Source: Patescibacteria group bacterium (GTDB lineage Bacteria; Patescibacteriota; Minisyncoccia; Phycocordibacterales; Phycocordibacteraceae). From it: a stretch of DNA of 64,000 nt. The notes beneath the pieces were generated by a model. It was not told where the DNA came from. It did not search any database and was given only the letters and a program-made list of their open reading frames with translations. Shown here one piece after another: positions 1-64,000 of this stretch. The stretch covers positions 5,759 to 69,758 of the forward strand of contig JAIETW010000002.1 in assembly GCA_019744845.1 (NCBI GenBank). Reading direction: 5' to 3'. Position 1 is the stretch's first letter. Every line of letters starts with the position of its first letter. A program made the position numbers and the translations under genes.

Positions 1-225
1 AGCGGAAGATCCTGTCTTTTCCCACGCAAAGATAATTCGGTAGGAGTAGTTAACGGAAAAACTTAAATATCCTTTTAGCTCACCTTTCAATTTATGTACC
101 TTGAGAGTTGCGTGATTCTTTGGATCTTTAAAGAGTGCAATCTTCTCGTGAGCCTCTTCTTGGAGAGCAGCCGGCAGTTTCTTGAACTGGCGTAGAAACG
201 AAGGTTTATAGCCAAGTGCAATCAT
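1..225 (-). CDS. Type II toxin, RelE/ParE family (C-terminus cut by window edge)
   Basis: Minus-strand translation from ATG at 223-225: MIALGYKPSFLRQFKKLPAALQEEAHEKIALFKDPKNHATLKVHKLKGELKGYLSFSVNYSYRIIFAWEK, typical RelE/ParE fold pattern; start overlaps antitoxin stop (TAATG). Confidence 0.6.
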   Translation of the reverse strand, partial: MIALGYKPSFLRQFKKLPAALQEEAHEKIALFKDPKNHATLKVHKLKGELKGYLSFSVNYSYRIIFAWEKTGSSA

Positions 226-434
226 TAATCAAGTTCCTTAAGGATCTTGCGCAGGTCGCCGCGGAGAGTGGGCTCACGTTCTGCCCCTAGCACTACACGA
301 ATCGCTTCTTCTTCTGCGAACTTTTCAAGTGCGCGGCGCATCACGTCAGAACGATTACTACCAACACCACTGGCAACCAAGTCATCAAGACGCTTCTCAA
401 GCTTGGCGGGGAGGGGGACAGATACAGTAGCCAT
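225..434 (-). CDS. Ribbon-helix-helix antitoxin, ParD/CopG family
   Basis: MATVSVPLPAKLEKRLDDLVASGVGSNRSDVMRRALEKF... RHH antitoxin signature; internal ATG at 432-434 chosen over the longer ORF-track start at 536; 1-nt overlap with downstream toxin. Confidence 0.65.
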   Translation of the reverse strand: MATVSVPLPAKLEKRLDDLVASGVGSNRSDVMRRALEKFAEEEAIRVVLGAEREPTLRGDLRKILKELD

Positions 435-442
435 AGATATAC

Positions 443-466
443 TATTAATTAATATGATAATATCAT
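443..466. promoter_or_regulatory. Palindromic operator candidates in TA promoter (tattaattaata 443-454; atgataatatcat 454-466)
   Basis: Perfect 12-bp palindrome and 13-bp near-palindrome immediately upstream of the RHH antitoxin start; RHH antitoxins autoregulate via such repeats. Confidence 0.3.
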
Positions 467-541
467 ACACGTATGATGACCAAAGGTCAAGAATAGTACC
501 GCTTGTGTGGATGGCAGCAGAAACCCTATAATCCATAGATT

Positions 542-1111
542 ATGGATCCCCTCGCAAAACTGTTCGGTACCCCAGTGCGTTTGAAGCTCCTTAGACTCTT
601 CCTCTTTAATGCAGAAAATACATTCACGGTCGCAGACGCCGCACAGCGCAGCAAGCTCAGCAAAGATGCAACCAGAAAAGAAATAAACGCACTGGTCGCG
701 ATGAAGGTGCTTCGCAAGAAGGGAAGTGCCGCAAAGGCAACCTACATGGCGGATATTCGCTTCAAACACTTTGAAGCATTGAAGTCTTTCCTTCGCGCAA
801 CGACCGGCATCTCTGATACGGATGTCGTCGGAAATCTCCGCAAGGCAGGTGCGCTCAGATTGGTCACGGTCACGGGTCTTTTCACCGGTGCCATTGAACC
901 AAAGATAGATTTGCTCGTGGTAGGGGACCGTTTGGATGATCGTTCTCTCGGACAGATCGTCCACAGCCTTGAAGCAGAGCTCGGACGTGAGCTCCGCTAC
1001 GCTTCTTTCTCTACGGAAGAGTTCCGCTACCGCACTGGAGTCTATGACCGCCTTCTCCGGGACGTCTTTGACTACCCCCACCGCACCATCCTGGACCGCA
1101 TAGGGGCATAA
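542..1111 (+). CDS. Hypothetical protein: winged-HTH plus nucleotidyltransferase-like (MNT-like) domain
   Basis: N-terminal region looks wHTH (LFGTPVRLKLLRLFLFN...); C-terminal GLFTGAIEPKIDLLVVGD resembles the G[GS]...DxD motif of minimal nucleotidyltransferases. 7-bp inverted repeat atccata-gat-tatggat overlaps the ATG. Confidence 0.5.
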   Translation: MDPLAKLFGTPVRLKLLRLFLFNAENTFTVADAAQRSKLSKDATRKEINALVAMKVLRKKGSAAKATYMADIRFKHFEALKSFLRATTGISDTDVVGNLRKAGALRLVTVTGLFTGAIEPKIDLLVVGDRLDDRSLGQIVHSLEAELGRELRYASFSTEEFRYRTGVYDRLLRDVFDYPHRTILDRIGA

Positions 1112-1204
1112 CCCCGCTATCCCCAGAGGGGGATTCCGCGGTCCTAGAGCTTGCTAAAATTAAGCTCGTACCAGTAATAACGCAGTTAACCGCTACAAAA
1201 CACT

Positions 1205-1891
1205 ATGTTTCTTAACCAATGGGCGGATGTGCTTTCATTGTCCTTCATGAACTTGTTCGCAGGACTTGTGGCATTCATCCCACAGCTAGTAGTTGCAGTC
1301 ATCATCTTCGTCGTCGGTTGGCTTATCGGAGCTATGCTCGGAAAGCTTGTCGCACAGGTGGTTTCGTCTCTTCGTGTTGATCAGGCCCTCCGCGCCGCAG
1401 GCGTAGAGAAGGTTCTTGAGCGCACCGGATTCGCACTTAACTCAGGCGCCTTCATCGGCATGCTTGTGAAGTGGTTCTTTATCGTTGTCTTCCTCGTGGC
1501 CGCACTTGATGTGCTTGGTCTTACGCAGGTAACGATCTTCCTCCGTGCGGTTGTGCTTGGATACCTTCCAAACGTAATCGTTGCGGTGCTTATCCTTCTC
1601 GTGGCGGCAGTTGTCGCCGACGCCGCACAGCGCGTCGTAGCGGGCGCCGCTCGTGCAGCACACTTGAAGACCGCGAACCTTCTTGGTTCTGTGGCACGTT
1701 GGTCTATTTGGATCTTTGCGGTCCTTGCAGCCCTCGCGCAGCTTCAGGTTGCCACTGCGTTCGTGCAGACTCTCTTCACAGGAGTTGTGGTTGCCCTTGC
1801 TCTTGCCCTCGGCCTTGCATTTGGTCTTGGTGGACAGACGGCAGCAGCCGACTACCTCAAGCGAATGCGCGAGCAGATCTCGGACAAGTAG
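1205..1891 (+). CDS. Membrane protein with duplicated conserved TM-helix repeats (MscS N-terminal-like)
   Basis: 228 aa, highly hydrophobic, two similar helix blocks; followed by intrinsic terminator. Confidence 0.6.
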   Translation: MFLNQWADVLSLSFMNLFAGLVAFIPQLVVAVIIFVVGWLIGAMLGKLVAQVVSSLRVDQALRAAGVEKVLERTGFALNSGAFIGMLVKWFFIVVFLVAALDVLGLTQVTIFLRAVVLGYLPNVIVAVLILLVAAVVADAAQRVVAGAARAAHLKTANLLGSVARWSIWIFAVLAALAQLQVATAFVQTLFTGVVVALALALGLAFGLGGQTAAADYLKRMREQISDK

Positions 1892-1912
1892 TCCCTCGCA
1901 TTCAGAGCACAA

Positions 1913-1938
1913 AAGCCCCGTATTTCGGGGCTTTTTGC
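1913..1938 (+). terminator. Rho-independent terminator
   Basis: aagccccg-tattt-cggggctttttg hairpin plus T-run directly after stop of 1205..1891. Confidence 0.6.
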
Positions 1939-1981
1939 TTTCTCATTGTTCCTTCACTGCGTCGCGTGGTACCATTTATGT

Positions 1982-2113
1982 ATGAAAGATTTCCTTGCCC
2001 GATGCAAGAAGATGTTCTCAAAAGAGAACACAAACACTCGCGATGTAGAGAGTGTTATTAAGCGCGTAGACGAACAGGTCGGACGCGCGGTTACTCGTCT
2101 AGCTGATCGCTAG
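1982..2113 (+). CDS. Small ORF (43 aa), putative antitoxin partner of Doc
   Basis: MKDFLARCKKMFSKENTNTRDVESVIKRVDEQVGRAVTRLADR; stop TAG overlaps the GTG start of the Doc gene (taGTG), classic TA coupling. Not in ORF track because <60 aa. Confidence 0.35.
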   Translation: MKDFLARCKKMFSKENTNTRDVESVIKRVDEQVGRAVTRLADR

Positions 2114-2619
2114 TGATTTACTACATTCCTGAAACTGTTCTTGCCGCGGTCTTCAGCTTCGTAAGCGAGCGGTATTCTCAGGCAGAAGAAGTTCCTCGGT
2201 ACAAAGAAGAAAGAGGGTTTCCACAGTTTTGTGGCGTGCTCACTCAGGTGCGTTCAGACACCTACTACCCCACACTTCTTGATAAAGCGGTCTACTTGCT
2301 TGTAGGGATCAACAAAGGGCACTTCTTCTCAAATGGAAACAAACGTCTCGCACTCGTGGTGACGACATTCTTTCTTGGAATGAATGATTTACAGCTACGT
2401 AAACGCGATAAAATCTGGTACCAGTCCGTCTTGGGAGAGCTATTTCCCGAATACCAGTCTTGGGAAGATTTTGCAGACTTTACTCCTACTGACTTTGCGA
2501 CCTATAACCTTTCAATTATGGTTGCCGACAGCAGTACACATGGGGTACCGCATGATGAGCTGAAACGGAGAGCAAAAGCCTTCTTTGAGGTTGCAACTGA
2601 GCCATATCAAGGGAGCTAG
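2113..2619 (+). CDS. Doc/Fic family toxin (death-on-curing-like)
   Basis: Motif GHFFSNGNKRLAL matches the Doc/Fic HxFx(D/N)GNKR core; GTG start inferred from ORF frame. Confidence 0.65.
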   Translation: MIYYIPETVLAAVFSFVSERYSQAEEVPRYKEERGFPQFCGVLTQVRSDTYYPTLLDKAVYLLVGINKGHFFSNGNKRLALVVTTFFLGMNDLQLRKRDKIWYQSVLGELFPEYQSWEDFADFTPTDFATYNLSIMVADSSTHGVPHDELKRRAKAFFEVATEPYQGS

Positions 2620-2663
2620 GCACTGTCCCCAGTATCCCCAGGGAAGGGGGCCAGGGCCCATAT

Positions 2664-2692
2664 TTGACACGGGTTTTCGCCTGGGGTACAGT
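2664..2692 (+). promoter_or_regulatory. Sigma70-like promoter TTGACA-N17-TACAGT
   Basis: Perfect -35 TTGACA (2664-2669), 17-nt spacer, -10 TACAGT (2687-2692); preceded by CCCAGTATCCCCAGG motif also found upstream of the 16S promoter. Confidence 0.35.
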
Positions 2693-2699
2693 AGCCCCT

Positions 2700-2798
2700 A
2701 CGTGTCTACGAACCTAAAGACCACTACCAAACGAAGCGGATAGCCCGTAAGGGCTTCAGGTGTCACAAACACCGCCGCTTCTGCGGCGGTTTTTATTT
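2700..2798 (+). ncRNA. Candidate small structured RNA or rRNA leader
   Basis: About 100 nt between predicted promoter and intrinsic terminator (accgccgc-ttct-gcggcggt + TTTTT at 2771-2795); contains nested hairpin gaagc-ggatag-ccc-gtaa-ggg-cttc with GNRA-type loop; no ORF. Confidence 0.25.
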
Positions 2799-2816
2799 CG
2801 CCGAGACACGAGTTCG

Positions 2817-2845
2817 TTGACAGATGAATACGCAAAAGGTAATCA
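2817..2845 (+). promoter_or_regulatory. Candidate 23S rRNA promoter TTGACA-N17-TAATCA
   Basis: Perfect -35 hexamer 2817-2822, 17-nt spacer, -10-like TAATCA ~55 nt upstream of 23S processing stem. Confidence 0.4.
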
Positions 2846-2871
2846 AGCCCGTTCCTGAAATATGGAGCGGG

Positions 2872-2900
2872 TGCGAAGTGCAAATAAAATCACAAAGTAA

Positions 2901-2912
<12 letters not shown>
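2872..2912 (+). other. 23S rRNA 5' processing-stem strand (pairs with 6243..6275)
   Basis: aagtgcaaataaaatcacaaagtaaataaagttaatgtg is complementary (imperfect) to cacataactttatatgtgtgaatttgcacctt downstream of the 23S. Confidence 0.45.
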
Positions 2913-6253
<3,341 letters not shown>

Positions 6254-6312
6254 TATGTGTGAATTTGCACCTTTTGCGTATTTTCTGTCATGCACGCTAT
6301 AAACGCGCGTAT

Positions 6313-6426
6313 GACGCTGGTGATTTATCGGAGGGGCCATACCCGTTCCCATTCCGAACACGGCAGTCAAGCCCTCTTGAGCCGATGGTACTCCGAAAGG
6401 GGGAGAGTAGGTTGTCGCCAGCGTCA
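6313..6426 (+). rRNA. rrf: 5S ribosomal RNA
   Basis: CCATTCCGAACACGGCAGTCAAGCCCTCTTGAGCCGATGGTACTCCGAAAGGGGGAGAGTAGGTTGTCGCCAGCGTC; helix I gacgctgg/ccagcgtc; T-run after. Confidence 0.85.
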
Positions 6427-6473
6427 TGCGCGTGTTTTTGCATATATAGGGTCAGTGCTACGATATTTCGTAT

Positions 6474-6755
6474 ATGTCTTACATCCCTGAAACAGAACGG
6501 TTTCGACACGACCCAGAACGGCACGTGATCTTTGCGTCACAGCGAGAGAAAGACGATACGCTTGATCAGGCGCTTGAGACCATCCGTGTGAAGAGGATTG
6601 ACCTGGAGGCGGCGTTGGAGGGCAAGGATGACGCTCGTATTACAGAGGCGAGAGCGCAAGTTACGGCTGCAGAAACATTTTTTGAAGACATGAAGAAGGG
6701 GGTTGTCGTGCCTCCACTGGCGACTCCTTCCTGGAGGAAGCCAAAGAAGAAATAA
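6474..6755 (+). CDS. Hypothetical small protein
   Basis: 93-aa ORF, charged, no recognisable motif. Confidence 0.4.
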   Translation: MSYIPETERFRHDPERHVIFASQREKDDTLDQALETIRVKRIDLEAALEGKDDARITEARAQVTAAETFFEDMKKGVVVPPLATPSWRKPKKK

Positions 6756-6779
6756 GAGGATTTTGCTATACTGTTCCCA

Positions 6780-7130
6780 ATGAAACGAAAGGGCATAGAT
6801 CGTCTGCATGCGGTGATTGAAGAACTTGATGGCCATGAGGACATGGACGGCGTTGAGAGATTCTATACGCGCGATGGCCAGCAGGCCGCGCTTCGTCGAG
6901 CAGAAAAGTATCTAGAAACGCTCCGCGCATTTCGTCCTAAAACACCCGAAGAGGTGCCTGCATGGGATGCGCTGTTAGTGGAATATGCGGATAGGGTAAA
7001 GCGCATTAAAAAAGCAGGCGAGAAGCTTGAGCGACTCGCTTTTGATAGTGCTGAAGAAAAAAAACGTGCGGTAGAAAGGGTAGAGATATTGCTTCGTCGT
7101 CTCAAGGACGCGCCTGTCGTGAAAGAGTAG
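6780..7130 (+). CDS. Hypothetical protein
   Basis: 116-aa ORF, helical/charged composition. Confidence 0.45.
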   Translation: MKRKGIDRLHAVIEELDGHEDMDGVERFYTRDGQQAALRRAEKYLETLRAFRPKTPEEVPAWDALLVEYADRVKRIKKAGEKLERLAFDSAEEKKRAVERVEILLRRLKDAPVVKE

Positions 7131-7170
7131 CCACTCCCATATTGGGGGTGTTTTCGTATATACTGTCCCT

Positions 7171-7935
7171 ATGTCATGGGCAATGCGAAGACGGGGAATC
7201 GTAGCCGCCATCATCATTGTGGTTCTCGGCGCCGTAGGAGTGTGGGGGTATTACGCATTTTTGTATGACGCGCCATCGTGTAGCGACTTCCGCCAGAATC
7301 AAAACGAAGAGGGGGTGGACTGTGGAGGAGTGTGCGACAAGATTTGTGATGCCACGCTTGCCGTTCCACAAGTTGCCTTCGTGCGACCAGTCGTGAGCGG
7401 TCCGGGACGCTCAGATGTCATTGCATACGTAGAGAATCCAAACTTCTCTGCAATGGCAGAAGATGTGGCATACACAGTGGAGTTGTTTAATAGTCAGAAC
7501 ATTCTCGTTGCAACGAAGGAGGGAGTATTGGATCTGTATCCGAAGCGTAATCCGCTTTTCATTCCAAATCTTTTCTCTGGAGAGGAGACGACTCTTCGTG
7601 CCTTTCTTACTCTGGATCCAGATACGATTGAGTGGTTTGACTACGAGGATACGCGCGTGACCATGAGCGTGCGAGATGTGCGGGTGGAACATGCCGACAC
7701 CTTGCCGCGTATCTACGCCACCATTGAGAACCCGTCCTCAACCAACTCATACAAGAATGTGCCGATGGTCGTAACGGTATTTAACGAAGAGGGGAATGCG
7801 ATCGCCGCATCGCAAACAATCATCCCTCAGTTGCGCGCAGAGGGAACGGCAGAGGTTGTGTTCACCTGGAATGCACCATTTTCCGAAACGGCCGTGCGTC
7901 AGGAGTTCATACCGATTCTCCCTGATCCATCATGA
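7171..7935 (+). CDS. Membrane-anchored extracytoplasmic protein with two beta-sandwich-like repeats
   Basis: N-terminal TM helix (IVAAIIIVVLGAVGVWGYYAF), Cys-rich segment, two similar ENP...VF(N/T) repeats; ATGA overlap with rodA/ftsW. Confidence 0.55.
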   Translation: MSWAMRRRGIVAAIIIVVLGAVGVWGYYAFLYDAPSCSDFRQNQNEEGVDCGGVCDKICDATLAVPQVAFVRPVVSGPGRSDVIAYVENPNFSAMAEDVAYTVELFNSQNILVATKEGVLDLYPKRNPLFIPNLFSGEETTLRAFLTLDPDTIEWFDYEDTRVTMSVRDVRVEHADTLPRIYATIENPSSTNSYKNVPMVVTVFNEEGNAIAASQTIIPQLRAEGTAEVVFTWNAPFSETAVRQEFIPILPDPS

Positions 7936-9062
7936 GTGAGCTTGGTGCACGTGCCGTTTCTGGGCTGCAGAGTTCATGGACGCTTCTTGCGATTCCGATC
8001 GCGCTCTCACTCCTCGGTGTCCTTACCATGCACACCTTTGGGGAAGGGTCATTTGCACCGCGCCAGCTGCTTTGGATCCTTCTTGGAACGATTGTATTCA
8101 CGGTGTGCGCATCACTTGATATGCACTTCCTCCGGCGTACGCCGGTGATTGTTGCGGGATACCTTGGCGCACTCGCGCTCTTGGTGCTTGTACTTCTTAT
8201 CGCGCCGACTATTTCTGGTGCGAAGTCATGGTTCTCCTTTGGTGCGTTTTCATTCCAGCCTGCAGATCTCGCAAAGCTCGTGATCATTGCGCTTATGGCG
8301 AAGTACTTCTCGCGACGGCACATGGAGATTGGTCACGTGTGGCATATCATTCTTTCGGGTATCTATGTAGCGATTCCTATGGGCCTGTTGTTGTTGCAGC
8401 CCGATCTTGGAACGGCGGCAATTATCGGCGCGGTGTGGTTTGGGTTGGTGCTGGTTTCCGGTATTTCAAAGAAGCACTTGGCAGTGGTGTTTGTGACGGG
8501 CGCAGTGGCGATTGCAGGACTCTGGACGTTCGGGCTCCATGAGTATCAGCGTGAACGTATCGTGTCCTTCCTTAACCCTGCGGCCGATATTCATGGAAGT
8601 GGGTACAACGCATATCAGGCGGTGGTGGCAGTGGGCTCAGGGGAACTTTTTGGAAAGGGTATAGGCTACGGCACGCAGAGTAAGCTTCGCTTCCTTCCTG
8701 AGTACGAGACCGACTTTATCTTTGCGGCATTTGCCGAGGAATGGGGGTTTGTGGGGGTTGTGTTCGTATTCACCTTATTTGGCCTTCTCTTCCTACAGCT
8801 CATTCTCATCGCGCGACGTGCCGCGACAAACTTTGATGCCTTGTTTACGATCGGCGTCTGTATTCTTTTGGCAGCGCACCTTTTTATACACGCCGGCATT
8901 AACCTAGGGCTTCTTCCGGTGACGGGCACTACGATTCCGTTCATGAGCTACGGAGGCTCGCACATCCTTATGGAATTTGCAGCGCTCGGCGTCGTCGCAT
9001 CGCTTGCGAAATACGCACGTAGTGTGCCGCGCGGGATGGCAGGGCAGGAGTTCAGTGGCTAG
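7932..9062 (+). CDS. SEDS-family peptidoglycan glycosyltransferase FtsW/RodA
   Basis: Multi-TM protein with GSGELFGKGIGYGTQSKLRFLPEYETDFIFAAFAEEWGFVG, hallmark of FtsW/RodA/SpoVE. Confidence 0.85.
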   Translation: MSELGARAVSGLQSSWTLLAIPIALSLLGVLTMHTFGEGSFAPRQLLWILLGTIVFTVCASLDMHFLRRTPVIVAGYLGALALLVLVLLIAPTISGAKSWFSFGAFSFQPADLAKLVIIALMAKYFSRRHMEIGHVWHIILSGIYVAIPMGLLLLQPDLGTAAIIGAVWFGLVLVSGISKKHLAVVFVTGAVAIAGLWTFGLHEYQRERIVSFLNPAADIHGSGYNAYQAVVAVGSGELFGKGIGYGTQSKLRFLPEYETDFIFAAFAEEWGFVGVVFVFTLFGLLFLQLILIARRAATNFDALFTIGVCILLAAHLFIHAGINLGLLPVTGTTIPFMSYGGSHILMEFAALGVVASLAKYARSVPRGMAGQEFSG

Positions 9063-10150
9063 TATTGCGCGAAGGTCTCTCTGACCATTCGTTCCTTCAA
9101 GAACTGTGCAGTCACGGATTCTTTAAGTGCGACGCCATACTCCCTTGCTTCTTCGGGGTTATCTAGGAGGCGACGAATGGCACGGGCAAGGACGTGCGGG
9201 TTCTTGGCAGGGACCAACAGACCACTCTTCTGGTGTCGCACGATCTCTGGAATACCACCACGACGACTCGCTACTACTGGCAGTCCCGCGTATCCAGCCT
9301 CAATAAGGGCGTAGGCGAGTGCTTCAGTGCGAGAGGGCATAAGGAACATATCAAATGCGGAGAGATAGGATGCGGCGTCTTCTACAAAACCGACGAGGAA
9401 GACACGTCCGACGAGGTCACACTGACGTACGATTTCTTGGAGCCGCTGACGTTCGCGCCCGTCACCAAAGACGACCAACACGACGTCCGGGTACTCGTCT
9501 TTAAGATCCGCGAGTGCACGTATGGCGTCGTCCACTCCCTTATTGGGATGCAGCTCAGAGAGCATGCCGATCCAGACTTTGTCTTTTGCTTCTGGTACAA
9601 AACAACGAGAGTCTTTGCGAGGTTTGAAGACAGGTGTTGCAATGCCATTATAGATGACGGGGGCTTTCTTAAGGAATGCCTCCATATCAAGGCGTACTGC
9701 TTCAGAGACGCATATAGTTTTATGGGCAAAGAGAATGGTAACTGCGTAGATAGCGCGGAGCGCAACCTTCTGCCACCATGGGCGCTCCTCATTGAATGCC
9801 CAACCATGAACGGTAAAGAGAGTATTCTTCACTCCTGCGATGCGTGCGGCGACCAGCGCGAGTCCTGCTTTGGAACTATTCGCATGCACCACGTCCGGCC
9901 TCCATTCTTTTATAATGCGGAGTAGTGCACGAAAGGCGCCGATCTCATCCCCGATAAAGATGCCGTTGGTGAGCTCTGGAATAGGGAAGACGGCTATCCC
10001 TGCCTGGCCTGCATATTCAGAGAGGAGACCTTCTTCGCCGTAGGCAATCGCTGGCTCGTGCCCCGCTTCCTTGGCTGCACGTGCAAGGTCAAACACATAG
10101 CGCTGTGCGCCACCCCAATTGGCTTTTGTAATGACGTAAAGGACTTTCAT
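9059..10150 (-). CDS. Glycosyltransferase family 4 (GT-B)
   Basis: MKVLYVITKANWGGAQRY..., C-terminal E-x7-E type GT4 pattern. Confidence 0.8.
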   Translation of the reverse strand: MKVLYVITKANWGGAQRYVFDLARAAKEAGHEPAIAYGEEGLLSEYAGQAGIAVFPIPELTNGIFIGDEIGAFRALLRIIKEWRPDVVHANSSKAGLALVAARIAGVKNTLFTVHGWAFNEERPWWQKVALRAIYAVTILFAHKTICVSEAVRLDMEAFLKKAPVIYNGIATPVFKPRKDSRCFVPEAKDKVWIGMLSELHPNKGVDDAIRALADLKDEYPDVVLVVFGDGRERQRLQEIVRQCDLVGRVFLVGFVEDAASYLSAFDMFLMPSRTEALAYALIEAGYAGLPVVASRRGGIPEIVRHQKSGLLVPAKNPHVLARAIRRLLDNPEEAREYGVALKESVTAQFLKERMVRETFAQY

Positions 10151-10199
10151 CAGGTAACGTGCGCCTCCCTAGGATTGTTCTATAGTATAACCTCTTCCC

Positions 10200-11537
10200 A
10201 TGACCCACGGTGGCAGTCGCGTTGCGGCACTTCTCTTTATCGGCGATTTTGCCGTGTTCGTCGTATCCCTCTGGCTGACGCTTCTTCTGCGGTACCAGCA
10301 GATTCCTCAAGAGGCAGTGTTTATGGAGCACTTGGGACCTTTCTCCATTCTTTTTGCGCTCTGGGCATTTGTCTTCTACATCTCTGGACTCTACGGAAAG
10401 GGAATCATTCTTTTGAAGACGAAATGGCCAGACGCGATCATGCGCACACAGTTTGCGAACGTCATTCTTGCAGCCCTCTTCTTCTTTCTTGCACCTGGGA
10501 TTGCAATTGCACCAAAGACGAACTTGGTGATTTATCTCGTCGTCTCACTCCTCCTTATATTTGTATGGCGTCTTGCCTTGTACCCTCGTTTGACTACCAC
10601 TGCTGCCAGGTATCCTGCGCTTTTGCTTGCGGAAGGGGAGGAGGCAGAGCGACTGGCAAAAGAAGTGAACGAGAATCCGCGATACCGACTTTTCTTTGCT
10701 TCTGTGGTGCCTCCTCGCGGAGATTGGGAGTCCGAGTTCATTGCGGCGCGTAATACGCACAAGGCAAGTTTGGTGATTGCCGACACTGACGTCCCGGGAC
10801 TTGAAGCCGTGCTCATACGCCTGCGTCCACACGCAGATATTGTTCCGTTTTCAGAAGTGTACGAAGAGGTGTTTGATCGGGTCTTGATTACCACTCCACA
10901 CCAGGAGCGGTTGCTGAGCTCATTTTCCAAACCAACCATGCGATACCTGATCATCAAGCGTCTCATAGATATCATCGGAGGCATTGGTATGGCACTCATC
11001 ACGATTCTGATTACACCTCTCGTATTTCTTGCACAGCGTCTTGAGGGGAAGGGATCACTCTTCGTCTCTCAGCACCGTATTGGCGTACACGGGAAGCAGG
11101 TCCGTGTATTCAAGTTCCGTACCATGGAGCGAAATGATCCTGGCGCATGGGCGGGGGAGGGAAGAGAGAACAAGGTGACGAAGACTGGGAACTTTCTTCG
11201 TCGTACGTCGTTGGACGAATTCCCTCAGTTCATTAACGTCATCCTAGGAGAGCTCTCTCTCATTGGCCCTCGCAGCGACATAGAAGCACTAGGAGCTCGC
11301 TTGTCTGATGCGATTCCGTACTACCAGTTCAGATATATCGTGACGCCGGGTATTACCGGCTGGGCACAGATCAATCAGAAGTATGAACCGGGGAATATTA
11401 GTCCGCAGTCTATTGAAGAGACCAAGGTGCGTCTCGCATATGATTTCTATTACCTAAAGAAACGCTCCCTTGCACTTGATTTGGTGATTGCGATGAAGAC
11501 GATCAAGCACATGTTCTTCCGGGTCAGCAATTGGTAG
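10200..11537 (+). CDS. Polyprenyl-phosphate sugar phosphotransferase (WbaP/bacterial sugar transferase family)
   Basis: N-terminal TM helices; C-terminal KRLIDIIGGIGMALI...GKQVRVFKFRTM...DEFPQFINVILGELSLIGPR. Confidence 0.85.
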   Translation: MTHGGSRVAALLFIGDFAVFVVSLWLTLLLRYQQIPQEAVFMEHLGPFSILFALWAFVFYISGLYGKGIILLKTKWPDAIMRTQFANVILAALFFFLAPGIAIAPKTNLVIYLVVSLLLIFVWRLALYPRLTTTAARYPALLLAEGEEAERLAKEVNENPRYRLFFASVVPPRGDWESEFIAARNTHKASLVIADTDVPGLEAVLIRLRPHADIVPFSEVYEEVFDRVLITTPHQERLLSSFSKPTMRYLIIKRLIDIIGGIGMALITILITPLVFLAQRLEGKGSLFVSQHRIGVHGKQVRVFKFRTMERNDPGAWAGEGRENKVTKTGNFLRRTSLDEFPQFINVILGELSLIGPRSDIEALGARLSDAIPYYQFRYIVTPGITGWAQINQKYEPGNISPQSIEETKVRLAYDFYYLKKRSLALDLVIAMKTIKHMFFRVSNW

Positions 11538-11548
11538 AGTGTCTCTAT

Positions 11549-12634
11549 ATGGCTACAGGTAAGACTATTTTCATCACGGGCGCGGCAGGGTACGTGGGGA
11601 CCATGCTCGTAGAGGAATTTGCCGCACGCAAAGATGTGACGCGTGTCATTGGTCTAGATAAGGAGCCAGTGCCGGATCTCATTAAAGACGAACCGAAACT
11701 TGTCTATCTTCAAACGAACACCGCAGATGACTGGGAGAAGGAGGTGGAGCAGTATCAACCAGAGGTAGTCATTCACGCTGCCTGGCAGATTCGGGAGATC
11801 TACGGGAACCGGGCGCTTTCCTGGAAGTGGAATATTACGGGGTCTGACAAGGTGTTTGAGTTCGCATTCAATAATCCATTCGTAAAGCGATTGGTCTATT
11901 TTTCCAGTGTCGCTTCTTATGGTTCCTTCCATGACAATGAAGTAGACGATCTATTTACTGAGGATCGCTGCTTCCGTGAATCAGAATATTTGTATGCAGA
12001 AGAGAAACGTGTTGCAGAAGAACATCTTAAAGAGCGTTACTCTCGGAGGAAGAACAAAGATATAGATGTAAGCGTGCTTCGTCCGGCCGCGATTACCGGA
12101 CCTCGTGGTCGCTTCATGCGCATGCGCTTCGGTCTTCAGTCAGCACTTGCCGGGCAGATGAAAGGATCTATCTGGTACCGCCTCATCTCTCTTCTTGTGT
12201 CCTATGTGCCGGTCACACCGAAATGGCTTCGTCAGTTTATTCACGAAGACGACGTGGTAGGTATCGTGGAGCGCGTTGCGTTTGGACACCCAGTAGAAGG
12301 GTATGAGGTATTCAACATATGTCCTCCAGGGGATGTGGTTCTAGGCCCTGATATGGCGAGGGCGGTGGGGAAGAAGACTATTCCAGTACATCCGTGGTTG
12401 GTGGGAGTCGCGTACTTCTTCTTCTGGCACCTTACGCGTGGCGTGATCCCAACCGCACCAGGAGCGTGGCGGGGATATTCGTATCCAATTGCGGTAGATG
12501 GATCTAAGGCCACAAAGAAACTTGGGTATGAATACCAGTACGCTGGGTATGACGCGTTTTATTACACCGACGGAAAGTATGAATCGTATGTTCCAGAGGA
12601 GATGCGACGTTCTCGTGCGAAGATAGCATCATGA
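11549..12634 (+). CDS. NAD-dependent epimerase/dehydratase family protein
   Basis: IFITGAAGYVGTMLVEEF Rossmann motif; ATG at 11549 preferred over TTG at 11531. Confidence 0.7.
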   Translation: MATGKTIFITGAAGYVGTMLVEEFAARKDVTRVIGLDKEPVPDLIKDEPKLVYLQTNTADDWEKEVEQYQPEVVIHAAWQIREIYGNRALSWKWNITGSDKVFEFAFNNPFVKRLVYFSSVASYGSFHDNEVDDLFTEDRCFRESEYLYAEEKRVAEEHLKERYSRRKNKDIDVSVLRPAAITGPRGRFMRMRFGLQSALAGQMKGSIWYRLISLLVSYVPVTPKWLRQFIHEDDVVGIVERVAFGHPVEGYEVFNICPPGDVVLGPDMARAVGKKTIPVHPWLVGVAYFFFWHLTRGVIPTAPGAWRGYSYPIAVDGSKATKKLGYEYQYAGYDAFYYTDGKYESYVPEEMRRSRAKIAS

Positions 12635-13533
12635 AAGCCGTCGTCACCGGAGGGGCAGGATTTATAGGATCGCATCTTGCTGATGCGCTTCTTAAAGAAG
12701 GATACGAAACGCATGTCGTAGATAATTTGTGGGGAGGGCATAAAGAGGATGTGCCTCTAGACGCCATCTTTCATGAGAAAGACATTCTTGATACGGACGC
12801 GATGCGAGAAATCTTCAGAGATGCTGATGTGGTGTTCCACGAAGCCGCACGGCCACGCATTCCGTACTCCATTGATTATCCGGAAGAATCACACGAAGCG
12901 AATGTGAACGGCACGCTCTCTGTACTCCTTGCGGCGCGCGATGCGAAGGTGCGTCGTGTCGTGTATGCATCATCAAGTTCTTGCTATGGAGATCAGAACA
13001 CTCTTCCACTCGTAGAGACGATGGCTGCACGTCCCATGAATCCGTATGCACTTCAGAAGTACATGGCGGAGGAATACACCCGTGTGTTTTCTGAAGTGTA
13101 TGGACTCACCACGGTCTCTCTCCGATACTTCAGTGTGTATGGCCCTCGGATGCGACCTGATGGCGGCTATGCGCTTGCGATCCCTAAGTTTCTTGCGCTT
13201 CGGAAGAATAATGAGGTGCTTCCTATTACGGGCGACGGCACACAGACACGTGACTTCACACACATACGCGATGTAGTTCGCGCGAACCTTCTTGCAGCGA
13301 CAAGTGAGAACGTGGGGAAGGGTGAGGTGATCAATATTGCCGCGGGACGAAATGTATCCATGAACCAGCTTGCGGATCTTATAGGAGGTGAAAAAACCTA
13401 TATTCCATCACGTCCTGAGGCACGTGATACTCTAGGGGATATCAGTAAGGCAAAGGAGCTTCTTGGGTGGGCACCCACGGTGTCCCTTGAAGAAGGTATT
13501 GCTGAACTTACGAACGAACTACATATTTCATGA
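12631..13533 (+). CDS. UDP-sugar 4-epimerase-like (GalE/WbpP family SDR)
   Basis: VVTGGAGFIGSHLADALL..., YASSSSCYGD, conserved SDR catalytic pattern. Confidence 0.8.
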   Translation: MKAVVTGGAGFIGSHLADALLKEGYETHVVDNLWGGHKEDVPLDAIFHEKDILDTDAMREIFRDADVVFHEAARPRIPYSIDYPEESHEANVNGTLSVLLAARDAKVRRVVYASSSSCYGDQNTLPLVETMAARPMNPYALQKYMAEEYTRVFSEVYGLTTVSLRYFSVYGPRMRPDGGYALAIPKFLALRKNNEVLPITGDGTQTRDFTHIRDVVRANLLAATSENVGKGEVINIAAGRNVSMNQLADLIGGEKTYIPSRPEARDTLGDISKAKELLGWAPTVSLEEGIAELTNELHIS

Positions 13534-14354
13534 TTGTTGACGGTCGTGCCATTGCCTCTACCATTCTTGCTGAAGTGAATGCGTCACTTGGTGGTCGCCC
13601 TACGATTGTGCGTGCCGTGGTGGTACGTCCGTCACCTGCGACACAGTCCTATTTGCGTATTAAAAAGTCTCGTGCAGAAGAGGGAGGCATGCAGCTTGAG
13701 GTGGTGAAGCTTCGTGACGAGGCAACGGAAGAAGAGATTATTGAGGCGATACGTGCACCGGGCGCAGATGCAGTCATCGTACAGCTTCCTATCCCAGAAC
13801 ATTTGAATTGGCAGCGGGTATTAAATGAGATCCCGCTTGATCGTGATGCGGACGTACTTTCTGAAGAAGCGTATTCGCGGTTTATGAAGAATGTGTCAGG
13901 TGCACTTGTGCCTCCGGTTGCGGCTGGCATTGTAGAGATACTCGCGCGAAGTGGAGTAGACGTGAAAGGAAAGAAGACGACTGTCGTCGGCAAGGGAAAG
14001 TTGGTCGGACTTCCGACTGGAACCGTGCTGGAGCGTATGGGCGCAGAGGTCTCATATGTAGTAAAGGAAACTGAAGAAGCGGAAAAGATCGCTCTTTTGA
14101 AAGACGCGGACATGGTGATCTCAGGCGCAGGCGCCGCACACATCATTCGTCCTGAGATGCTCAAGGAGGGAGTGATTCTGGTAGATGCAGGTACCAGCGG
14201 CTCTGGTGGGGGAGTTGCAGGCGACATGCACCCTGACTGTGCAGAGAAGGCGACCCTCTTTACCCCCGTTCCAGGAGGAGTGGGGCCGGTTGCGGTCTCC
14301 TGTCTCTTTAAGAACACAGCAACCCTCCTTGCGTCCCGGGGGGAGTTGGCATAG
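13530..14354 (+). CDS. folD: Bifunctional methylenetetrahydrofolate dehydrogenase/cyclohydrolase
   Basis: IDGRAIAS...RPSPATQSYLRIKKSRAEEGGM...VVGKGKLVGLPTG pattern typical of FolD. Confidence 0.8.
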   Translation: MIVDGRAIASTILAEVNASLGGRPTIVRAVVVRPSPATQSYLRIKKSRAEEGGMQLEVVKLRDEATEEEIIEAIRAPGADAVIVQLPIPEHLNWQRVLNEIPLDRDADVLSEEAYSRFMKNVSGALVPPVAAGIVEILARSGVDVKGKKTTVVGKGKLVGLPTGTVLERMGAEVSYVVKETEEAEKIALLKDADMVISGAGAAHIIRPEMLKEGVILVDAGTSGSGGGVAGDMHPDCAEKATLFTPVPGGVGPVAVSCLFKNTATLLASRGELA

Positions 14355-15677
14355 GTGCAGAGAGGTCGTACACTACCGTCTATGCGCTTCGCTACGGCAT
14401 TTGCCATCCTCCTTATCTCTGGAGCGATCGGGTGGTTCGCTCTCGGCACGAATGGTCCAGAGACCTCCTTCCCCGTACGTCTTGGTCTTGATCTGGCTGG
14501 TGGTACGGAACTTATTTACCGTGCGGATACAACCGCAGTGACGACTGATGTTCCTGGCGCCCTTGAATCGCTCCGTGATGTCATTGAACGTCGCGTCAAT
14601 ATCTTCGGTGTTGCCGAACCACACGTACAGCTTGAGCGCTCTAGCGCGGTCGCAGGACAAGTAGAAGAGCGACTTTTGGTTGAGCTTCCAGGAGTGACTG
14701 ACGTCGCTGCCGCAGTTGAATCAATTGGGAAGACTCCGGTCCTTGAGTTCAAACTCGCGGGCTCAATAGGAGAGGATGGTATTCCGACCTTTATTGACAC
14801 AGGCCTCACGGGTCGGTACTTGAAGACTGCCGAGCTCCAGTTTGGTTCTGCGTCAGGGGGTACGCTCGCCAACGAACCGATTGTAGTACTCAACTTCAAT
14901 GAAGAGGGCTCTGCACTTTTTGAGCAAATTACGCGGGAGAATGTGGGCGAGACCCTTGCGATCTTCCTAGATGGAGGTGTCATCTCCACCCCAGTCATTC
15001 GTGAAGCAATCCCTGGAGGTATTGCGACCATCACCGGTCAGTTCACTCCTGAAGAAGGGCGAGATCTTGTACAGAATCTAAACTTCGGAGCACTTCCAGT
15101 GCCGATTGAGCTTGTTTCAAGTAATACCGTTGGTCCTACACTTGGCGCTGGCTCGTATCAGGCAGGACTTAATGCAGCGCTCGTCGGGTTCATATTCGTT
15201 TCTATATTCATGATTGCGTGGTACCGCCTCCCAGGATTGGTATCAGTCGTGGCGCTCGTGATTTACGTACTTGCGACGATTGCGCTTATTAAGTTTGTGC
15301 CAGTGACGCTTACTGCGTCAGGCATTGCCGCACTCATCATTTCTATTGGTATGGCGGTGGATGCAAACGTGCTTATCTTTGAGCGTATGAAGGAGGAGCT
15401 GCGAAACGGTAAGGGTCCACTTGAGTCAGTAAAGATTGGCTTTGGACGTGCATGGCCTGCCATTCGTGATGGGCACCTCACCATGCTTATTTCTTCTATT
15501 ATTCTCTTCTGGCTTGGTACGTCTATTGTGAAGGGCTTTGCGCTCGTGTTTGGTCTCGGTGTGATTATCTCTCTTATTTCCGCAGTCTCCATTTCTCGCG
15601 CCTTCCTCGTTGCGATCCTTCCTGAGAAGGGGAGTCGCACCTGGACCGTCCTTACTGGTAGTGGGTTTAAACTATAG
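14355..15677 (+). CDS. secD: Protein translocase subunit SecD
   Basis: GLDLAGGTELIYRAD... and C-terminal 6-TM domain; possible true start at ATG 14382. Confidence 0.85.
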   Translation: MQRGRTLPSMRFATAFAILLISGAIGWFALGTNGPETSFPVRLGLDLAGGTELIYRADTTAVTTDVPGALESLRDVIERRVNIFGVAEPHVQLERSSAVAGQVEERLLVELPGVTDVAAAVESIGKTPVLEFKLAGSIGEDGIPTFIDTGLTGRYLKTAELQFGSASGGTLANEPIVVLNFNEEGSALFEQITRENVGETLAIFLDGGVISTPVIREAIPGGIATITGQFTPEEGRDLVQNLNFGALPVPIELVSSNTVGPTLGAGSYQAGLNAALVGFIFVSIFMIAWYRLPGLVSVVALVIYVLATIALIKFVPVTLTASGIAALIISIGMAVDANVLIFERMKEELRNGKGPLESVKIGFGRAWPAIRDGHLTMLISSIILFWLGTSIVKGFALVFGLGVIISLISAVSISRAFLVAILPEKGSRTWTVLTGSGFKL

Positions 15678-15680
15678 TCT

Positions 15681-16595
15681 ATGTTGGTCATTAAATACCG
15701 CGCGTTCTTCTTTTGGCTCACCAGCATCATTCTTGCGGCCGCAATCGGCGCGATCGCATTCTTTGGTCTTCCACTCTCTATTGATTTCACGGGAGGTACC
15801 TTGATGGAAGTGCGGTACGAGACGGAGCGTCCACCCCTTGAGGTGTTAAAGGAAGAAGTTTCTGCGGTTCCACTTGGCGTCATTCATCTTCGCGAGAGTG
15901 GGGAGACGGGTGTGACACTTCGCGCGCGTACAATGACGCCGCAGGAGAAGGAGACAGTGATTGCCATTTTTGCCGATAATGGCGCACGAGAGATGACCGT
16001 GCTTCGTGCAAACTCCATTGGTCCTTCTATGGGTGCTGAGCTCGCGACCAAAGCGCTCTGGGCGATGCTTGCCGTTATTGTCACGATCATGCTCTACATC
16101 GCCTGGGCATTCCGCCGGGTCTCTAAACCGGTGCCATCCTGGGGCTTCGGCATTGTAGTGGTCGCGATGCTCATCATAGATATCATTGTGCCGGTTGGCT
16201 TCTATGCCGCCTGGACGCACTACACGGGCGCACAGGTAGACGTCTTGTTCGTCGTCGCGCTCCTGGCTCTTCTCGGATATGTGGTTAATGACGTGATCGT
16301 GATCTTTGACCGTATTCGTGAACACCTTCGTCGCAATGTAGAAGAGGAGATAGACGAGGAGTTCGAGATCACGATTGGTAAGTCTATTGATGAGACGATT
16401 GGTCGCTCTATCAACACATCACTCACCGTCGTGCTCGCCCTTCTCGCTATCATCTTCTTTGGCCCAGAAGTGACACGTGACTTTGCGATCGTAATTCTTG
16501 TCGGGGTGGTGATTGGTACCTTCTCCTCTATTGCACGCTCTGCGCCACTCCTCATTCCTCTTGCAAAGCTATTTAAGGAAAAACCTAACGCATGA
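15681..16595 (+). CDS. secF: Protein translocase subunit SecF
   Basis: IDFTGGTLMEVRYE... SecF signature; follows secD. Confidence 0.85.
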   Translation: MLVIKYRAFFFWLTSIILAAAIGAIAFFGLPLSIDFTGGTLMEVRYETERPPLEVLKEEVSAVPLGVIHLRESGETGVTLRARTMTPQEKETVIAIFADNGAREMTVLRANSIGPSMGAELATKALWAMLAVIVTIMLYIAWAFRRVSKPVPSWGFGIVVVAMLIIDIIVPVGFYAAWTHYTGAQVDVLFVVALLALLGYVVNDVIVIFDRIREHLRRNVEEEIDEEFEITIGKSIDETIGRSINTSLTVVLALLAIIFFGPEVTRDFAIVILVGVVIGTFSSIARSAPLLIPLAKLFKEKPNA

Positions 16596-17149
16596 TATTA
16601 GGAATTACTGGCACTATTGGGGCGGGGAAGGGGGCGGTCGTTGACTATTTGGTAAAACACAAAGGATTCACGCACTATTCTGTACGTGAGTTTTTGCTTG
16701 AAGAGATCCGTCAGCGAGGACTTCCTGAAGATCGCACGACGCTGCGCTTGGTCGCGAACGAAATGCGACAGAAATACCACCCCGCGCACGTGGTGGAGTC
16801 GCTGCATGCACGCGCGAAAGATTGCAAAGAACACGTGATCATTGAGTCTATCCGTACAGTAGGAGAAGCAGAGTTCTTGAAGGCACTGGGCGCAAAGATT
16901 GTAGCGGTAGACGCAGACAAGAAGCTCCGCTTTGAGCGTGTGACGGGTCGCGGCTCTTCAACCGACAATCTCACCTTTGAACAGTTTGTGCATGAAGAAG
17001 ACAGAGAGATGGCATCTACTGAACCATGGGATATGAATGTATTCGGTGTGATGAATATGGCGGACTACAAGATCGTAAACGAAGGAACCCCCAAGGAGCT
17101 GTATAACGAGGTGAACCGAATGATTGAAGAGATCGGAGAGGACTGCTAA
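16592..17149 (+). CDS. P-loop nucleotide kinase family protein (dNMP/dephospho-CoA kinase-like)
   Basis: Walker A ILGITGTIGAGKG at N-terminus; overall small-kinase architecture; specific substrate not assignable. Confidence 0.55.
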   Translation: MILGITGTIGAGKGAVVDYLVKHKGFTHYSVREFLLEEIRQRGLPEDRTTLRLVANEMRQKYHPAHVVESLHARAKDCKEHVIIESIRTVGEAEFLKALGAKIVAVDADKKLRFERVTGRGSSTDNLTFEQFVHEEDREMASTEPWDMNVFGVMNMADYKIVNEGTPKELYNEVNRMIEEIGEDC

Positions 17150-17151
17150 CT

Positions 17152-17391
17152 ATGTGGCAGGACTACGTACTTTTTCTTGTGCAGATACTGTTCTGCTTCA
17201 CGCTTATGCCGATGCTCTTTGCAAAGTCAAAGCCACCATTGTCTTCAAGCATTCCGACCGGTATTGGTCTTCTTGTGATGGCAGGCGCATACGCCACACT
17301 CGCGCTCTGGTTTGCGGCAGTAGGAAGTTTTGTGGTTGGAATGCAGTGGCTCGTACTCGCGTACCAGCGCACAAACCTGACTAAGAAATAG
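17152..17391 (+). CDS. Small membrane protein
   Basis: 79 aa, two hydrophobic helices; start immediately after kinase stop. Confidence 0.4.
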   Translation: MWQDYVLFLVQILFCFTLMPMLFAKSKPPLSSSIPTGIGLLVMAGAYATLALWFAAVGSFVVGMQWLVLAYQRTNLTKK

Positions 17392-18109
17392 TCGTTCCGG
17401 CGAAGGTCTCTCCAGAGAGATACTTCTCAAACTCATCAAGGTGCGCGCCGTTCATAATGGCAACTTCAAGCTTCATTGCTTCCGCTTCTTTTGCCGCAAT
17501 AGGGTCAAATGGGGAAGAGAGACCTGGGTCCCAGTCCTTAGGAATGAGTCCACGGAACTCGCTCCATGAAATGTTCTCAAACTTCTTTGCTTCTGGGTTC
17601 GTGCGAGGATCCTTCTCGTACACGTAATCAATGTTAGAGAGGTTTACCATGCGCTTGGCGCCAATCTTCTTTGCCGCAAGCACGGAACAATAGTCGGTAG
17701 ACCATCCTGGCTTCCATCCAGATCCAATGATGATGGGGTTGCGTGGGTTAAGTGCTTTCGTTGGGTCTTTGACGATACGATCACGGGCGTGCTCAGAGAA
17801 GAGCGTACGGAACAAATGCGCGTTCAAGCGTGTTGCATGGATACCCATCCAATCCGCATCTTCGCTGGTCAGATCTCCGCGAGATGCTTTTGCGGCGTCC
17901 TGGTAGCGGCGTGCGAGTTTCCCTCCGCCCGTGACGATGTAGAAGTTCAAACCTTCCTTAACCTTGCGCAAGATGAGCTCACGAAAACGGAATAGAAAAT
18001 CTGCATCAATCTGGTCGGGGACTATCAAAGACCCTCCCACTGATACAACAACATACTCGCGCTTTGGTAGCGTTAGGCGCATAGGCCAAGGTGTGACGGC
18101 TTCAAACAT
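17381..18109 (-). CDS. pyrH: UMP kinase, archaeal-type (amino-acid kinase family)
   Basis: YVVVSVGGSLIVPDQIDADFL...YIVTGGGKLARRY...GTTI matches archaeal-type PyrH; start ambiguous (18082, 18109 or 18160). Confidence 0.7.
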   Translation of the reverse strand: MFEAVTPWPMRLTLPKREYVVVSVGGSLIVPDQIDADFLFRFRELILRKVKEGLNFYIVTGGGKLARRYQDAAKASRGDLTSEDADWMGIHATRLNAHLFRTLFSEHARDRIVKDPTKALNPRNPIIIGSGWKPGWSTDYCSVLAAKKIGAKRMVNLSNIDYVYEKDPRTNPEAKKFENISWSEFRGLIPKDWDPGLSSPFDPIAAKEAEAMKLEVAIMNGAHLDEFEKYLSGETFAGTTIS

Positions 18110-18283
18110 TGTACGCTTCTCATAGGTTTGTGCAACAAAAATGTATAAGATGATTCTCAATTTACGTGCGAAAACTCAAGGTTCTTTGCACTCTCCATGA
18201 ACCTTTTGTGACTCGTATTTTGGGAGGGATCCGCACAGAACAGTATCCCCATTATACCCAGTATCCACAGGCTTTTATAGCGC

Positions 18284-18312
18284 TTGACGGGGGTAGGGGA
18301 CTCCTGTACTAT
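18284..18312 (+). promoter_or_regulatory. Candidate 16S rRNA promoter P1 TTGACG-N17-TACTAT
   Basis: -35 18284-18289, -10 18307-18312; preceded by CCCAGTATCCACAGG motif. Confidence 0.4.
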
Positions 18313-18366
18313 CGGACGACTGCTCCCTTCTTTTCCCAAGAAAGGGAGGGGGCATTTTCGCGCTCG

Positions 18367-18393
18367 TTGAAAACTGAATAAACCTAGTATAAT
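18367..18393 (+). promoter_or_regulatory. Candidate 16S rRNA promoter P2 TTGAAA-N15-TATAAT
   Basis: Perfect -10 TATAAT at 18388-18393; slightly short spacer. Confidence 0.4.
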
Positions 18394-18400
18394 CACTAGA

Positions 18401-18449
18401 GCAAAAGGTAAGGAAAGGAAACAAGAGAATTCTTGTGTTCCGCCTATTC
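18401..18449 (+). other. 16S rRNA 5' processing-stem strand (pairs with 20056..20103)
   Basis: gcaaaaggtaaggaaaggaaacaagagaattcttgtgttccgcctattc is near-perfectly complementary to gaataggcggaacacaagagtattcttgtttctccattccttttgc after the 16S; RNase III-type stem. Confidence 0.6.
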
Positions 18450-19908
<1,459 letters not shown>

Positions 19909-20112
19909 CGGAACCGAGATCGCCCGAAAGGCATCTCATCGTCGATTATTTCTTCGGAAGTAGGGAGTTAGTGGACGTCCCTAAACGCCACTCGGATGCC
20001 AGATAACGTACCCTGGTGTACATATTGAAGCGCTCAATTGACGCTTCAAAGGTACGAATAGGCGGAACACAAGAGTATTCTTGTTTCTCCATTCCTTTTG
20101 CTACAAACATAT

Positions 20113-20134
20113 AGCCCTCAAAAGGGCTTTTTTG
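20113..20134 (+). terminator. Rho-independent terminator after 16S locus
   Basis: agccct-caaa-agggct followed by TTTTTT. Confidence 0.55.
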
Positions 20135-20165
20135 TGTTCCTTCAGTCCCGCGCTACTATTCTTCT

Positions 20166-22268
20166 ATGTCACATTCTGATGAGCGGTACATGCGAGAGAT
20201 TCCCGCTACTGAAGTACCTTCACGCGCAGAGGCAAAGACGCTCGTTCGTCGGAACATAGAGGCTGTTATGCAAAGCAACATCGCAAAGCGGAAGGAGGGA
20301 ATATTCTCTTTTGAGCGCCCCGATGAGTTATTTACGTTTGACGGATCAGTACGAGTGAAGCGAGTCACTCATGCGCCGTACCGTAAATTTTATGAACAGA
20401 AGGGACGATCTGCACAGGAAAAAGGGAACATCGTTTTGCGTGGCCAGAGGTACCTTTGTGCGCTTGATGGGAACATGTCATTCCATCACAAGGTAAAGAC
20501 ACTGGGTGAAGATTTCCATGATGGCCTTGATACACTCATGGCCGACACTAACCCACATGAGGGAGATGAGCAGTTTCTTCTCCGTCTCGGGGCGATGGAC
20601 TATGTCAAAAACGCCGCTATCACTCTTTTCAATGGTTTGGTTTCTCCAGAAAAGTTCGGACAATTTAGCTTAGACGATCAGGCATATCAGCAAGTGCGTG
20701 GAATGGCATCTCGTCTTGCCAAACTCTCAACACAGATGCAGTACGCGTACATGCTAGGAGACTTACAGGAAGCTCAGTCAGCTCTTGTCATGTTGAATAC
20801 TGCCCGATCAGACATGTCGTATGTTGAAACGTATCTTTCCCAGTACGCATACAATGCGATGGAAAATGGTGATAAGCGCGCCTACCCGATTTTGTCGCGA
20901 CCGGAACTTGCCCATCCGCTTATTGTCGGTGGGGCAGCCATCAACGTAGTAGAGCGTCGCAAAGACGATGTTCCTGACACTATTGTAGGACTACCCACCG
21001 GAGGCACTGAGTTTGCCTACGTCCTTCAATATGGATTTCAGAAGCTGCACGGGAAGGCACCTACTCTTATTCTTGCACCGATTTCTATTCACGGTACTCG
21101 CATACACAGTAACCTTGAGCGAGAAGAAGATGTGATAGATGCAGCAACTAAAGTGGCTTCTGATGAAGAAATGCAAGAGTTGAAAGCGTTCCTTAAACGC
21201 CAAGCGTCTCACTTTAAAGGCACGTCCGTATTGATTGCAGATGACAACTCCGCATCCGGCAAAACGCTGCAACTTACTGCTGACATTCTTTCCTATATGT
21301 TCGGTCCGAAAGAGATAGATGCCACCGTTGCTGAGACCGATGTCATACGAATGGAGCTCAAGCTTCATAAGCTCGGTGGGAAGGCACCGAATGCGGCGCC
21401 GTATCCAGTCACCACTGAGGCAGCAAGGAAAGACGTTGTTGGCATACTTCCTGTATCACAGGAACTACAATCTAATACCGATATCCGTAAGCTCCTAGAG
21501 TTTCGTCGCGTATCTCGGTTCTATGACGAAGGAGAGAGAGGCAAAAACCTTGCAGAACGTGTGCTCCATAACGTACAGCGTCGTGCAGCCCTGACATCAG
21601 CTAAAGAAGATTTTGAGCGCGATCCAAACCGTAGCGAAGGTATATATTCTTTTGCGAATTCCTTTCTTTCAAACTTTGAGCCTGTAGTAGTTGAGTACGC
21701 TATCCCTCCTGTGGTGAAAGGGCGTGCGCCACGCAAAAAGGGATTGAAGCGCTATCCTTCAGTTGAACATGCATACCAAGGCGCAAAGTTTCCTATTGAA
21801 GCAGCACGTTTGATTCCTCCCGAGGTATTTACACAGGTCAATGCGGTGATGTATGACCGATATGGAGGACGTGATGGTTCTGGTTGGCGACCAATCAACA
21901 CTCCCGAAGAGTTGGTGGCGGCATTTACGAATACGTTCTATTCGCCTGGGCAACTAAAAATATTCTCAGATAGACTTCGTAACCTCGGGTACATACGTCC
22001 CGATTGGTTTAATATCCGCACGCAAGTGATGACTGACCTTCTTATAGAAAAGTTTAAGGATCCAGATCTGAAAGATAAGCTGCTTGCGACTGGAAGGAAA
22101 TATTTGGCCGAAGGAAATCTCTGGGGAGATACCTACTGGGGGGTAGCCATGAAACCACAGCGAGGTTTGGTCTTAGGGCCAAATGTGATGAAAAGCGGTT
22201 ACGGAAGTAACATGCTCGGCATGCTTCTTATGGAACTTCGTGCACAGTTGCAGCAGCCTGGGGCCTAA
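20166..22268 (+). CDS. Multidomain protein: unknown N-terminal region + type I phosphoribosyltransferase-like domain + C-terminal NADAR (YbiA-like) domain
   Basis: PRTase motif ...DTIVGLPTGGTEFAYVL...GTSVLIADDNSASGKTLQLTADIL; C-terminus YPSVEHAYQGAKF...RPDWFNIRTQVMTDLLIEKF...GNLWGDTYWGV...GSNMLGMLLMELR matches the NADAR/DUF1768 family. Confidence 0.7.
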   Translation: MSHSDERYMREIPATEVPSRAEAKTLVRRNIEAVMQSNIAKRKEGIFSFERPDELFTFDGSVRVKRVTHAPYRKFYEQKGRSAQEKGNIVLRGQRYLCALDGNMSFHHKVKTLGEDFHDGLDTLMADTNPHEGDEQFLLRLGAMDYVKNAAITLFNGLVSPEKFGQFSLDDQAYQQVRGMASRLAKLSTQMQYAYMLGDLQEAQSALVMLNTARSDMSYVETYLSQYAYNAMENGDKRAYPILSRPELAHPLIVGGAAINVVERRKDDVPDTIVGLPTGGTEFAYVLQYGFQKLHGKAPTLILAPISIHGTRIHSNLEREEDVIDAATKVASDEEMQELKAFLKRQASHFKGTSVLIADDNSASGKTLQLTADILSYMFGPKEIDATVAETDVIRMELKLHKLGGKAPNAAPYPVTTEAARKDVVGILPVSQELQSNTDIRKLLEFRRVSRFYDEGERGKNLAERVLHNVQRRAALTSAKEDFERDPNRSEGIYSFANSFLSNFEPVVVEYAIPPVVKGRAPRKKGLKRYPSVEHAYQGAKFPIEAARLIPPEVFTQVNAVMYDRYGGRDGSGWRPINTPEELVAAFTNTFYSPGQLKIFSDRLRNLGYIRPDWFNIRTQVMTDLLIEKFKDPDLKDKLLATGRKYLAEGNLWGDTYWGVAMKPQRGLVLGPNVMKSGYGSNMLGMLLMELRAQLQQPGA

Positions 22269-22294
22269 GTTTCTTGCTTAGCGTACGCGAGCTT

Positions 22295-22330
22295 AAGAAC
22301 GCATCGTCGCCAGATGCGTTCTTTATTTTT
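22295..22330 (+). terminator. Rho-independent terminator
   Basis: aagaacgcatc-gtcgcca-gatgcgttctt followed by TATTTTT. Confidence 0.6.
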
Positions 22331-22485
22331 ATGCCGACGATACTTATCTTCAATCGTAGAGGCTCGGACCTGCCGAAGCTTTTTGGATTCCCGTGGTCGT
22401 GCGCGGTGAATCATTTCCTACATTAAGTATAGCAAGATCACAGCTGAAACAAGAATGAAATGGGGAGAAGGTATACTTTATATCT

Positions 22486-22896
22486 ATGCGCGTACTCTTT
22501 GTGTGCCGAGCCAATGCTGGAAGAAGTCAAATCGCTGAGGCGTACTATAACGCCCTTACAGGTACGAAGGATGCAGCAAGTGCAGGGCTTGATCTGGGAA
22601 ATTCAGTTATGGGTGAGGATCCAACGGTGCCCGAAATGGTGGTAACGGTCATGAAAGAAGAGGGGTTAGATGTATCGCATAACCGTAGAGACGCACTTAC
22701 CGAGGCAATGGTAGCTGCAGTGGATAGAGTTATCGTGATTACCGACTACCCTCTCCCAGAGTATTTGGCCTCCTCTCCCAAACTAGAGATATGGGAGGGC
22801 ATTCCAGACGCAGTCCGTACTCCGATAGAATTTCACCGCCAGGTACGGGACATGGTGAAGAGGAAAGTGGAGGATATGGTGGCAGCTGGAAGATAG
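22486..22896 (+). CDS. Low-molecular-weight phosphatase family protein (ArsC/LMW-PTP)
   Basis: VLFVCRANAGRSQIAEAYY contains the CX5R(S/T) P-loop of LMW PTP/arsenate reductases. Confidence 0.7.
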   Translation: MRVLFVCRANAGRSQIAEAYYNALTGTKDAASAGLDLGNSVMGEDPTVPEMVVTVMKEEGLDVSHNRRDALTEAMVAAVDRVIVITDYPLPEYLASSPKLEIWEGIPDAVRTPIEFHRQVRDMVKRKVEDMVAAGR

Positions 22897-22925
22897 AAAG
22901 GATTTCTGGTAGTATCGCGAGGCGA

Positions 22926-23001
22926 GCACGCTTAGCTCAGTTGGTAGAGCACTCGACTGATACTCGAGCGGTCCTAGGTTCGAATCCTAGAGCGTGCACC
23001 A
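22926..23001 (+). tRNA. tRNA-Ile (anticodon GAT)
   Basis: Cloverleaf: acceptor gcacgct/agcgtgc, D-arm gctc-agttggta-gagc, anticodon arm ctcga-ctGATac-tcgag, T-arm ctagg-ttcgaat-cctag, discriminator A + encoded CCA. Confidence 0.85.
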
Positions 23002-23056
23002 GTTATATACATGTAGCGATGATATAGCCCCCGCATGGGGGCTATACTGTTTCTAT

Positions 23057-23554
23057 ATGAAGCGAGACGTCATCATCATTGTGCTTATGTGTGTGGTCGC
23101 CATTGGCCTTGGAGCCTGGCTCTATGTGATGGGGGTAGAGAATAGGGTGCCACAGGCACAAGAGGCGGCAGTATCTTTTAGCGTGATTGCGGAAGGCACC
23201 AATGCCTCTCTTACAGATCGTAAGAATTTTAAGGTTGAGAGTCGCGAACAGTTGGAGCAAGTATGGGCCCACGCATACGGGCAGACGACTGTCGCACTCC
23301 CTACGGTTGATTTTGAGAAGTACCAGGTACTTGCGGTATTCGGAGGACAGAAGAACAGTGGTGGGCACACGGTTGCCGTCAAAGAAGTCGTAGATACTGA
23401 AAACACGCGTCGTATTACGATTACGCACAGCGCTCCTGGGAGTTCTTGTATTACGACCCAGGCGCTCACGAGCCCCTTCCAGTTTGTACGGGTAGAAAAG
23501 AGCGATGCTCGCATAGAGCGTAAGGATGAGACGGTGACCGTCGCCTGCGACTAA
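23057..23554 (+). CDS. Membrane-anchored PrcB C-terminal-domain-like protein
   Basis: TM helix then QVLAVFGGQKNSGGHTVAVKEV...ITITHSAPGSSCITTQALTSPFQFVRV resembling the PrcB_C family; start at internal ATG (MKRDVIII...) to avoid tRNA overlap. Confidence 0.45.
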   Translation: MKRDVIIIVLMCVVAIGLGAWLYVMGVENRVPQAQEAAVSFSVIAEGTNASLTDRKNFKVESREQLEQVWAHAYGQTTVALPTVDFEKYQVLAVFGGQKNSGGHTVAVKEVVDTENTRRITITHSAPGSSCITTQALTSPFQFVRVEKSDARIERKDETVTVACD

Positions 23555-23575
23555 TTCTCCTGGTAGGATGCATCT

Positions 23576-24898
23576 ATGGATGCATCTTCCTTTTTTAAGG
23601 GAAAGAAGATAACGGTCATGGGGCTTGGTCTCCTTGGCCGAGGAGTAGGGGATGTGCGCTTTCTCGTTGAACACGGGGCAGAGGTCATAGTGACTGACCT
23701 AAAAAGTGAAGTAGACCTCGCCCCTTCACTTGACGCTCTCAAGGACTTGAAGGGAATTACGTATCATCTTGGTACACACCATCTTGAAGATTTTAGTGGA
23801 AGAGATCTTATTCTTAAGGCGCCGAACACTCCTACAGACTCCATATATATAAAGGAGGCGCTACGGAACGGTATTCCAGTAACTATGTCTACGGCACTCT
23901 TCGCACGCTTTGCGCGCGAAGCGGGGGCAACGTTAGTGGGCATTACAGGTACCCGTGGAAAGACCACTACCACTGAGATGATCGCGCACGTTCTCCGTGT
24001 TGCGGGGAAGCAGGTACTCCGCGGGGGGAATATTCGTGGTATCTCTACACTCGCACTTCTTCCCGAAGTGACAAAGGACACCATTGCGGTGCTTGAACTT
24101 GATTCATGGCAGCTCCAAGGTTTTGGGGCGGAACGCATGAGTCCTGATGTGTCGGTCTTCACGACCTTTTACCCAGACCACATGGACTACTACGCAGGAG
24201 ATATGCAGAAATATCTTGCGGACAAAGCGGAGATATTCTTGCATCAGCGTTCGGGCGATACGTTGGTACTTGGTCAGGCCGCTACAGAAGTAGTGCCTGC
24301 GTATCCTGCGCTCCCGGTCGGTCCTATTACGGTTACCGCGCACGATGCGGAGGACCTCAAACTATCCGTTCCAGGTATTCATAATCTTGCGAATGCGGCA
24401 TGTGCACGTGCCGCAGTGCGAGCACTTGGCATACAGGAAGAGACCATTACGCAGGCGCTTGAGTCATTTAAAGGAGTCACGGGACGTCTAGAGTTTGTGC
24501 GTGAAGTGAATGGGGTGCTGTACTACAACGACACGACTGCCACGACGCCTGAGGCAACCATTGCTGCGCTTCGTGCGCTTTCCGAAGGGGGGCGGCGCAT
24601 CATTCTTATTATGGGTGGATCTGACAAGGGCCTTACTATGCATGCGCTCATAGAAGAACTTCCACGACGTACGAAGCGCACGATCTTTCTTGCTGGCACT
24701 GGCACCGATCGCATTATGCCGTTTCTGCATGACGCGTCGGTATTCGGAGACTTGAAAGCTGCTTTTGACGAAGCGGTACGCTACGCCTCTCCCGGAGATG
24801 TAGTAGTACTGTCTCCCGCCTTTGCCTCATTCGGCATGTTTAAGAATGAGTATGAGCGAGGGGATCAATACATAGAACTCGTGCACGCGCTTACATGA
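23576..24898 (+). CDS. murD: UDP-N-acetylmuramoylalanine--D-glutamate ligase
   Basis: KKITVMGLGLLGRGVGDVRFLVEHGAEVIVTD and Mur ligase P-loop GITGTRGKTTTTEMIAHVL. Confidence 0.85.
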   Translation: MDASSFFKGKKITVMGLGLLGRGVGDVRFLVEHGAEVIVTDLKSEVDLAPSLDALKDLKGITYHLGTHHLEDFSGRDLILKAPNTPTDSIYIKEALRNGIPVTMSTALFARFAREAGATLVGITGTRGKTTTTEMIAHVLRVAGKQVLRGGNIRGISTLALLPEVTKDTIAVLELDSWQLQGFGAERMSPDVSVFTTFYPDHMDYYAGDMQKYLADKAEIFLHQRSGDTLVLGQAATEVVPAYPALPVGPITVTAHDAEDLKLSVPGIHNLANAACARAAVRALGIQEETITQALESFKGVTGRLEFVREVNGVLYYNDTTATTPEATIAALRALSEGGRRIILIMGGSDKGLTMHALIEELPRRTKRTIFLAGTGTDRIMPFLHDASVFGDLKAAFDEAVRYASPGDVVVLSPAFASFGMFKNEYERGDQYIELVHALT

Positions 24899-25653
24899 TT
24901 GGAATCTTTGACTCAGGATCGGGAGGACTCACGGTACTTAAAGAAATACGTGCACGTATTCCATCAGCGAACATACTTTATTTTGGTGATATAAAGCACG
25001 CTCCGTACGGACCTAAGACACGCCAAGAACTTTTTGATTTAACAGGTGCTGCACTTACGAGGTTAAGTCACGGAGGGGCAACGAGCATTGTCAGCGCCTG
25101 TAATAGTGTGTCTACCTCGCTCACGCTCTCTCTTTTGGACAGCCTCTCTATTGCACCGGACCATCTCATAGAGATGGTAGGTCCTACAGTGCGCCATTTC
25201 AGAGATTCCGATGCGCGCATTGGGTTGGTTGCCACAGTCGCAACAATAGAGTCAGGAATATATCAAAGTGCGTTTCATATGATCGGAAAAGAAGTAGAGG
25301 CCATAGCGATCCCTGAACTCGCAGGCGCCATAGAGCAGGGCGTTGGTGCGTCGGGGATTGAGGAGATTATTCGCGCTGCTCTTTCTGGGAAAGAGGACGC
25401 GTATGATGTGCTCGTGCTTGCATGTACCCATTACCCACTCGTCACGGAACAGTTTAGAAAGGTGCTCGCGTCTAGAACCGAGATATACGATCCTGCAGTT
25501 GCAGTAGGAGCGCAGGTAGAGAGTATGTGGTGGCCGCGAGAAGTAGGGGAGGGCACGTTACGATTTGTCATTTCCGCAGACTCGTCTGTGTTTAGGCGCC
25601 TGGTGGGAAATCTGTTTCCAGAAGGCGGGTATGAGATAGAAGTGGTACCCTAA
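24895..25653 (+). CDS. murI: Glutamate racemase
   Basis: IGIFDSGSGGLTVLKEI... and ACTHYPL motif. Confidence 0.85.
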   Translation: MIGIFDSGSGGLTVLKEIRARIPSANILYFGDIKHAPYGPKTRQELFDLTGAALTRLSHGGATSIVSACNSVSTSLTLSLLDSLSIAPDHLIEMVGPTVRHFRDSDARIGLVATVATIESGIYQSAFHMIGKEVEAIAIPELAGAIEQGVGASGIEEIIRAALSGKEDAYDVLVLACTHYPLVTEQFRKVLASRTEIYDPAVAVGAQVESMWWPREVGEGTLRFVISADSSVFRRLVGNLFPEGGYEIEVVP

Positions 25654-25660
25654 CGAGGAT

Positions 25661-26920
25661 ATGAAGAACGTGTACATGATAGGGATAGGAGGCATTGGCA
25701 TGAGCGCACTCGCGCAGCTCTATGCTGACCAAGGAGTCTCTGTGTCTGGATCTGACAGAGAAGAAAGCCCCACGACGGACCTTCTGGCGAAGAAGGGTAT
25801 CTTGGTCACGATCGGGCAAAAGGGGGAGAATGTGCCAACTGATGCAGAGTGTGTGGTCTATACCGAAGCAGCATGGGAAGACAATCCAGAACGTATGCGC
25901 GCCAAAGAACTGGGTCTTCCAGAACGATCGTACTTTGAAGCACTCGGGGATGTATCAAACGGGAAGCGCACCATTGCGGTCTCTGGCACACACGGGAAGA
26001 CCACCACTACTGCCATGCTTGCACGAGTACTGAAGGATGCGGGCGCTGCACCGTCCGCAATTGTCGGTTCTATCGTAAAAGACTTTGGTTCTAATTATCT
26101 TTCCGGGACCTCCGATTGGCTCGTCGTAGAAGCATGCGAATACAAGCGTGATTTTCTCACCCTTTCTCCTGAGATCGTCGTTGTGACCAACGTAGAGTTT
26201 GATCACACGGATTACTACAAAGATCTTGCAGATGTGCAGAGTGCCTTTCGCTCGCTTATGGAGCGCGCAAAGATAGTGGTAACCGATACCGAGCATCCGA
26301 ACATCGCGCCACTCCTTTCTGGTCTTTCGGCGCAGATCGTGAACTATCGTGCAGAGCCTCAATACGCGGTGCTCCTCCCAGGAGAGTTCAACGTCATGAA
26401 TGCACAGGCTGCGGGAGCTGCTGCCCGTGCGGCGATGCCTGAGATAGCACAAGAAACTATCGTGCAGAGCCTTGGGGCATTTGAGGGTACCTGGAGGCGC
26501 TTTGAATACAAAGGCAAGAGTAAGAGAGGTGCAGACGTGTATGACGACTATGCGCATCATCCAACCGCAATAGAGAAGACACTGAAAGAATTGCGGAAGC
26601 GTACGGATGGAAAGATCTACGTCGCATTCCATCCGCATCTGTACAGCCGTACCCGCGATCTTTTGGAAGGATTCTCTAAGGCCTTTACTGACGCAGATCG
26701 TGTAGTCATCGCTCCTATTTATCCTGCACGTGAAATAGATGACGGAAGTATTTCAAGCGCAATGCTTGCTGCACGCATTCAAGAAAATGGCACTGAAGCA
26801 AAAGCAGGAGATTTCGTAGAGATCAGACGATTCTTTGAGACAGAGCCGGGCCCAGGCGATATCATCATGACCATGGGGGCAGGGGATATATATAAGGTCG
26901 CCGACGAACTTGTCGCATAA
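25661..26920 (+). CDS. murC: UDP-N-acetylmuramate--L-alanine ligase
   Basis: VYMIGIGGIGMSALAQLYADQGVSVSGSD; GTHGKTTTTAMLARVL. Confidence 0.85.
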   Translation: MKNVYMIGIGGIGMSALAQLYADQGVSVSGSDREESPTTDLLAKKGILVTIGQKGENVPTDAECVVYTEAAWEDNPERMRAKELGLPERSYFEALGDVSNGKRTIAVSGTHGKTTTTAMLARVLKDAGAAPSAIVGSIVKDFGSNYLSGTSDWLVVEACEYKRDFLTLSPEIVVVTNVEFDHTDYYKDLADVQSAFRSLMERAKIVVTDTEHPNIAPLLSGLSAQIVNYRAEPQYAVLLPGEFNVMNAQAAGAAARAAMPEIAQETIVQSLGAFEGTWRRFEYKGKSKRGADVYDDYAHHPTAIEKTLKELRKRTDGKIYVAFHPHLYSRTRDLLEGFSKAFTDADRVVIAPIYPAREIDDGSISSAMLAARIQENGTEAKAGDFVEIRRFFETEPGPGDIIMTMGAGDIYKVADELVA

Positions 26921-26923
26921 GGT

Positions 26924-27601
26924 ATGGGAACACTCTCGGTCGTCGCAACCCCTATAGGCAATCTCGGAGACATTACACTCCGCGCGATTGATACATTGAA
27001 AGAGGCAGATATGATTGCCTGCGAAGATACCCGTGTCACCGCAAAGCTTCTTGCGCGCTACGACATACGAAAGCCGCTCATGATCTTCCATGCGCAAAGT
27101 GGACGTCTTGCGAGCGAGCGTATCCTTGCCAATCTGGCAGAGGGGAAGCGAGTTGCACTCGTGACCGATGCAGGCACCCCTGGGATTAGTGATCCTGGGA
27201 ATGAGCTTGTTGCAGAGGTGCGTCGTCGCTTGCCTGACATACGTATAGAGGCCATACCAGGTCCTTCTGCTCTTACTGCCGCCCTCTCCATTGCGGGTGT
27301 ACGAAGTCACGAGTTTACCTTCCTCGGCTTCCTACCGCACAAGAAAGGCCGCCAGACCCTGTTTAAGGAGATCGCATCTATGCCACGCGCAGTGGTGTTC
27401 TACGAGTCCCCACACCGCATAGGGAAGGCGCTTGCCTCCCTCGCAGAGGTGCTTCCTCTCGGGCGCACTGTGACTGTCGCGCGCGAGCTGACCAAGATCT
27501 ATGAGTCAGTCGTGCAAGGTACACCTCAGGAGGTTGAAGAGTACTTCAAGGCACACCCAGGAGAAGAACGGGGTGAATTTGTGGTCATTGTGTCACCTTG
27601 A
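26924..27601 (+). CDS. rsmI: 16S rRNA (cytidine1402-2'-O)-methyltransferase
   Basis: GTLSVVATPIGNLGDITLRAIDTLKEADMIACEDTRVTAKLL tetrapyrrole-methylase-fold RsmI signature. Confidence 0.85.
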   Translation: MGTLSVVATPIGNLGDITLRAIDTLKEADMIACEDTRVTAKLLARYDIRKPLMIFHAQSGRLASERILANLAEGKRVALVTDAGTPGISDPGNELVAEVRRRLPDIRIEAIPGPSALTAALSIAGVRSHEFTFLGFLPHKKGRQTLFKEIASMPRAVVFYESPHRIGKALASLAEVLPLGRTVTVARELTKIYESVVQGTPQEVEEYFKAHPGEERGEFVVIVSP

Positions 27602-27834
27602 TACACTACACTCTCATGTCACGCGCACGCACCCTTATTTTGCTCGGAGTTCTCGTCGCTCTTGCTCCATTCCTTGGTCTCCCAATGTGGCTTCTGATGT
27701 GGGTGCTTCCTATTCTCGGTCTCATGATTCTATTGACCGGGCTTTCACTCCGTACTCGTCGTGTGCGCGAGGAACCACAGCCACCCGCACCTGCTCCTTC
27801 GTTTGATATTCATGAGCCGACGCAAAGTCAATAA
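27598..27834 (+). CDS. Small membrane protein
   Basis: 78 aa with two TM helices and Pro-rich tail; overlaps next gene in different frame. Confidence 0.4.
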   Translation: MIHYTLMSRARTLILLGVLVALAPFLGLPMWLLMWVLPILGLMILLTGLSLRTRRVREEPQPPAPAPSFDIHEPTQSQ

Positions 27835-28891
27835 TACGGGGATCACCCTTATCGCGCTTGCGGTACTTCTTCCCGCAGGAGCACTTGCACTTCCATACGC
27901 GGCAAGCACGGTGTACGAGAAGGGAGGCGAGTACACAGAAGTCGCAAAGGTAGAAAAGAAAAAAGAAGAAGAGAAGCTTGATACTGCGGCATACGACAAG
28001 AAGATGATGTATCTCGCACATCGCGAGAATGAGCTTGCCACCACAAGTACGACGACCGTAGACCACCTGTGGCCAGTAGACGATGCACCGTATCCAAAGC
28101 CAGGTGCGCTTCTTCCATTCAATCGTATCGTCGCGTACTACGGAAACTTCTATTCAACGAGGATGGGTATTCTTGGAGAGTATTCCGAAGAGGAAGTCAT
28201 TCGTCGTTTGAAGGAAGAGAAGGCAGCGTGGGAAGCGGCAGATCCAGAGACTCCCGTCATCATGGGCATTGACTACATCGCGATGACGGCACAGGGAACT
28301 CCTCAGGAGGACGGAAAGTATCGTCTCCATATGCCAAACAGTCACATTGATCGTGCGGTCGCAATGGCGAAGAAGGTAGACGGCATTGTGATTCTTGAGC
28401 TCCAGATTGGGTACTCTACTCTTGAGGAAGAATTGCCGTGGCTTGAGAAATATCTTTCTATGCCTGAAGTGCATTTGGCGCTTGACCCCGAGTTCTCCAT
28501 GAAACCAGGAGCACTTCCTCCAGGAGATGAAATAGGCACCTTCTCCTCAGCGGATATTAACTATGCCGCAACGTATCTTCAGTCCTTGGTACAGAAGCAC
28601 AATCTTCCGCCTAAGATTCTTGTCGTGCACCGCTTTACACACAATATGGTGACGGGGTATCAGAACATTAAGCCGCTACCTGAAGTACAAATCGTTATGG
28701 TGATGGACGGATGGGGCTTTGGTGCAAAGAAGATCAATACGTACAACCAGGTGATTTATCCTGAGCCGGTTCAGTTCACCGGGTTCAAGATCTTCTATAA
28801 GAATGATTTGAAACCGCCGTCCACACGTCTTCTTACTCCCGCAGAAGTACTTGAGCTGACTCCTTCACCATCCTTCATTCAGTATCAATAG
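27812..28891 (+). CDS. Secreted hypothetical protein, possible TIM-barrel glycoside-hydrolase-like fold
   Basis: Signal peptide/TM (ITLIALAVLLPAGALALPYAAS); ...GIVILELQIGY...ILVVHRFTH...VMVMDGWG pattern; start at ATG 27812 (MSRRKV). Confidence 0.5.
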   Translation: MSRRKVNNTGITLIALAVLLPAGALALPYAASTVYEKGGEYTEVAKVEKKKEEEKLDTAAYDKKMMYLAHRENELATTSTTTVDHLWPVDDAPYPKPGALLPFNRIVAYYGNFYSTRMGILGEYSEEEVIRRLKEEKAAWEAADPETPVIMGIDYIAMTAQGTPQEDGKYRLHMPNSHIDRAVAMAKKVDGIVILELQIGYSTLEEELPWLEKYLSMPEVHLALDPEFSMKPGALPPGDEIGTFSSADINYAATYLQSLVQKHNLPPKILVVHRFTHNMVTGYQNIKPLPEVQIVMVMDGWGFGAKKINTYNQVIYPEPVQFTGFKIFYKNDLKPPSTRLLTPAEVLELTPSPSFIQYQ

Positions 28892-30424
28892 ATGGTGCAT
28901 GGGGCGTATATAATAGGGAACATGGATAATCCCGATCGGGTAACGTACTTTGCCGCCACCGACACGCGTGGAAAGCGCATTCCATTTGGGATCAAACAGA
29001 AAGATCGTGCCCGTCACATGTATGTGATTGGGAAGTCAGGCGTGGGGAAGACGACCATGATTGATAACATGGCGATTCAAGATATCCGCAATGGAGAAGG
29101 GTTTGCGTACCTTGATCCTCACGGCGGCTCAGCGGAGCGACTTTTGGACTATGTGCCGCAGAGCCGTATGCGCGATGTGATCTACTTCGCACCGTATGAG
29201 ACGGAGCACCCACTTGCGCTCAACATCATAGAAGATGTGCCGTATGAAAAGCGGCACCTCGTGCTCTCTAGCCTCATGGGCATTTTTAAGAGCATCTGGG
29301 CGGACTCATGGACTCCACGTTTTGAGTATGTGCTCAGTAATACGCTTCTTGCACTTCTTGAGCACCCAGAAGCAACACTCTTGTCGGTCACGCGTTTGTA
29401 TAACGACGAGGCGTACCGGAAAGAGATTGTTGAAAATCTTAAGGATCCAATCGCAAAGAAGTTTTGGATTAGTGAATTTCCAACCGCAGATGATCCTGCG
29501 TTTAAGGAAGCAGTATCTGCGATCACAGGGAAGATAGATCAGATGGCGCTTGATCCACTCATGCGCAGCATCATTGGATCTCCGAAATCATCCTTCAACA
29601 TGCGCCGCATTATGGACGAGCGGAAGATCCTTCTCATCAATCTTCCAAAAGGATTAGTGGGGGAGACGAATATGCAGTTGATTGGGAGTATTCTTGCCAC
29701 ACGCATCTTTCTTGCCGCAATGAGTCGTGCGGATGTTCCGGCCGCAAAGATGCCTGAACTCCCACACTTCTATTTTTATGTAGACGAGTTCCAGAATTTC
29801 TCTAACCACACCTTCTCAGAGATTTTGTCTGAAGCGCGTAAGTATCGGCTGGATCTCATCATCTCGCACCAATACATCGGGCAAATGGATCCGAAGATAC
29901 AGGCAGCGATATTTGGTAATGTCGGCACGCTTGTGGCGTTCCGTGTCGGTCCTTTTGACGCAGAAGTACTTGAACACGTGTTCGCGCCTGAGTTTAAGAA
30001 GGAAGGACTTATGAATCTTGGTCGTGCGCAGATCTATCTTTCTCTCATGATTGATAACGTGGGATCGCGTCCATTTTCTGCAGTGACTATTCCTCCGATT
30101 GAACCCCCTGCGCGTTCCTGGAAGCAGGAGGTAAAGCGGGCATCAGAGGAGCAATATTGTGGTGTACATGAGCATCAGGTCGCGCGACCTCTGCCTCCAG
30201 AAGGGGTGGCAGGAGATTTGAAGTCGTTGGTAGGGGCCATGACCGAGATTGTGAAAAAAGATAAAGAGAAGCAAGTAGAAGAGAAGAAAGCAGAACTAAA
30301 GACCACTCTTGAACAAGTGTTGAATGAGTCGCTCCCCGATACCACCCCAATCGCACGCACGGGTCCGGCGCCATTTGAGGTTCCTGAGGAAGAGCTTCGT
30401 GCCGTATTTAAGGAAGATGTATAA
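28892..30424 (+). CDS. VirD4/TraD-like (type IV secretion coupling-protein-like) P-loop ATPase, soluble
   Basis: Walker A YVIGKSGVGKTT, Walker B FYFYVDEFQNF; architecture of T4SS DNA-binding-domain ATPases but without TM segments. Confidence 0.6.
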   Translation: MVHGAYIIGNMDNPDRVTYFAATDTRGKRIPFGIKQKDRARHMYVIGKSGVGKTTMIDNMAIQDIRNGEGFAYLDPHGGSAERLLDYVPQSRMRDVIYFAPYETEHPLALNIIEDVPYEKRHLVLSSLMGIFKSIWADSWTPRFEYVLSNTLLALLEHPEATLLSVTRLYNDEAYRKEIVENLKDPIAKKFWISEFPTADDPAFKEAVSAITGKIDQMALDPLMRSIIGSPKSSFNMRRIMDERKILLINLPKGLVGETNMQLIGSILATRIFLAAMSRADVPAAKMPELPHFYFYVDEFQNFSNHTFSEILSEARKYRLDLIISHQYIGQMDPKIQAAIFGNVGTLVAFRVGPFDAEVLEHVFAPEFKKEGLMNLGRAQIYLSLMIDNVGSRPFSAVTIPPIEPPARSWKQEVKRASEEQYCGVHEHQVARPLPPEGVAGDLKSLVGAMTEIVKKDKEKQVEEKKAELKTTLEQVLNESLPDTTPIARTGPAPFEVPEEELRAVFKEDV

Positions 30425-31811
30425 AGGACTTTTCATTCTACTCATATTTTTTGTCGCAGATACTGCACATGCTGCAGTACGGATTAACGAGGTTGCGTGG
30501 ATGGGAACGGATGCGGGTGGGGCAAGTTGTGAGTGGGTAGAGTTGTTTAACGGAAGTGGAGAGACGGTAGATCTTTCTACATGGACACTCACCATACAAA
30601 ATGCGGGGAGCGCGACCTCAAAAGTGATTGCGCTTAACGAGGAGGGAAGTGCGGAGTTTTCAGGAATTGCAGGAAATGGGTATTACCTCATTGCACGCGA
30701 CTCAGGATCCTGTCGCTCACTTGCACCCGCCACGTCTGCAGACTGGCTCGGATCATTTGGCAGCGGTATTTCTAATACTGGTGCAGTACTTACCCTTTCC
30801 GAGGGGAGTACCATCGTAGATACGATTGACGCAGACGGTGGGTGGTCCTCGTCAATTGGTGGGAAGAATGTGTCAGGAAGTGCCAAGCAAACTCCTCAGT
30901 ACACCGGAAATGCATGGATTACTGCACTTCCAACTCCTCGCAGTGCGAATGCGACCACACCGGTAGATACGCTTCCAGATGATCATGACGATGTCGCCTC
31001 ATCTACTCCTGTAGTCACTATCGGAGGAAGTACGCCCGTTGTTCCTGCGGTAAGTCCGATTATTAAACTCTTTCTTGAACCCGGACCCAATCGGGTCGTA
31101 CCTGCGGGTGCCGATACTCCGTACGAGGTAATCGTGTATGACGCGACTGGAAAGCTGTACCCGCACGCGGACGTGACCTGGAGTTTTGGAGATGGTGGAT
31201 CACGAGGAGGGAAAAGCGTGTCCTATGCGTATCGTGAGCCGGGAGAATATCTTGCGGTCGTTCGCGCACGAGAGAAAGGGCAGTCTGCAGTGGCGACGGT
31301 GTCCGTGATTGCACAACCATTTCAAATTTCAATGGAGGAGGATACTGAACGAGGAGTGGTGATTGGAAACCACAGCCCGACTCTTGCGGACCTTTCCTCG
31401 TGGAAAATAAAAGCAGGGAAGAAGAGCTTCACCCTTCCGCCTGATACGGTGGTGCCCGCAGGGAAGTCAGTCTTGCTCTCGTCTCTGGTGACACGACTTC
31501 CGACTAGTACGCCTTCAGAACTTCTATACCCGAACGGAGAACGGGTCGCACTCCATACTCCCGAGCAACCTTCTCTCGCTTCCGAGAGTATAGAAGAGAG
31601 GCAGGAGGTCGTTCCCGCGGTAGCAGCCCCTAGAGTGGTTCCCACGTATGCCAAAGACCCCATAGCCCCCGCCGCGCAAGCACAACTTGCCGCGGTGGGG
31701 GCCGCAGTGCCGGGCAAGGTCATACTTAAAGGAGAGGCTGAGCCACTGAACGCTATTGGGTATTTCTTTGAGGACCTCCTTGCATCCTTTGCCTCTTTCA
31801 TCGTACGCTGA
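30417..31811 (+). CDS. Secreted lamin-tail-domain (LTD) protein
   Basis: Signal peptide then RINEVAWMGTDAGGASCEWVELFNGSGETVDLSTWTL (LTD signature); second LTD-like segment near C-terminus; 8-nt overlap with upstream ATPase gene. Confidence 0.6.
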   Translation: MYKGLFILLIFFVADTAHAAVRINEVAWMGTDAGGASCEWVELFNGSGETVDLSTWTLTIQNAGSATSKVIALNEEGSAEFSGIAGNGYYLIARDSGSCRSLAPATSADWLGSFGSGISNTGAVLTLSEGSTIVDTIDADGGWSSSIGGKNVSGSAKQTPQYTGNAWITALPTPRSANATTPVDTLPDDHDDVASSTPVVTIGGSTPVVPAVSPIIKLFLEPGPNRVVPAGADTPYEVIVYDATGKLYPHADVTWSFGDGGSRGGKSVSYAYREPGEYLAVVRAREKGQSAVATVSVIAQPFQISMEEDTERGVVIGNHSPTLADLSSWKIKAGKKSFTLPPDTVVPAGKSVLLSSLVTRLPTSTPSELLYPNGERVALHTPEQPSLASESIEERQEVVPAVAAPRVVPTYAKDPIAPAAQAQLAAVGAAVPGKVILKGEAEPLNAIGYFFEDLLASFASFIVR

Positions 31812-31818
31812 TCTGATT

Positions 31819-32661
31819 ATGTCTACTATTCTTGTGACCGGAGGAGCCGGGTTCATTGGCACCCATATGGTGCGTCGTTTAGTAGCAGACGGGCATAGTG
31901 TGATTGTGCTTGATAACTACTTCACTGGTTCAAAAGAAAATCATGTGCCAGGCGCGGAGTACAGAGAAGGGCACACGAAGGATATTAAGACTCTTATCCC
32001 GGAGAGCCCTGATCTTATTTTTCATCTTGGTGAATACTCACGCGTAGAGCGGAGCCTTTCAGAGCCTGAGGTCGTGTGGGATTTAAATAAAGACGGCACC
32101 TTTGCGGTGCTTGAGTTTGTACGAGAACGCGGAGGGAAACTCGTGTACGCAGGCTCATCAACGAAGTTTGGTGACGGAGGATTGAATCGTGACCAGACGC
32201 CATACGCATGGAGCAAGGCGACTAATACTGAACTCGTGCGTAACTATGGGCACTGGTACTCCATTCCATATGCCATTACCTATTTCTATAACGTGTATGG
32301 TCCAGGAGAGCTTGCGGGGAAGTACGGGACAGTGATTGAGATCTTTAAACAGAAAGTAAAGAACAGGGAACCTATCACGGTCACTGCACCAGGGACACAG
32401 AAGCGTAACTTCACGCATGTCGCCGATATTGTGGAAGGTCTCGTACGCGTGGGGAAGGATGGACTAGGGGATGACTTCGGTATTGGCGACGAGCGTTCCT
32501 ACTCCATTCTTGAAGTGGCACAAATGTTTGGTGGTGAAATTAAAATGATGCCCGAAGTACCCGGAAATCGTATGGGTTCTGATATTGATACGAGTAAGAT
32601 GCGGAAGCTTGGGTGGACGGCGACTCGCTCGCTTCCTGATTACATCCGCGAGTGCCAATGA
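31819..32661 (+). CDS. NAD-dependent epimerase/dehydratase (UDP-glucuronate decarboxylase-like)
   Basis: ILVTGGAGFIGTHMVRRL..., YxxxK context; start at ATG 31819. Confidence 0.75.
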   Translation: MSTILVTGGAGFIGTHMVRRLVADGHSVIVLDNYFTGSKENHVPGAEYREGHTKDIKTLIPESPDLIFHLGEYSRVERSLSEPEVVWDLNKDGTFAVLEFVRERGGKLVYAGSSTKFGDGGLNRDQTPYAWSKATNTELVRNYGHWYSIPYAITYFYNVYGPGELAGKYGTVIEIFKQKVKNREPITVTAPGTQKRNFTHVADIVEGLVRVGKDGLGDDFGIGDERSYSILEVAQMFGGEIKMMPEVPGNRMGSDIDTSKMRKLGWTATRSLPDYIRECQ

Positions 32662-33866
32662 AAAAGGTTTTAATCTTCTCGCTCAATTATTACCCTCGTT
32701 TTATTGGCGGGGCAGAGGTGGCGATTAAAGAAATCACCGATCGGCTTACCGATACTGAATTTCATGTCCTCACCCTTCGGTTTGACTCTACGCTTCCTAA
32801 GAAAGAAGTCATTGGCCGTACGACCGTGCATCGGATTGGGTTTGCGGTACCCAACCCTTCAATTGGAGACTTGAAGAAGTTCCCACTTCATTTCAACAAA
32901 CATTACTATCAGCTTGCGGCAGTAGGGAAGGCACTTGCGCTCCACCGCCAACATCATTTTGACGGTATCTGGGCAATGATGGCACATTCCTGCGCGATTC
33001 CCGCAGGCATCGTGAGATGGCGCACCGGGGTTCCGTATCTTCTTACTCTTCAAGAGGGAGATCCGCCTGAATATATAGAGCGCACTATGCGCCCCGTGTT
33101 TCCGCTCTTTAAAAATGGATTTACATCCGCCACACATCTACAAGCGATCTCTTCGTTCTTGCTTGCCTGGGGAATGCGCATGGGTTTTAAAGGAGATTCA
33201 GTCGTGATACCAAATGCAGTAGACACGGCGCGCTTTGGGATCTCTCTTTCTCCAGCAGAGCGAGCACAGGCACGCGAAACGATTGGTCTTCTCGCGGACG
33301 ATGTGGCGCTTGTCACCACGTCGCGATTGGTGCACAAGAATGCACTTGATGATGTGATTGCAGCACTTCCACTTCTCTCACCGAATGTGAAGTTTGTGGT
33401 GTATGGCATCGGACCAGATGAAGAGAAACTTCGTGATCAAGTACAAGAACTAGGACTTACTGATCGTGTGATGTTTATGGGTCAGTTGAATCACGTAGAT
33501 ATGCCGCGTGCACTTGCGGCGTGTGACATATTCATTCGCCCGTCGCGTTCGGAAGGAATGGGAAACTCTTTTGTTGAAGCGATGGCGGCAGGTCTGCCAG
33601 TGATTGCGACGCAAGAAGGAGGTATTGCAGACTTTCTTTTTGATGCCACTCGTAACCCTGATCGTCCTACGACGGGATGGGCAGTGGATGCGAATGCGCC
33701 ACTTCAAATCTCCAAAGCAGTACAGGATATTATCTCGCATCCAGAGAAGGTGGCAGAAGTGCTGAAGAATGCGCGAGCGCTTGCCGTAGAGAAGTACGAC
33801 TGGGAGACGGTCGCAAAGGACATGCGGAACCTGTTTACGCGCATGCTCGGGAACGCGGTACCATAG
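32652..33866 (+). CDS. Glycosyltransferase family 4
   Basis: GT-B, C-terminal sugar-donor-binding motifs (EGMGNSFVEAMAAGLPVIAT). Confidence 0.8.
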   Translation: MPMKKVLIFSLNYYPRFIGGAEVAIKEITDRLTDTEFHVLTLRFDSTLPKKEVIGRTTVHRIGFAVPNPSIGDLKKFPLHFNKHYYQLAAVGKALALHRQHHFDGIWAMMAHSCAIPAGIVRWRTGVPYLLTLQEGDPPEYIERTMRPVFPLFKNGFTSATHLQAISSFLLAWGMRMGFKGDSVVIPNAVDTARFGISLSPAERAQARETIGLLADDVALVTTSRLVHKNALDDVIAALPLLSPNVKFVVYGIGPDEEKLRDQVQELGLTDRVMFMGQLNHVDMPRALAACDIFIRPSRSEGMGNSFVEAMAAGLPVIATQEGGIADFLFDATRNPDRPTTGWAVDANAPLQISKAVQDIISHPEKVAEVLKNARALAVEKYDWETVAKDMRNLFTRMLGNAVP

Positions 33867-33870
33867 CGAT

Positions 33871-34956
33871 ATGCGGCTCGTGATTGCAACGCCTCTGTAT
33901 CCTCCTGACCTAGGAGGCCCTGCAACCTACACGACATTTCTTGAGCGTGAGTTACCTGCGGGAGGCATTGCAGTAGAAGTCGTGTCTTTTGCAGAGGTGC
34001 GCCATCTGCCGAAACTCGTACGGCATTTCTTTTATTACCGAAAGGTACTGAAGACGCTTCGTCGCTCTGATGCCGTGCTTGCCCTTGATCCTGTGTCAGT
34101 AGGAATGCCAGCGATGAAAGCTGCAGAGGAACTTAAGAAGCCACTCCTTCTTAAGGTGGTTGGAGATTATGCATGGGAGCAGGGAAGGCAGAGGTTTGGA
34201 GTCACTGCTCCTCTTGATGAATTTGTGAAAACTCCGCAGAGCTCTTCTTTTGTACGGTTCCTGCAGAAGACACAAAAGATGGTTGCGTCTCGTGCTGTAC
34301 GTATCATTGTCCCGAGCGAATATCTCAAGATGATTGTATCTGCATGGGGGATTCCGGAAACAAAGATTTCTGTGGTGTATAACCTTCCTGACGTATCAGA
34401 GATTGGCGAGGAGCGAGAGTTCGGACTTTCTTCTCCGCGAGTGGTGACTGTCGCGCGACTCGTTCCTTGGAAGGGAATACAGGGCCTTATGAACGCAGTC
34501 GCGAAAGCACGGGTCCATATCCCATCCCTCTCACTTTTGATCATAGGAGATGGCCCTGATCGTGCACAACTTGAAGCACATGCAAAAACTGTGCTCAGAG
34601 AGAACTACCTATTCACTGGAGCCCTCACACATAAAGATACGCTTGCGGCGATGCGTGGCTCAGAGGTGTTCGCACTCAATACCTCATACGAAGGGTTCTC
34701 TCATGTGCTTCTTGAGGCGGCGGCTCTTGGACTTCCTATCGTCACGACGCCAAGTGGAGGGAACCGTGAGCTTCTCACACACGATGAAAACGCACTTCTC
34801 GTGCCGCCTGAATCTGATGACGCGCTTGCCGAGTCACTCATACGCATTCTTCAACAGCCCGGGTTACGTGAACGCTTGTCTCACCATGCAAAGACAAAAG
34901 TAGAATCACTCGCAGGACCTGATGCACTTGTCTCTCTTATTTCTTCTTGCGTATGA
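33871..34956 (+). CDS. Glycosyltransferase family 4
   Basis: EGFSHVLLEAAALGLPIVTT motif. Confidence 0.8.
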   Translation: MRLVIATPLYPPDLGGPATYTTFLERELPAGGIAVEVVSFAEVRHLPKLVRHFFYYRKVLKTLRRSDAVLALDPVSVGMPAMKAAEELKKPLLLKVVGDYAWEQGRQRFGVTAPLDEFVKTPQSSSFVRFLQKTQKMVASRAVRIIVPSEYLKMIVSAWGIPETKISVVYNLPDVSEIGEEREFGLSSPRVVTVARLVPWKGIQGLMNAVAKARVHIPSLSLLIIGDGPDRAQLEAHAKTVLRENYLFTGALTHKDTLAAMRGSEVFALNTSYEGFSHVLLEAAALGLPIVTTPSGGNRELLTHDENALLVPPESDDALAESLIRILQQPGLRERLSHHAKTKVESLAGPDALVSLISSCV

Positions 34957-36086
34957 GAGTGCTTTTTATTTCCAATGATCCATCAATGTTTGAAGAGGGA
35001 AGTGACGTACGTCACCGCATGCAGGAATATGCGAAGGTATTAGGAGAACTTCATATCGTCTCTGCCGCATCCCGCACCACGGTCATACAAGAAGGACCAC
35101 TGACACTCCATGGGACATCCGCTCCGAAGTTTCTTCGTGTACAAACTCTTGAATCCATGGCGCGCGCAGTAATTCGTGCACACGATATAGAAGTCGTGTC
35201 GGCACAGGATCCTTTTGAATATGGGCGCGTTGCCATGCGAGCGACGCGTGGTACTTCTGCACGTCTCCATATACAGGTGCACACGGACTTTCTTTCTCCG
35301 TGGTTTATTCGTTCAGGAAACGAACGTTCGCCACGGGTTCCAGTCCCTACGCTTAACCATGTGCGCCGCCGCATTGCAGATACGGTGCTTCCTAAGGCAG
35401 ATGGTATACGAACCGTATCGGTACGGGTACGTGATTCCTTGATTGAACGGTATGGAAACCGTATCCCTGTCCCGACGGTTATACCGATTGGTGTGCAGGG
35501 CGAGGTGCCGGAACCAGTCCCACTTCCATCGCACTCATTTTCTTTCGCACTCATTACGGTGGGTCGCCTGGAAGCAGAGAAACGCATTGAGGATATCCTC
35601 TACGCGCTTGCACGTGTGGGGTACAAGTATACGACTGTGGGGCTGGTGATTGTGGGGGATGGGCGACGTCGGAAATACCTAGAACAACTAGTGCGACGAC
35701 TTGGTCTCACGAGCCGTGTGATCTTCACAGGATGGAGAGATGATTCATGGGGAATGATGCGAAGTGCACATGCGTACATCCAAGCGAGTGCATATGAAGG
35801 ATATGGGCGCACGCTTCTTGAGGCGGCGCGCGCACGACTTCCCATCATTACGACCGACGTGGGGATCGTGGGAGATGTGCTCAGAGGATATGAAGAAGTG
35901 CTTGCCGCTCCTGTCGGCGACCCTGCCGCCCTCGCCACACATATTATTGGTATGGTAGAAGACGTGCAGGCACGAGAGACCTTTGCGGCAGAAGCAAAGC
36001 GCGTCGCAGACGCATACTGTGCAGGACTTCCGAGCCTCCCAGAAGCGATGCGTGATGACCTTGCTCGCATTACTAGTACGGGGTAA
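34947..36086 (+). CDS. Glycosyltransferase family 4
   Basis: EGYGRTLLEAARARLPIITT motif. Confidence 0.75.
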   Translation: MRMRVLFISNDPSMFEEGSDVRHRMQEYAKVLGELHIVSAASRTTVIQEGPLTLHGTSAPKFLRVQTLESMARAVIRAHDIEVVSAQDPFEYGRVAMRATRGTSARLHIQVHTDFLSPWFIRSGNERSPRVPVPTLNHVRRRIADTVLPKADGIRTVSVRVRDSLIERYGNRIPVPTVIPIGVQGEVPEPVPLPSHSFSFALITVGRLEAEKRIEDILYALARVGYKYTTVGLVIVGDGRRRKYLEQLVRRLGLTSRVIFTGWRDDSWGMMRSAHAYIQASAYEGYGRTLLEAARARLPIITTDVGIVGDVLRGYEEVLAAPVGDPAALATHIIGMVEDVQARETFAAEAKRVADAYCAGLPSLPEAMRDDLARITSTG

Positions 36087-36097
36087 TACTTGAGGAT

Positions 36098-37438
36098 ATG
36101 ACACCACATGCACGGGCGTATTTTGGTACCGACGGGGTACGTGGCAGGGTAGGAGAGCCTCCACTGACTGCAGACTTCGCCCTTAGGCTTGCGAACGCCG
36201 CAGGACGCGTTCTGGCGCCTCATGGAGGCACAGTCCTCATTGGGAAAGACACGCGCCTCTCAGGATATCTCTTTGAGTCTGCTCTTGAGGCAGGTTTTGT
36301 CGCTGCGGGAGTAGACGTCCTTCTCATTGGTCCACTTCCAACTCCAGGTATTGCGTGCATGACCCGACATTTTAACTGTGACTTCGGTGTAGTGATCAGT
36401 GCCTCACATAACCGGTATGAGGATAATGGGATCAAGTTTTTTGATAAGAATGGAGAGAAACTTTCCGATGAACTTGAGGCAAAGATAGAAGCTCTTCTTG
36501 AAGAGGGACCGATCACTAAGAAATCAGAAGATCTCGGTCGTGCCTCTCGCGTAGATAAGTCACGCGTGGAGTATCAGAAGTTCTGCGCATCTACCGTTTC
36601 TGATCTAGACCTCTCTGGTATGCGTCTTGTGGTGGATTGTGGAAATGGTGCCGGGTTTAAGGTGGGGCCGCGTGTGTTCACTGATCTTGGTGCGAACGTA
36701 GTACCCGTCGGCACTGCGCCGAATGGCACGAATATTAACGATGGGTGCGGCGCAACTGCACCTGAATTGATGCAGCTTCTGACAAAAAGCCTGAAGGCAG
36801 ACGCAGGTATTGCATTTGATGGGGATGGAGATCGTCTCATCATGGCGGACCGTGACGGGAACATGGTAGATGGAGATCAGATTCTCTACATTCTTGCGAT
36901 GGCGAAGAAGGAAGACGGCTCACTCAAGGGACCGGTGATCGGCACACTCATGAGCAACCTTGGACTTGAGGTGGCGCTTACGAACGCAGGCATTCCTTTC
37001 ACACGTGCACAGGTGGGTGACCGGTACGTGCTTGAACTTCTTCACAAAGAACACGGTACGCTCGGAGGGGAAACGTCAGGCCACGTATTGGTGCTTGATA
37101 AGGCAACGACAGGAGATGCGATTGTAGCGGCACTGCAGGTACTCGCCGTCATGAAACGTACTGGGAAGTCGCTTGGAGAGCTCACTCTCGGCATGCAGAA
37201 GTTTCCACAAGTCATGATTAACGTAGAGGTGAAGGAGAAAGGGGATCCTACCTCTATTCCTGAACTTACGCAGGCAGTGAGTGCTGCAGAAGCAGCGCTC
37301 GGAAACGAAGGGCGCATTGTGCTTCGTGCGTCAGGTACCGAGCCAGTGATACGAGTGATGGTAGAGGCCCGAGATGAAGCAACGGCACGGGAGCATGCAG
37401 AGATCCTTGCGGAGGTGGTGCGTATGGCAAAAGGATGA
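36098..37438 (+). CDS. glmM: Phosphoglucosamine mutase
   Basis: YFGTDGVRGRVGEPPLTADFALRLANAAG and SASHNRYEDNGIKFF phosphoserine loop. Confidence 0.85.
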   Translation: MTPHARAYFGTDGVRGRVGEPPLTADFALRLANAAGRVLAPHGGTVLIGKDTRLSGYLFESALEAGFVAAGVDVLLIGPLPTPGIACMTRHFNCDFGVVISASHNRYEDNGIKFFDKNGEKLSDELEAKIEALLEEGPITKKSEDLGRASRVDKSRVEYQKFCASTVSDLDLSGMRLVVDCGNGAGFKVGPRVFTDLGANVVPVGTAPNGTNINDGCGATAPELMQLLTKSLKADAGIAFDGDGDRLIMADRDGNMVDGDQILYILAMAKKEDGSLKGPVIGTLMSNLGLEVALTNAGIPFTRAQVGDRYVLELLHKEHGTLGGETSGHVLVLDKATTGDAIVAALQVLAVMKRTGKSLGELTLGMQKFPQVMINVEVKEKGDPTSIPELTQAVSAAEAALGNEGRIVLRASGTEPVIRVMVEARDEATAREHAEILAEVVRMAKG

Positions 37439-38466
37439 GAATCCTTGTTGTTACCCAAGCGCTTGATACGGACCATCCGGTTCTCGGGTTCTTTCATCGG
37501 TGGGTAGAAGAGCTTGCACCGCGTGTGTCATCTCTACATGTCATTGCATTATCAGTCGGTACACACGCGGTTCCAGAGAACGTAACCGTGCATTCTCTAG
37601 GGAAGGAGACGGGAGTGCAGCCTTCCTTTATATATGCATGGAGATTCCTGTCTCGTGCGTGGGCATTGAGACATGAATATGATGTTGTGTTCGTACACAT
37701 GAACCAGGAGTATGTATTCCTCGCTGGTCTTATGTGGAAGATGCTTGGGAAGCGCGTGTATCTATGGCGCAATCACTATGCGGGATCATTGTTGACCGAT
37801 GTTGCGTCTATATGGTGCGAGAAAGTTTTTTATACGTCACGAAGCTCATACACCGCACGATATGCGCACGCAGTCCGCATGCCCGTTGGTGTTGAGGTGG
37901 TCACGACTCCTCAGTCCATATCGCGAAAAAAGCAGTCGGTGCTCTGGCTCGGTCGTATCTCTCCTGCAAAGCGACCGGAGTTGTTTGTATCTGCATTGAA
38001 GATACTGAAGGAGCGAGGGGTGGCGTATACCGCAACGGTAGTGGGGTCGCCACTCCCTAAAGATCAGAGATACTATGAATCACTTGTTTCTGAAGCGTCT
38101 GCTCTGGGAGGATCAGTGTCGTTTCTACCTGAGGTGCGACATGCAGATACGCATGCTCTTTTTTCAGCACATGAGTATTTCGTCAACACGTCTCCGTCAG
38201 GCATGTTTGATAAAACAATATTTGAAGCAGCTGCTTCGGACACGATTCCGCTTGCAGTAAGTAATGATTGGCGTGAACTCGTGGACGATGAACGTTTATC
38301 GTTCGGAGCAGACGCACGAGAACTCGCCAACCGCCTAGAAGCCCTTTCTAGCCTTTCAGAGTCTGAGCGACAGGACCTTGTATCTTCACTGCCCACGAAG
38401 GTGGTCACACCACATCGTATTGAGACACTTATGGACCGACTCTTGAAGGAGATGCAAAATACGTAA
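37435..38466 (+). CDS. Glycosyltransferase (GT-B, family 4-like)
   Basis: MRILVVTQALDTDHPVLGFF... typical GT1/GT4 N-terminus. Confidence 0.7.
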   Translation: MRILVVTQALDTDHPVLGFFHRWVEELAPRVSSLHVIALSVGTHAVPENVTVHSLGKETGVQPSFIYAWRFLSRAWALRHEYDVVFVHMNQEYVFLAGLMWKMLGKRVYLWRNHYAGSLLTDVASIWCEKVFYTSRSSYTARYAHAVRMPVGVEVVTTPQSISRKKQSVLWLGRISPAKRPELFVSALKILKERGVAYTATVVGSPLPKDQRYYESLVSEASALGGSVSFLPEVRHADTHALFSAHEYFVNTSPSGMFDKTIFEAAASDTIPLAVSNDWRELVDDERLSFGADARELANRLEALSSLSESERQDLVSSLPTKVVTPHRIETLMDRLLKEMQNT

Positions 38467-38467
38467 T

Positions 38468-39112
38468 ATGACTCATCTTGCACCTACCAGGTCTCTTCTT
38501 CGTCGCGAAGAGTATAAAGCGATTCAGAGCGTCGTCCTTAATGGGGAGGTGCTTGATATAGGCGGTGTTCCAGACGCTCTGTATCACACGCATATAAAAG
38601 GGAGCCACCATATCGTCACGGCAAACATAGATCCAACGACAGGGGCAGACTATACATTTGATGCACAGAAACCCTGGCCGCTTCCCTCAGAGAGTTTTAA
38701 CGGTGTGGTGTGTATGAATGTACTTGAACACCTGTATACACCTGCACCGATGCTTGCGGAGGCACGGCGCGTACTTTCTGCTGAGGGAAAGATAGTAGGC
38801 ACTGTTCCATTTCTGTTCCATATACATGCGTCTCCTGACGACTACTTCCGGTATACCAAAAGTGCACTGACACGATTACTGTCTGATGCAGGCTTCACAC
38901 ATATTCAGGTGAAGGAGCTCGGTACGGGTGCTTTTGCCGTGCTGTATCACTCTCTCGTAGGATTCATGCGCTGGAACTGGATGGCGTCGTTTTTCATGAT
39001 GCTGTGCACGGGCATTGATCGTCTTATATATAAAATACGACCTCACAATCAAATGTCGGCGGTAGAGTTTCCACTAGGCTATATCTTTGAAGCCTCGGTG
39101 CCGAAGAAGTAG
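38468..39112 (+). CDS. Class I SAM-dependent methyltransferase
   Basis: VLDIGGVPDALY... and VVCMNVLEHL motifs. Confidence 0.7.
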   Translation: MTHLAPTRSLLRREEYKAIQSVVLNGEVLDIGGVPDALYHTHIKGSHHIVTANIDPTTGADYTFDAQKPWPLPSESFNGVVCMNVLEHLYTPAPMLAEARRVLSAEGKIVGTVPFLFHIHASPDDYFRYTKSALTRLLSDAGFTHIQVKELGTGAFAVLYHSLVGFMRWNWMASFFMMLCTGIDRLIYKIRPHNQMSAVEFPLGYIFEASVPKK

Positions 39113-39132
39113 CGTCGTGCTAGCATCTTCTT

Positions 39133-39777
39133 ATGCAATCCCTCGAGGCGGTCTACCATGAGCACCATACGAAGCGTCGTGGGGAATTCTTTCTCGTGAA
39201 CGGAGACGCGCGCGGAAGATTTCTACAGGAGCATGTGGGGAAGGGGAAGAAAGTGCTTGATATAGGATGCCGTGATGGCGCACTCACCAGCTACTACGCA
39301 GAAGGGAATGAGGTCACAGGAATAGATATTGACTCAGATGCGCTCGCACGTGCCAAAGAGAAGCTCGGCATTACAACTATCCATGCTGACTTGAATGGTG
39401 AGTGGCCAGTCACTCCTAGTTTTACCACCGTGGTTGCCTGCGAGATCATAGAACATTTGTACTACCCAGGAACGGTGCTTAAGAAAATACACGCAGTGCT
39501 TGCACCAGGTGGGGTGCTTCTCGGAACGATTCCCCACGCATTTTCATTCCAGTGTCGTCTCCGCTACCTTTTTGCCACGAAGAAGGGCACGCCTCTTCAG
39601 GATCCGACGCACATCAATCACTTCACCGTACGTGAACTACGTACTTTGATTGAAGCGGCAGGGTTTACCAATGTCCGCATAGAAACTATTACTGCAACGA
39701 AATGGGCGCTCGTAAGCTGGCTCTTCCCCTATACCTTTGCGCACTCACTTATGTTCTCCGCAGAGAAAGCCGCTTAA
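39133..39777 (+). CDS. Class I SAM-dependent methyltransferase
   Basis: VLDIGCRDGALTSYY..., VVACEIIEHLYYP; paralogous in fold to preceding gene. Confidence 0.7.
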   Translation: MQSLEAVYHEHHTKRRGEFFLVNGDARGRFLQEHVGKGKKVLDIGCRDGALTSYYAEGNEVTGIDIDSDALARAKEKLGITTIHADLNGEWPVTPSFTTVVACEIIEHLYYPGTVLKKIHAVLAPGGVLLGTIPHAFSFQCRLRYLFATKKGTPLQDPTHINHFTVRELRTLIEAAGFTNVRIETITATKWALVSWLFPYTFAHSLMFSAEKAA

Positions 39778-41024
39778 CGTCGCAAGAGAAGAAAGGATGC
39801 AGAGACGGTAAGTACAAGCGCGACAAGAATCTTCGCAGTGATAAGACCCCAGAGTCCATAGAGCGCGATCCCAAAGAACTGGAGGATAATACCAATCACT
39901 GGGAGCGCCGTATTAAACACATAGAGCGAGCGAATCTGGCGTTGCGCAATCAACGCCGCAGAGAATATAGAGCCTACCGTGGTGATCATAGAAAGCGCGT
40001 AGACTTGTGAGAAAGGAATAGCAGCCATGTAGGTAGGGAAGAGAATCATAAAGATGAATGGCGCGATAAGAGCATACGCGCCCGCAAGAAGTGCGACGAG
40101 AACTACCACCCACACCATCCGACTCCAGGACAATGCCTCTTTCGTTGCCTCCTCAGTCTGAGTGGCGAGCATAGGAAGCATGGATGCAGGAATAAACTTC
40201 AAGAGACCACCAAGACGATCAGGAATTGCAGTCGCAAATGCGTAGACGGCGAGTGTCGCTGGGCCGAGGAAGTGAAATACCAAGAAGTTATCTAGTTGCT
40301 GTGCGACGGTACCCAAGATACCCATGACACTCAAGTGTCCGCCAAAAGCAGACGTTTCTTTGTCAGTAGTTTCGTTTGGAGGATGCACGCGGAGTGTGCG
40401 GCGATGTGCAATATAGTGTGCAATTGCTTGGGAGACAAAATGTACGACAAGCAAGATAAGTGCAGAGGCGTGCGCAAAGGCCGCAAGAATGAGTGCGCTG
40501 TAGAACAAAAGATTCACCCAGAGGTTGTAGGTGAAGCTTCGCTTGAAGTCTTTCTTTCCAATCAGGTACGCACCATAGGTGTTGAGAGAGTAGGTGAGGG
40601 GCACAAAAATGCCAAGAATCACAAACCCAACACCGAAGGGTACGTTACCGCGCAAGAAATAGTAACCGGCAATACACAGCGCGACGGCAAGAGGAATCAG
40701 TCCCCAGCGAAGCTGCGTGCGGAGTGAAGAACGGAACATGCCTTCGTTGCCACGGGCGACCGCACGAATCACCGCGCTGTTCATTCCGGTCAGAGTGAGC
40801 GCGCCGAGCAGTCCTCCTGCGGAGAGGAAGTATTGGTAGATACCGTAGGTTTCAGGAGAGAGGGTTCGGGCGAACACGGTATAGAGCGCAAGGGAGAAAA
40901 GGGACGTGAGGACCACTCCTAGGTTTATCCAAAACCCGCTTCCAGCCAAATAGACCATATCGGTCTTGGTGTACTGCTCACTCCAGCGAAGGGCCTGAAG
41001 TGCTCTGGTTTTAAGATAGTCCAT
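39774..41024 (-). CDS. Polysaccharide flippase (Wzx/MOP superfamily)
   Basis: 416 aa, about 12 TM helices, typical oligosaccharide flippase composition. Confidence 0.75.
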   Translation of the reverse strand: MDYLKTRALQALRWSEQYTKTDMVYLAGSGFWINLGVVLTSLFSLALYTVFARTLSPETYGIYQYFLSAGGLLGALTLTGMNSAVIRAVARGNEGMFRSSLRTQLRWGLIPLAVALCIAGYYFLRGNVPFGVGFVILGIFVPLTYSLNTYGAYLIGKKDFKRSFTYNLWVNLLFYSALILAAFAHASALILLVVHFVSQAIAHYIAHRRTLRVHPPNETTDKETSAFGGHLSVMGILGTVAQQLDNFLVFHFLGPATLAVYAFATAIPDRLGGLLKFIPASMLPMLATQTEEATKEALSWSRMVWVVVLVALLAGAYALIAPFIFMILFPTYMAAIPFSQVYALSMITTVGSIFSAALIAQRQIRSLYVFNTALPVIGIILQFFGIALYGLWGLITAKILVALVLTVSASFLLLRR

Positions 41025-41038
41025 AGGGAGGAACGCTC

Positions 41039-43210
41039 ATGGTATATACTAGCAACACTATGGAAAAGGTTACGCGATATATAGTCCTCGCGGCCCTATT
41101 TCTCATCCCCTTTATCCCGCTCTACGTAGCGAACGGCTCCTTCTTTCCCTTTATTGCAGGGAAGGGGTTTGCCTTCCGCATTCTGGTGGAGATCGCCTTT
41201 TTCGGGTGGTTGATCCTTGCGTTTGCGAATAAAGAGTACCGTCCACGCTTCTCGTGGACCTTCCTTATATATGGAGTGTTCGCCGTATGGATGTTTATCG
41301 CGAACCTCTTTGCGATAGACCCGCAGAAAGCGTTCTGGAGTAACTTTGAGCGCATGGATGGATGGGTGACCATCGCACACCTCCTGATGTTCTTTGTAGT
41401 GGCTGGGGTGATGTTTGCGAAAGAGGCACTCCGACAGACCTGGTGGCGTGTATTTATTGCTGGTGCGGCACTGACGTGTAGTGTCGGGCTGCTTCAACTT
41501 GCAGGGTTCTTCCCAATCAATCAGGGTGCACTCCGCGTGGATGCAACCTTTGGGAATGCAATTTACTTTGCTGTGTATCTGATGTTCGCGCTTGGCGTTA
41601 CGATTTGGCAAGCATTCCGTGCACAAGGATGGATACGCTTCGCACTCTTGGTACTTGCCGCAGTTGAGCTCGTTCTGCTTCTTCTTACCGCGTCGCGCGG
41701 TGCACTCATCGCGACCTTCGGCGCGCTTGTGTTTGCTGCATTGTGGACGGCGTGGCGCGCAGGTCCGAGTGGCCGCAAGGCAGCCGTCGCTACATTGGTA
41801 GGGCTCGTCGTCGTGGTGGGCGGATTCTTCCTTGTCCGTAATACGCCGATGGTGACCAGTGAGCCCGTAATTGCGCGGCTTGCCACGGTCTTCTCTATTG
41901 GGGAAGAGCTGCAGACCCGATTTGCGATCTGGGACATCGCGCTCAAGGGAGTCGCAGAGCGTCCAGTGACTGGATGGGGTCAGGAAGGATTCAATTATGT
42001 ATTTACGAAATACTACGAACCATCCTTGTATGCACAGGAGCCGTTCTTTGATCGCGCACACAATACCTACCTTGATTGGTTAATTGCGGGCGGTGTACCT
42101 GCGCTCTTGCTGTTCCTCGGGCTTCTTCTGACGAGCGTGATCGCTCTTATGCGTGCACCGATTACTCGTGATGAGCGGCTGCTCCTTCTCTCATTGTTGG
42201 TGGCCTACGGCATTCAGGCACTGGTAGTGTTTGATAATCTTTTTACCTACGTCCCGCTCATCTTCATTCTTGCGACTGCACATATTGTTTCCTCCCGTCC
42301 AATTAAATCTCTAGAACAGGCAGGAACGATTCCAGAGGAAGGGCTCGGTATTGTAGTGGTGCCTGCAGTTTTGGCGGTGTTTGTTGCCGTACTGTGGCTC
42401 GTGAATGTACCGAACATTGCGACGATGAATGGCCTCATCACCGCACAGCGCCCGAATCAAGCAGGAGTCGCAGAAAACTACCGTCTCTTTGAAGAGGTCA
42501 CTACTCACAATTCCTTTGGATCTCAAGAAGTCGCAGAGCAGCTTGCACAGTTTTCTATACGAGTGGCTGCGGAGCCGTCTATTCCTGATCAAGTAAAGCT
42601 GCAGTTCCTCTCTCTTGCACTTAAGGAGATTGATGAGGAGATTGCGCGCATTCCGCGAGAAGTGCGTTTGTACCTCCAGCGCGCTGCAATCTTCCGCGCA
42701 GCAGGAGACTATGAAAACGCAATTCGTTCCATAGACGCTGCGCTCGCTATTTCTCCGAAGAAACAAACGATTCTTATAGAGAAGGGACTCACGCTGGGGA
42801 AGGCAGGACAGACCACTTCATCACGTGAGACGTTCTACGAAGCATACAATCTTGATACCTCATTCACTGACACCCTTATTCTCTTTGCCGCGAGCGAGAT
42901 AGAGAATGGTCGCGTGGCACATGCACATAGTATGTTGCTTACTGAATTCGGTACGACGACAGTAGATCATGATGCACTCTGGGCGGCCTACGCAGGAACG
43001 AATAACCTCACGGAGCTGGTCACCCTTCAGCGCCTCCGTATTAGTAATATGAATGATGCGCCCGAGCAGCGTTTCTTGCTCGCACGCATCCTCGGGTTTG
43101 CGGGTCAGAAAGAAGAGGCGTTTGCGGAGATTGCGGCGCTTGTGGCAGAGTACCCGCAGTTTAGAGCAGACGCTGCTACTATTCGTGCTCAAATTGAAGC
43201 GCTTCCGTAA
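41039..43210 (+). CDS. O-antigen ligase/polymerase-like membrane protein with C-terminal TPR region
   Basis: Multi-TM N-terminal 400 aa with Wzy_C-like loop; C-terminal 250 aa helical repeats (AALAISPKKQTILIEKGLTLGKAGQ...). Confidence 0.7.
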   Translation: MVYTSNTMEKVTRYIVLAALFLIPFIPLYVANGSFFPFIAGKGFAFRILVEIAFFGWLILAFANKEYRPRFSWTFLIYGVFAVWMFIANLFAIDPQKAFWSNFERMDGWVTIAHLLMFFVVAGVMFAKEALRQTWWRVFIAGAALTCSVGLLQLAGFFPINQGALRVDATFGNAIYFAVYLMFALGVTIWQAFRAQGWIRFALLVLAAVELVLLLLTASRGALIATFGALVFAALWTAWRAGPSGRKAAVATLVGLVVVVGGFFLVRNTPMVTSEPVIARLATVFSIGEELQTRFAIWDIALKGVAERPVTGWGQEGFNYVFTKYYEPSLYAQEPFFDRAHNTYLDWLIAGGVPALLLFLGLLLTSVIALMRAPITRDERLLLLSLLVAYGIQALVVFDNLFTYVPLIFILATAHIVSSRPIKSLEQAGTIPEEGLGIVVVPAVLAVFVAVLWLVNVPNIATMNGLITAQRPNQAGVAENYRLFEEVTTHNSFGSQEVAEQLAQFSIRVAAEPSIPDQVKLQFLSLALKEIDEEIARIPREVRLYLQRAAIFRAAGDYENAIRSIDAALAISPKKQTILIEKGLTLGKAGQTTSSRETFYEAYNLDTSFTDTLILFAASEIENGRVAHAHSMLLTEFGTTTVDHDALWAAYAGTNNLTELVTLQRLRISNMNDAPEQRFLLARILGFAGQKEEAFAEIAALVAEYPQFRADAATIRAQIEALP

Positions 43211-44227
43211 ATGACTATCCAAGAACACGTACCACTCGCAAGCCTCACCACCCTTCGTGTGGGCGGCCCTGCGTCGTATGTGGCGACCTGTACGAGTGTA
43301 GAGGATGTGCGTGAAGCACTTGTCTTTGCCAAAGAACATAGCCTTCCATACTACGTACTTGGCGGGGGAAGTAATGTGCTTGCGCCCGATGAGGGATACA
43401 AGGGAGTGATGATCCTGGTGCGGCTTCTGGGACTTGAATATATTGACGAGGGAACGCGAGTGTTGATGAAGTCATCTGCGGGAGAGTCGTGGGATGCGGT
43501 GGTAGAGGAAGCCGCCGCACGCGGACTCTGGGGTATAGAAAACCTCGCGGGGATTCCCGGCACTATTGGTGCGGCACCTATCCAGAACATCGGTGCGTAC
43601 GGCGCAGAGCTAAAAGACACACTTGATTCAGTTGAAGTACTAGATGCAGATACTGGGGAGGTGCGAACTCTTTCTGTAGAGGAATGCGAACTTGCGTATC
43701 GTGATAGTCGTTTTAAACGGGAACCACATCTGATTGTCACCAAAGTTACCTTGGCGCTCCAAAAGAACGGCACACCAAAGATTGAGTACAAAGACTTATT
43801 GAAGGCACAAGAACAGGGCGCTGATCTTTCGTCACCTGCCGCAATAGGGAAGGTGGTGCGTGAGGTGCGTGGTGATAAGTTTCCTGATCTTCGTACGACT
43901 GGCACCGCAGGATCTTTCTTTAAGAATCCCATTTTGACTTCAGAGAAGTACGCTGCGCTTAAAGAGTTGTATGGAGAGGTACCAAGTTTCCCACATCCGC
44001 ACGGTATAAAGATTCCACTTGCGTTTGTGCTTGATCGCGTCCTCAATCTTCGCGGATTCCGCCAAGGACCAGCATGGCTTTTTGGTTCGCAGCCACTTGT
44101 GCTTGCACTTGATCGCGAAGGACGTGCAGAAGATGTTGAATCACTTGCACGACTCGTAGAACAAAAAGTTTTTGACGCGACAGGTATTACGATTGAACGA
44201 GAAGTGCGTTCAATGCCACATGCATAA
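43211..44227 (+). CDS. murB: UDP-N-acetylenolpyruvoylglucosamine reductase
   Basis: LASLTTLRVGGPASY...LGGGSNVL FAD-binding MurB signature. Confidence 0.85.
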   Translation: MTIQEHVPLASLTTLRVGGPASYVATCTSVEDVREALVFAKEHSLPYYVLGGGSNVLAPDEGYKGVMILVRLLGLEYIDEGTRVLMKSSAGESWDAVVEEAAARGLWGIENLAGIPGTIGAAPIQNIGAYGAELKDTLDSVEVLDADTGEVRTLSVEECELAYRDSRFKREPHLIVTKVTLALQKNGTPKIEYKDLLKAQEQGADLSSPAAIGKVVREVRGDKFPDLRTTGTAGSFFKNPILTSEKYAALKELYGEVPSFPHPHGIKIPLAFVLDRVLNLRGFRQGPAWLFGSQPLVLALDREGRAEDVESLARLVEQKVFDATGITIEREVRSMPHA

Positions 44228-44406
44228 AATTTTTCTCGCAAAAACTAAAAACAGTTTTTGAAAAGTTATCCACAGCTCGCGTTTTATTCCAACAAAAAAT
44301 TCTTGCACGCGCAATAATACATATAGAACACATTCGCGCGTAGCACAAAAATGTTTGCGCGAAACGTGGGTCGACATGATCAGTCGTAGTAAATTCTAGA
44401 ATACCT

Positions 44407-44529
44407 ATGGCAGCAAAAAAGAAGGCCGCAAAGAAGACTGCAAAGCGCAAGCCAGCAGCAAAGAAGAAGACCGTCAAGAAGGCCGCAAAGAAGACCACGA
44501 AGCGCAAGACCACCAAGAAGCGCATCTAG
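44407..44529 (+). CDS. Small lysine/alanine-rich basic protein (histone H1-like tail composition)
   Basis: MAAKKKAAKKTAKRKPAAKKKTVKKAAKKTTKRKTTKKRI; sits alone in a 380-bp intergenic gap and is followed by a strong intrinsic terminator. Confidence 0.4.
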   Translation: MAAKKKAAKKTAKRKPAAKKKTVKKAAKKTTKRKTTKKRI

Positions 44530-44546
44530 TGTTACTCTTGAGAAAG

Positions 44547-44578
44547 CACCCCGGGAAATCGGGGTGTTTCCTTTTTAT
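44547..44578 (+). terminator. Rho-independent terminator
   Basis: caccccg-ggaaat-cggggtg followed by TTTCCTTTTTAT. Confidence 0.6.
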
Positions 44579-44612
44579 ATACCGCTAGAAGAAAGGCTTT
44601 ATACGAGGTATA

Positions 44613-47147
44613 GTGAGCCCCATTATGGCAAGTTTCCTTGGGCGGATGTTCAATAAGAACCAGTCCTCGGCCTTTATTAAGGCTGCGGGATCGCTCGTCA
44701 CGAAGGCGGGGGCACTTTCAGGTACCCTAGAGGCCCTTTCTCGGGAAGAGCTTGCGGCACGCCTCAAAGAGGTACGGGAGCGTACGGGCGGTGTTCCGGA
44801 AAGCGACGCCGACATCGCAGAAGTATTTGCACTCGTACGAGAAAGTTCTCGTCGTACACTTAAGGAGCGTCACTACGACGTGCAGCTTATTGGTGGTCTT
44901 GCGCTTGCGCGAGGAAAGATTGCAGAGATGCGCACCGGAGAAGGAAAGACGCTGGTGGCTACTCTTGCTGCCACCCTCCACGCCCTTGCAGGTAAGGGAG
45001 TCCATATTGTGACGGTGAACGATTATCTCGCACGTCGTGACGGTGCGTGGATGGGACAGATCTACGGCTATCTCGGTCTTTCAGTAGGGGTCGTGACCTC
45101 AACTGGCGCATATCTGTATGATCCTTCGCATACAGAGTCAGCTGAAGATGTGAAGCGCGATGAAGAGGGTTCATTCCGCGTGTTCTATGACTTCCTTCGC
45201 CCCGTTTCTAAGAAGGAAGCCTACGCGGCCGATATCACGTACGCGACCAACAACGAATTAGGTTTTGATTATCTTCGTGATAATACCGCGTACGAGCCAG
45301 CGCAGATCATGACGCGCGGTTGTCACTACGCAATCATAGACGAAATAGACTCCATTCTTATAGATGAGGCCCGTACTCCTCTTATCATCTCTGGTCCTGC
45401 AGAAGATTCCGGCGGTCTCTATGAGCGATTCTCCAAAATTATCGTTGGATTTGTGCCTGAAGAGGACTACGTAGTTGATGAAAAGCTTAAGGCTGTCCAG
45501 ATTACGGAAAACGGCATACGAAAAGCAGAAGAAGCGCTAGGGATAGAGAACCTCTACACCGAAGGGGGAATGAAGTATGCGCATCACCTTGAGACGGCAG
45601 TGCGTGCAAAGGCGCTCTTTGTGAAAGATAAGGAGTATGTGGTGAAGGACGGCGAGGTAATTATTGTGGATGAATTTACTGGCCGCCTTCAGCCAGGTCG
45701 TCGCTGGTCCGAAGGACTTCACCAGGCCGTGGAAGCAAAGGAGGGTGTTCCAGTCCGTAAGGAGAGTCGCACGTACGCGTCCGTGACCTTCCAGAACTAC
45801 TTCCGTATGTACACCAAGATTGCGGGCATGACGGGTACTGGTCTTTCCGCAGAAGAGGAGTTTTATACCGTGTATGCACTGGAGGTAGTATCAGTCCCTA
45901 CAAATCGCCCTGTCGCTCGTAAGGACCATGACGATCTTATCTTTCAAAGTAATCAGGGGAAGTATCGTGCGCTTACGAAACAAATTCGTGCACTCCATGA
46001 CAAAGGGCAACCAGTTCTTATAGGAACCGTCTCCATTGAAGACAACGAAGTGGTGAGCCGCTATCTTACTGAAGCGAATATCCCGCACGAGGTGTTGAAC
46101 GCCAAGAACCACGAACGTGAAGGAGAGATCATTGCTCAGGCAGGACGAAAGGCGAAGGTGACCGTCGCGACGAACCTCGCCGGTCGTGGAGTGGACATTA
46201 AGCTTGGTGGCGCACCGAGTGCTCCTGACACCTATAAGGAGGTGGTGGAGCTTGGGGGATTGGTAGTGATCGGAACCGAGCGGCATGAAGCACGCCGTAT
46301 TGATGACCAGCTCCGTGGTCGTTCAGGACGTCAAGGAGACCCGGGTGAAACCCGATTCTATGTATCGCTTGAAGATAAGCTTATGCGCGTGTTTGCATCT
46401 GACATGTTGAAGAGAGTGATGGGTACGTTCAAGATTCCTGAGGACGAGCCTATTGAAAGCCCCCTTATTACTCGTTCTCTTGAGACCGCCCAGAAGCGTA
46501 TTGAAGGATTCAACTTTGATGCTCGTAAGCAAATCCTTGCCTACGACGATGTGATGAACACACAGCGTTTGGCCATTTACGCACGTCGTACCCGTGCGCT
46601 CTCCGCTCCTCCTGAGGAAATAGATGCACTTGTACGTGAGCTTATTGCAGGTGACGAGAATGCCCTCAAAGCCTATGAGGCAAAGCGTACCGAGTATGGC
46701 GTAGAAGTAACTACGGCGCTCATGCGAAGACTCGTGCTTCAAATCACCGATATGCTCTGGCTAGAGCAGCTTGAGGCGATGGACTACCTTCGTCGCAGTG
46801 TCTCCCTTCGTGCGTACGGTCAGCGTGACCCGCTGCTTGAGTATCGTCGGGAAGGGCTCATGCGCTTCCAGCATATGGAGGAAAATATTGCACAGAACTT
46901 CCGTGATGCACTTCCACGTGTACAGGCTGCAGACGAAGCAAAGATTCGTGCCGCAGAGGAGAAGGCTCGTCAGGCCGTGCTTGCGGCAAGTGAAGCAGGA
47001 GCAGGTGGAGCACAGGGTCCAGTCGTGAAAGGGGAGATGCCAGGGCGCAACGATACAGTTACTATTCGTAATGGAGAAGAGACACGCACCATGAAATACA
47101 AAAAAGCAGAACCCTTCATTGCAGAAGGGTGGGAACTCGTACGCTAA
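44613..47147 (+). CDS. secA: Preprotein translocase ATPase SecA
   Basis: DEAD-like motor motifs (MRTGEGKTLVATL, DEIDSILIDEARTPLIISG) and SecA wing/scaffold regions; 844 aa. Confidence 0.9.
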   Translation: MSPIMASFLGRMFNKNQSSAFIKAAGSLVTKAGALSGTLEALSREELAARLKEVRERTGGVPESDADIAEVFALVRESSRRTLKERHYDVQLIGGLALARGKIAEMRTGEGKTLVATLAATLHALAGKGVHIVTVNDYLARRDGAWMGQIYGYLGLSVGVVTSTGAYLYDPSHTESAEDVKRDEEGSFRVFYDFLRPVSKKEAYAADITYATNNELGFDYLRDNTAYEPAQIMTRGCHYAIIDEIDSILIDEARTPLIISGPAEDSGGLYERFSKIIVGFVPEEDYVVDEKLKAVQITENGIRKAEEALGIENLYTEGGMKYAHHLETAVRAKALFVKDKEYVVKDGEVIIVDEFTGRLQPGRRWSEGLHQAVEAKEGVPVRKESRTYASVTFQNYFRMYTKIAGMTGTGLSAEEEFYTVYALEVVSVPTNRPVARKDHDDLIFQSNQGKYRALTKQIRALHDKGQPVLIGTVSIEDNEVVSRYLTEANIPHEVLNAKNHEREGEIIAQAGRKAKVTVATNLAGRGVDIKLGGAPSAPDTYKEVVELGGLVVIGTERHEARRIDDQLRGRSGRQGDPGETRFYVSLEDKLMRVFASDMLKRVMGTFKIPEDEPIESPLITRSLETAQKRIEGFNFDARKQILAYDDVMNTQRLAIYARRTRALSAPPEEIDALVRELIAGDENALKAYEAKRTEYGVEVTTALMRRLVLQITDMLWLEQLEAMDYLRRSVSLRAYGQRDPLLEYRREGLMRFQHMEENIAQNFRDALPRVQAADEAKIRAAEEKARQAVLAASEAGAGGAQGPVVKGEMPGRNDTVTIRNGEETRTMKYKKAEPFIAEGWELVR

Positions 47148-47150
47148 CCT

Positions 47151-48134
47151 ATGGCTTTCGTTGATGAAATTCGGATACACGCACAAGCAGGACACGGAGG
47201 TCCGGGTGTAGTCCGCTGGGCGCATACCAAAGAAAAGGCGAAGGCAGGACCATGTGGTGGTGACGGAGGGCGCGGTGGTGACATCATCCTTGAAGGTGTG
47301 CGTGATCTTGCGGCACTTGCGTCATATCGTTTTACCAAGAAGTTTCGTGCAGAAAATGGAAAACCAGGCGGAGGAAATAATAAGCACGGTAAAGATGCAG
47401 AACCAATCGTGCTTCGTGTACCTGTCGGAACCGTCGCAAAAGTGACGACGACGGGTGAAGTGTATGAGATTCTTTCAGAAGGCCAGAGCGTAGTGATCTT
47501 TAAGGGAGGTCCGGGAGGATATGGGAACGCCCGCTTCAAAAGCTCTACAAACCAGAATCCTTTCCACACCACGAAGGGGAAACCGGGAGGGGTTGGGGAT
47601 ATCCACATTACCCTCAAATTGATCGCTGATGCGGGTCTTATAGGCTACCCGAACGCCGGTAAGTCCTCTCTATTGAACGCGCTTACCCGCGCGAGCTCCA
47701 AGGTGGGCGCCTACCCATTTACGACCCTTGACCCTCATCTCGGGGACTTCTATGGGCGTCTTCTCGCCGATATTCCAGGACTTATTGAAGGCGCATCGTC
47801 CGGGAAAGGCCTCGGCTCCAGGTTCTTGAGGCACATAGAACGCACTGGATTGCTTGTACATCTCGTCTCGTCTGAGCAAGAAGACCCTATCTTGGCGTAT
47901 AAAAAGATACGCGCTGAACTTGAAGCCTTTGGACAGGGTCTCGGCGAAAAGAGGGAGCTTGTCGTTCTTTCTAAGGCGGACCTCCTTACCCCCGAGAAAC
48001 GGGGAAATATACAGGAAGACATGCAGAAGGCCATAGGGAAGGATGTGGTCCTTTTGTCAGTAGAGGATTCAGAGCTGTTGAAGGCTTTTGCCGATCGCCT
48101 CACCAAAGAGCTCTCACAAGGGGAGGGGAAGTAG
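47151..48134 (+). CDS. obg: GTPase Obg
   Basis: Gly-rich Obg fold N-terminus (GGDGGRGGDIIL) plus G-domain GYPNAGKSSLL. Confidence 0.85.
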   Translation: MAFVDEIRIHAQAGHGGPGVVRWAHTKEKAKAGPCGGDGGRGGDIILEGVRDLAALASYRFTKKFRAENGKPGGGNNKHGKDAEPIVLRVPVGTVAKVTTTGEVYEILSEGQSVVIFKGGPGGYGNARFKSSTNQNPFHTTKGKPGGVGDIHITLKLIADAGLIGYPNAGKSSLLNALTRASSKVGAYPFTTLDPHLGDFYGRLLADIPGLIEGASSGKGLGSRFLRHIERTGLLVHLVSSEQEDPILAYKKIRAELEAFGQGLGEKRELVVLSKADLLTPEKRGNIQEDMQKAIGKDVVLLSVEDSELLKAFADRLTKELSQGEGK

Positions 48135-48152
48135 CCCCCAGGGCTGCCTCTG

Positions 48153-49556
48153 GTGTACACTCCCTTTATGAGTGCCTACCGTCCAACTATCGGACTTGAA
48201 ATACACGCCGAATTGAAGACCAGAACAAAGATGTTCTGTGACTGTCGGAATGACCCTGACGAGAAGGAGGTCAATGCGCATGTCTGTCCAATATGTCTCG
48301 CACATCCAGGCACATTGCCGACTGCAAACAAAGAAGCAGTGCGACACGTACTTCGTGTAGGTACTGCGCTCGGAGGAACACTTGCGGACTACACGGAGTT
48401 TGATCGCAAAAGTTATTTCTACCCTGACATACCGAAGGGATATCAAATCAGTCAGTACGAGCGTCCGCTTGTTTCTGGAGGAGAGTTGTCCGGGGTACAA
48501 ATTACTCGTATTCATCTGGAAGAGGATACGGCGCGATCAATGCATGCGGATGATTCTTCACTTGTAGATTTTAATCGTGCAGGGGTCCCACTCATGGAGT
48601 TGGTGACTGAGCCCGTGATTCATGACGCTAAGACCGCAGCAAATTTTGCGCGTGATCTCCAACTACTCCTTCGCACTCTTGGCGCCTCTGATGCAAATCT
48701 AGAAAAAGGTGAAATGCGTGTAGAGGCAAACATCTCAGTTTCTAAAGGAGAAGAACTTGGAACAAAAGTAGAAGTAAAAAATCTTAATTCCTTCCGTTCA
48801 GTTGAGCGTGCTATCGCTTTTGAGGTAGAGAGACAAATTGCACTACTTGAAAAGGGGGAGGTGGTCATACAGGCAACACGAGGATGGAACGAAGATAAGC
48901 AGCAGACATTCCATCAGCGCTCAAAAGAGGGGAGTGCAGACTATCGTTATTTCCCAGAACCAGATCTTCCTAAACTGAAACTTTCCGAACTCTCAGAATT
49001 CTCTTCTGAAACATTGCGTGCATCTTTGCCTGAACTTCCATGGGAACGTGTCGCACGATACGAACGCGAATTTAAACTTAAATCATCAGATAGTGCATTC
49101 ATTGTCAGCGATCTAGATCGTATTGTGTTTGCTGATCGTGTACTCGGTCTTGCAAAGAATGAAAGAGAAATAGAACTTTCAGTGAACTATTTTGTATCAG
49201 ATCTCGCAGGCACGCCTGGCAACGTAACGCCGGAGGCCTATGTTGCGCTCATGCGTCTTGCCGCGTCTGATGCACTTTCTTCACGAGGTACGAAGGAGGT
49301 ACTTGCGATTATGGTAGTAAGCGGGGGAGACCCAGAACAAATTGCAAAGGAGAAAGGTCTTATGCAGATAAGCAGCAAGGAAGATCTCCGGTCAGCGATT
49401 GAGACAGTCTTGAAGGAGCATGCAGCCGTTGTCACACAGTACAAGGAAGGGAAGGAGTCGTCACTTCAGTTCTTGGTGGGCCAGGGAATGAAGGCTACAA
49501 AGGGAGCGGGCAACCCAGCAGTAATAAAGGGGCTCATTGAGGAACTTTGTCGCTAG
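48153..49556 (+). CDS. gatB: Asp/Glu-tRNA amidotransferase subunit B
   Basis: PTIGLEIHAELKTRTKMFCDC... GatB/GatE catalytic domain. Confidence 0.85.
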   Translation: MYTPFMSAYRPTIGLEIHAELKTRTKMFCDCRNDPDEKEVNAHVCPICLAHPGTLPTANKEAVRHVLRVGTALGGTLADYTEFDRKSYFYPDIPKGYQISQYERPLVSGGELSGVQITRIHLEEDTARSMHADDSSLVDFNRAGVPLMELVTEPVIHDAKTAANFARDLQLLLRTLGASDANLEKGEMRVEANISVSKGEELGTKVEVKNLNSFRSVERAIAFEVERQIALLEKGEVVIQATRGWNEDKQQTFHQRSKEGSADYRYFPEPDLPKLKLSELSEFSSETLRASLPELPWERVARYEREFKLKSSDSAFIVSDLDRIVFADRVLGLAKNEREIELSVNYFVSDLAGTPGNVTPEAYVALMRLAASDALSSRGTKEVLAIMVVSGGDPEQIAKEKGLMQISSKEDLRSAIETVLKEHAAVVTQYKEGKESSLQFLVGQGMKATKGAGNPAVIKGLIEELCR

Positions 49557-49611
49557 AGGCAACTGTTCACAATCTCTTATATCCGAGATAAAAAACGTAT
49601 ATACTTCCTAC

Positions 49612-50367
49612 ATGGATGATCTCGTTATAGAAGGCAAAACATACCTCTCCTCTAAGCGTGCTGCTGAGGTAACAGGATATGCAAAAGACTATGTTGGTCA
49701 GCTCTGCAGAGAGGGGCGTGTAGAGGCACGGCTTGTAGGGCGTAGTTGGTATGTGCTCGAACAGTCAATAAGAGAGCATCGTTTTGGTACTCCTGAGAAA
49801 GAAGTAGAGACTCAGGTAGTTCAGGCACCAATAGAGGAGAGGGTGGCAGAGGAAGAGGCATCTCCTTGGAATTCACCGAAATACATTAGCGAAGATGTAG
49901 CCCCCCTCCCAGAACTTAGACCTAAACTTGTTATAGATAAGTCACTCAACCTTCTTGCACGAACTGATGCATCCGACATAACTAGATTTGAGGCTCTAAA
50001 AATAGAAGAAGAGGAATCTCGTCTTTCCGAGGAAGTGTTGGTAGAAAAAATGGAAGTAGACGGTGCAAAAGAGGAAGATCAAGAGGTCAATATCGCAATA
50101 CATAAGGTACCCGAAGTAGAGAGAGAGCCAACTGCCTTCGTTGCTCCTTTGTCTAGGGAAAAAGAGGTAAAAAAGCCCTTACAAGACCGCCGACAGCAAA
50201 AAAAGAGAGGAAGTAACCTGGTGCATACATCAATTTTGATCGGAATAGCAATAATCTCCATCGCTGTGATACTTATAGGGACAGGCTACATAGACAGTGC
50301 ACCGTTTGAAGGACAAGAGGAAAGTATAATTGATTTTCTCGGTGGAAAGAGTTTCTATTCTAAATAA
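49612..50367 (+). CDS. Membrane-tethered protein with N-terminal excisionase-like HTH (HTH_17-like) domain, acidic linker and C-terminal TM helix
   Basis: LSSKRAAEVTGYAKDYVGQLCREGRVEARLVGRSWYV fits the HTH_17 pattern and is about 45% identical to the N-terminus of the giant gene at 50706; TM LVHTSILIGIAIISIAVILIGTGYI near C-terminus. Start taken at ATG 49612. Confidence 0.55.
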   Translation: MDDLVIEGKTYLSSKRAAEVTGYAKDYVGQLCREGRVEARLVGRSWYVLEQSIREHRFGTPEKEVETQVVQAPIEERVAEEEASPWNSPKYISEDVAPLPELRPKLVIDKSLNLLARTDASDITRFEALKIEEEESRLSEEVLVEKMEVDGAKEEDQEVNIAIHKVPEVEREPTAFVAPLSREKEVKKPLQDRRQQKKRGSNLVHTSILIGIAIISIAVILIGTGYIDSAPFEGQEESIIDFLGGKSFYSK

Positions 50368-50689
50368 TATATACAAAGTATCTTGTCTCGTTTGATCAAG
50401 AATTTAATAAAAATAGATATTAGTATAATTTTGCGAATTTATTGAAGTATTTTTTACTTAATATCAAGTTCTTAGTTTAAAAATGTATCTTTTTGTCTTA
50501 TTCTTTTGTTTCTATTCATACTCTTGGGAAAGGTAAGTAACATAACTTGAAATACCATCGTTTTTTGAAGAATTCTTATTTTTACTCATAAAATATTTTT
50601 CCAATAATTAATTTTTTGTTTACAAAACTATCCCCATAAAAATAAGAAATCTTTAAACGAAATTGAAGCAAGTGGCGTACAATATGAGT

Positions 50690-50701
50690 AGGTCGGATAT
50701 C
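50690..50701. promoter_or_regulatory. Perfect 12-bp palindrome TCGGATATCCGA abutting the giant-gene start codon
   Basis: gtaggTCGGATATCCGAtATG; operator or translation-sequestering hairpin candidate. Confidence 0.3.
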
Positions 50702-50705
50702 CGAT

Positions 50706-53700
50706 ATGTCTACTCCACCCAACGCAAAATTGATCTCAACTAAGTTGGCATCAGAAATTTCTGGTTATCATCCAGATTACATTGCGCGACTTTGTCGTTC
50801 AGGAAAAATTGTTTCTGTTCAGTTTGGAAGAAGTTGGCTGGTAGATCGTGAGTCACTTACTTCTTTCTCCAAGGCTCAAGATAAAAAGAAAAAAGAAATT
50901 GCACACGAACTTTCAAAAACTAGAGAACTTGAATACAAGACCGCACGAAAGGGAACAGTTTCCTTATCGTCGTCGCGCAAATCATTCATCACACGTCCTC
51001 AGAGACGTACTGTAGGAACATTTAGAGATAATGCGGTTGCGACGCTTGTAACACTTCTCATTGGCCTTTCAGGCCTCTATGGCTTTCAGTCTGGAGTTGC
51101 TGAATCTATCGGGAATCAGAGCCTCAGACTTGTTTCCGAGACTGCTGAAGGAGTACGTCTAATTGCAGAGGATCTTTTTGTACTTCCAGAGCAAGAGGAC
51201 TTTACTTTCACACTTGAAACAGATCATGTGTTCCGAACTTCTTCTGCAAGACCCCTTTTTCTTCCTGAGGTCCATGTGGCCGATGTAGGTACAAAGAACC
51301 TAGCAATGTCGGATTCCGATATTGCAGCCGTCATTGATGCTCAGGTGTCTAGTCACTCTGCTTCTTCTTTGACGGCTTCTGTTGGAACTATTGCCTTAGA
51401 CCCTACAATAGTTCTTGACACTATTTCTTCGTTTGATCCGATACATATATATATAGGTTCGGGAGAAGTGGTGAGAGAGACGATATTTGGGATACTGGAA
51501 GGATATTCCCAAGGAGTAGTAAGAGGTGCAGACGCATGGATTTCTGGAGGAAGTGAGATTCGGACCTGGTTATTGGCCGTCGCTAATTACGGCCTGACTC
51601 AGGAACTTGCGCTTGGGTCTGAGTTTAACCGCCTGTCTCAGAATCTACTTAACTCATACGAGCAAGGTCTTTATGCCTACGTACAGGAAAGTCGTGGGTG
51701 GCCAGTACATGTTGTCACTGCAACTCACACACTAGGGGGTGTTCTCGGTACTTTGGCACAGGAAATCCCAGACTCAATTGCCAGTTACTATGATCAGGGT
51801 ATCGTTGCGTGGGTCTTGGGAACGCAGGAGGTCGCGGAGGAAGGTAAGGGTGCACTTTTGGCTCTGGGAGAAGCTATATATGGTGCGGGCTCGGAGATAC
51901 AAGAAGCACATATGGCTCTTATACAAGGAACGGGGCTTCTTGCGTATGAGGGCATGGAGAATGTATCGGTCGCGGTCGCAAGTAGGGCCACCACAGTAGC
52001 TACTGCATTTAGTGCCACCTCTGCTAAGGAGGAACCAATTGCATTGGTAGCCGAAGAGCAGTATGCAGACACCTCTTATATGGCTACGACACAACCAGCT
52101 GCAACAGTACTTGCAGCGGAAGGTGCAGAAACTCAAACTAATCCTTTCTACTCTTTTGGAGAAGATCTTGCGCTTTATACCTATACGACGATCAATGACC
52201 TGTTTTACAAGGGACTTACTGTTGTTGCGTCATTCTTTGAACCTCAAGTTGCAATAGTACTGCCTGTACCTACACCGACGGTGGTAGAGAGTTCTCCAGC
52301 AGGTACGAGTTCTTCGTATTCAATAATTTCACAAACACCCGTTCAAAATGTGGTAAATCAAATTACTATTCAAGGTGTGTCGTATGACGTGTTGAATCAA
52401 CGTCTTGCAGAGTTACGACGCACTGTATCAAATGATATTTACGACAGTATTGATAACAATGATAGTGGCGGTGGGGGTGGAGGAAGTGTGAACTCTGTAG
52501 ACATTTCTGGCGGTACAACTGGATTTACGTTTGCGGGAGGTCCTATCACTTCTTCTGGCACAATTACTCTTTCCGGTACGCTTGGTGCAGAGAATGGAGG
52601 AACAGGACAATCAACCTATACCACAGGCGACATTCTGTACGCATCTAACGCAACCACGCTTTCTAAGTTGGGTGTGGGCGCTGCAGGGCAGGTGCTAAAA
52701 GTTGTTGGTGGTGTCCCTACGTGGGCAGCAGATATCACAGGTAGTGGTGGAGCGGGAGCATGGGCGACAAGTACTGACGATCTGTTTATTTCTCCTGCTG
52801 ACATTACCGATGTGGTGCTGATTGGTGCAGCGGCTACCACCACCACGGGGAATATTTTTGAAGTTGCTGGGAATTCACTCTTCCGTGGTTCGTTGATCTC
52901 CTACAACACCATTACCGCACCTATATTTACCTCTACCTCCACTACGGCAACTTCTACTCTTCCGAACACACAGATTACAAATCTTCTTATCGGTGGTGAC
53001 TACTTCACAGAATTTGTAGGTACAGGCCTTGCACTGTCTGGCTCCACACTCACTACCACACTTGGAACTTCAGTTGATATTGCAACAGAAGTTTCCGGTC
53101 TTGCCGCAGGAATCGCAAGCTGGCTCGGCACACCGTCATCTGCCAACCTCGCCACTGCAGTGACGGATGAGACGGGAAGTGGTGCATTAGTCTTTGGTAC
53201 CTCACCAACTCTTACGACGCCAAACCTCGGCACCCCATCTGCCGTCACGCTTACGAACGCAACTGGTCTTCCGATTTCAACGGGCGTCTCAGGTCTCGGT
53301 GCAGGTATTGCAACTTGGCTCGGCACTCCGTCTAGTGCCAATCTTGCAACTGCGCTTACAGATGAAACAGGTTCTGGTGCCGCAGTATTTGCAACAAGCC
53401 CTACATTGGTCACACCCAACCTCGGTACACCGTCTGCAGTAACACTCACTAATGCAACCGGTCTCCCGATCGTTGGTGGTACGACCGGTACTCTCTCTGT
53501 GGCCCGCGGGGGCACTGGCACTACTACTGCACCTTCTGGACAAGTGTTGTACGGAGGTGGAAGCGGTGTGTACCAGAGTGTCGCTACAACCTCAGCTACC
53601 ATTGGGTCCGGTCTTTCGTACTCTGGGACCTTCGGTGCTCTTCTTGGAGGAGTCGCAGGAACACTTTCTCTGAACGCGACTGGGGACTGGACCGGAACCT

Positions 53701-56700
53701 TTGACGGTCAGGAGGGAAGTTACTATCTCTCGCGTGCAAACCACACGGGTACACAACTTGCGTCTACTATCTCTGACTTTAACGCAGCGGTTGCGACCTA
53801 TATAAACTCTTCCACCACTATCTGGGATAACACCACAGAAGCATCACTAGAAACCTTCCTTACTGATGTCACCAACGTCTTCACCAACAACGACGGTGCG
53901 CTTTCTGACGACGATCTTTCAAACAACAGCATAGAAGATCTCTCTGATGTGGCAGCCATGACGAAGAACTACGGAGATCTTCTTTTCTGGAACGGATCTA
54001 CCTGGACCGACATTGCAACTTCTTCTCTTGGAATCACAGGCGGCGGCGGTATCACCGCGATCGGTCCCGCAGGACAAACAGCAGATGGACCAACGGTCAC
54101 TATCGCCACATCCACGGGTTCATTTAATGGACTCACTACTGCTATTACGGTCGTGGGATCTGGTGATACGCTCACCTACACCCCAAGCATCACCGGCACG
54201 CTTGATAATGCTGGTCTGACAAACTCCTCTGTATCGTTTGGTGGCGTCTCCGTCTCCCTTGGCGCTTCTGATGCAACACCAGCCTTCAACCTCGCAGATG
54301 CAACTGGTCTCCCAATCTCAACAGGTGTCTCCGGTCTTGCCGCAGGTATCGCAACCTTCCTTGGAACTCCTTCAAGTGCGAACTTGATAAGTGCAGTCAC
54401 TGACGAAACAGGATCAGGTGCACTCGTCTTCGGCACCAACCCAACCCTCACCACACCAAACCTCGGTACTCCCTCAGCACTCACCCTCACCAACGCCACA
54501 GGTCTTCCACTCACTACTGGTGTCACCGGCACGCTCCCTGCTGCCAATGGAGGAACCGGGCAGTCTACGTACACCGCGGGAGATATTCTGTACGCTTCAA
54601 ATGCGACCACACTTACCAAACTTGGTATAGGAAGCGCAGGTGAAGTGCTGAAGGTTACAGGCGGTGTTCCATCCTGGGAGCCAGATGCAACTGGGGGAGG
54701 TGGCGCCGGCGCATGGGCAACGACGACTGACAATCTTGCGATCTATCCGTCAGACACTTCTGATGTCGTCATAATAGGAGGAAGCGCCACGACTACCACC
54801 GGCAATATTCTTGAAGTTGTAGGAAACTCACTCTTCCGTGGTCTTTTGACTAGCTACAACACAGTCACCGCACCTATATTCACTGCCACCTCTACCACCG
54901 CTACGTCCACATTCCCGAATGCAACTATCACCAACCTTTCTATAGGAGGTGATTATCTTACTGACCTTGTTGGTACTGGTCTTGTGCTCTCTGGTTCTAC
55001 TCTTACCACCACGCTTGGTACGGCAGTTGATATTGCTACAGAAGTGTCAGGTCTTGCCGCAGGTATCGCCACATTCCTTGGAACTCCTTCGTCTGCAAAC
55101 TTTGCTGCCGCGCTTACAGATGAGACAGGCTCAGGCCTTGTCGTATTTAGTACATCTCCCGTACTTACGACCCCGAACCTCGGTACGCCATCAGCAGCGA
55201 CACTCACCAACGCTACGGGCCTCCCACTCACCACCGGTGTCACGGGCACACTTCCTGTGGGCAACGGAGGTACAGGAGCAACAACCTTCACCAACAACCG
55301 TCTCCTTACTGGCAACGGTACAAGCGCACTCGTAGATGAAGCAAACCTGACGTTTGATGGTTCACTCCTTACGGTCACAGGAAATGCAACCACTACGCAA
55401 ATTGGTTCAACGGGGAGTGCGTACTTTGTGACAGGAGGTACTGGCGCGGTAGGAATTGGTTCTACCTCTCCTTCCAAGATGTTGTCTGTGAATGGAGCGT
55501 TTTATGTAGATCCAGGGTCCGCAGGAGTGTCTATCATTGGCGCATCAACAAATATTACTAACTTTGGTGGGATAGTGGGTGCTAATGATACTTTTTATGT
55601 TGCTTCAAGCACCACAGGTACTAACAGTATTCGGAACGCGATATTCTTAGCAAACAGTACTGGTGCAGCAGCAGCAGCAAGTATCTTCCAAGGTATCAAT
55701 GCGTTTGCGGGATATGAAGGTAGTACCGACCTCACTACCACTACAAATGGAGGAGCACTTCGTAACCGTTATGGTGCGATAAATGCAAGTGTGGGTCGTA
55801 ACGTGGCGAAGGCAAGTGGAGTGGTGAGTACGATCGTTGTGATTGGTACAACAGCAAGCACCACCGACGGTGCATCTTTTGCAGCAGAGTCGCCATCTAT
55901 TTCTGCAGGGAACCTCCTCACAAACTACTATGGTTTCCGTGCGGAAGGCGGCGCAGTGTCTGGTACCCTTACGAACCGGTATGGTCTCTACATAGATGAC
56001 ATGACTGGAGGAACGAACCGGTATGGTATTTACCAAGCAGGCTCCACTGATCTAAACTATCTTGCTGGAAATCTTGGTATTGGCACCACTACACCAGCAC
56101 AGACGCTTGCAGTTGGAGGTAACGTTATTATTGGTTCTTCAACTGCAGGCGGCAGCAACGGTACATTGACGTATGGTGGTGTCACACTTGCTAACTCTGT
56201 GACTGGTACGGGTTCTATGGTGTTGTCTACATCACCAACCCTCACCACACCAAACCTCGGCACACCTTCAACACTCATTCTCACTAATGCAACCGGACTT
56301 CCAGTCTCCACTGGTATCTCTGGACTCGGTACTGGTGTTGCTACCGCGCTTGCAGTGAACACAGGTACCGCCGGTTCCTTTGTGGTGAATGGAGGTGCAC
56401 TTGGTACTCCTTCATCTGGAACTCTGACGAACGCCACCGGACTCCCACTTACGACCGGTGTCACGGGCACACTCCCCGTTGGTAACGGCGGAACTGGCGC
56501 CACTACCTTTACTAACAACCGTCTCCTCACCGGGAACGGCACCAGTGCATTGGTAGACGAAGCAAACCTTACCTTTGATGGCTCACTCCTTACTGTCACG
56601 GGGAATGCCTCAACTACGCAAATTGGATCTACGGGAAGTGCGTACTTTGTGACAGGAGGTACTGGCGCAGTGGGCATTGGAACGACGACTCCAATAAATA

Positions 56701-58457
56701 AATTTGAAGTTGCGGCAGACGCCGCAAGTATCGGCGATTCAGGACAGGTGAGGATTAAAGGAACGACGAATCCAAATAAAGGAATTACTATCGGCTACGA
56801 TACGACGCTTAACGTAGGTGCGATTTACGCCAGCATCGCTGGTACGAGCGCATCAAATCTTGCACTTCAAGCAGCGGGCGGCAACGTCGGTATCGCCACA
56901 ACCTCTCCATTCACTACTTTTGCGGTCGGAGGGAACTCATACCTTGGCGGCAACCTGACTGCAACTGGCACGGTTACGTTCTCCGCACTCACTGCATCAC
57001 GCGCAGTCTGTACGACGACTGGTGGTCAGCTTACAGTCACCTGTGCATCTTCCGATTTGGCGTCGTCACTTTCCGACGAAACAGGAACAGGATCAGTAGT
57101 CTTCAGTGCGTCACCAAGCTTTACGGGTGATGTACTGTTCTCTACGACAACGAGTAGCGGTTGGCCGGCCACCATCTTTGCTTCTTCTGAGGCACAGCTT
57201 TCTCTCTCGTCTGGAGCAGGTGTGTCGCAATGGGTGTTCCGTAACGCAGGGGGCACTTTCTACCTTGCAACGACAACAGTCGCAGGCACCGCAACCAGTA
57301 CCGTACCCGCGTTCTCTATTGGAAGCACAAACACCTTTACTACAGGAGGAAACCTTTCGGTCGGTGGTGGTACAGGAAAAATCACGGTCGGTACCATTGA
57401 TCCGGTCTACACTATTGATGGGGTGAACTATGCAACGTACGTCGCAGGCATGATTGGTCAGAAGGAAGAGACCACGGGAACCGCGGTCATTGCGACACCA
57501 ATCACTGCACCTGATGGCACCACGGGATACGCACATGTGATTGAGTTTGACGAAGAGCAGCCAGGAAGTGATGTGTGGCTCTTCGGTCGTGCGACGAACA
57601 TTCGCGAAAACATAGACAAGGTAGTGGTGCTTCTTTCTGCAGAAGGGAACACTAAAGTGTGGTACACGGTTGATCGTGCGAATCGTAAAGTGTATCTCCT
57701 TGCAGACACTCCAACACGCGTCTCATACCGCATGACGGCGCCACGTTTTGATTTTGCAAACTGGACTAACTACAACGAAGACGATGTACTGGGCTTTGAC
57801 CCCACATGGGATGAAAATACTGAGTTCTTCACTGGCGGTCTTAACTTCTCATTTGACGATGCGATCATTACGACAGGCACGACGACTCTTGCACATTTAA
57901 TTGAAGAAGCGGATGAGGATGATGACACCACGTACGCATGGACTGGTGCACTCTCCTTTGTGAGCGAGGGCCTCAAGGAAGCCATGGAATCACTTGAGGA
58001 CTCAGTGATCTATGTATTTGAAGGAGCACAGTACTACGCAGATGGAATCTTTAAGCGTATCTTTGCCGGGGAAGTACACACCGATACGCTTTGTATTACG
58101 GATGAGAATGGAGAGACCTGTATTACGCGCGATCAATTGAAAGCACTCCTTGCGGGTGCGGGCGCTGCACCTGCAGCAAGTCCAAGTAATAACGGAGGAG
58201 GATCGTCTGGCGGGGGTTCCTCAAACGATACGAATAATGACGGAGGAGATACTGGCGATACTCCAGGAGGGGACGATAACCCAACCGATAATGGTGACGC
58301 CGGGGCTGCAGGAGGTGATACAAGTGGGGAAAGCGGTGGTGAGTCTGCAGGAGAAGGTTCTGGAGGGTCAGATGAGGAAGGAGGAGATAATGGCGGAGAT
58401 ACGGCCTCTGGTGGCGATGGAGGAGGTGACTCAGGTGGTGGGGATGGAGGGGTGTAG
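50706..58457 (+). CDS. Giant (2583 aa) surface protein: N-terminal HTH_17-like domain, single TM helix, long Gly/Thr/Ser-rich repetitive fibre-like ectodomain, acidic Gly-rich C-terminal tail
   Basis: ISTKLASEISGYHPDYIARLCRSGKIVSVQFGRSWLV (HTH), TM AVATLVTLLIGLSGLYGF around aa 105-125, GGTG(Q/A)(S/T)T... and TLTNATGLP repeat units in 4-5 copies, two segmental duplications, C-terminal GGDTGDTPGGDDNPTDNGDAG... tail. Confidence 0.8.
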   Translation: MSTPPNAKLISTKLASEISGYHPDYIARLCRSGKIVSVQFGRSWLVDRESLTSFSKAQDKKKKEIAHELSKTRELEYKTARKGTVSLSSSRKSFITRPQRRTVGTFRDNAVATLVTLLIGLSGLYGFQSGVAESIGNQSLRLVSETAEGVRLIAEDLFVLPEQEDFTFTLETDHVFRTSSARPLFLPEVHVADVGTKNLAMSDSDIAAVIDAQVSSHSASSLTASVGTIALDPTIVLDTISSFDPIHIYIGSGEVVRETIFGILEGYSQGVVRGADAWISGGSEIRTWLLAVANYGLTQELALGSEFNRLSQNLLNSYEQGLYAYVQESRGWPVHVVTATHTLGGVLGTLAQEIPDSIASYYDQGIVAWVLGTQEVAEEGKGALLALGEAIYGAGSEIQEAHMALIQGTGLLAYEGMENVSVAVASRATTVATAFSATSAKEEPIALVAEEQYADTSYMATTQPAATVLAAEGAETQTNPFYSFGEDLALYTYTTINDLFYKGLTVVASFFEPQVAIVLPVPTPTVVESSPAGTSSSYSIISQTPVQNVVNQITIQGVSYDVLNQRLAELRRTVSNDIYDSIDNNDSGGGGGGSVNSVDISGGTTGFTFAGGPITSSGTITLSGTLGAENGGTGQSTYTTGDILYASNATTLSKLGVGAAGQVLKVVGGVPTWAADITGSGGAGAWATSTDDLFISPADITDVVLIGAAATTTTGNIFEVAGNSLFRGSLISYNTITAPIFTSTSTTATSTLPNTQITNLLIGGDYFTEFVGTGLALSGSTLTTTLGTSVDIATEVSGLAAGIASWLGTPSSANLATAVTDETGSGALVFGTSPTLTTPNLGTPSAVTLTNATGLPISTGVSGLGAGIATWLGTPSSANLATALTDETGSGAAVFATSPTLVTPNLGTPSAVTLTNATGLPIVGGTTGTLSVARGGTGTTTAPSGQVLYGGGSGVYQSVATTSATIGSGLSYSGTFGALLGGVAGTLSLNATGDWTGTFDGQEGSYYLSRANHTGTQLASTISDFNAAVATYINSSTTIWDNTTEASLETFLTDVTNVFTNNDGALSDDDLSNNSIEDLSDVAAMTKNYGDLLFWNGSTWTDIATSSLGITGGGGITAIGPAGQTADGPTVTIATSTGSFNGLTTAITVVGSGDTLTYTPSITGTLDNAGLTNSSVSFGGVSVSLGASDATPAFNLADATGLPISTGVSGLAAGIATFLGTPSSANLISAVTDETGSGALVFGTNPTLTTPNLGTPSALTLTNATGLPLTTGVTGTLPAANGGTGQSTYTAGDILYASNATTLTKLGIGSAGEVLKVTGGVPSWEPDATGGGGAGAWATTTDNLAIYPSDTSDVVIIGGSATTTTGNILEVVGNSLFRGLLTSYNTVTAPIFTATSTTATSTFPNATITNLSIGGDYLTDLVGTGLVLSGSTLTTTLGTAVDIATEVSGLAAGIATFLGTPSSANFAAALTDETGSGLVVFSTSPVLTTPNLGTPSAATLTNATGLPLTTGVTGTLPVGNGGTGATTFTNNRLLTGNGTSALVDEANLTFDGSLLTVTGNATTTQIGSTGSAYFVTGGTGAVGIGSTSPSKMLSVNGAFYVDPGSAGVSIIGASTNITNFGGIVGANDTFYVASSTTGTNSIRNAIFLANSTGAAAAASIFQGINAFAGYEGSTDLTTTTNGGALRNRYGAINASVGRNVAKASGVVSTIVVIGTTASTTDGASFAAESPSISAGNLLTNYYGFRAEGGAVSGTLTNRYGLYIDDMTGGTNRYGIYQAGSTDLNYLAGNLGIGTTTPAQTLAVGGNVIIGSSTAGGSNGTLTYGGVTLANSVTGTGSMVLSTSPTLTTPNLGTPSTLILTNATGLPVSTGISGLGTGVATALAVNTGTAGSFVVNGGALGTPSSGTLTNATGLPLTTGVTGTLPVGNGGTGATTFTNNRLLTGNGTSALVDEANLTFDGSLLTVTGNASTTQIGSTGSAYFVTGGTGAVGIGTTTPINKFEVAADAASIGDSGQVRIKGTTNPNKGITIGYDTTLNVGAIYASIAGTSASNLALQAAGGNVGIATTSPFTTFAVGGNSYLGGNLTATGTVTFSALTASRAVCTTTGGQLTVTCASSDLASSLSDETGTGSVVFSASPSFTGDVLFSTTTSSGWPATIFASSEAQLSLSSGAGVSQWVFRNAGGTFYLATTTVAGTATSTVPAFSIGSTNTFTTGGNLSVGGGTGKITVGTIDPVYTIDGVNYATYVAGMIGQKEETTGTAVIATPITAPDGTTGYAHVIEFDEEQPGSDVWLFGRATNIRENIDKVVVLLSAEGNTKVWYTVDRANRKVYLLADTPTRVSYRMTAPRFDFANWTNYNEDDVLGFDPTWDENTEFFTGGLNFSFDDAIITTGTTTLAHLIEEADEDDDTTYAWTGALSFVSEGLKEAMESLEDSVIYVFEGAQYYADGIFKRIFAGEVHTDTLCITDENGETCITRDQLKALLAGAGAAPAASPSNNGGGSSGGGSSNDTNNDGGDTGDTPGGDDNPTDNGDAGAAGGDTSGESGGESAGEGSGGSDEEGGDNGGDTASGGDGGGDSGGGDGGV
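53073..53468 (+). repeat. Tandem in-frame approx 200-nt repeat (2 copies) encoding the ...GLAAGIA(S/T)WLGTPSSANLATA(V/L)TDETGSGA... unit
   Basis: Copies 53073-53273 and 53274-53468; further copies at 54315-54509 and 55026-55226. Confidence 0.7.
55241..55459 (+). repeat. 219-nt segment duplicated at 56462..56680 (approx 85% nt identity by eye)
   Basis: cacgggcacacttcctgtgggcaacggaggtacaggagcaacaaccttcaccaacaaccgtctcc... versus cacgggcacactccccgttggtaacggcggaactggcgccactacctttactaacaaccgtctcc... Confidence 0.65.
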
Positions 58458-58498
58458 CCCTGTTCTCCTTGGGTATACTGTAACTACTTACTCATCTA

Positions 58499-60793
58499 AT
58501 GCGTACTCTCATGAACGTGCAGACCCGATTCTCTCTTATCGCACTTTTTGCGCTTGTGCTCGTGCCTGGGGCGTTGTTTGCGCAGGAAACTCCAGAGTTT
58601 CTCACCAGCACGCTCTCCCTTGGGTCTGAAGGAGAAGAGGTCGCATTGCTTCAGACATGGCTTGCCTCTGATGCAGAGATATATCCTGAGGGATCGGTCA
58701 CCAGTGTCTACGATGCAGCTACAGAATCGGCAGTGAAGCGGTATCAAGAGAGGCAAGGTGTCGTGCTTACTGATCCTTCAGGGGAAAGCATGTACGGAGA
58801 GGTGGGTCCTATCACTCGTGCAGATTTGAATGCACGGTTCTCTTCTACGCGTGGAGGTATTGCAGTCGTTGAAGGTCCGTATGCTGCAGGCGCACTCTGG
58901 AAGGGAGATTCATTCGTACCATTTGAACAAATGACTTCTCCAACTCCTGGAGCCATTGCGAGTGTTGAGTTGTGGGTGAAGCCCGCTGCACTTACTGAAC
59001 ACGACACCCGTATTTTTACGGTTGGTGAAGGATACAGTGTGGGCACACAGTCTGAAGGAAAAATCTTTGCACAAAGTTTTGCAGGCAAAGCAGTAAGTAT
59101 TGATCGTGTTCTCCGCGCAGGGGAGTGGCAGCATATTGCGGTCTACTTTACGAACGAATCTGCGGTGATTGTCTACAACGACGCCGTACTCGGTACCTAC
59201 ACACTCCAGCCGCAGCGTCCATGGACTGCGTTTGATGCATTCTTTGATCGGACATTTGCAAATCTCTTCGGTGGTCTTGTTCCTACGCGAGATACCGGGA
59301 CTTCTGTTGCAGCAACACAGAGCACAGAAGTCGTAGCGCCTGTTGCAGAATCCTCAAATATATTCGGAAAGATCGCTTCTTTCTTCCGTGGTATTTTCGG
59401 TCTCCCTGAGCCAGCACCAACATCAGAACCTGCTCCAGTTGTAGAAGCGCCGAGTGTGCCGGAAGAGCCAGAACCAGTTCCTGCCAAGCCAGAAACTCCC
59501 GCCACCACTCCAAATATTTTTGCGGGACCTCCGAAGGTAACGCTCCCACCTGCGCCTGCAGTATTCCCAACCGTGACGACGACCAAGGTTGCGACGACTA
59601 CTCTCGTCGCTACCACGACGGCAACCAGCACACTCGCGGTCGCAACGACGACCGCCACCAGTACTGATCCAGTCGCGACCAGCACTGACGCTACCAAAGC
59701 TACTGCCGGTGGTTCATCTGCAGTCACAGTAAAGGGTGCACCAGTCATCACTCTCCAAGGAAGTGAACTCATTGAGATTGATGGAGGAGATGTGTACAAC
59801 GACCCAGGGGCGAGCGCAAAGGATGATGAAGACGGCAACCTTACGAAGAAGGTGGTCATCAGTGGCGACAAGATTAACTACAACAAGGTAGGGGACTACA
59901 AGATCAAGTACAACGTAACCGACTCAGATGGAAACAAGGCCGTTGAAGTGATTCGTATTGTTCGCGTGGTGACCCCTGCGCCTATTCCTGAAAGTCAGCA
60001 GCAGCCTCGCTACTCACTGCCAGGTGCGGGTGAAGATGTTACTTACACGGTCTCAAGTGGTACAGGTGTGGATCCGAAATTCGTATCCGTAGAGATTAGT
60101 CCGCTGCACGTATATGTAGGTCAAACACAGACATTTACAGTGAAAGTGTCGTCGGCTGCGGGAGTGGAATCAGTTACCTCTGAGACAGAGCTTGATACCA
60201 CTACCCTTGATCTCCCGCTCACCTTGAAGAGTTCAAGTGGAGGAGTGGATACCTATGAAGCATCATGGGTTGTATACGACACACACGTGAAGACCTACCT
60301 CACGACATTCACTGCAGAAAGTAATTCAGGCAGTGAGAACTCCATTACCATGGCGTGGTCAGACCCTTGCCCAGGATTGACCCAAGGTTCATCCTCATCA
60401 GTTTCAAGTAACTGTAGTGTGTCCTCTGTTGCAGGTCTTGATGGAGGAACGGTCACCATTCCTGGTGGTGTGACGCTCACACTCAACAGTGGCGCAACGT
60501 GGGCTTGGAATCCTGGGACCTCCATCATCGTTGACGGAGCTATTGTAAAGGCAAGTGGTGCACAGCTTCGTAAGGGATACCTCTTCTACTCAGGTTCTAC
60601 GAACGAGACGGCAAACACTTCATCATTTGTATTTGACACCAATTCCAGTTTGTCCGGACACGTTCGTGCAAACGCGTATACCCAAGGCTACTACTATGCG
60701 CAGGGATACTACTACTCACAGGGCTACTACCAGGGTGGGTATTACTTCGAAAGCGGATACGGAGGATTCCAAATCTTTGAGTTCATCCCATAG
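58499..60793 (+). CDS. Secreted multidomain surface protein: signal peptide, peptidoglycan-binding-like domain, LamG/ConA-like domain, Pro/Thr linker, Ig-like (DUF5011-type) domain, Tyr/Gly-rich C-terminus
   Basis: SP MRTLMNVQTRFSLIALFALVLVPGALFA; LLQTWL...VYDAATESAVKRYQERQGV (PG_binding_1-like); ...GEWQHIAVYF (LamG-like); TTTKVATTTLVATTTATS linker; GDKINYNKVGDYKIKYNVTDSDGNKA (Ig-like); QGYYYAQGYYYSQGYYQGGYY tail. Confidence 0.7.
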   Translation: MRTLMNVQTRFSLIALFALVLVPGALFAQETPEFLTSTLSLGSEGEEVALLQTWLASDAEIYPEGSVTSVYDAATESAVKRYQERQGVVLTDPSGESMYGEVGPITRADLNARFSSTRGGIAVVEGPYAAGALWKGDSFVPFEQMTSPTPGAIASVELWVKPAALTEHDTRIFTVGEGYSVGTQSEGKIFAQSFAGKAVSIDRVLRAGEWQHIAVYFTNESAVIVYNDAVLGTYTLQPQRPWTAFDAFFDRTFANLFGGLVPTRDTGTSVAATQSTEVVAPVAESSNIFGKIASFFRGIFGLPEPAPTSEPAPVVEAPSVPEEPEPVPAKPETPATTPNIFAGPPKVTLPPAPAVFPTVTTTKVATTTLVATTTATSTLAVATTTATSTDPVATSTDATKATAGGSSAVTVKGAPVITLQGSELIEIDGGDVYNDPGASAKDDEDGNLTKKVVISGDKINYNKVGDYKIKYNVTDSDGNKAVEVIRIVRVVTPAPIPESQQQPRYSLPGAGEDVTYTVSSGTGVDPKFVSVEISPLHVYVGQTQTFTVKVSSAAGVESVTSETELDTTTLDLPLTLKSSSGGVDTYEASWVVYDTHVKTYLTTFTAESNSGSENSITMAWSDPCPGLTQGSSSSVSSNCSVSSVAGLDGGTVTIPGGVTLTLNSGATWAWNPGTSIIVDGAIVKASGAQLRKGYLFYSGSTNETANTSSFVFDTNSSLSGHVRANAYTQGYYYAQGYYYSQGYYQGGYYFESGYGGFQIFEFIP

Positions 60794-60854
60794 TGTTGTC
60801 ACCTAGGTGTACGCGTGCTGCGCCTCAGAATGAAGCGGAGTATACTTTGCCTAC

Positions 60855-62414
60855 ATGCGTCGCGCGCTTCTTGGCATAGCTGTTGTTGTCCTCACGATAC
60901 TCGTATGGCCTGTGTCCGGTCCTACCGTTACGGTAGAGGTAAGTGAGGAAGGGTTTCTTCCGTCTGAACTTACGGTTGCACAAGGTACAACCGTTACGTT
61001 TGTAAATGTAGGGTCAACGACTCATTGGCCCGCAAGCAATGTGCATCCCACTCATTCTGGGTATCCAGGTTCTGGGATTCAAAAGTGCGCGACGATAGAA
61101 CAGAACTTAGTTTTTGATTCCTGTGCGGGAATAACGTCAGGAAATTCATATTCATTCACCTTCCACACTCAAGGAGCATGGACCTATCACGATCATCTCG
61201 CGCCAACACTTCAAGGGCGTGTGACCGTATCTCCGGTCCCGCAGTACCAAGAGCCGTTCCTGCACGCTGCGTATGCCACGATAGTTCGTTTTCCGGAACA
61301 TTTGGATTTTTTCATACGCGATCTTTTCATCGCGCCAGGAGAAGAACGGATTGCGGGGAAGTACACACAAGAAGATTTGAAGACTGATACCGACTATTCC
61401 GTAGAGCGAATCTTAGACATTGCAGAGAATCCACTTGAAGTATTGCGTGCAGTACACCAGATCGGCGTGGTAGAAGGACTCTCGCGTATTTTTGAAGAAT
61501 CTGGGTATGAAGCAACACAAGCATGCCATGTCGCCGCGCACGAAGTGGGGCGCGCAGGGTTTCAACTATTTGGCATAAAGGTGTTTGAACAATGCACCAC
61601 CGCCTGTCATTCGGGTTGTTATCATGGTGCGCTTGAGGAACTTGCAACCGCTAAAAATTCACATGACCTTCTTCAAGAAACCACAGCGTATTGTGGGAGT
61701 CTTGCCACACCCTATGAACGGTATCAATGCTTCCATGGGGTAGGGCACGGGTACATGATATATAGTGGGTATGACTTGCCAGCGGCAGTACATTCGTGCC
61801 GTTTGCTCGGTGAGGGCAATAACGTTGGTTGCTATACGGGAGTTTTTATGGAAAATCTCGCTCAAGCAGATAACAATCTTTCAGGCAGAGAGCCACTGAT
61901 TACGACGTGGATCTCTCCGGAGGATGCACACTTCCCGTGCAGTCAGTTTCCAGACGATGCACTTGTGAGTGCTATGTGTTACTCAGCGCAAATTTCTGTT
62001 GCACACGCACTTCTTCAAGACCTTCCGGAGATTATTGAATTTTGTAATGACGCACCAGCACACGCACGTGCGTTATGTTTTAGGGGAATAGGAAGAGAGC
62101 TAAATGGGTTTCATGGGCAGAAGCCAAGTCAGGCTGAGCAAATGTGTGCGCAGGTCCCAAGCAGTTATTACAGTGAATGTATTATTGGTGCGTCTAAATT
62201 AGCTATTGATTCATTGGGTCTTGACACCACTGCTCAGGCCGCAGGCTTCTGTGCGGGCTTTTCTGATACACATGCAAAAAGTATCTGCTATGAATTCTAC
62301 AGTAGCTATATCCCGACGCTCTTCATTTCTCTAAGTACACAAGAGGGCGTATGCGCGCGATTTGAAACTCCTTTTGATGCAGCGTGTATGGAATCCTTAC
62401 CCACAGAGCCATGA
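60855..62414 (+). CDS. Membrane-anchored protein: cupredoxin-like N-terminal domain + Cys/His-rich domain
   Basis: TM anchor; TVTFVNVGSTTHWPASNVHPTH...C...HDH cupredoxin-like; downstream CHVAAHEVG, CHSGCYHGA, CFHGVGHGY, CRLL, CYTGVFMEN motifs shared with next gene. Confidence 0.6.
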   Translation: MRRALLGIAVVVLTILVWPVSGPTVTVEVSEEGFLPSELTVAQGTTVTFVNVGSTTHWPASNVHPTHSGYPGSGIQKCATIEQNLVFDSCAGITSGNSYSFTFHTQGAWTYHDHLAPTLQGRVTVSPVPQYQEPFLHAAYATIVRFPEHLDFFIRDLFIAPGEERIAGKYTQEDLKTDTDYSVERILDIAENPLEVLRAVHQIGVVEGLSRIFEESGYEATQACHVAAHEVGRAGFQLFGIKVFEQCTTACHSGCYHGALEELATAKNSHDLLQETTAYCGSLATPYERYQCFHGVGHGYMIYSGYDLPAAVHSCRLLGEGNNVGCYTGVFMENLAQADNNLSGREPLITTWISPEDAHFPCSQFPDDALVSAMCYSAQISVAHALLQDLPEIIEFCNDAPAHARALCFRGIGRELNGFHGQKPSQAEQMCAQVPSSYYSECIIGASKLAIDSLGLDTTAQAAGFCAGFSDTHAKSICYEFYSSYIPTLFISLSTQEGVCARFETPFDAACMESLPTEP

Positions 62415-63568
62415 AACGTATACTCCTTATAGTAGTCGGTGCATGCATCATCCTTGCTGGGATAGTGTATTACTTTTCGCCACAATTCGTCTCACCCGCA
62501 CGCGAACCACTGTATGGTGCATATCAGGCAAGCGATTTAGTCACGCATACGAATTATGAAAATGCGCAGGCGCTTGAAATTACGAAGGACCCACTTGAAA
62601 CCATACGCATGGTCAATCAATTAGGAGTCTCCGGTTCACTTAAGAAACTGCACGAAGAGTCGCAGGAGACAGATGGGATATGCCACACTGGCGCGCATAG
62701 AGTGGGCGTTGCCGCCTTTGAACTTTTTGGAGAGCGTGCATTTTCCATGTGTGATTCCTCTTGTCATTTTGGATGTGTACACGGAGCGATGGACCGATTG
62801 GTGTCAGAGGAGGGTGCAACTCAACTTTTGTCTTCGGTACAAAAGTACTGTAGCGCGTTTGACACGCACTTCTATCAATACTCTTGTTTCCATGGTAGTG
62901 GGCATGGATTCCTCACCTCATCTAATTATGATCTTCCGGCAGCTATTGATGGATGTCGTTTATTGGATACTACCCGTGCACAGGATGCGTGCATTGAAGG
63001 AGTGTTTATGGAAAACGTGATGGCAGGGGGTGGAGAAAGTTCAGGCGCGGATCAAAACTGGCTTTCACGAGATGATTTATATTTTCCATGCACCCTCTTT
63101 AACGACGACCCACAGGTTACGCGCTGGTGTTACGACGTGCAAGCACAGTGGATTATCAAAGTGCTCAAGGATTCTTCTCAGGTGCGTGACGAGTGCCTGG
63201 ACGCACCAGGAAATGGTGCACAGGCATGTCTTGGAAATCTTGCGAAGGCAACAAGCTTCCAGCGTTGGCATGTGCCAGAACGTACCGTTACTTTTTGCAG
63301 AGAGCTTCCTATGGAATATCAGGAACATTGCTTGATTGAAGCATCACGCCTGGCTCTCCAAGCCTATGACCGAGATTTTACCGGACAAGGAACTGCATTC
63401 TGTAAAGGAATGACGGACCTGGATGCAAAAGAAATATGTGTGCGGACACAATCAGAAACAGTCGGAGAAATGTACGCGTTGGACGAAGAGCGTATAACGG
63501 TATGCAACTTATTTGAAGAGCAGTATAGAGCGCAATGTCTTACTACCGCGCGAACCATCTCTCTATGA
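62411..63568 (+). CDS. Membrane-anchored Cys/His-rich domain protein (paralog of 60855..62414 C-terminal domain)
   Basis: CHTGAHRVG, CHFGCVHGA, CFHGSGHGF, CRLL, CIEGVFMEN in the same order as the upstream paralog; ATGA start/stop overlap. Confidence 0.6.
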   Translation: MKRILLIVVGACIILAGIVYYFSPQFVSPAREPLYGAYQASDLVTHTNYENAQALEITKDPLETIRMVNQLGVSGSLKKLHEESQETDGICHTGAHRVGVAAFELFGERAFSMCDSSCHFGCVHGAMDRLVSEEGATQLLSSVQKYCSAFDTHFYQYSCFHGSGHGFLTSSNYDLPAAIDGCRLLDTTRAQDACIEGVFMENVMAGGGESSGADQNWLSRDDLYFPCTLFNDDPQVTRWCYDVQAQWIIKVLKDSSQVRDECLDAPGNGAQACLGNLAKATSFQRWHVPERTVTFCRELPMEYQEHCLIEASRLALQAYDRDFTGQGTAFCKGMTDLDAKEICVRTQSETVGEMYALDEERITVCNLFEEQYRAQCLTTARTISL

Positions 63569-64000
63569 GATACGTTGGTCCTATTCTTGGCGGATTCGTT
63601 GTGTTGATTATTCTTGGATTCATCGCTTGGTCGGGCGCTGAATCATATGACATTCGTTCGGCGGGGCAGCAGGGGATGGAATGGATGGTGAACTACGAAG
63701 GAAATTATGGGAACCCCGGCATTACATGGGCCTTGCAAGAAGTTTATGAGTCCTATTGTCCGACACCTGAGTACCACGAATTCTTTACAAGTCGGATACG
63801 ACCAGATCTCATACGTGATGAAGTGATTGCTGCGTATTACGCAAAGACGGTTCAGGAGACAGGTGCACCATTCCCGAATAGCGCAGAGAGGGGGTTTGAT
63901 TCACTTCTTCTTACCGTTTTGTATTGTGATGCAGGAACCATATCCGAATCAGTAGAAAGAGACATGCGCTCATTCTCAGAAAGTGAAGGATATGAACTTA
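63567..64000 (+). CDS. Membrane-anchored hypothetical protein (partial; continues beyond window)
   Basis: ATG at 63567 overlaps upstream stop (ATGA); open frame to window end: MRYVGPILGGFVVLIILGFIAWSGAESYDIRSAGQQGMEWMVNYEGNYGNPGITWALQEVYESYCPTPEYHEFF...; absent from ORF track because no stop in window. Confidence 0.45.

Follow-up and report, generated by a model that had tools for sequence, protein, structure and literature searches.

What could one protein do with a phosphoribosyltransferase (PRT)-like domain and a NADAR domain in the same chain, and on which molecule might the two act together? The question is raised by a gene in the 64,000-nt stretch of patescibacterial DNA analysed here (hereafter 'the window'). 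NADAR enzymes are widespread, and a physiological substrate is known for few of them. DS-32 is the sole validated defence system combining a PRTase with a NADAR protein. The fusion in the window repeats, in one polypeptide, a pairing recently found to protect E. coli from phages.

A single gene encoding a three-module protein

The gene spans positions 20166..22268 of the window (+ strand, stop codon included) and is a single complete ORF with an ATG start, coding for 700 aa; an identical protein is labelled 'NADAR family protein' by NCBI. Translation confirmed the coordinates and length given in a first-pass annotation made from the sequence alone, and contained every motif quoted there: VLIADDNSASGKT (aa 355-367), SVEHAYQGAKF (aa 532-542), RPDW (aa 611-614), GNLWGDTYWGV (aa 650-660) and MLLMELR (aa 686-692). 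The protein is made up of three modules: an N-terminal helical module, a type I PRT and a C-terminal NADAR domain of the YbiA type. Its AF2 model is compact (pLDDT 86, pTM 0.88). A recent transfer betrayed by atypical composition was considered and rejected, the GC content of the gene (48.1%) not differing significantly from that of the window (50.7 ± 2.3%).

The N-terminal module (20166..20900, +; aa 1-245) was delimited from conserved alignment columns and the AF2 model. A small alpha/beta head (aa ~20-100) leads into a long up-down four-helix bundle (helices at aa 106-126, 134-164, 172-196 and 200-233); modelled on its own, the module reached a pLDDT of 91.5. In the family alignment, R92, G93, Y96, D145, Y146, K148, N149, E162, K163, Y174 and Y193 were conserved. 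The first-pass annotation recognised no family in the first ~240 residues, and the searches agreed: aa 1-245 matched no family in Pfam or NCBIfam, and Foldseek against the PDB returned only generic four-helix, cytochrome b562-like bundles (E about 0.09). This ~245-aa four-helix module is new and has no known relative.

The central region (20901..21470, +; aa 246-435) was identified as a type I PRT core with Pfam and Foldseek. The Pribosyltran model PF00156 matched aa 253-386 at 29.7 bits (cut-off 26.3, E 4.6e-07), a marginal pass, and several relatives score under the cut-off. Foldseek matched this part to PyrR, HGPRT and APRT at probability 1.00, with a target TM of 0.5-0.6 (0.55-0.6 for PyrR and HGPRT), and the family profile matched a purine PRT with an E of 5e-4, the aligned stretch including the PRPP loops of purine PRTs. 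None of the curated models for PyrR, HGPRT, APRT and other purine or pyrimidine PRTs matched at its cut-off. The PRPP-binding loop, SVLIADDNSASGKT (21225..21266, +; aa 354-367), was read directly from the sequence. It contains the acidic pair D359-D360 followed by S364-G365-K366-T367, and fits the signature of four hydrophobic and two acidic residues followed by ..(S/T)G.T (VLIA-DD-NSA-SGKT, aa 355-367). Among the 36 family members aligned, D360 and N361 were invariant, and S362, G365 and T367 were conserved in at least 90%. The PRT-like domain with a PRPP signature that the first-pass annotation had proposed is thus upheld by the PF00156 score, the intact PRPP loop and the PyrR/HGPRT-like fold.

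Three further motifs mark the PRT core: RPELAHPL (aa 245-252), the loop IVGLPTGGTE (aa 273-282) and VAETDVIR (aa 388-395). E247, P251, P277, E282, D392 and R395 were invariant in the 36-member alignment. The predicted flexible loop (21078..21164, +; aa 305-333), placed from the alignment and the model, opens with the invariant residues P305, S307 and H309; the model shows aa 311-332 as disordered, and family members differ in the length of this stretch. The PRPP, GLPxGGxE and SxH (flexible-loop start) motifs were kept throughout the 36-member family and in relatives that lack NADAR. The core ends with an ILPVSK motif (L428, P429, S431) just upstream of a helical linker to the NADAR domain (21471..21635, +; aa 436-490; alignment and model), which begins with a conserved region around D439/E445 (family consensus ...PK.DLKE..E...). 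The protein shares its core fold, its PRPP loop and the position of its flexible loop with PyrR and the 6-oxopurine PRTs; however, sequence identity is 12-17%, the 245-aa helical module replaces their usual small hood, and a NADAR domain is fused. Judging from the conserved residues, the PRT half is probably catalytic.

The N-terminal four-helix 'hood' and the type I PRT core together were termed module X. Module X was also found alone, without NADAR, and in fusions with a TrpF-like isomerase, some of which have a HAD-like end as well. The proteins of the latter type, X-PRAI(-HAD), are uncharacterised (P0083, P0105 and P0110 are examples). They are homologous to the window protein in the helical N-terminal module and in the PRT core, where they carry the same motifs, whereas the isomerase, which keeps its KICG and D..GGTG motifs, takes the place of NADAR at the C-terminus. 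In two contigs the X-PRAI gene showed translational coupling to the gene for a conserved reductase, a partner that the window gene does not have. One family member (P0058) carries NADAR plus a HAD phosphatase. Across all these architectures the PRPP loop, the GGxE loop, S307/H309 and D392/R395 were invariant or nearly so.

The NADAR domain and its closest relatives

The C-terminal domain (21636..22265, +; aa 491-700) matched the Pfam NADAR model PF08719 at 55 bits (cut-off 35.1, E 1.5e-14). The family profile matched E. coli YbiA (PDB 2b3w; E 1.4e-19) and 8bau (E 2e-12). The YbiA fold is a five-helix core with two small beta-sheets alongside. Alignments placed the catalytic Glu at E534 (21765-21767) and the phosphate-binding Lys at K541 (21786-21788), both within SVEHAYQGAKF (21765..21788, +), and the Glu diagnostic of the YbiA subfamily at E649 (22110..22112, +), in the last strand (YLAEGN). 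The counterparts of these residues in the P. nicotianae NADAR are E43, the catalytic Glu, K50, the phosphate-binding Lys, and E125 (PMC11543638). In the alignments E649 falls on the VEH of YbiA and on the YEA of 8bau, and E534, K541 and E649 were invariant in 36/36 members. The last-strand Glu tells the YbiA family apart from the NADARs of the BC4488 family and of phages, which have Asp or His. The first-pass call of a C-terminal NADAR/YbiA domain thus holds on both the profile score and the retained residues; both this domain and the PRT domain have profile matches and their catalytic residues in place.

All 36 members matched the riboflavin-fusion N-glycosidase model TIGR02464, and did so better than they matched the anti-phage NADAR model; the window protein scored 41.4 bits, under the cut-off of 73.7. 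By profile comparison, the nearest branch to the NADAR half is that of the N-glycosidases of the YbiA/riboflavin (COG3236) type, with which it shares the Glu/Lys/Glu catalytic set. A second likeness lies in the fusions themselves: NADAR domains joined to RibA (in Vibrio) or to the RibD-like PyrR (in plants) have been characterised experimentally, the N-glycosidase being coupled to an enzyme that makes its N-phosphoribosylamine substrate, and COG3236 hydrolyses riboflavin intermediates in a directed overflow. The window protein differs in its fusion partner, a type I PRT bearing a new hood in place of RibA or RibD. No rib gene is fused or adjacent to the window gene, its TIGR02464 score is below the cut-off, and its NADAR domain has two lineage-specific insertions (aa ~513-527 and ~661-677), both absent from most family members.

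DS-32 consists of DS-32A, a PRTase-CE protein (WP_000097610.1), and DS-32B, a NADAR protein (WP_032260665.1), which form an anti-phage pair validated in E. coli (DefensePredictor; PMC13092281). In both cases the PRT-fold protein comes first and the NADAR second, the DS-32 genes overlapping while here the two parts are fused. Comparison with hhalign showed superfamily-level homology between the two NADARs (probability 97.5%, E 7e-12), both of which carry Glu in the last strand, although the NADAR half scored 24.4 bits with the NCBIfam model DS32_2 (NF053876), under its cut-off of 240 (best family E-value 2.7e-11). Unlike DS-32, the fusion is one polypeptide and contains an extra four-helix module. 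Orthology between module X and DS-32A was rejected: hhalign gave a probability of 0.17% with a 23-sequence DS-32A profile, HMM searches were negative in both directions, and the likeness is confined to the PRPP loop. The window protein had no match to PRTase-CE (PF24390) at E values up to 1. Judged by these comparisons, DS-32 is an analogy to the fusion and not its orthologue.

Genomic context and distribution

The window gene lies downstream of a 16S rRNA gene (18449-19908). A terminator-like hairpin with a T-run (20113..20136, +; hairpin 20113-20128) separates the two and ends ~30 nt 5' of the ATG; a second one, with an 11-bp stem and a T-run (22295..22333, +; hairpin 22295-22323), starts 27 nt 3' of the stop codon. 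No sigma-70 promoter was found upstream of the ORF; promoters in CPR bacteria may differ. The first-pass annotation had described these flanks correctly as regards the 16S rRNA and both terminators. The tRNA that it took for the direct neighbour, a tRNA-Ile (22926-23001), is separated from the gene by an ORF for a 136-aa LMW phosphatase/ArsC-like protein (22486-22896). Genes for nucleotide-kinase-like and UMP-kinase-like proteins lie upstream of the 16S rRNA gene, and the neighbours are housekeeping genes both in the window and at other CPR loci.

The three-module family is rare, with ~45 clusters among 1.84 billion representatives, and patchily distributed over CPR, Alpha- and Gammaproteobacteria, Bacteroidota and Acidobacteria. 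All-against-all BLAST of the ORFs of 22 loci and the window region revealed no conserved neighbour or operon partner; the gene had been described as standing alone, and indeed no neighbour was kept across 21 loci. In raw locus counts, the most recurrent neighbour family was an integrase (three loci), and Gabija adjoined fusion homologues in two loci. Further neighbours were a resolvase, an ImmA/PD-Lambda-2_B-like gene and a type I R-M system. Integrase, Gabija or type I R-M genes were frequent companions outside CPR; on these locus descriptions and raw counts, several non-CPR fusion homologues sit in defence or mobile islands. A suggestion that the protein is possibly conflict-related had been made earlier: the existence of DS-32 and these islands support it circumstantially, whereas the housekeeping context in the window does not. 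Two other candidate assignments were rejected. A scan of IMG/VR for a viral origin returned, among its best 80 loci, stand-alone NADARs only and no full-length fusion. The protein is not a known PADLOC defence component, its match being a weak one at the level of NADAR (PDC-M42C, 24.8 bits).

A possible write-and-erase enzyme

The clue to a shared substrate comes from the sister proteins. The fusion of module X to a TrpF-like isomerase, within an operon with a reductase, suggests that X makes an N-(5-phosphoribosyl)amine, since an Amadori isomerase of this kind requires such a substrate. The same compound contains the class of bond that NADARs hydrolyse: all documented NADAR substrates are N-ribosyl bonds to exocyclic amines, namely those in ribosylamino-pyrimidines, in N2-ribosylated guanine and probably in N4-ribosylated cytosine. 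The window protein represents a second, independently evolved PRT-NADAR pairing, and as a fusion it provides 'Rosetta-stone' evidence that both activities work on the same molecule, which the isomerase fusion narrows to an N-(5-phosphoribosyl)amine.

Both halves look catalytically competent from their conserved residues. We tentatively favour, at somewhat less than even confidence, a self-contained write-and-erase N-ribosylation enzyme for amino groups, probably with an accessory or conflict function. Module X would transfer 5-phosphoribose from PRPP to a base-like acceptor, at an exocyclic or primary amino group, yielding an N-(5-phosphoribosyl)amine, and the fused YbiA-type NADAR would hydrolyse the product of X itself; writing and erasing, or making and overflow, might in this way be combined in one chain. 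An accessory or conflict-related role seems more likely than one in core metabolism. The logic has precedents in the PRTase-NADAR pair DS-32 and in the NADARs joined to RibA or RibD-like enzymes. Taken at face value, PRT and NADAR together would form a futile PRPP-hydrolysing cycle. The marginal PF00156 score, the lack of homology to DS-32A outside the PRPP loop, the housekeeping neighbours at CPR loci, the absence of the fusion from the best 80 IMG/VR loci and the weak PADLOC match also weigh against this proposal. The write-and-erase hypothesis is concrete and biochemically testable, and may also explain DS-32.

A more specific form of this hypothesis, in which X is a phosphoribosyl writer acting with PRPP on exocyclic base amines (for example guanine N2 or cytosine N4) of nucleic acids or nucleotides, with the fused NADAR as the eraser, appears highly improbable at present. 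X would then be an NAD-independent counterpart of DarT1. DarT1-NADAR (DarTG1) likewise joins an N-ribosyl writer and a NADAR eraser for an exocyclic base amine in one unit; however, DarT1 is an ART-fold enzyme that uses NAD+, whereas the writer proposed here would be a PRT-fold enzyme that uses PRPP. The window NADAR also has the Glu of the YbiA type where the BC4488 type has Asp, and it is without the DNA-binding extension at the N-terminus of the DarT1-linked NADARs. If this form were true, the protein, and DS-32 by analogy, would represent a new reversible base modification in phage defence or growth control.

The sister fusions might also be read as parts of a pathway. X would then make a reactive N-(5-phosphoribosyl)arylamine as step one of a riboflavin-like route from ribosylamine to ribitylamine, the isomerase, reductase and HAD phosphatase steps coming after X in the sister proteins, and NADAR would be an overflow valve for excess intermediate. 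Such a role in small-molecule biosynthesis or damage control is possible, if on the unlikely side. The X-PRAI(-HAD) fusions with their coupled reductase, the NADAR-HAD combination in P0058, the better fit of all 36 members to TIGR02464 than to the anti-phage model and the experimentally characterised NADAR-RibA and NADAR-PyrR fusions all point in this direction. Against it stand the sub-cut-off TIGR02464 score of the window protein and the lack of conserved pathway partners of X-NADAR in 21 loci; the patchy spread, with mobile- and defence-island neighbours outside CPR, also fits a pathway enzyme poorly. If the role is metabolic after all, the gene marks an undescribed PRPP-dependent ribosylamine/ribitylamine pathway in CPR bacteria.

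The apparent futile cycle of the write-and-erase enzyme would be avoided if the PRT-like module no longer transferred phosphoribose and served only, in the manner of PyrR and PurR, to switch the N-glycosidase on or off by binding PRPP or a nucleotide. That the best structural match of the PRT part is the regulator PyrR, that the PF00156 score is marginal and that the flexible loop is poorly kept in sequence and length are consistent with this idea. We nevertheless consider an allosteric NADAR unlikely, since the fusion of X to a downstream-type isomerase in a reductase operon argues for catalysis, as does the near-invariance of the PRPP loop, the GGxE loop, S307/H309 and D392/R395 across architectures.

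The first-pass annotation had favoured processing of NAD- or ADP-ribose-derived nucleotides: NADAR would strip ADP-ribose from DNA guanine or degrade an ADP-ribose-derived immune signal, the PRT-like module binding ribose-phosphate. Every NADAR tested, including E. coli YbiA, removes ADP-ribose from guanine in vitro, the catalytic residues are kept, and some homologues lie in defence islands; in one Saccharibacteria locus (L013) a SLOG-family gene is directly upstream, and SLOG-NADAR links are known in phages. The rest of the evidence did not bear the proposal out. No DarT-type ADP-ribosyltransferase gene adjoins the window gene, whose neighbours are the 16S rRNA, LMW phosphatase and tRNA genes, and no DarT or ART gene was adjacent to family members in any of the 21 loci. 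The last-strand Glu is that of YbiA and not the Asp of the DarT1-linked antitoxins, type I PRTs take PRPP and not NAD, the sister architectures suggest PRPP-derived N-phosphoribosylamine chemistry, and the best 80 IMG/VR loci held no such fusion. Together these make an ADP-ribose substrate quite improbable.

Patescibacteria genomes often lack de novo nucleotide synthesis, and the host is a patescibacterium. Base salvage or exchange would suit such an auxotroph: NADAR would split nucleotides that are non-canonical or in surplus into base and ribose-5-phosphate, and the PRT half would re-attach usable bases to PRPP. The closeness of the PRT fold to purine PRTs and PyrR and the kinase-like genes upstream of the 16S rRNA gene agree with this reading, but it is very doubtful, since it leaves the large N-terminal module unexplained, no curated purine or pyrimidine PRT model reached its cut-off, and the family occurs also in Alphaproteobacteria and Bacteroidota that are free-living and have a full metabolism and is rare within CPR too, with three clusters at 90% identity in a word-based search.

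The fusion gene and its family

The fusion gene is a real feature whose limits had been drawn correctly in the first-pass annotation. It is a single unbroken ORF (20166-22268, + strand) that starts with ATG and codes for 700 aa, and its translation contains all the motifs quoted earlier. An identical NCBI entry is named 'NADAR family protein [Patescibacteria group bacterium]'. As reported, the gene is preceded by the 16S rRNA gene (18449-19908) and a terminator-like hairpin (20113-20128), and is followed by a terminator-like hairpin with an 11-bp stem (22295-22323). The tRNA-Ile(GAT) gene (22926-23001) had been placed next to it; an ORF for a 136-aa LMW-phosphatase/ArsC-like protein (22486-22896) in fact intervenes.

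The rRNA genes of this region (2931-6423 and 18449-23001) are unlinked; the 23S and 5S genes share a strand with the 16S gene and lie ∼12 kb upstream of it, and two protein genes separate the 16S and tRNA-Ile(GAT) genes. The 23S match was 3297 nt long versus 2925 nt for the model, that is, ∼370 nt extra. Just upstream of the 16S gene (16592-18160) lie a P-loop nucleotide-kinase-like gene (AAA_17/AAA_18, weak CoaE) and a gene with an amino-acid-kinase fold (AA_kinase); these are of nucleotide-metabolism type and close to the fusion gene, with an rRNA gene in between.

Of 5.8 billion clusters searched by a word-based method, only three matched. HMMER, run exhaustively on 1.84 billion representatives, recovered 65 proteins at E <= 1e-30, ∼45 of them full-length (610-690 aa) and with the same architecture. 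The family alignment comprised 36 members with 23-43% identity to the window protein. The AlphaFold2 model derived from it was compact and confident (pLDDT 86, pTM 0.88), its sole internal disorder (aa 311-332) being at the position expected for the flexible loop of a phosphoribosyltransferase (PRT). A domain-level name for the protein already exists; its architecture is that of a rare, uncharacterised family with a new N-terminal module.

When the locus of a 75% identical homologue (L002, 9880-10010) was compared with window positions 19898-20321, 424 nt were found to be absent, namely the spacer between 16S and ORF together with codons 1-52; in that locus, codon 53 follows directly on the 16S 3′ end. 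The gap is either a genuine gene-truncating deletion or an assembly join.

The three modules

The proposed NADAR domain was borne out by Pfam PF08719 (55 bits versus a cut-off of 35.1, E 1.5e-14, aa 596-696). The top NCBIfam match of the window protein, below cut-off, was the riboflavin-type N-glycosidase domain TIGR02464, and its only sequence relatives in the PDB were Escherichia coli YbiA and the Phytophthora NADAR. In the P. nicotianae NADAR the catalytic residues E43, K50 and E125 bind the sugar and phosphate, and NADAR subfamilies are told apart by a last-strand residue (Glu in YbiA, Asp in BC4488/DarT1-linked, His in phage proteins; Schuller et al., PMC11543638). The three catalytic residues align with E534, K541 and E649, all invariant in the family, as are S502-N503-F504, N651 and D655. 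The family profile matched YbiA (1.4e-19) and the Phytophthora NADAR (2e-12). TIGR02464 was matched by all 36 members (best 9e-21); 34 of the 36 also gave weaker matches to NF053876, a model of anti-phage NADARs (best 3e-11). Because of the invariant E534/K541/E649 and the YbiA and TIGR02464 matches, the C-terminal domain looks like an active NADAR of the YbiA type. Two insertions in this domain of the window copy (about aa 513-527 and 661-677) are missing from most members.

The PRT claim also held. Pfam Pribosyltran (PF00156) matched aa 253-386 (29.7 bits versus 26.3, E 4.6e-07), and the PRPP loop, VLIADDNSASGKT, agrees with the type I motif and was aligned by the family profile to archaeal purine PRTs. 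Foldseek matched the region to PyrR, HGPRT and APRT structures (probability 1.0, target TM 0.5-0.6, 12-17% identity). Across the 36 members, E247, P251, P277, E282, P305, S307, H309, D360, N361, D392 and R395 are invariant.

The N-terminal 245 aa matched no family in Pfam or NCBIfam, in keeping with what had been noted. In a separate model (pLDDT 91.5), a small alpha/beta head precedes a long bundle of four helices, for which Foldseek against the PDB returned generic bundles only (e.g. cytochrome b562, E about 0.09). In the 36-member alignment G60, K148 and E162 are invariant in this module, and R92, G93, Y96, D145, Y146, N149, K163, Y174 and Y193 nearly so.

Distribution and neighbourhood

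Among GTDB species representatives, full-length copies were found in Saccharibacteria, Parcubacteria and Gracilibacteria MAGs, in cultured Alphaproteobacteria (Sneathiella glossodoripedis, Sulfitobacter dubius, Cypionkella aquatica and Parasphingopyxis lamellibrachiae), in Bacteroidota (Arcicella rosea and Chitinophagaceae), in Gammaproteobacteria and in one Acidobacteria-labelled MAG. The fusion was absent from the best 80 IMG/VR matches, all of which were stand-alone NADARs.

No conserved neighbour was found across the compared loci. Of the 117 ORFs counted at a distance of up to three genes from the fusion (21 loci), the commonest Pfam family was phage integrase (3 loci), followed by AAA_15/OLD-TOPRIM and UvrD (2 loci each); PADLOC identified the latter two as Gabija GajA/GajB (E <= 1e-200), and also detected ORFs for type I restriction enzymes, as well as an HTH of the R-M 'control protein' type. 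Outside the CPR, the fusion lies between an integrase and an immediately adjoining type I R-M system in proteobacterial locus L006 (R-M at 10082-15524), follows a GajB-like helicase in proteobacterial locus L014 (complete-looking GajA/GajB-like pair, 3647-7741, adjoining) and a resolvase in L007, and precedes an ImmA/PD-Lambda-2_B-like gene in L003 and ImuB-DnaE2 in L011. CPR loci, among them the window and the syntenic L002, had neighbours of housekeeping type. The defence-island association outside the CPR is suggestive only.

In one locus only, from a Saccharibacteria MAG (L013), a SLOG cluster4 (LOG-like) gene (7260-7943) lies directly upstream of the fusion on the same strand; links between SLOG and NADAR are on record for phages. 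Four loci contain, 0.4-8 kb from the fusion gene, a P-loop ATPase (GKSGVGKTT ... YVDEFQNF; 23-42% identity) that by eye looks VirD4/TraG- or HerA-like (window 28892-30424; L023 10017-11216; L013 3156-5954; L001 860-2329). This recurrence may be mere shared CPR synteny. Loci L012 and L016 are syntenic (50-82% protein identity) yet labelled Saccharibacteria and Parcubacteria, respectively, and the label of at least one of these MAG contigs is doubtful.

Module X and the proposed activity of the fusion

Many further proteins in the exhaustive HMMER search matched only profile positions about 55-450, i.e. the N-terminal module plus PRT core (module X). Stand-alone X proteins (450-550 aa) exist, and relatives of 737-1041 aa bear a C-terminal PRAI (TrpF) domain (X-PRAI; Pfam 31-48 bits). 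The motifs KICG, D..GGTG and AGGL, which include the catalytic Cys and Asp of TrpF, are preserved in the aligned TrpF-like parts, and the longest X-PRAI proteins end with a HAD-like DMDDVLL motif. Another relative, P0058, combines NADAR and a HAD phosphatase. In two unrelated contigs, X-PRAI is followed by a translationally coupled 2-hydroxyacid-dehydrogenase-like reductase gene with overlapping stop and start codons (L163 10001-14156; L164 10001-14028), the two reductases being 40% identical. This arrangement looks like an undescribed ribosylamine-processing operon.

The substrate of an Amadori isomerase is an N-(5-phosphoribosyl)amine with an N-H. Mainly because the fused isomerase requires such a compound, X is predicted to be a catalytic PRT that uses an exocyclic or primary amine as acceptor. 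Documented NADAR substrates are riboflavin-pathway ribosylamino-pyrimidines, N2-ADP-ribosyl-guanine and probably N4-ADP-ribosyl-cytosine, and the predicted X product would belong to the same bond class. The best-supported mechanism would be a two-activity enzyme: X would transfer 5-phosphoribose from PRPP to the amino group of an acceptor, and the NADAR would hydrolyse the kind of bond made by X. A producer fused to a hydrolase of its own product appears futile; NADAR-RibA and NADAR-PyrR fusions provide experimental precedent, as directed overflow or damage control.

For this two-activity enzyme, an accessory, conflict-type role is tentatively favoured, because the family is distributed patchily, lacks pathway partners and, outside the CPR, occurs in island contexts. 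A small-molecule pathway with NADAR as a safety valve also fits, and is somewhat unlikely. That the PRT-like module is a non-catalytic sensor domain is unlikely, given the isomerase fused to X in its relatives. The first-pass reading of an ADP-ribose-processing enzyme had named both domains correctly and is itself quite improbable, and plain base salvage is very improbable.

Genetic precedent for pairing a producer with a product hydrolase may be seen in DS-32, a validated two-gene E. coli anti-phage system (DefensePredictor, bioRxiv 10.1101/2025.01.08.631726; PMC13092281, Table S8). In it, the gene for a PRTase, DS-32A (343 aa), comes first and overlaps that for a NADAR, DS-32B (203 aa); the authors compared the system to a toxin-antitoxin pair of DarTG type in which one partner has been swapped. 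At the superfamily level, the NADAR halves of the fusion and DS-32 are homologues (hhalign probability 97.5%). DS-32A is a member of Pfam PF24390; HMM searches between it and X gave no match in either direction, and the sole similarity of X to a 23-sequence DS-32A profile was a 35-column alignment at the PRPP loop (probability 0.17%). Since X shows no similarity to DS-32A beyond this loop, membership of the fusion in DS-32 was ruled out and the two are considered analogous. Judging from these comparisons, a PRT-fold enzyme has been joined to NADAR at least twice independently. The fusion architecture ties a PRT to NADAR activity and connects to this just-validated defence system.

Follow-up and report, generated by a model that had tools for sequence, protein, structure and literature searches.

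Two adjacent genes in the window, a 64,000-nucleotide stretch of DNA from a Patescibacteria group bacterium, encode single-pass membrane proteins with an excisionase/MerR-type winged helix-turn-helix (HTH) domain on the cytoplasmic side of the transmembrane (TM) helix, as the initial annotation had proposed, and together they form a core two-gene module that is kept in every Patescibacteria genome sampled. Both open reading frames are present as annotated. Gene A (49612..50367, + strand) specifies a protein of 251 aa composed of the winged HTH, a ~150-aa charged linker, the TM helix and an external tail of 26 residues that reaches the C-terminus. Gene B (50706..58457, + strand) specifies 2583 aa, in which the winged HTH is followed by a basic helix, the TM helix and a giant fibre-like ectodomain. 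Such an arrangement would place DNA-binding-type domains at the inner membrane face of an ultra-small Patescibacteria/CPR cell, one of them continuing outside as a fibre-like filament.

A conserved gene pair downstream of secA, obg and gatB

When CPR genomes were searched for the pair, it was present in 80/80 loci examined: an A-type gene lies immediately 5' of a B-type giant in all of these related Patescibacteria loci, and the gene order secA-obg-gatB-A-B is fixed across them. Because the same pair recurs in all 80, it is not a chance feature. Records of the sampled genomes are labelled Paceibacterota, Parcubacteria, Kaiserbacteria, Minisyncoccia and others; the labels among the 80 loci listed are mostly of Patescibacteria type, with a few reading 'bacterium' alone and one 'Bacillota'. 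The start of A was assigned to the ATG at 49612, since a -10 box (TATACT, 49600..49605) precedes it and all A orthologues begin with MDEL. Protein A has an exact copy on Logan contig SRR15085116_189573, and the B orthologues range from 502 to >3,400 aa in length. The HTH family to which both proteins belong comprises 4,907 sequence clusters (50% identity, E<=1e-10). It includes 2xHTH members.

The pair might be an artefact that arose through mis-assembly or as a chimeric ORF, or else what is left of a domesticated prophage, devoid of a cellular role. Repeats do break assemblies, the Logan contig stops inside B, the long-read loci L002-L004 are frameshifted, and both domain types (HTH and fibre) are typical of phages. 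However, B is an intact ORF of 7,752 nt, neither an integrase nor any other phage gene was found near the pair, and the family is essentially absent from the viral contigs searched. The recurrence of the pair, with the same architecture, position and synteny, in 80/80 independent genomes effectively refutes this reading, to which we assign a negligible probability.

DNA-binding-type domains, membrane anchors and the giant fibre

The N-terminal domains of A (aa 11-55; 49642..49776, + strand) and B (aa 11-53; 50736..50864, + strand) both match the Pfam family PF12728 (HTH_17), in keeping with the class suggested for them in the initial annotation. The matches (E 2.8e-5, 24.7 bits for A; E 1.2e-5, 25.9 bits for B) lie slightly under the curated gathering score of 27, a point against the regulatory model proposed below; precomputed PF12728 matches exist on many homologues of the two proteins. 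The HTH domains of A and B share 18/42 identical residues (43%; BLASTP E 3e-11), a significant similarity close to the ~45% noted earlier, and the two proteins are, judged by sequence, paralogues. The AF2 model of B residues 1-62 (pLDDT 83) has an HTH fold with the order strand-helix-helix-strand-strand-helix. Its best Foldseek matches were Xis, TraN, BldC, RdfS, GlnR and RacA (TM 0.58-0.67, probability 0.9-1.0), and all structural neighbours with a probability of at least 0.9 bind dsDNA; a PDB profile search with the same domain retrieved TraN (E 0.012). Columns S13, K15, G22-Y23, D26-Y27, L31, C32, R33, G43-R44 and W46 are invariant or at least 90% conserved in an 11-sequence alignment, and on our reading of the model they would fall in helix 1, in the second (putative recognition) helix and in the beta-hairpin wing. 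In an alignment of 68 B N-termini the HTH is followed by a conserved basic helix (RK.E.A..LA..RE.EYR; 50865..50939, + strand, to aa ~78), and the membrane-proximal ectodomain is poorly conserved.

The 44-aa core of the A HTH displays a mean pairwise identity of 81% (79 species), compared with 62% for the B HTH. This difference argues for a core function of the short paralogue rather than the decoy role once considered for it. The conserved block in A spans aa 1-59; a short linear motif, W[ED].P.Y, is conserved in its linker, and so is the external tail. These features also bear on an alternative that follows a RodZ-like logic, in which the HTH-fold domain would be a structural or protein-interaction anchor with no role in transcription regulation: it would dock the fibre base and A to a conserved partner in the cytoplasm, for example part of the cytoskeleton or of the division or secretion machinery, or A and B would bind each other. 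The A HTH is indeed conserved about as well as housekeeping proteins (SecA is ~70% identical to that of the window), the linker motif and conserved tail are typical of adaptor proteins, and the N-terminal HTH and TM helix of RodZ bind MreB, not DNA. Nevertheless, the fold is of the winged excisionase/MerR type, with close structural neighbours that all bind DNA, whereas the RodZ HTH is of the XRE type (HTH_25), which matched neither A nor B in the Pfam search. We consider such an anchor unlikely, though more probable than the other alternatives weighed here.

The predicted TM helices occupy aa 207-225 of A (50230..50286, + strand; Kyte-Doolittle peak 2.62) and aa 110-127 of B (51033..51086, + strand), the latter being a signal anchor. 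The helix of A is preceded by DRRQQKKRGSNLVHT and followed by YIDSAPFEGQEESII, and that of B is preceded by ITRPQRRTVGTFRDN. Within the 15 residues N-terminal of the helix there are 5 K/R in A and 4 R in B, while the 15 residues on the C-terminal side contain no K/R and 5 D/E in A and one R in B. This charge bias points to an N-in topology for both proteins, in support of the intracellular N-termini assumed in the initial annotation. B would be a type-II (N-in, C-out) membrane protein, its first 55-80 residues being predicted to be cytoplasmic.

Beyond the anchor, B continues into a repetitive ectodomain of ~2,450 residues resembling phage tail-fibre proteins, and its earlier description as a giant fibre-like surface protein holds. 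The G/T/S/A-rich fibre region (aa ~600-2150; 52503..57155, + strand) contains ~65-aa units of the form GTPSSANL..TDETGSG..NLGTPSA.TLTNATGLP together with GxxGIGTTxP motifs, which are linked to S74-type fibres. Internal repeats are 72-81% identical between residues 619-950 and 1270-1545 and 92% identical between 1501-1595 and 1908-2002. A receptor-binding-like beta-sandwich domain follows (aa 2234-2349; 57405..57752, + strand), and the protein ends in an acidic Gly-rich low-complexity tail (58164..58454, + strand) of 97 aa, with 36 G, 15 D, 5 E and no K/R. Pieces of the fibre share 58-70% identity with phage-encoded proteins; three of the phage genomes concerned are 39-55 kb, and in the two that were examined the B-like match is located inside a structural-gene module. 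A Peptidase_S74 domain is present in 4/10 complete B orthologues and in L002 and is not detectable in the window copy; surface Ig-like domains were also found in B orthologues. The ectodomain would thus form a long surface filament resembling a phage tail fibre, probably trimeric, and since it ends in a receptor-binding-like tip, the most probable role of B is that of an adhesin or contact fibre.

Promoter elements and a candidate operator

The promoter of A (49575..49605, + strand) consists of a TCTTATATCCGA(GA) motif and the -10 box 6 nt 5' of the ATG, and its mRNA is leaderless. The A promoter also has CGAGACGAGATA in the stretch that separates its -35-like element from the -10 box. Most orthologous loci have TTCCATACGAGACGAGATA-N4-TATACT at this position. 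Motif M1 (TCTTGTCTCG, consensus ATCTCGTCTCG; 50381..50390, + strand), located in the A 3'UTR 14 nt past the stop codon, is the reverse complement of CGAGACGAGA, which most loci have in their A promoter. A third copy is located within obg (47861..47871). Relative to the A-promoter motif, the copies in the 3'UTR and in obg are inverted, and synonymous sites are frozen at the one in obg.

The A-B intergenic region (50368..50705, + strand) is long and AT-rich (338 bp, GC 0.24); over 81 loci its median length is 541 bp and its GC content 0.38, compared with 0.53 for the whole locus. It contains the M2 box (TATCCCCA, consensus TTATCC[AC]CA; 50629..50636, + strand) 77 nt 5' of the B start codon, and M2 is found at -66 to -100 in 78/81 loci, mostly at -67/-68 or -76 to -78. 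M2 is also a general element of intergenic regions upstream of genes in this genome. Neither M1 nor M2 is specific to the A-B locus, and this again counts against the model proposed below.

The B promoter has a -10 box, TACAAT (50678..50683, + strand), in which the TAnnAT columns are nearly invariant over 75 loci. Between this box and the ATG lies M3, a 12-bp perfect palindrome (TCGGATATCCGA; 50693..50704) and candidate operator. Its position and sequence are both conserved across species, as is the whole 24-nt stretch from the -10 box to the ATG in ~75 species. The palindrome has only one exact copy in the window, and the 1.2 Mb of loci scanned contain it at ~3 further sites; no copies were found before other genes in either data set. 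M3 variants are apparently associated with B-HTH variants, an association confounded by phylogeny.

The explanation that we tentatively prefer, with confidence just short of even, is that B serves as a fibre adhesin anchored in the membrane, and that its cytoplasmic HTH acts jointly with paralogue A on the promoter of B itself. On the cytoplasmic side the N-terminus of B would adopt the excisionase/MerR-type winged HTH fold, the ectodomain forming a surface filament with a receptor-binding-like tip; A would retain the HTH and the membrane anchor with almost no ectodomain. The tethered HTHs would bind conserved sites in their own promoters, M3 being the main candidate, and the amount of B (and A) installed in the membrane would determine, from there, how strongly the very costly fibre gene is expressed. 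The clade-wide pair and the conserved, almost site-exclusive M3 fit DNA binding by a membrane-tethered regulator. We infer DNA binding by the two HTHs, the identity of the operator and autoregulation, whereas modulation by the state of the fibre (contact, tension, cleavage) is speculative. If the fibre is trimeric, three HTHs would face a site of two-fold symmetry, which speaks against the model.

If the HTHs were structural anchors instead, M3 would serve in translation initiation or as an mRNA element in the only gene here that has a leader. The genome is mostly leaderless, B being the visible exception, and M3, which abuts the B ATG, contains GGAUAU, complementary to AUAUCC at the unusual 16S 3' end (...ACAUAUCC...); it could therefore be a translation signal. 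However, no general use of Shine-Dalgarno sequences was seen in this genome, and conservation extends beyond GGAUAU alone to the full 24-nt segment. No compensatory changes were detected in the putative M3 hairpin in the cross-species alignment.

The initial annotation had suggested that host or surface contact could be coupled to transcription. In such contact sensing, engagement of the fibre tip with a host or surface would alter the oligomeric state or proteolysis of B and thereby switch its HTH at promoters beyond its own, with A as co-regulator. B does carry a receptor-binding-like tip, and the Peptidase_S74 domain of orthologues implies that trimerisation and cleavage are regulated. Yet we know of no mechanism by which a signal would travel along a ~2,450-residue fibre and through one TM helix, the membrane-proximal ectodomain is poorly conserved, and, M3 copies being absent before other genes, no regulon is visible. 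The architecture is, on the other hand, like that of the adjacent bitopic gene pairs ToxR/ToxS, TcpP/TcpH and PsaE/PsaF (PMC10269533; PMC8407435). On balance contact sensing appears rather improbable.

Less probable still is a nucleoid-membrane tether or cis-acting 'transertion' anchor, whereby the B HTH would leave the ribosome first and bind DNA beside its own gene, TM insertion would pin the locus to the membrane while the remaining ~2,450 residues were exported co-translationally, and A would be a constitutive tether. M3 lies at most 15 nt from the B start codon, the module always adjoins secA, and B is extremely long (>3,000 aa, a lower bound, at the end of the retrieved DNA in 17 related loci). 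The idea is purely inferential, however; the secA-obg-gatB synteny may be historical, and other giant proteins are secreted without any such aid.

Comparison with known systems

The initial annotation had not recognised the architecture as described, and no account of a membrane-tethered HTH pair with a giant fibre was found in the literature searched, but both single-pass transmembrane transcription regulators (TTRs; PMC10269533) and the large repeat 'adhesins' of Parcubacteria/OD1 were already known. The latter, unique proteins of >1,500 aa with beta-rich repeats (Nelson & Stegen 2015, PMC4508563), are probably the same genes as B: genomes C7867-001, -004 and -008 of that study are our loci L006, L064 and L017. 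The N-terminal HTH, TM anchor, paired gene and conserved promoter elements are not mentioned there.

Xis of phage Pukovnik (4J2N), RdfS (8DGL), BldC (6AMA) and TraN of pIP501 (4P0Y) belong to the same class as the N-terminal ~50 residues of A and B in both fold and sequence, and TraN contains the domain twice in tandem, which recalls the 2xHTH members of the family. Unlike A and B, these proteins are small and soluble, with no TM helix or surface-fibre fusion. Phage tail fibres and tailspikes with the Peptidase_S74 intramolecular chaperone, as well as R-type pyocin fibres, resemble B in its repeats, S74-bearing orthologues and receptor-binding-like C-terminal domain. B differs in having an N-terminal signal anchor in the cell membrane and in being chromosomal and syntenic with housekeeping genes, and its window copy also in lacking a detectable S74 domain. 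RodZ is bitopic like A and B: an HTH-fold domain at its cytoplasmic N-terminus leads through a juxtamembrane basic stretch into one TM helix, and A is similar to it in size and general organisation. RodZ, however, has an all-helical HTH and a RodZ_C domain, neither of which was detected in A or B, where the fold is a winged helix.

TTRs (ToxR, CadC, TcpP, PsaE and the wider class) are common (Demey et al. 2023, PMC10269533). As in A and B, one TM helix separates a cytoplasmic N-terminal DNA-binding-type domain from a C-terminal part outside the cytoplasm; TTRs are often encoded beside a second bitopic partner, and some control fimbrial or pilus genes. The likeness to ToxR/CadC seen at the outset therefore stands for architecture but not for family membership, which is rejected because the DNA-binding domain is HTH_17 (excisionase/MerR-like) rather than the OmpR-type winged helix (Trans_reg_C). 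Furthermore, B extends into a 2,450-aa tail-fibre-like filament where TTRs have a compact sensor domain, the HTH is present in the partner protein as well, and DNA binding by A and B is predicted. In the best model, the pair would be a transmembrane transcription regulator of new composition.

Winged-helix domains and membrane topology of A and B

Two adjacent genes on the forward strand, A (49612..50367) and B (50706..58457), encode proteins of 251 aa (from the ATG) and 2583 aa, respectively, as the initial annotation had it. Each protein contains one hydrophobic helix, located at residues 207–225 of A and 110–127 of B. The 15 residues on the N-terminal side of this helix include five Lys/Arg in A and four Arg in B, while the 15 residues on its C-terminal side include none in A and one in B. 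Taken with the extracellular nature of the C-terminal part of B, which is homologous to extracellular fibre modules, this charge bias indicates for both sequences a cytoplasmic N-terminus, a single transmembrane (TM) helix and an extracytoplasmic C-terminal part. A stops 26 residues past its TM helix.

When the isolated N-terminal domains were compared with Pfam, both matched HTH_17 (PF12728; residues 11–55 of A, E = 2.8e-5, 24.7 bits; residues 11–53 of B, E = 1.2e-5, 25.9 bits), with scores slightly below the gathering score of 27. Precomputed PF12728 matches are present in many close homologues. TIGR01764 'excise' was a weak match in NCBIfam (E = 0.005), the PHROGs matches were to 'DNA binding protein' and 'excisionase' families, and TraN was the sole match in a profile search of PDB sequences (E = 0.012). 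The N-termini of A and B can be aligned without gaps over 42 residues with 43% identity (E = 3e-11), close to the ~45% originally estimated.

An AlphaFold2 model of B residues 1–62, based on an eight-sequence alignment, reached a pLDDT of 83 and displayed a strand (9–11), a helix-turn-helix (12–19 and 23–32), a two-stranded wing (37–40 and 43–47) and a C-terminal helix (48–61). The top Foldseek matches of the model were Xis, TraN, BldC and RdfS (TM-score 0.58–0.67, probability 0.97–1.0). Its closest neighbours in the PDB are mycobacteriophage Xis, TraN of pIP501, BldC, RdfS, GlnR and RacA, all of which are excisionase/MerR-type winged-helix proteins that bind double-stranded DNA. Indirect support for such binding by the domains studied here comes from conserved residues, placed by us in helix 2 (the putative recognition helix) and in the wing, and from a conserved palindrome at the promoter of B itself (see below). 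Judged by the predicted fold, and with a borderline Pfam score, the N-terminal domains of A and B appear to belong to the excisionase/MerR-like winged-helix class. The three points on which the initial annotation had let its reading depend, namely an HTH fold or match, an N-terminus inside the cell and significant similarity between the two N-termini, all came out in its favour.

The HTH core is more strongly conserved in A (81% mean identity across 79 species) than in B (62%), and the A and B domains of the same genome are 39% identical. Outside the HTH, conservation in A extends to a W[ED].P.Y motif and the TM helix and, in part, to the short external tail.

The ectodomain of B and its phage relatives

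The ectodomain of B is rich in Gly, Thr, Ser and Ala and contains large repeats: residues 619–950 and 1270–1545 are 72–81% identical, and residues 1501–1595 and 1908–2002 are 92% identical. The final 97 residues comprise 36 Gly and 20 Asp/Glu and lack Lys and Arg altogether. In B orthologues, conservation covers a basic helix that extends to approximately residue 78 and a 'neck' spanning residues ~480–575, the remaining ectodomain being mosaic.

Searches of Pfam, NCBIfam, PHROGs and PDB sequences with the ectodomain did not return any significant family, and a word-indexed protein search seeded with B residues 1–600 resulted in no matches. The giant itself is absent from the protein collection searched, because assemblies break within its repeats. 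Residues 601–1600 matched proteins of seven phage genomes. The best four matches, to Pseudomonas phage PfAn1 and three spring-water Caudoviricetes, consist of pieces 58–70% identical to the repeat region of B (E down to 2e-47). In both phage genomes examined the match lies in the structural-gene module. In one of them (MW202701.1, Caudoviricetes sp.; matching region 5001..5519) the CDS annotated there, 'ribonuclease E', runs in the other direction, probably a wrong-strand gene call that masks a tail-fibre-like gene.

Peptidase_S74, an intramolecular chaperone of trimeric tail fibres, was identified in four of the ten complete B orthologues, and a surface Ig-like domain likewise in four of ten. 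The positional orthologues with Peptidase_S74 are those of loci L029, L051, L070, L077 and L002, the last of which is frameshifted and also ends with this domain; the Pfam search did not detect Peptidase_S74 in the B protein of the window. B combines shaft repeats homologous to phage fibre proteins with a receptor-binding-type tip. From these relationships we conclude that B is a membrane-anchored filament resembling a tail fibre and equipped with a binding tip, and that this filament is probably trimeric. The original description of the second protein as a fibre-like giant with a repetitive ectodomain and an acidic, Gly-rich tail is borne out.

The product of the gene just downstream of B (58499..60793, forward strand) is secreted; it carries a signal peptide and a Tyr/Gly-rich tail (QGYYYAQGYYYSQGYYQGGYY) in addition to PG_binding_1, LamG and surface Ig-like domains. 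Its homologues follow the giant in two other loci (L005 and L061), and in some species the giant includes the Ig-like domain. The next two genes on the same strand, 60855..62414 and 62384..63568, encode predicted membrane or secreted proteins for which Pfam contains no family. They share similar C-terminal Cys-containing segments (..FCAGFSDTHAKSICYEF.. and ..FCKGMTDLDAKEICVRT..), and the former displays a weak plastocyanin-like match.

Distribution and genomic setting of the gene pair

At thresholds of E<=1e-3 and E<=1e-10, a search of 1.84 billion proteins with a profile of the HTH domain retrieved 8,963 and 4,907 cluster representatives, respectively. All top 150 representatives carry two tandem HTH copies. 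Among eight top representatives that were read, the two HTHs are always followed by a linker and, in six, by a single TM helix, the other two appearing truncated. In another lineage a protein with two HTHs and a TM helix also directly follows gatB. The family is nearly absent from 2.9 million viral contigs (one weak match), and we rejected a phage origin for it on this ground.

Scanning one genome per species yielded 425 confirmed matches, of which the best 80 were analysed as loci. These are mostly labelled Patescibacteria, Paceibacterota, Parcubacteria, Kaiserbacteria, Minisyncoccia or 'Saccharibacteria'; for a few the label is just 'bacterium', and one is a 'Bacillota' MAG, perhaps mislabelled. 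In all 80 of these best-matching loci an A-type gene, ending merely ~10–25 residues past its TM helix, lies immediately upstream of a B-type gene encoding an HTH, a TM helix and a long ectodomain. Complete B orthologues range from 502 to 3,303 aa, and seventeen others exceed 3,000 aa at the end of the fetched DNA. The gene order Wzy, MurB, SecA, Obg, GatB, A, B is kept in almost all loci, and SecA is 66–76% identical to the window copy in most of them (95% in the closest locus, L005). The constant presence of the pair and the conserved gene order exclude an artefact.

Further members of the family accompany the pair in some species. A third HTH-TM protein of ~580 aa is encoded between A and B in L025 (7565..) and L040 (7535..), and an extra HTH-TM gene follows B in L029 (18456..) and L077 (18545..); these additional genes have different leaders, without the palindrome that precedes B (see below). 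In six loci the B-type protein contains two tandem HTHs. Loci L002–L004 (ENA ERZ250395xx contigs) are ridden with frameshifts, gatB, A and the giant each being split into several ORFs; this accounts for the many 'short' HTH proteins of 54–111 aa in the protein database.

The rRNA genes of the window are unlinked and unusually ordered, 23S (2931..6227) and 5S (6316..6423) being located 12 kb upstream of 16S (18449..19908); tRNA-Ile is at 22926..23001. The 23S match extends over 3,297 nt against a model of 2,925 positions and thus contains about 370 nt of insertion(s). The 3′ end of 16S rRNA (19895..19908) reads GGAACAUAUCCAAU and is devoid of the CCUCC anti-Shine-Dalgarno sequence. Many window genes preceded by an intergenic gap show a TATAnT box 6–13 nt upstream of the ATG and lack a visible Shine-Dalgarno sequence, and the position of the box implies that their mRNAs are leaderless; no Shine-Dalgarno sequence was seen at window genes inside operons either. 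B is unusual among the window genes in having a leader. At the level of the lineage, leaderless starts, a 16S 3′ end lacking CCUCC and the recurring TTATCCACA-like box of upstream intergenic regions are general traits of gene expression that bear on gene calling and annotation.

Conserved non-coding elements and a possible regulatory circuit

The spacer between A and B is long and AT-rich in all loci (median 541 bp; GC 0.38 versus 0.53 for the loci); in the window (50368..50705) it measures 338 bp with a GC content of 0.24. K-mer enrichment and position mapping revealed three motifs, M1–M3. In most loci M1 (CGAGACGAGATA) is found in the promoter of A, where it lies between a -35-like TTCCAT and a TATACT -10 box; the window carries the variant TTATATCCGAGATA at the same position. 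Its reverse complement, ATCTCGTCTCG, occurs 5–35 nt past the A stop codon of the loci (50381..50390 in the window) and again ~1.8 kb upstream, at 47861..47871 inside obg (47151..48134). The obg codons involved, CAT CTC GTC TCG for H-L-V-S, are invariant at synonymous sites in ~60 species, although the codon usage of the window assigns this combination a probability of 0.0027. These copies could be operators, partners in long-range RNA pairing or a processing signal. An intrinsic terminator was rejected, since in many loci a canonical terminator is found further downstream of M1; a consensus scan detected no terminator in the A-B spacer of the window.

M2 (TTATCC[AC]CA), mostly found 67–78 nt upstream of the B ATG, is identical to the DnaA-box consensus TTATCCACA. 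TATCC[AC]CA occurs on the forward strand of the window at 1118, 2633, 18244, 18262, 44267 and 50629, always in intergenic regions upstream of genes: twice before 16S, where a TTGACG-N17-TACTAT promoter follows, and before 23S, B and the gene of a small basic protein. Across 1.2 Mb of related loci M2 is present 58 times on the gene strand versus five times on the other. Given its occurrence upstream of other genes, M2 is not specific to the module and would seem to be, in this lineage, an upstream element of general use or else a site for a global factor. An origin of replication at the AT-rich, DnaA-box-like spacer was considered and rejected, because the flanking genes are both on the forward strand, the GC skew changes sign inside B alone and not at the spacer, and the TTATCCACA box recurs in several other intergenic regions. 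The small basic protein (44407..44529, forward strand, between murB and secA) comprises 40 residues, is extremely basic and rich in Lys and Ala (MAAKKKAAKKTAKRKPAAKKKTVKK...) and is reminiscent of histone H1; its gene comes with a TTATCCACA box and promoter-like hexamers of its own.

From the -10 box of B (TAnnAT; 50678..50683 in the window) to the start codon, nearly all bases are conserved in 75 species, the consensus being TA.tAT.TAgtTAATTCGGaTATCCGAC-ATG. M3, a conserved 12-bp palindrome (TCGGATATCCGA), is located at 50693..50704, between this box and the ATG; it has a single exact copy in the 64-kb window and recurs at about three other places in 1.2 Mb of loci. RNAalifold applied to 67 B leaders gave no consensus structure, and Rfam returned nothing at E<=1 for the leader and the A-B spacer. 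The potential 4-bp stem of the palindrome displays zero compensatory changes and 18 breaking cells; a stronger hairpin in the window (-12.2 kcal/mol) uses flanking bases that, in the alignment, are present in the window and L005 alone. An RNA element in this region was consequently rejected, and the lack of consensus structure and compensatory change indicates that M3 behaves as a motif whose sequence is recognised by a protein or rRNA rather than as a selected hairpin. Overlapping the start of the B transcript, M3 is a candidate operator; transcription is predicted to begin at about 50688..50692 for B and about 49611..49613 for A. Variants of the palindrome seem to be associated with B-HTH residues, CGGCTATCCG for example with RLAR/RLVR-type HTHs, mostly IGHSW, but this apparent co-variation is inseparable from phylogeny and was rejected as evidence.

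In one alternative, the N-terminal domains dock to proteins, as in RodZ, and the palindrome acts in translation. GGAUAU in the B leader is complementary to the 16S tail, and we regard this possibility as unlikely, though deserving attention. The analysis shows how A and B are built and folded, their topology signals and conservation, the fibre nature of B and the cis-elements; DNA binding, the choice of operator and autoregulation are inferred from these. The evidence is best accounted for, tentatively, by a transmembrane regulator of new composition. In this model the winged HTH on the cytoplasmic side of B, probably together with that of A, would bind the palindrome that overlaps the B transcript start, and expression of B would be set from the membrane by the amount of anchored protein, a form of autoregulation. 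B accounts for roughly 1% of a ~1-Mb genome, a size assumed from contigs of 0.6–0.74 Mb.

The contact-sensing idea of the initial annotation, by which the state of the fibre would modulate the HTH, is speculative, and signalling of contact to a wider regulon is rather improbable, since no further palindrome copies were seen in front of other genes in the window and 1.2 Mb of loci. A bolder proposal, which we consider similarly improbable, is that the pair couples the surface to the chromosome and is core to a large CPR clade, a contact filament derived from a phage tail fibre being joined through one TM helix to a DNA-binding domain on a palindromic operator where the transcript of the filament itself starts. 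Transcription would then be gated directly by whether the fibre is engaged, trimerised, cleaved or lost, with the second half-site, or sites akin to the TATCC/CGAGACGAGA motifs elsewhere, taken by the invariant A that lacks an ectodomain; alternatively, the gene would be pinned to the membrane and the giant exported while being made. That A and B serve as a nucleoid tether or a cis-acting transertion anchor seems very unlikely.

Patescibacteria represent a large share of bacterial diversity and encode very few regulators. To our knowledge, every member in culture lives in attachment to another cell, and little is understood of how hosts are recognised and attachment is controlled. The two-gene module joins, in every genome sampled, a likely attachment fibre to a DNA-binding-type domain, and sharply delimited, conserved DNA motifs accompany it. 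It also offers a testable handle, with a purifiable 60-residue domain, a 12-bp palindrome and a fixed address downstream of gatB by which the module can be located in any related genome. Should the HTH bind the palindrome, this would be a transmembrane regulator with an adhesin-scale filament as its 'sensor' and a rare defined regulatory circuit in CPR bacteria. The HTH-TM-fibre fusion and its conservation across the clade would surprise specialists; its function we infer. We found no description of the HTH-TM-fibre protein or of the A/B pair in the literature searched.

In architecture, A and B may be likened to the ToxR/CadC/TcpP/PsaE class, with its cytoplasmic N-terminus, one TM helix and extracytoplasmic C-terminal part. 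The initial comparison with ToxR/CadC-like one-component regulators holds for this layout but not for family membership: Pfam gave no Trans_reg_C (PF00486) match at E<=1 in either protein, HTH_17 being the sole DNA-binding-domain match, and A and B are thus not members of the ToxR family. The RodZ domains, XRE-type HTH_25 and RodZ_C/DUF4115, likewise had no Pfam matches in A or B, and unlike the XRE-type HTH of RodZ the fold predicted here has the beta strands of a winged helix. A and B do fit the broad definition of transmembrane transcription regulators (TTR class), which asks for one or more TM regions on the same polypeptide as a recognised DNA-binding domain (PMC10269533); a term search of that survey found no mention of HTH_17 or Patescibacteria. 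On the side of the filament, a study of OD1 genomes notes 'unique large (>1500 aa) proteins' as likely adhesins (PMC4508563), a description that B matches, and three genomes of that study are among the loci analysed here.
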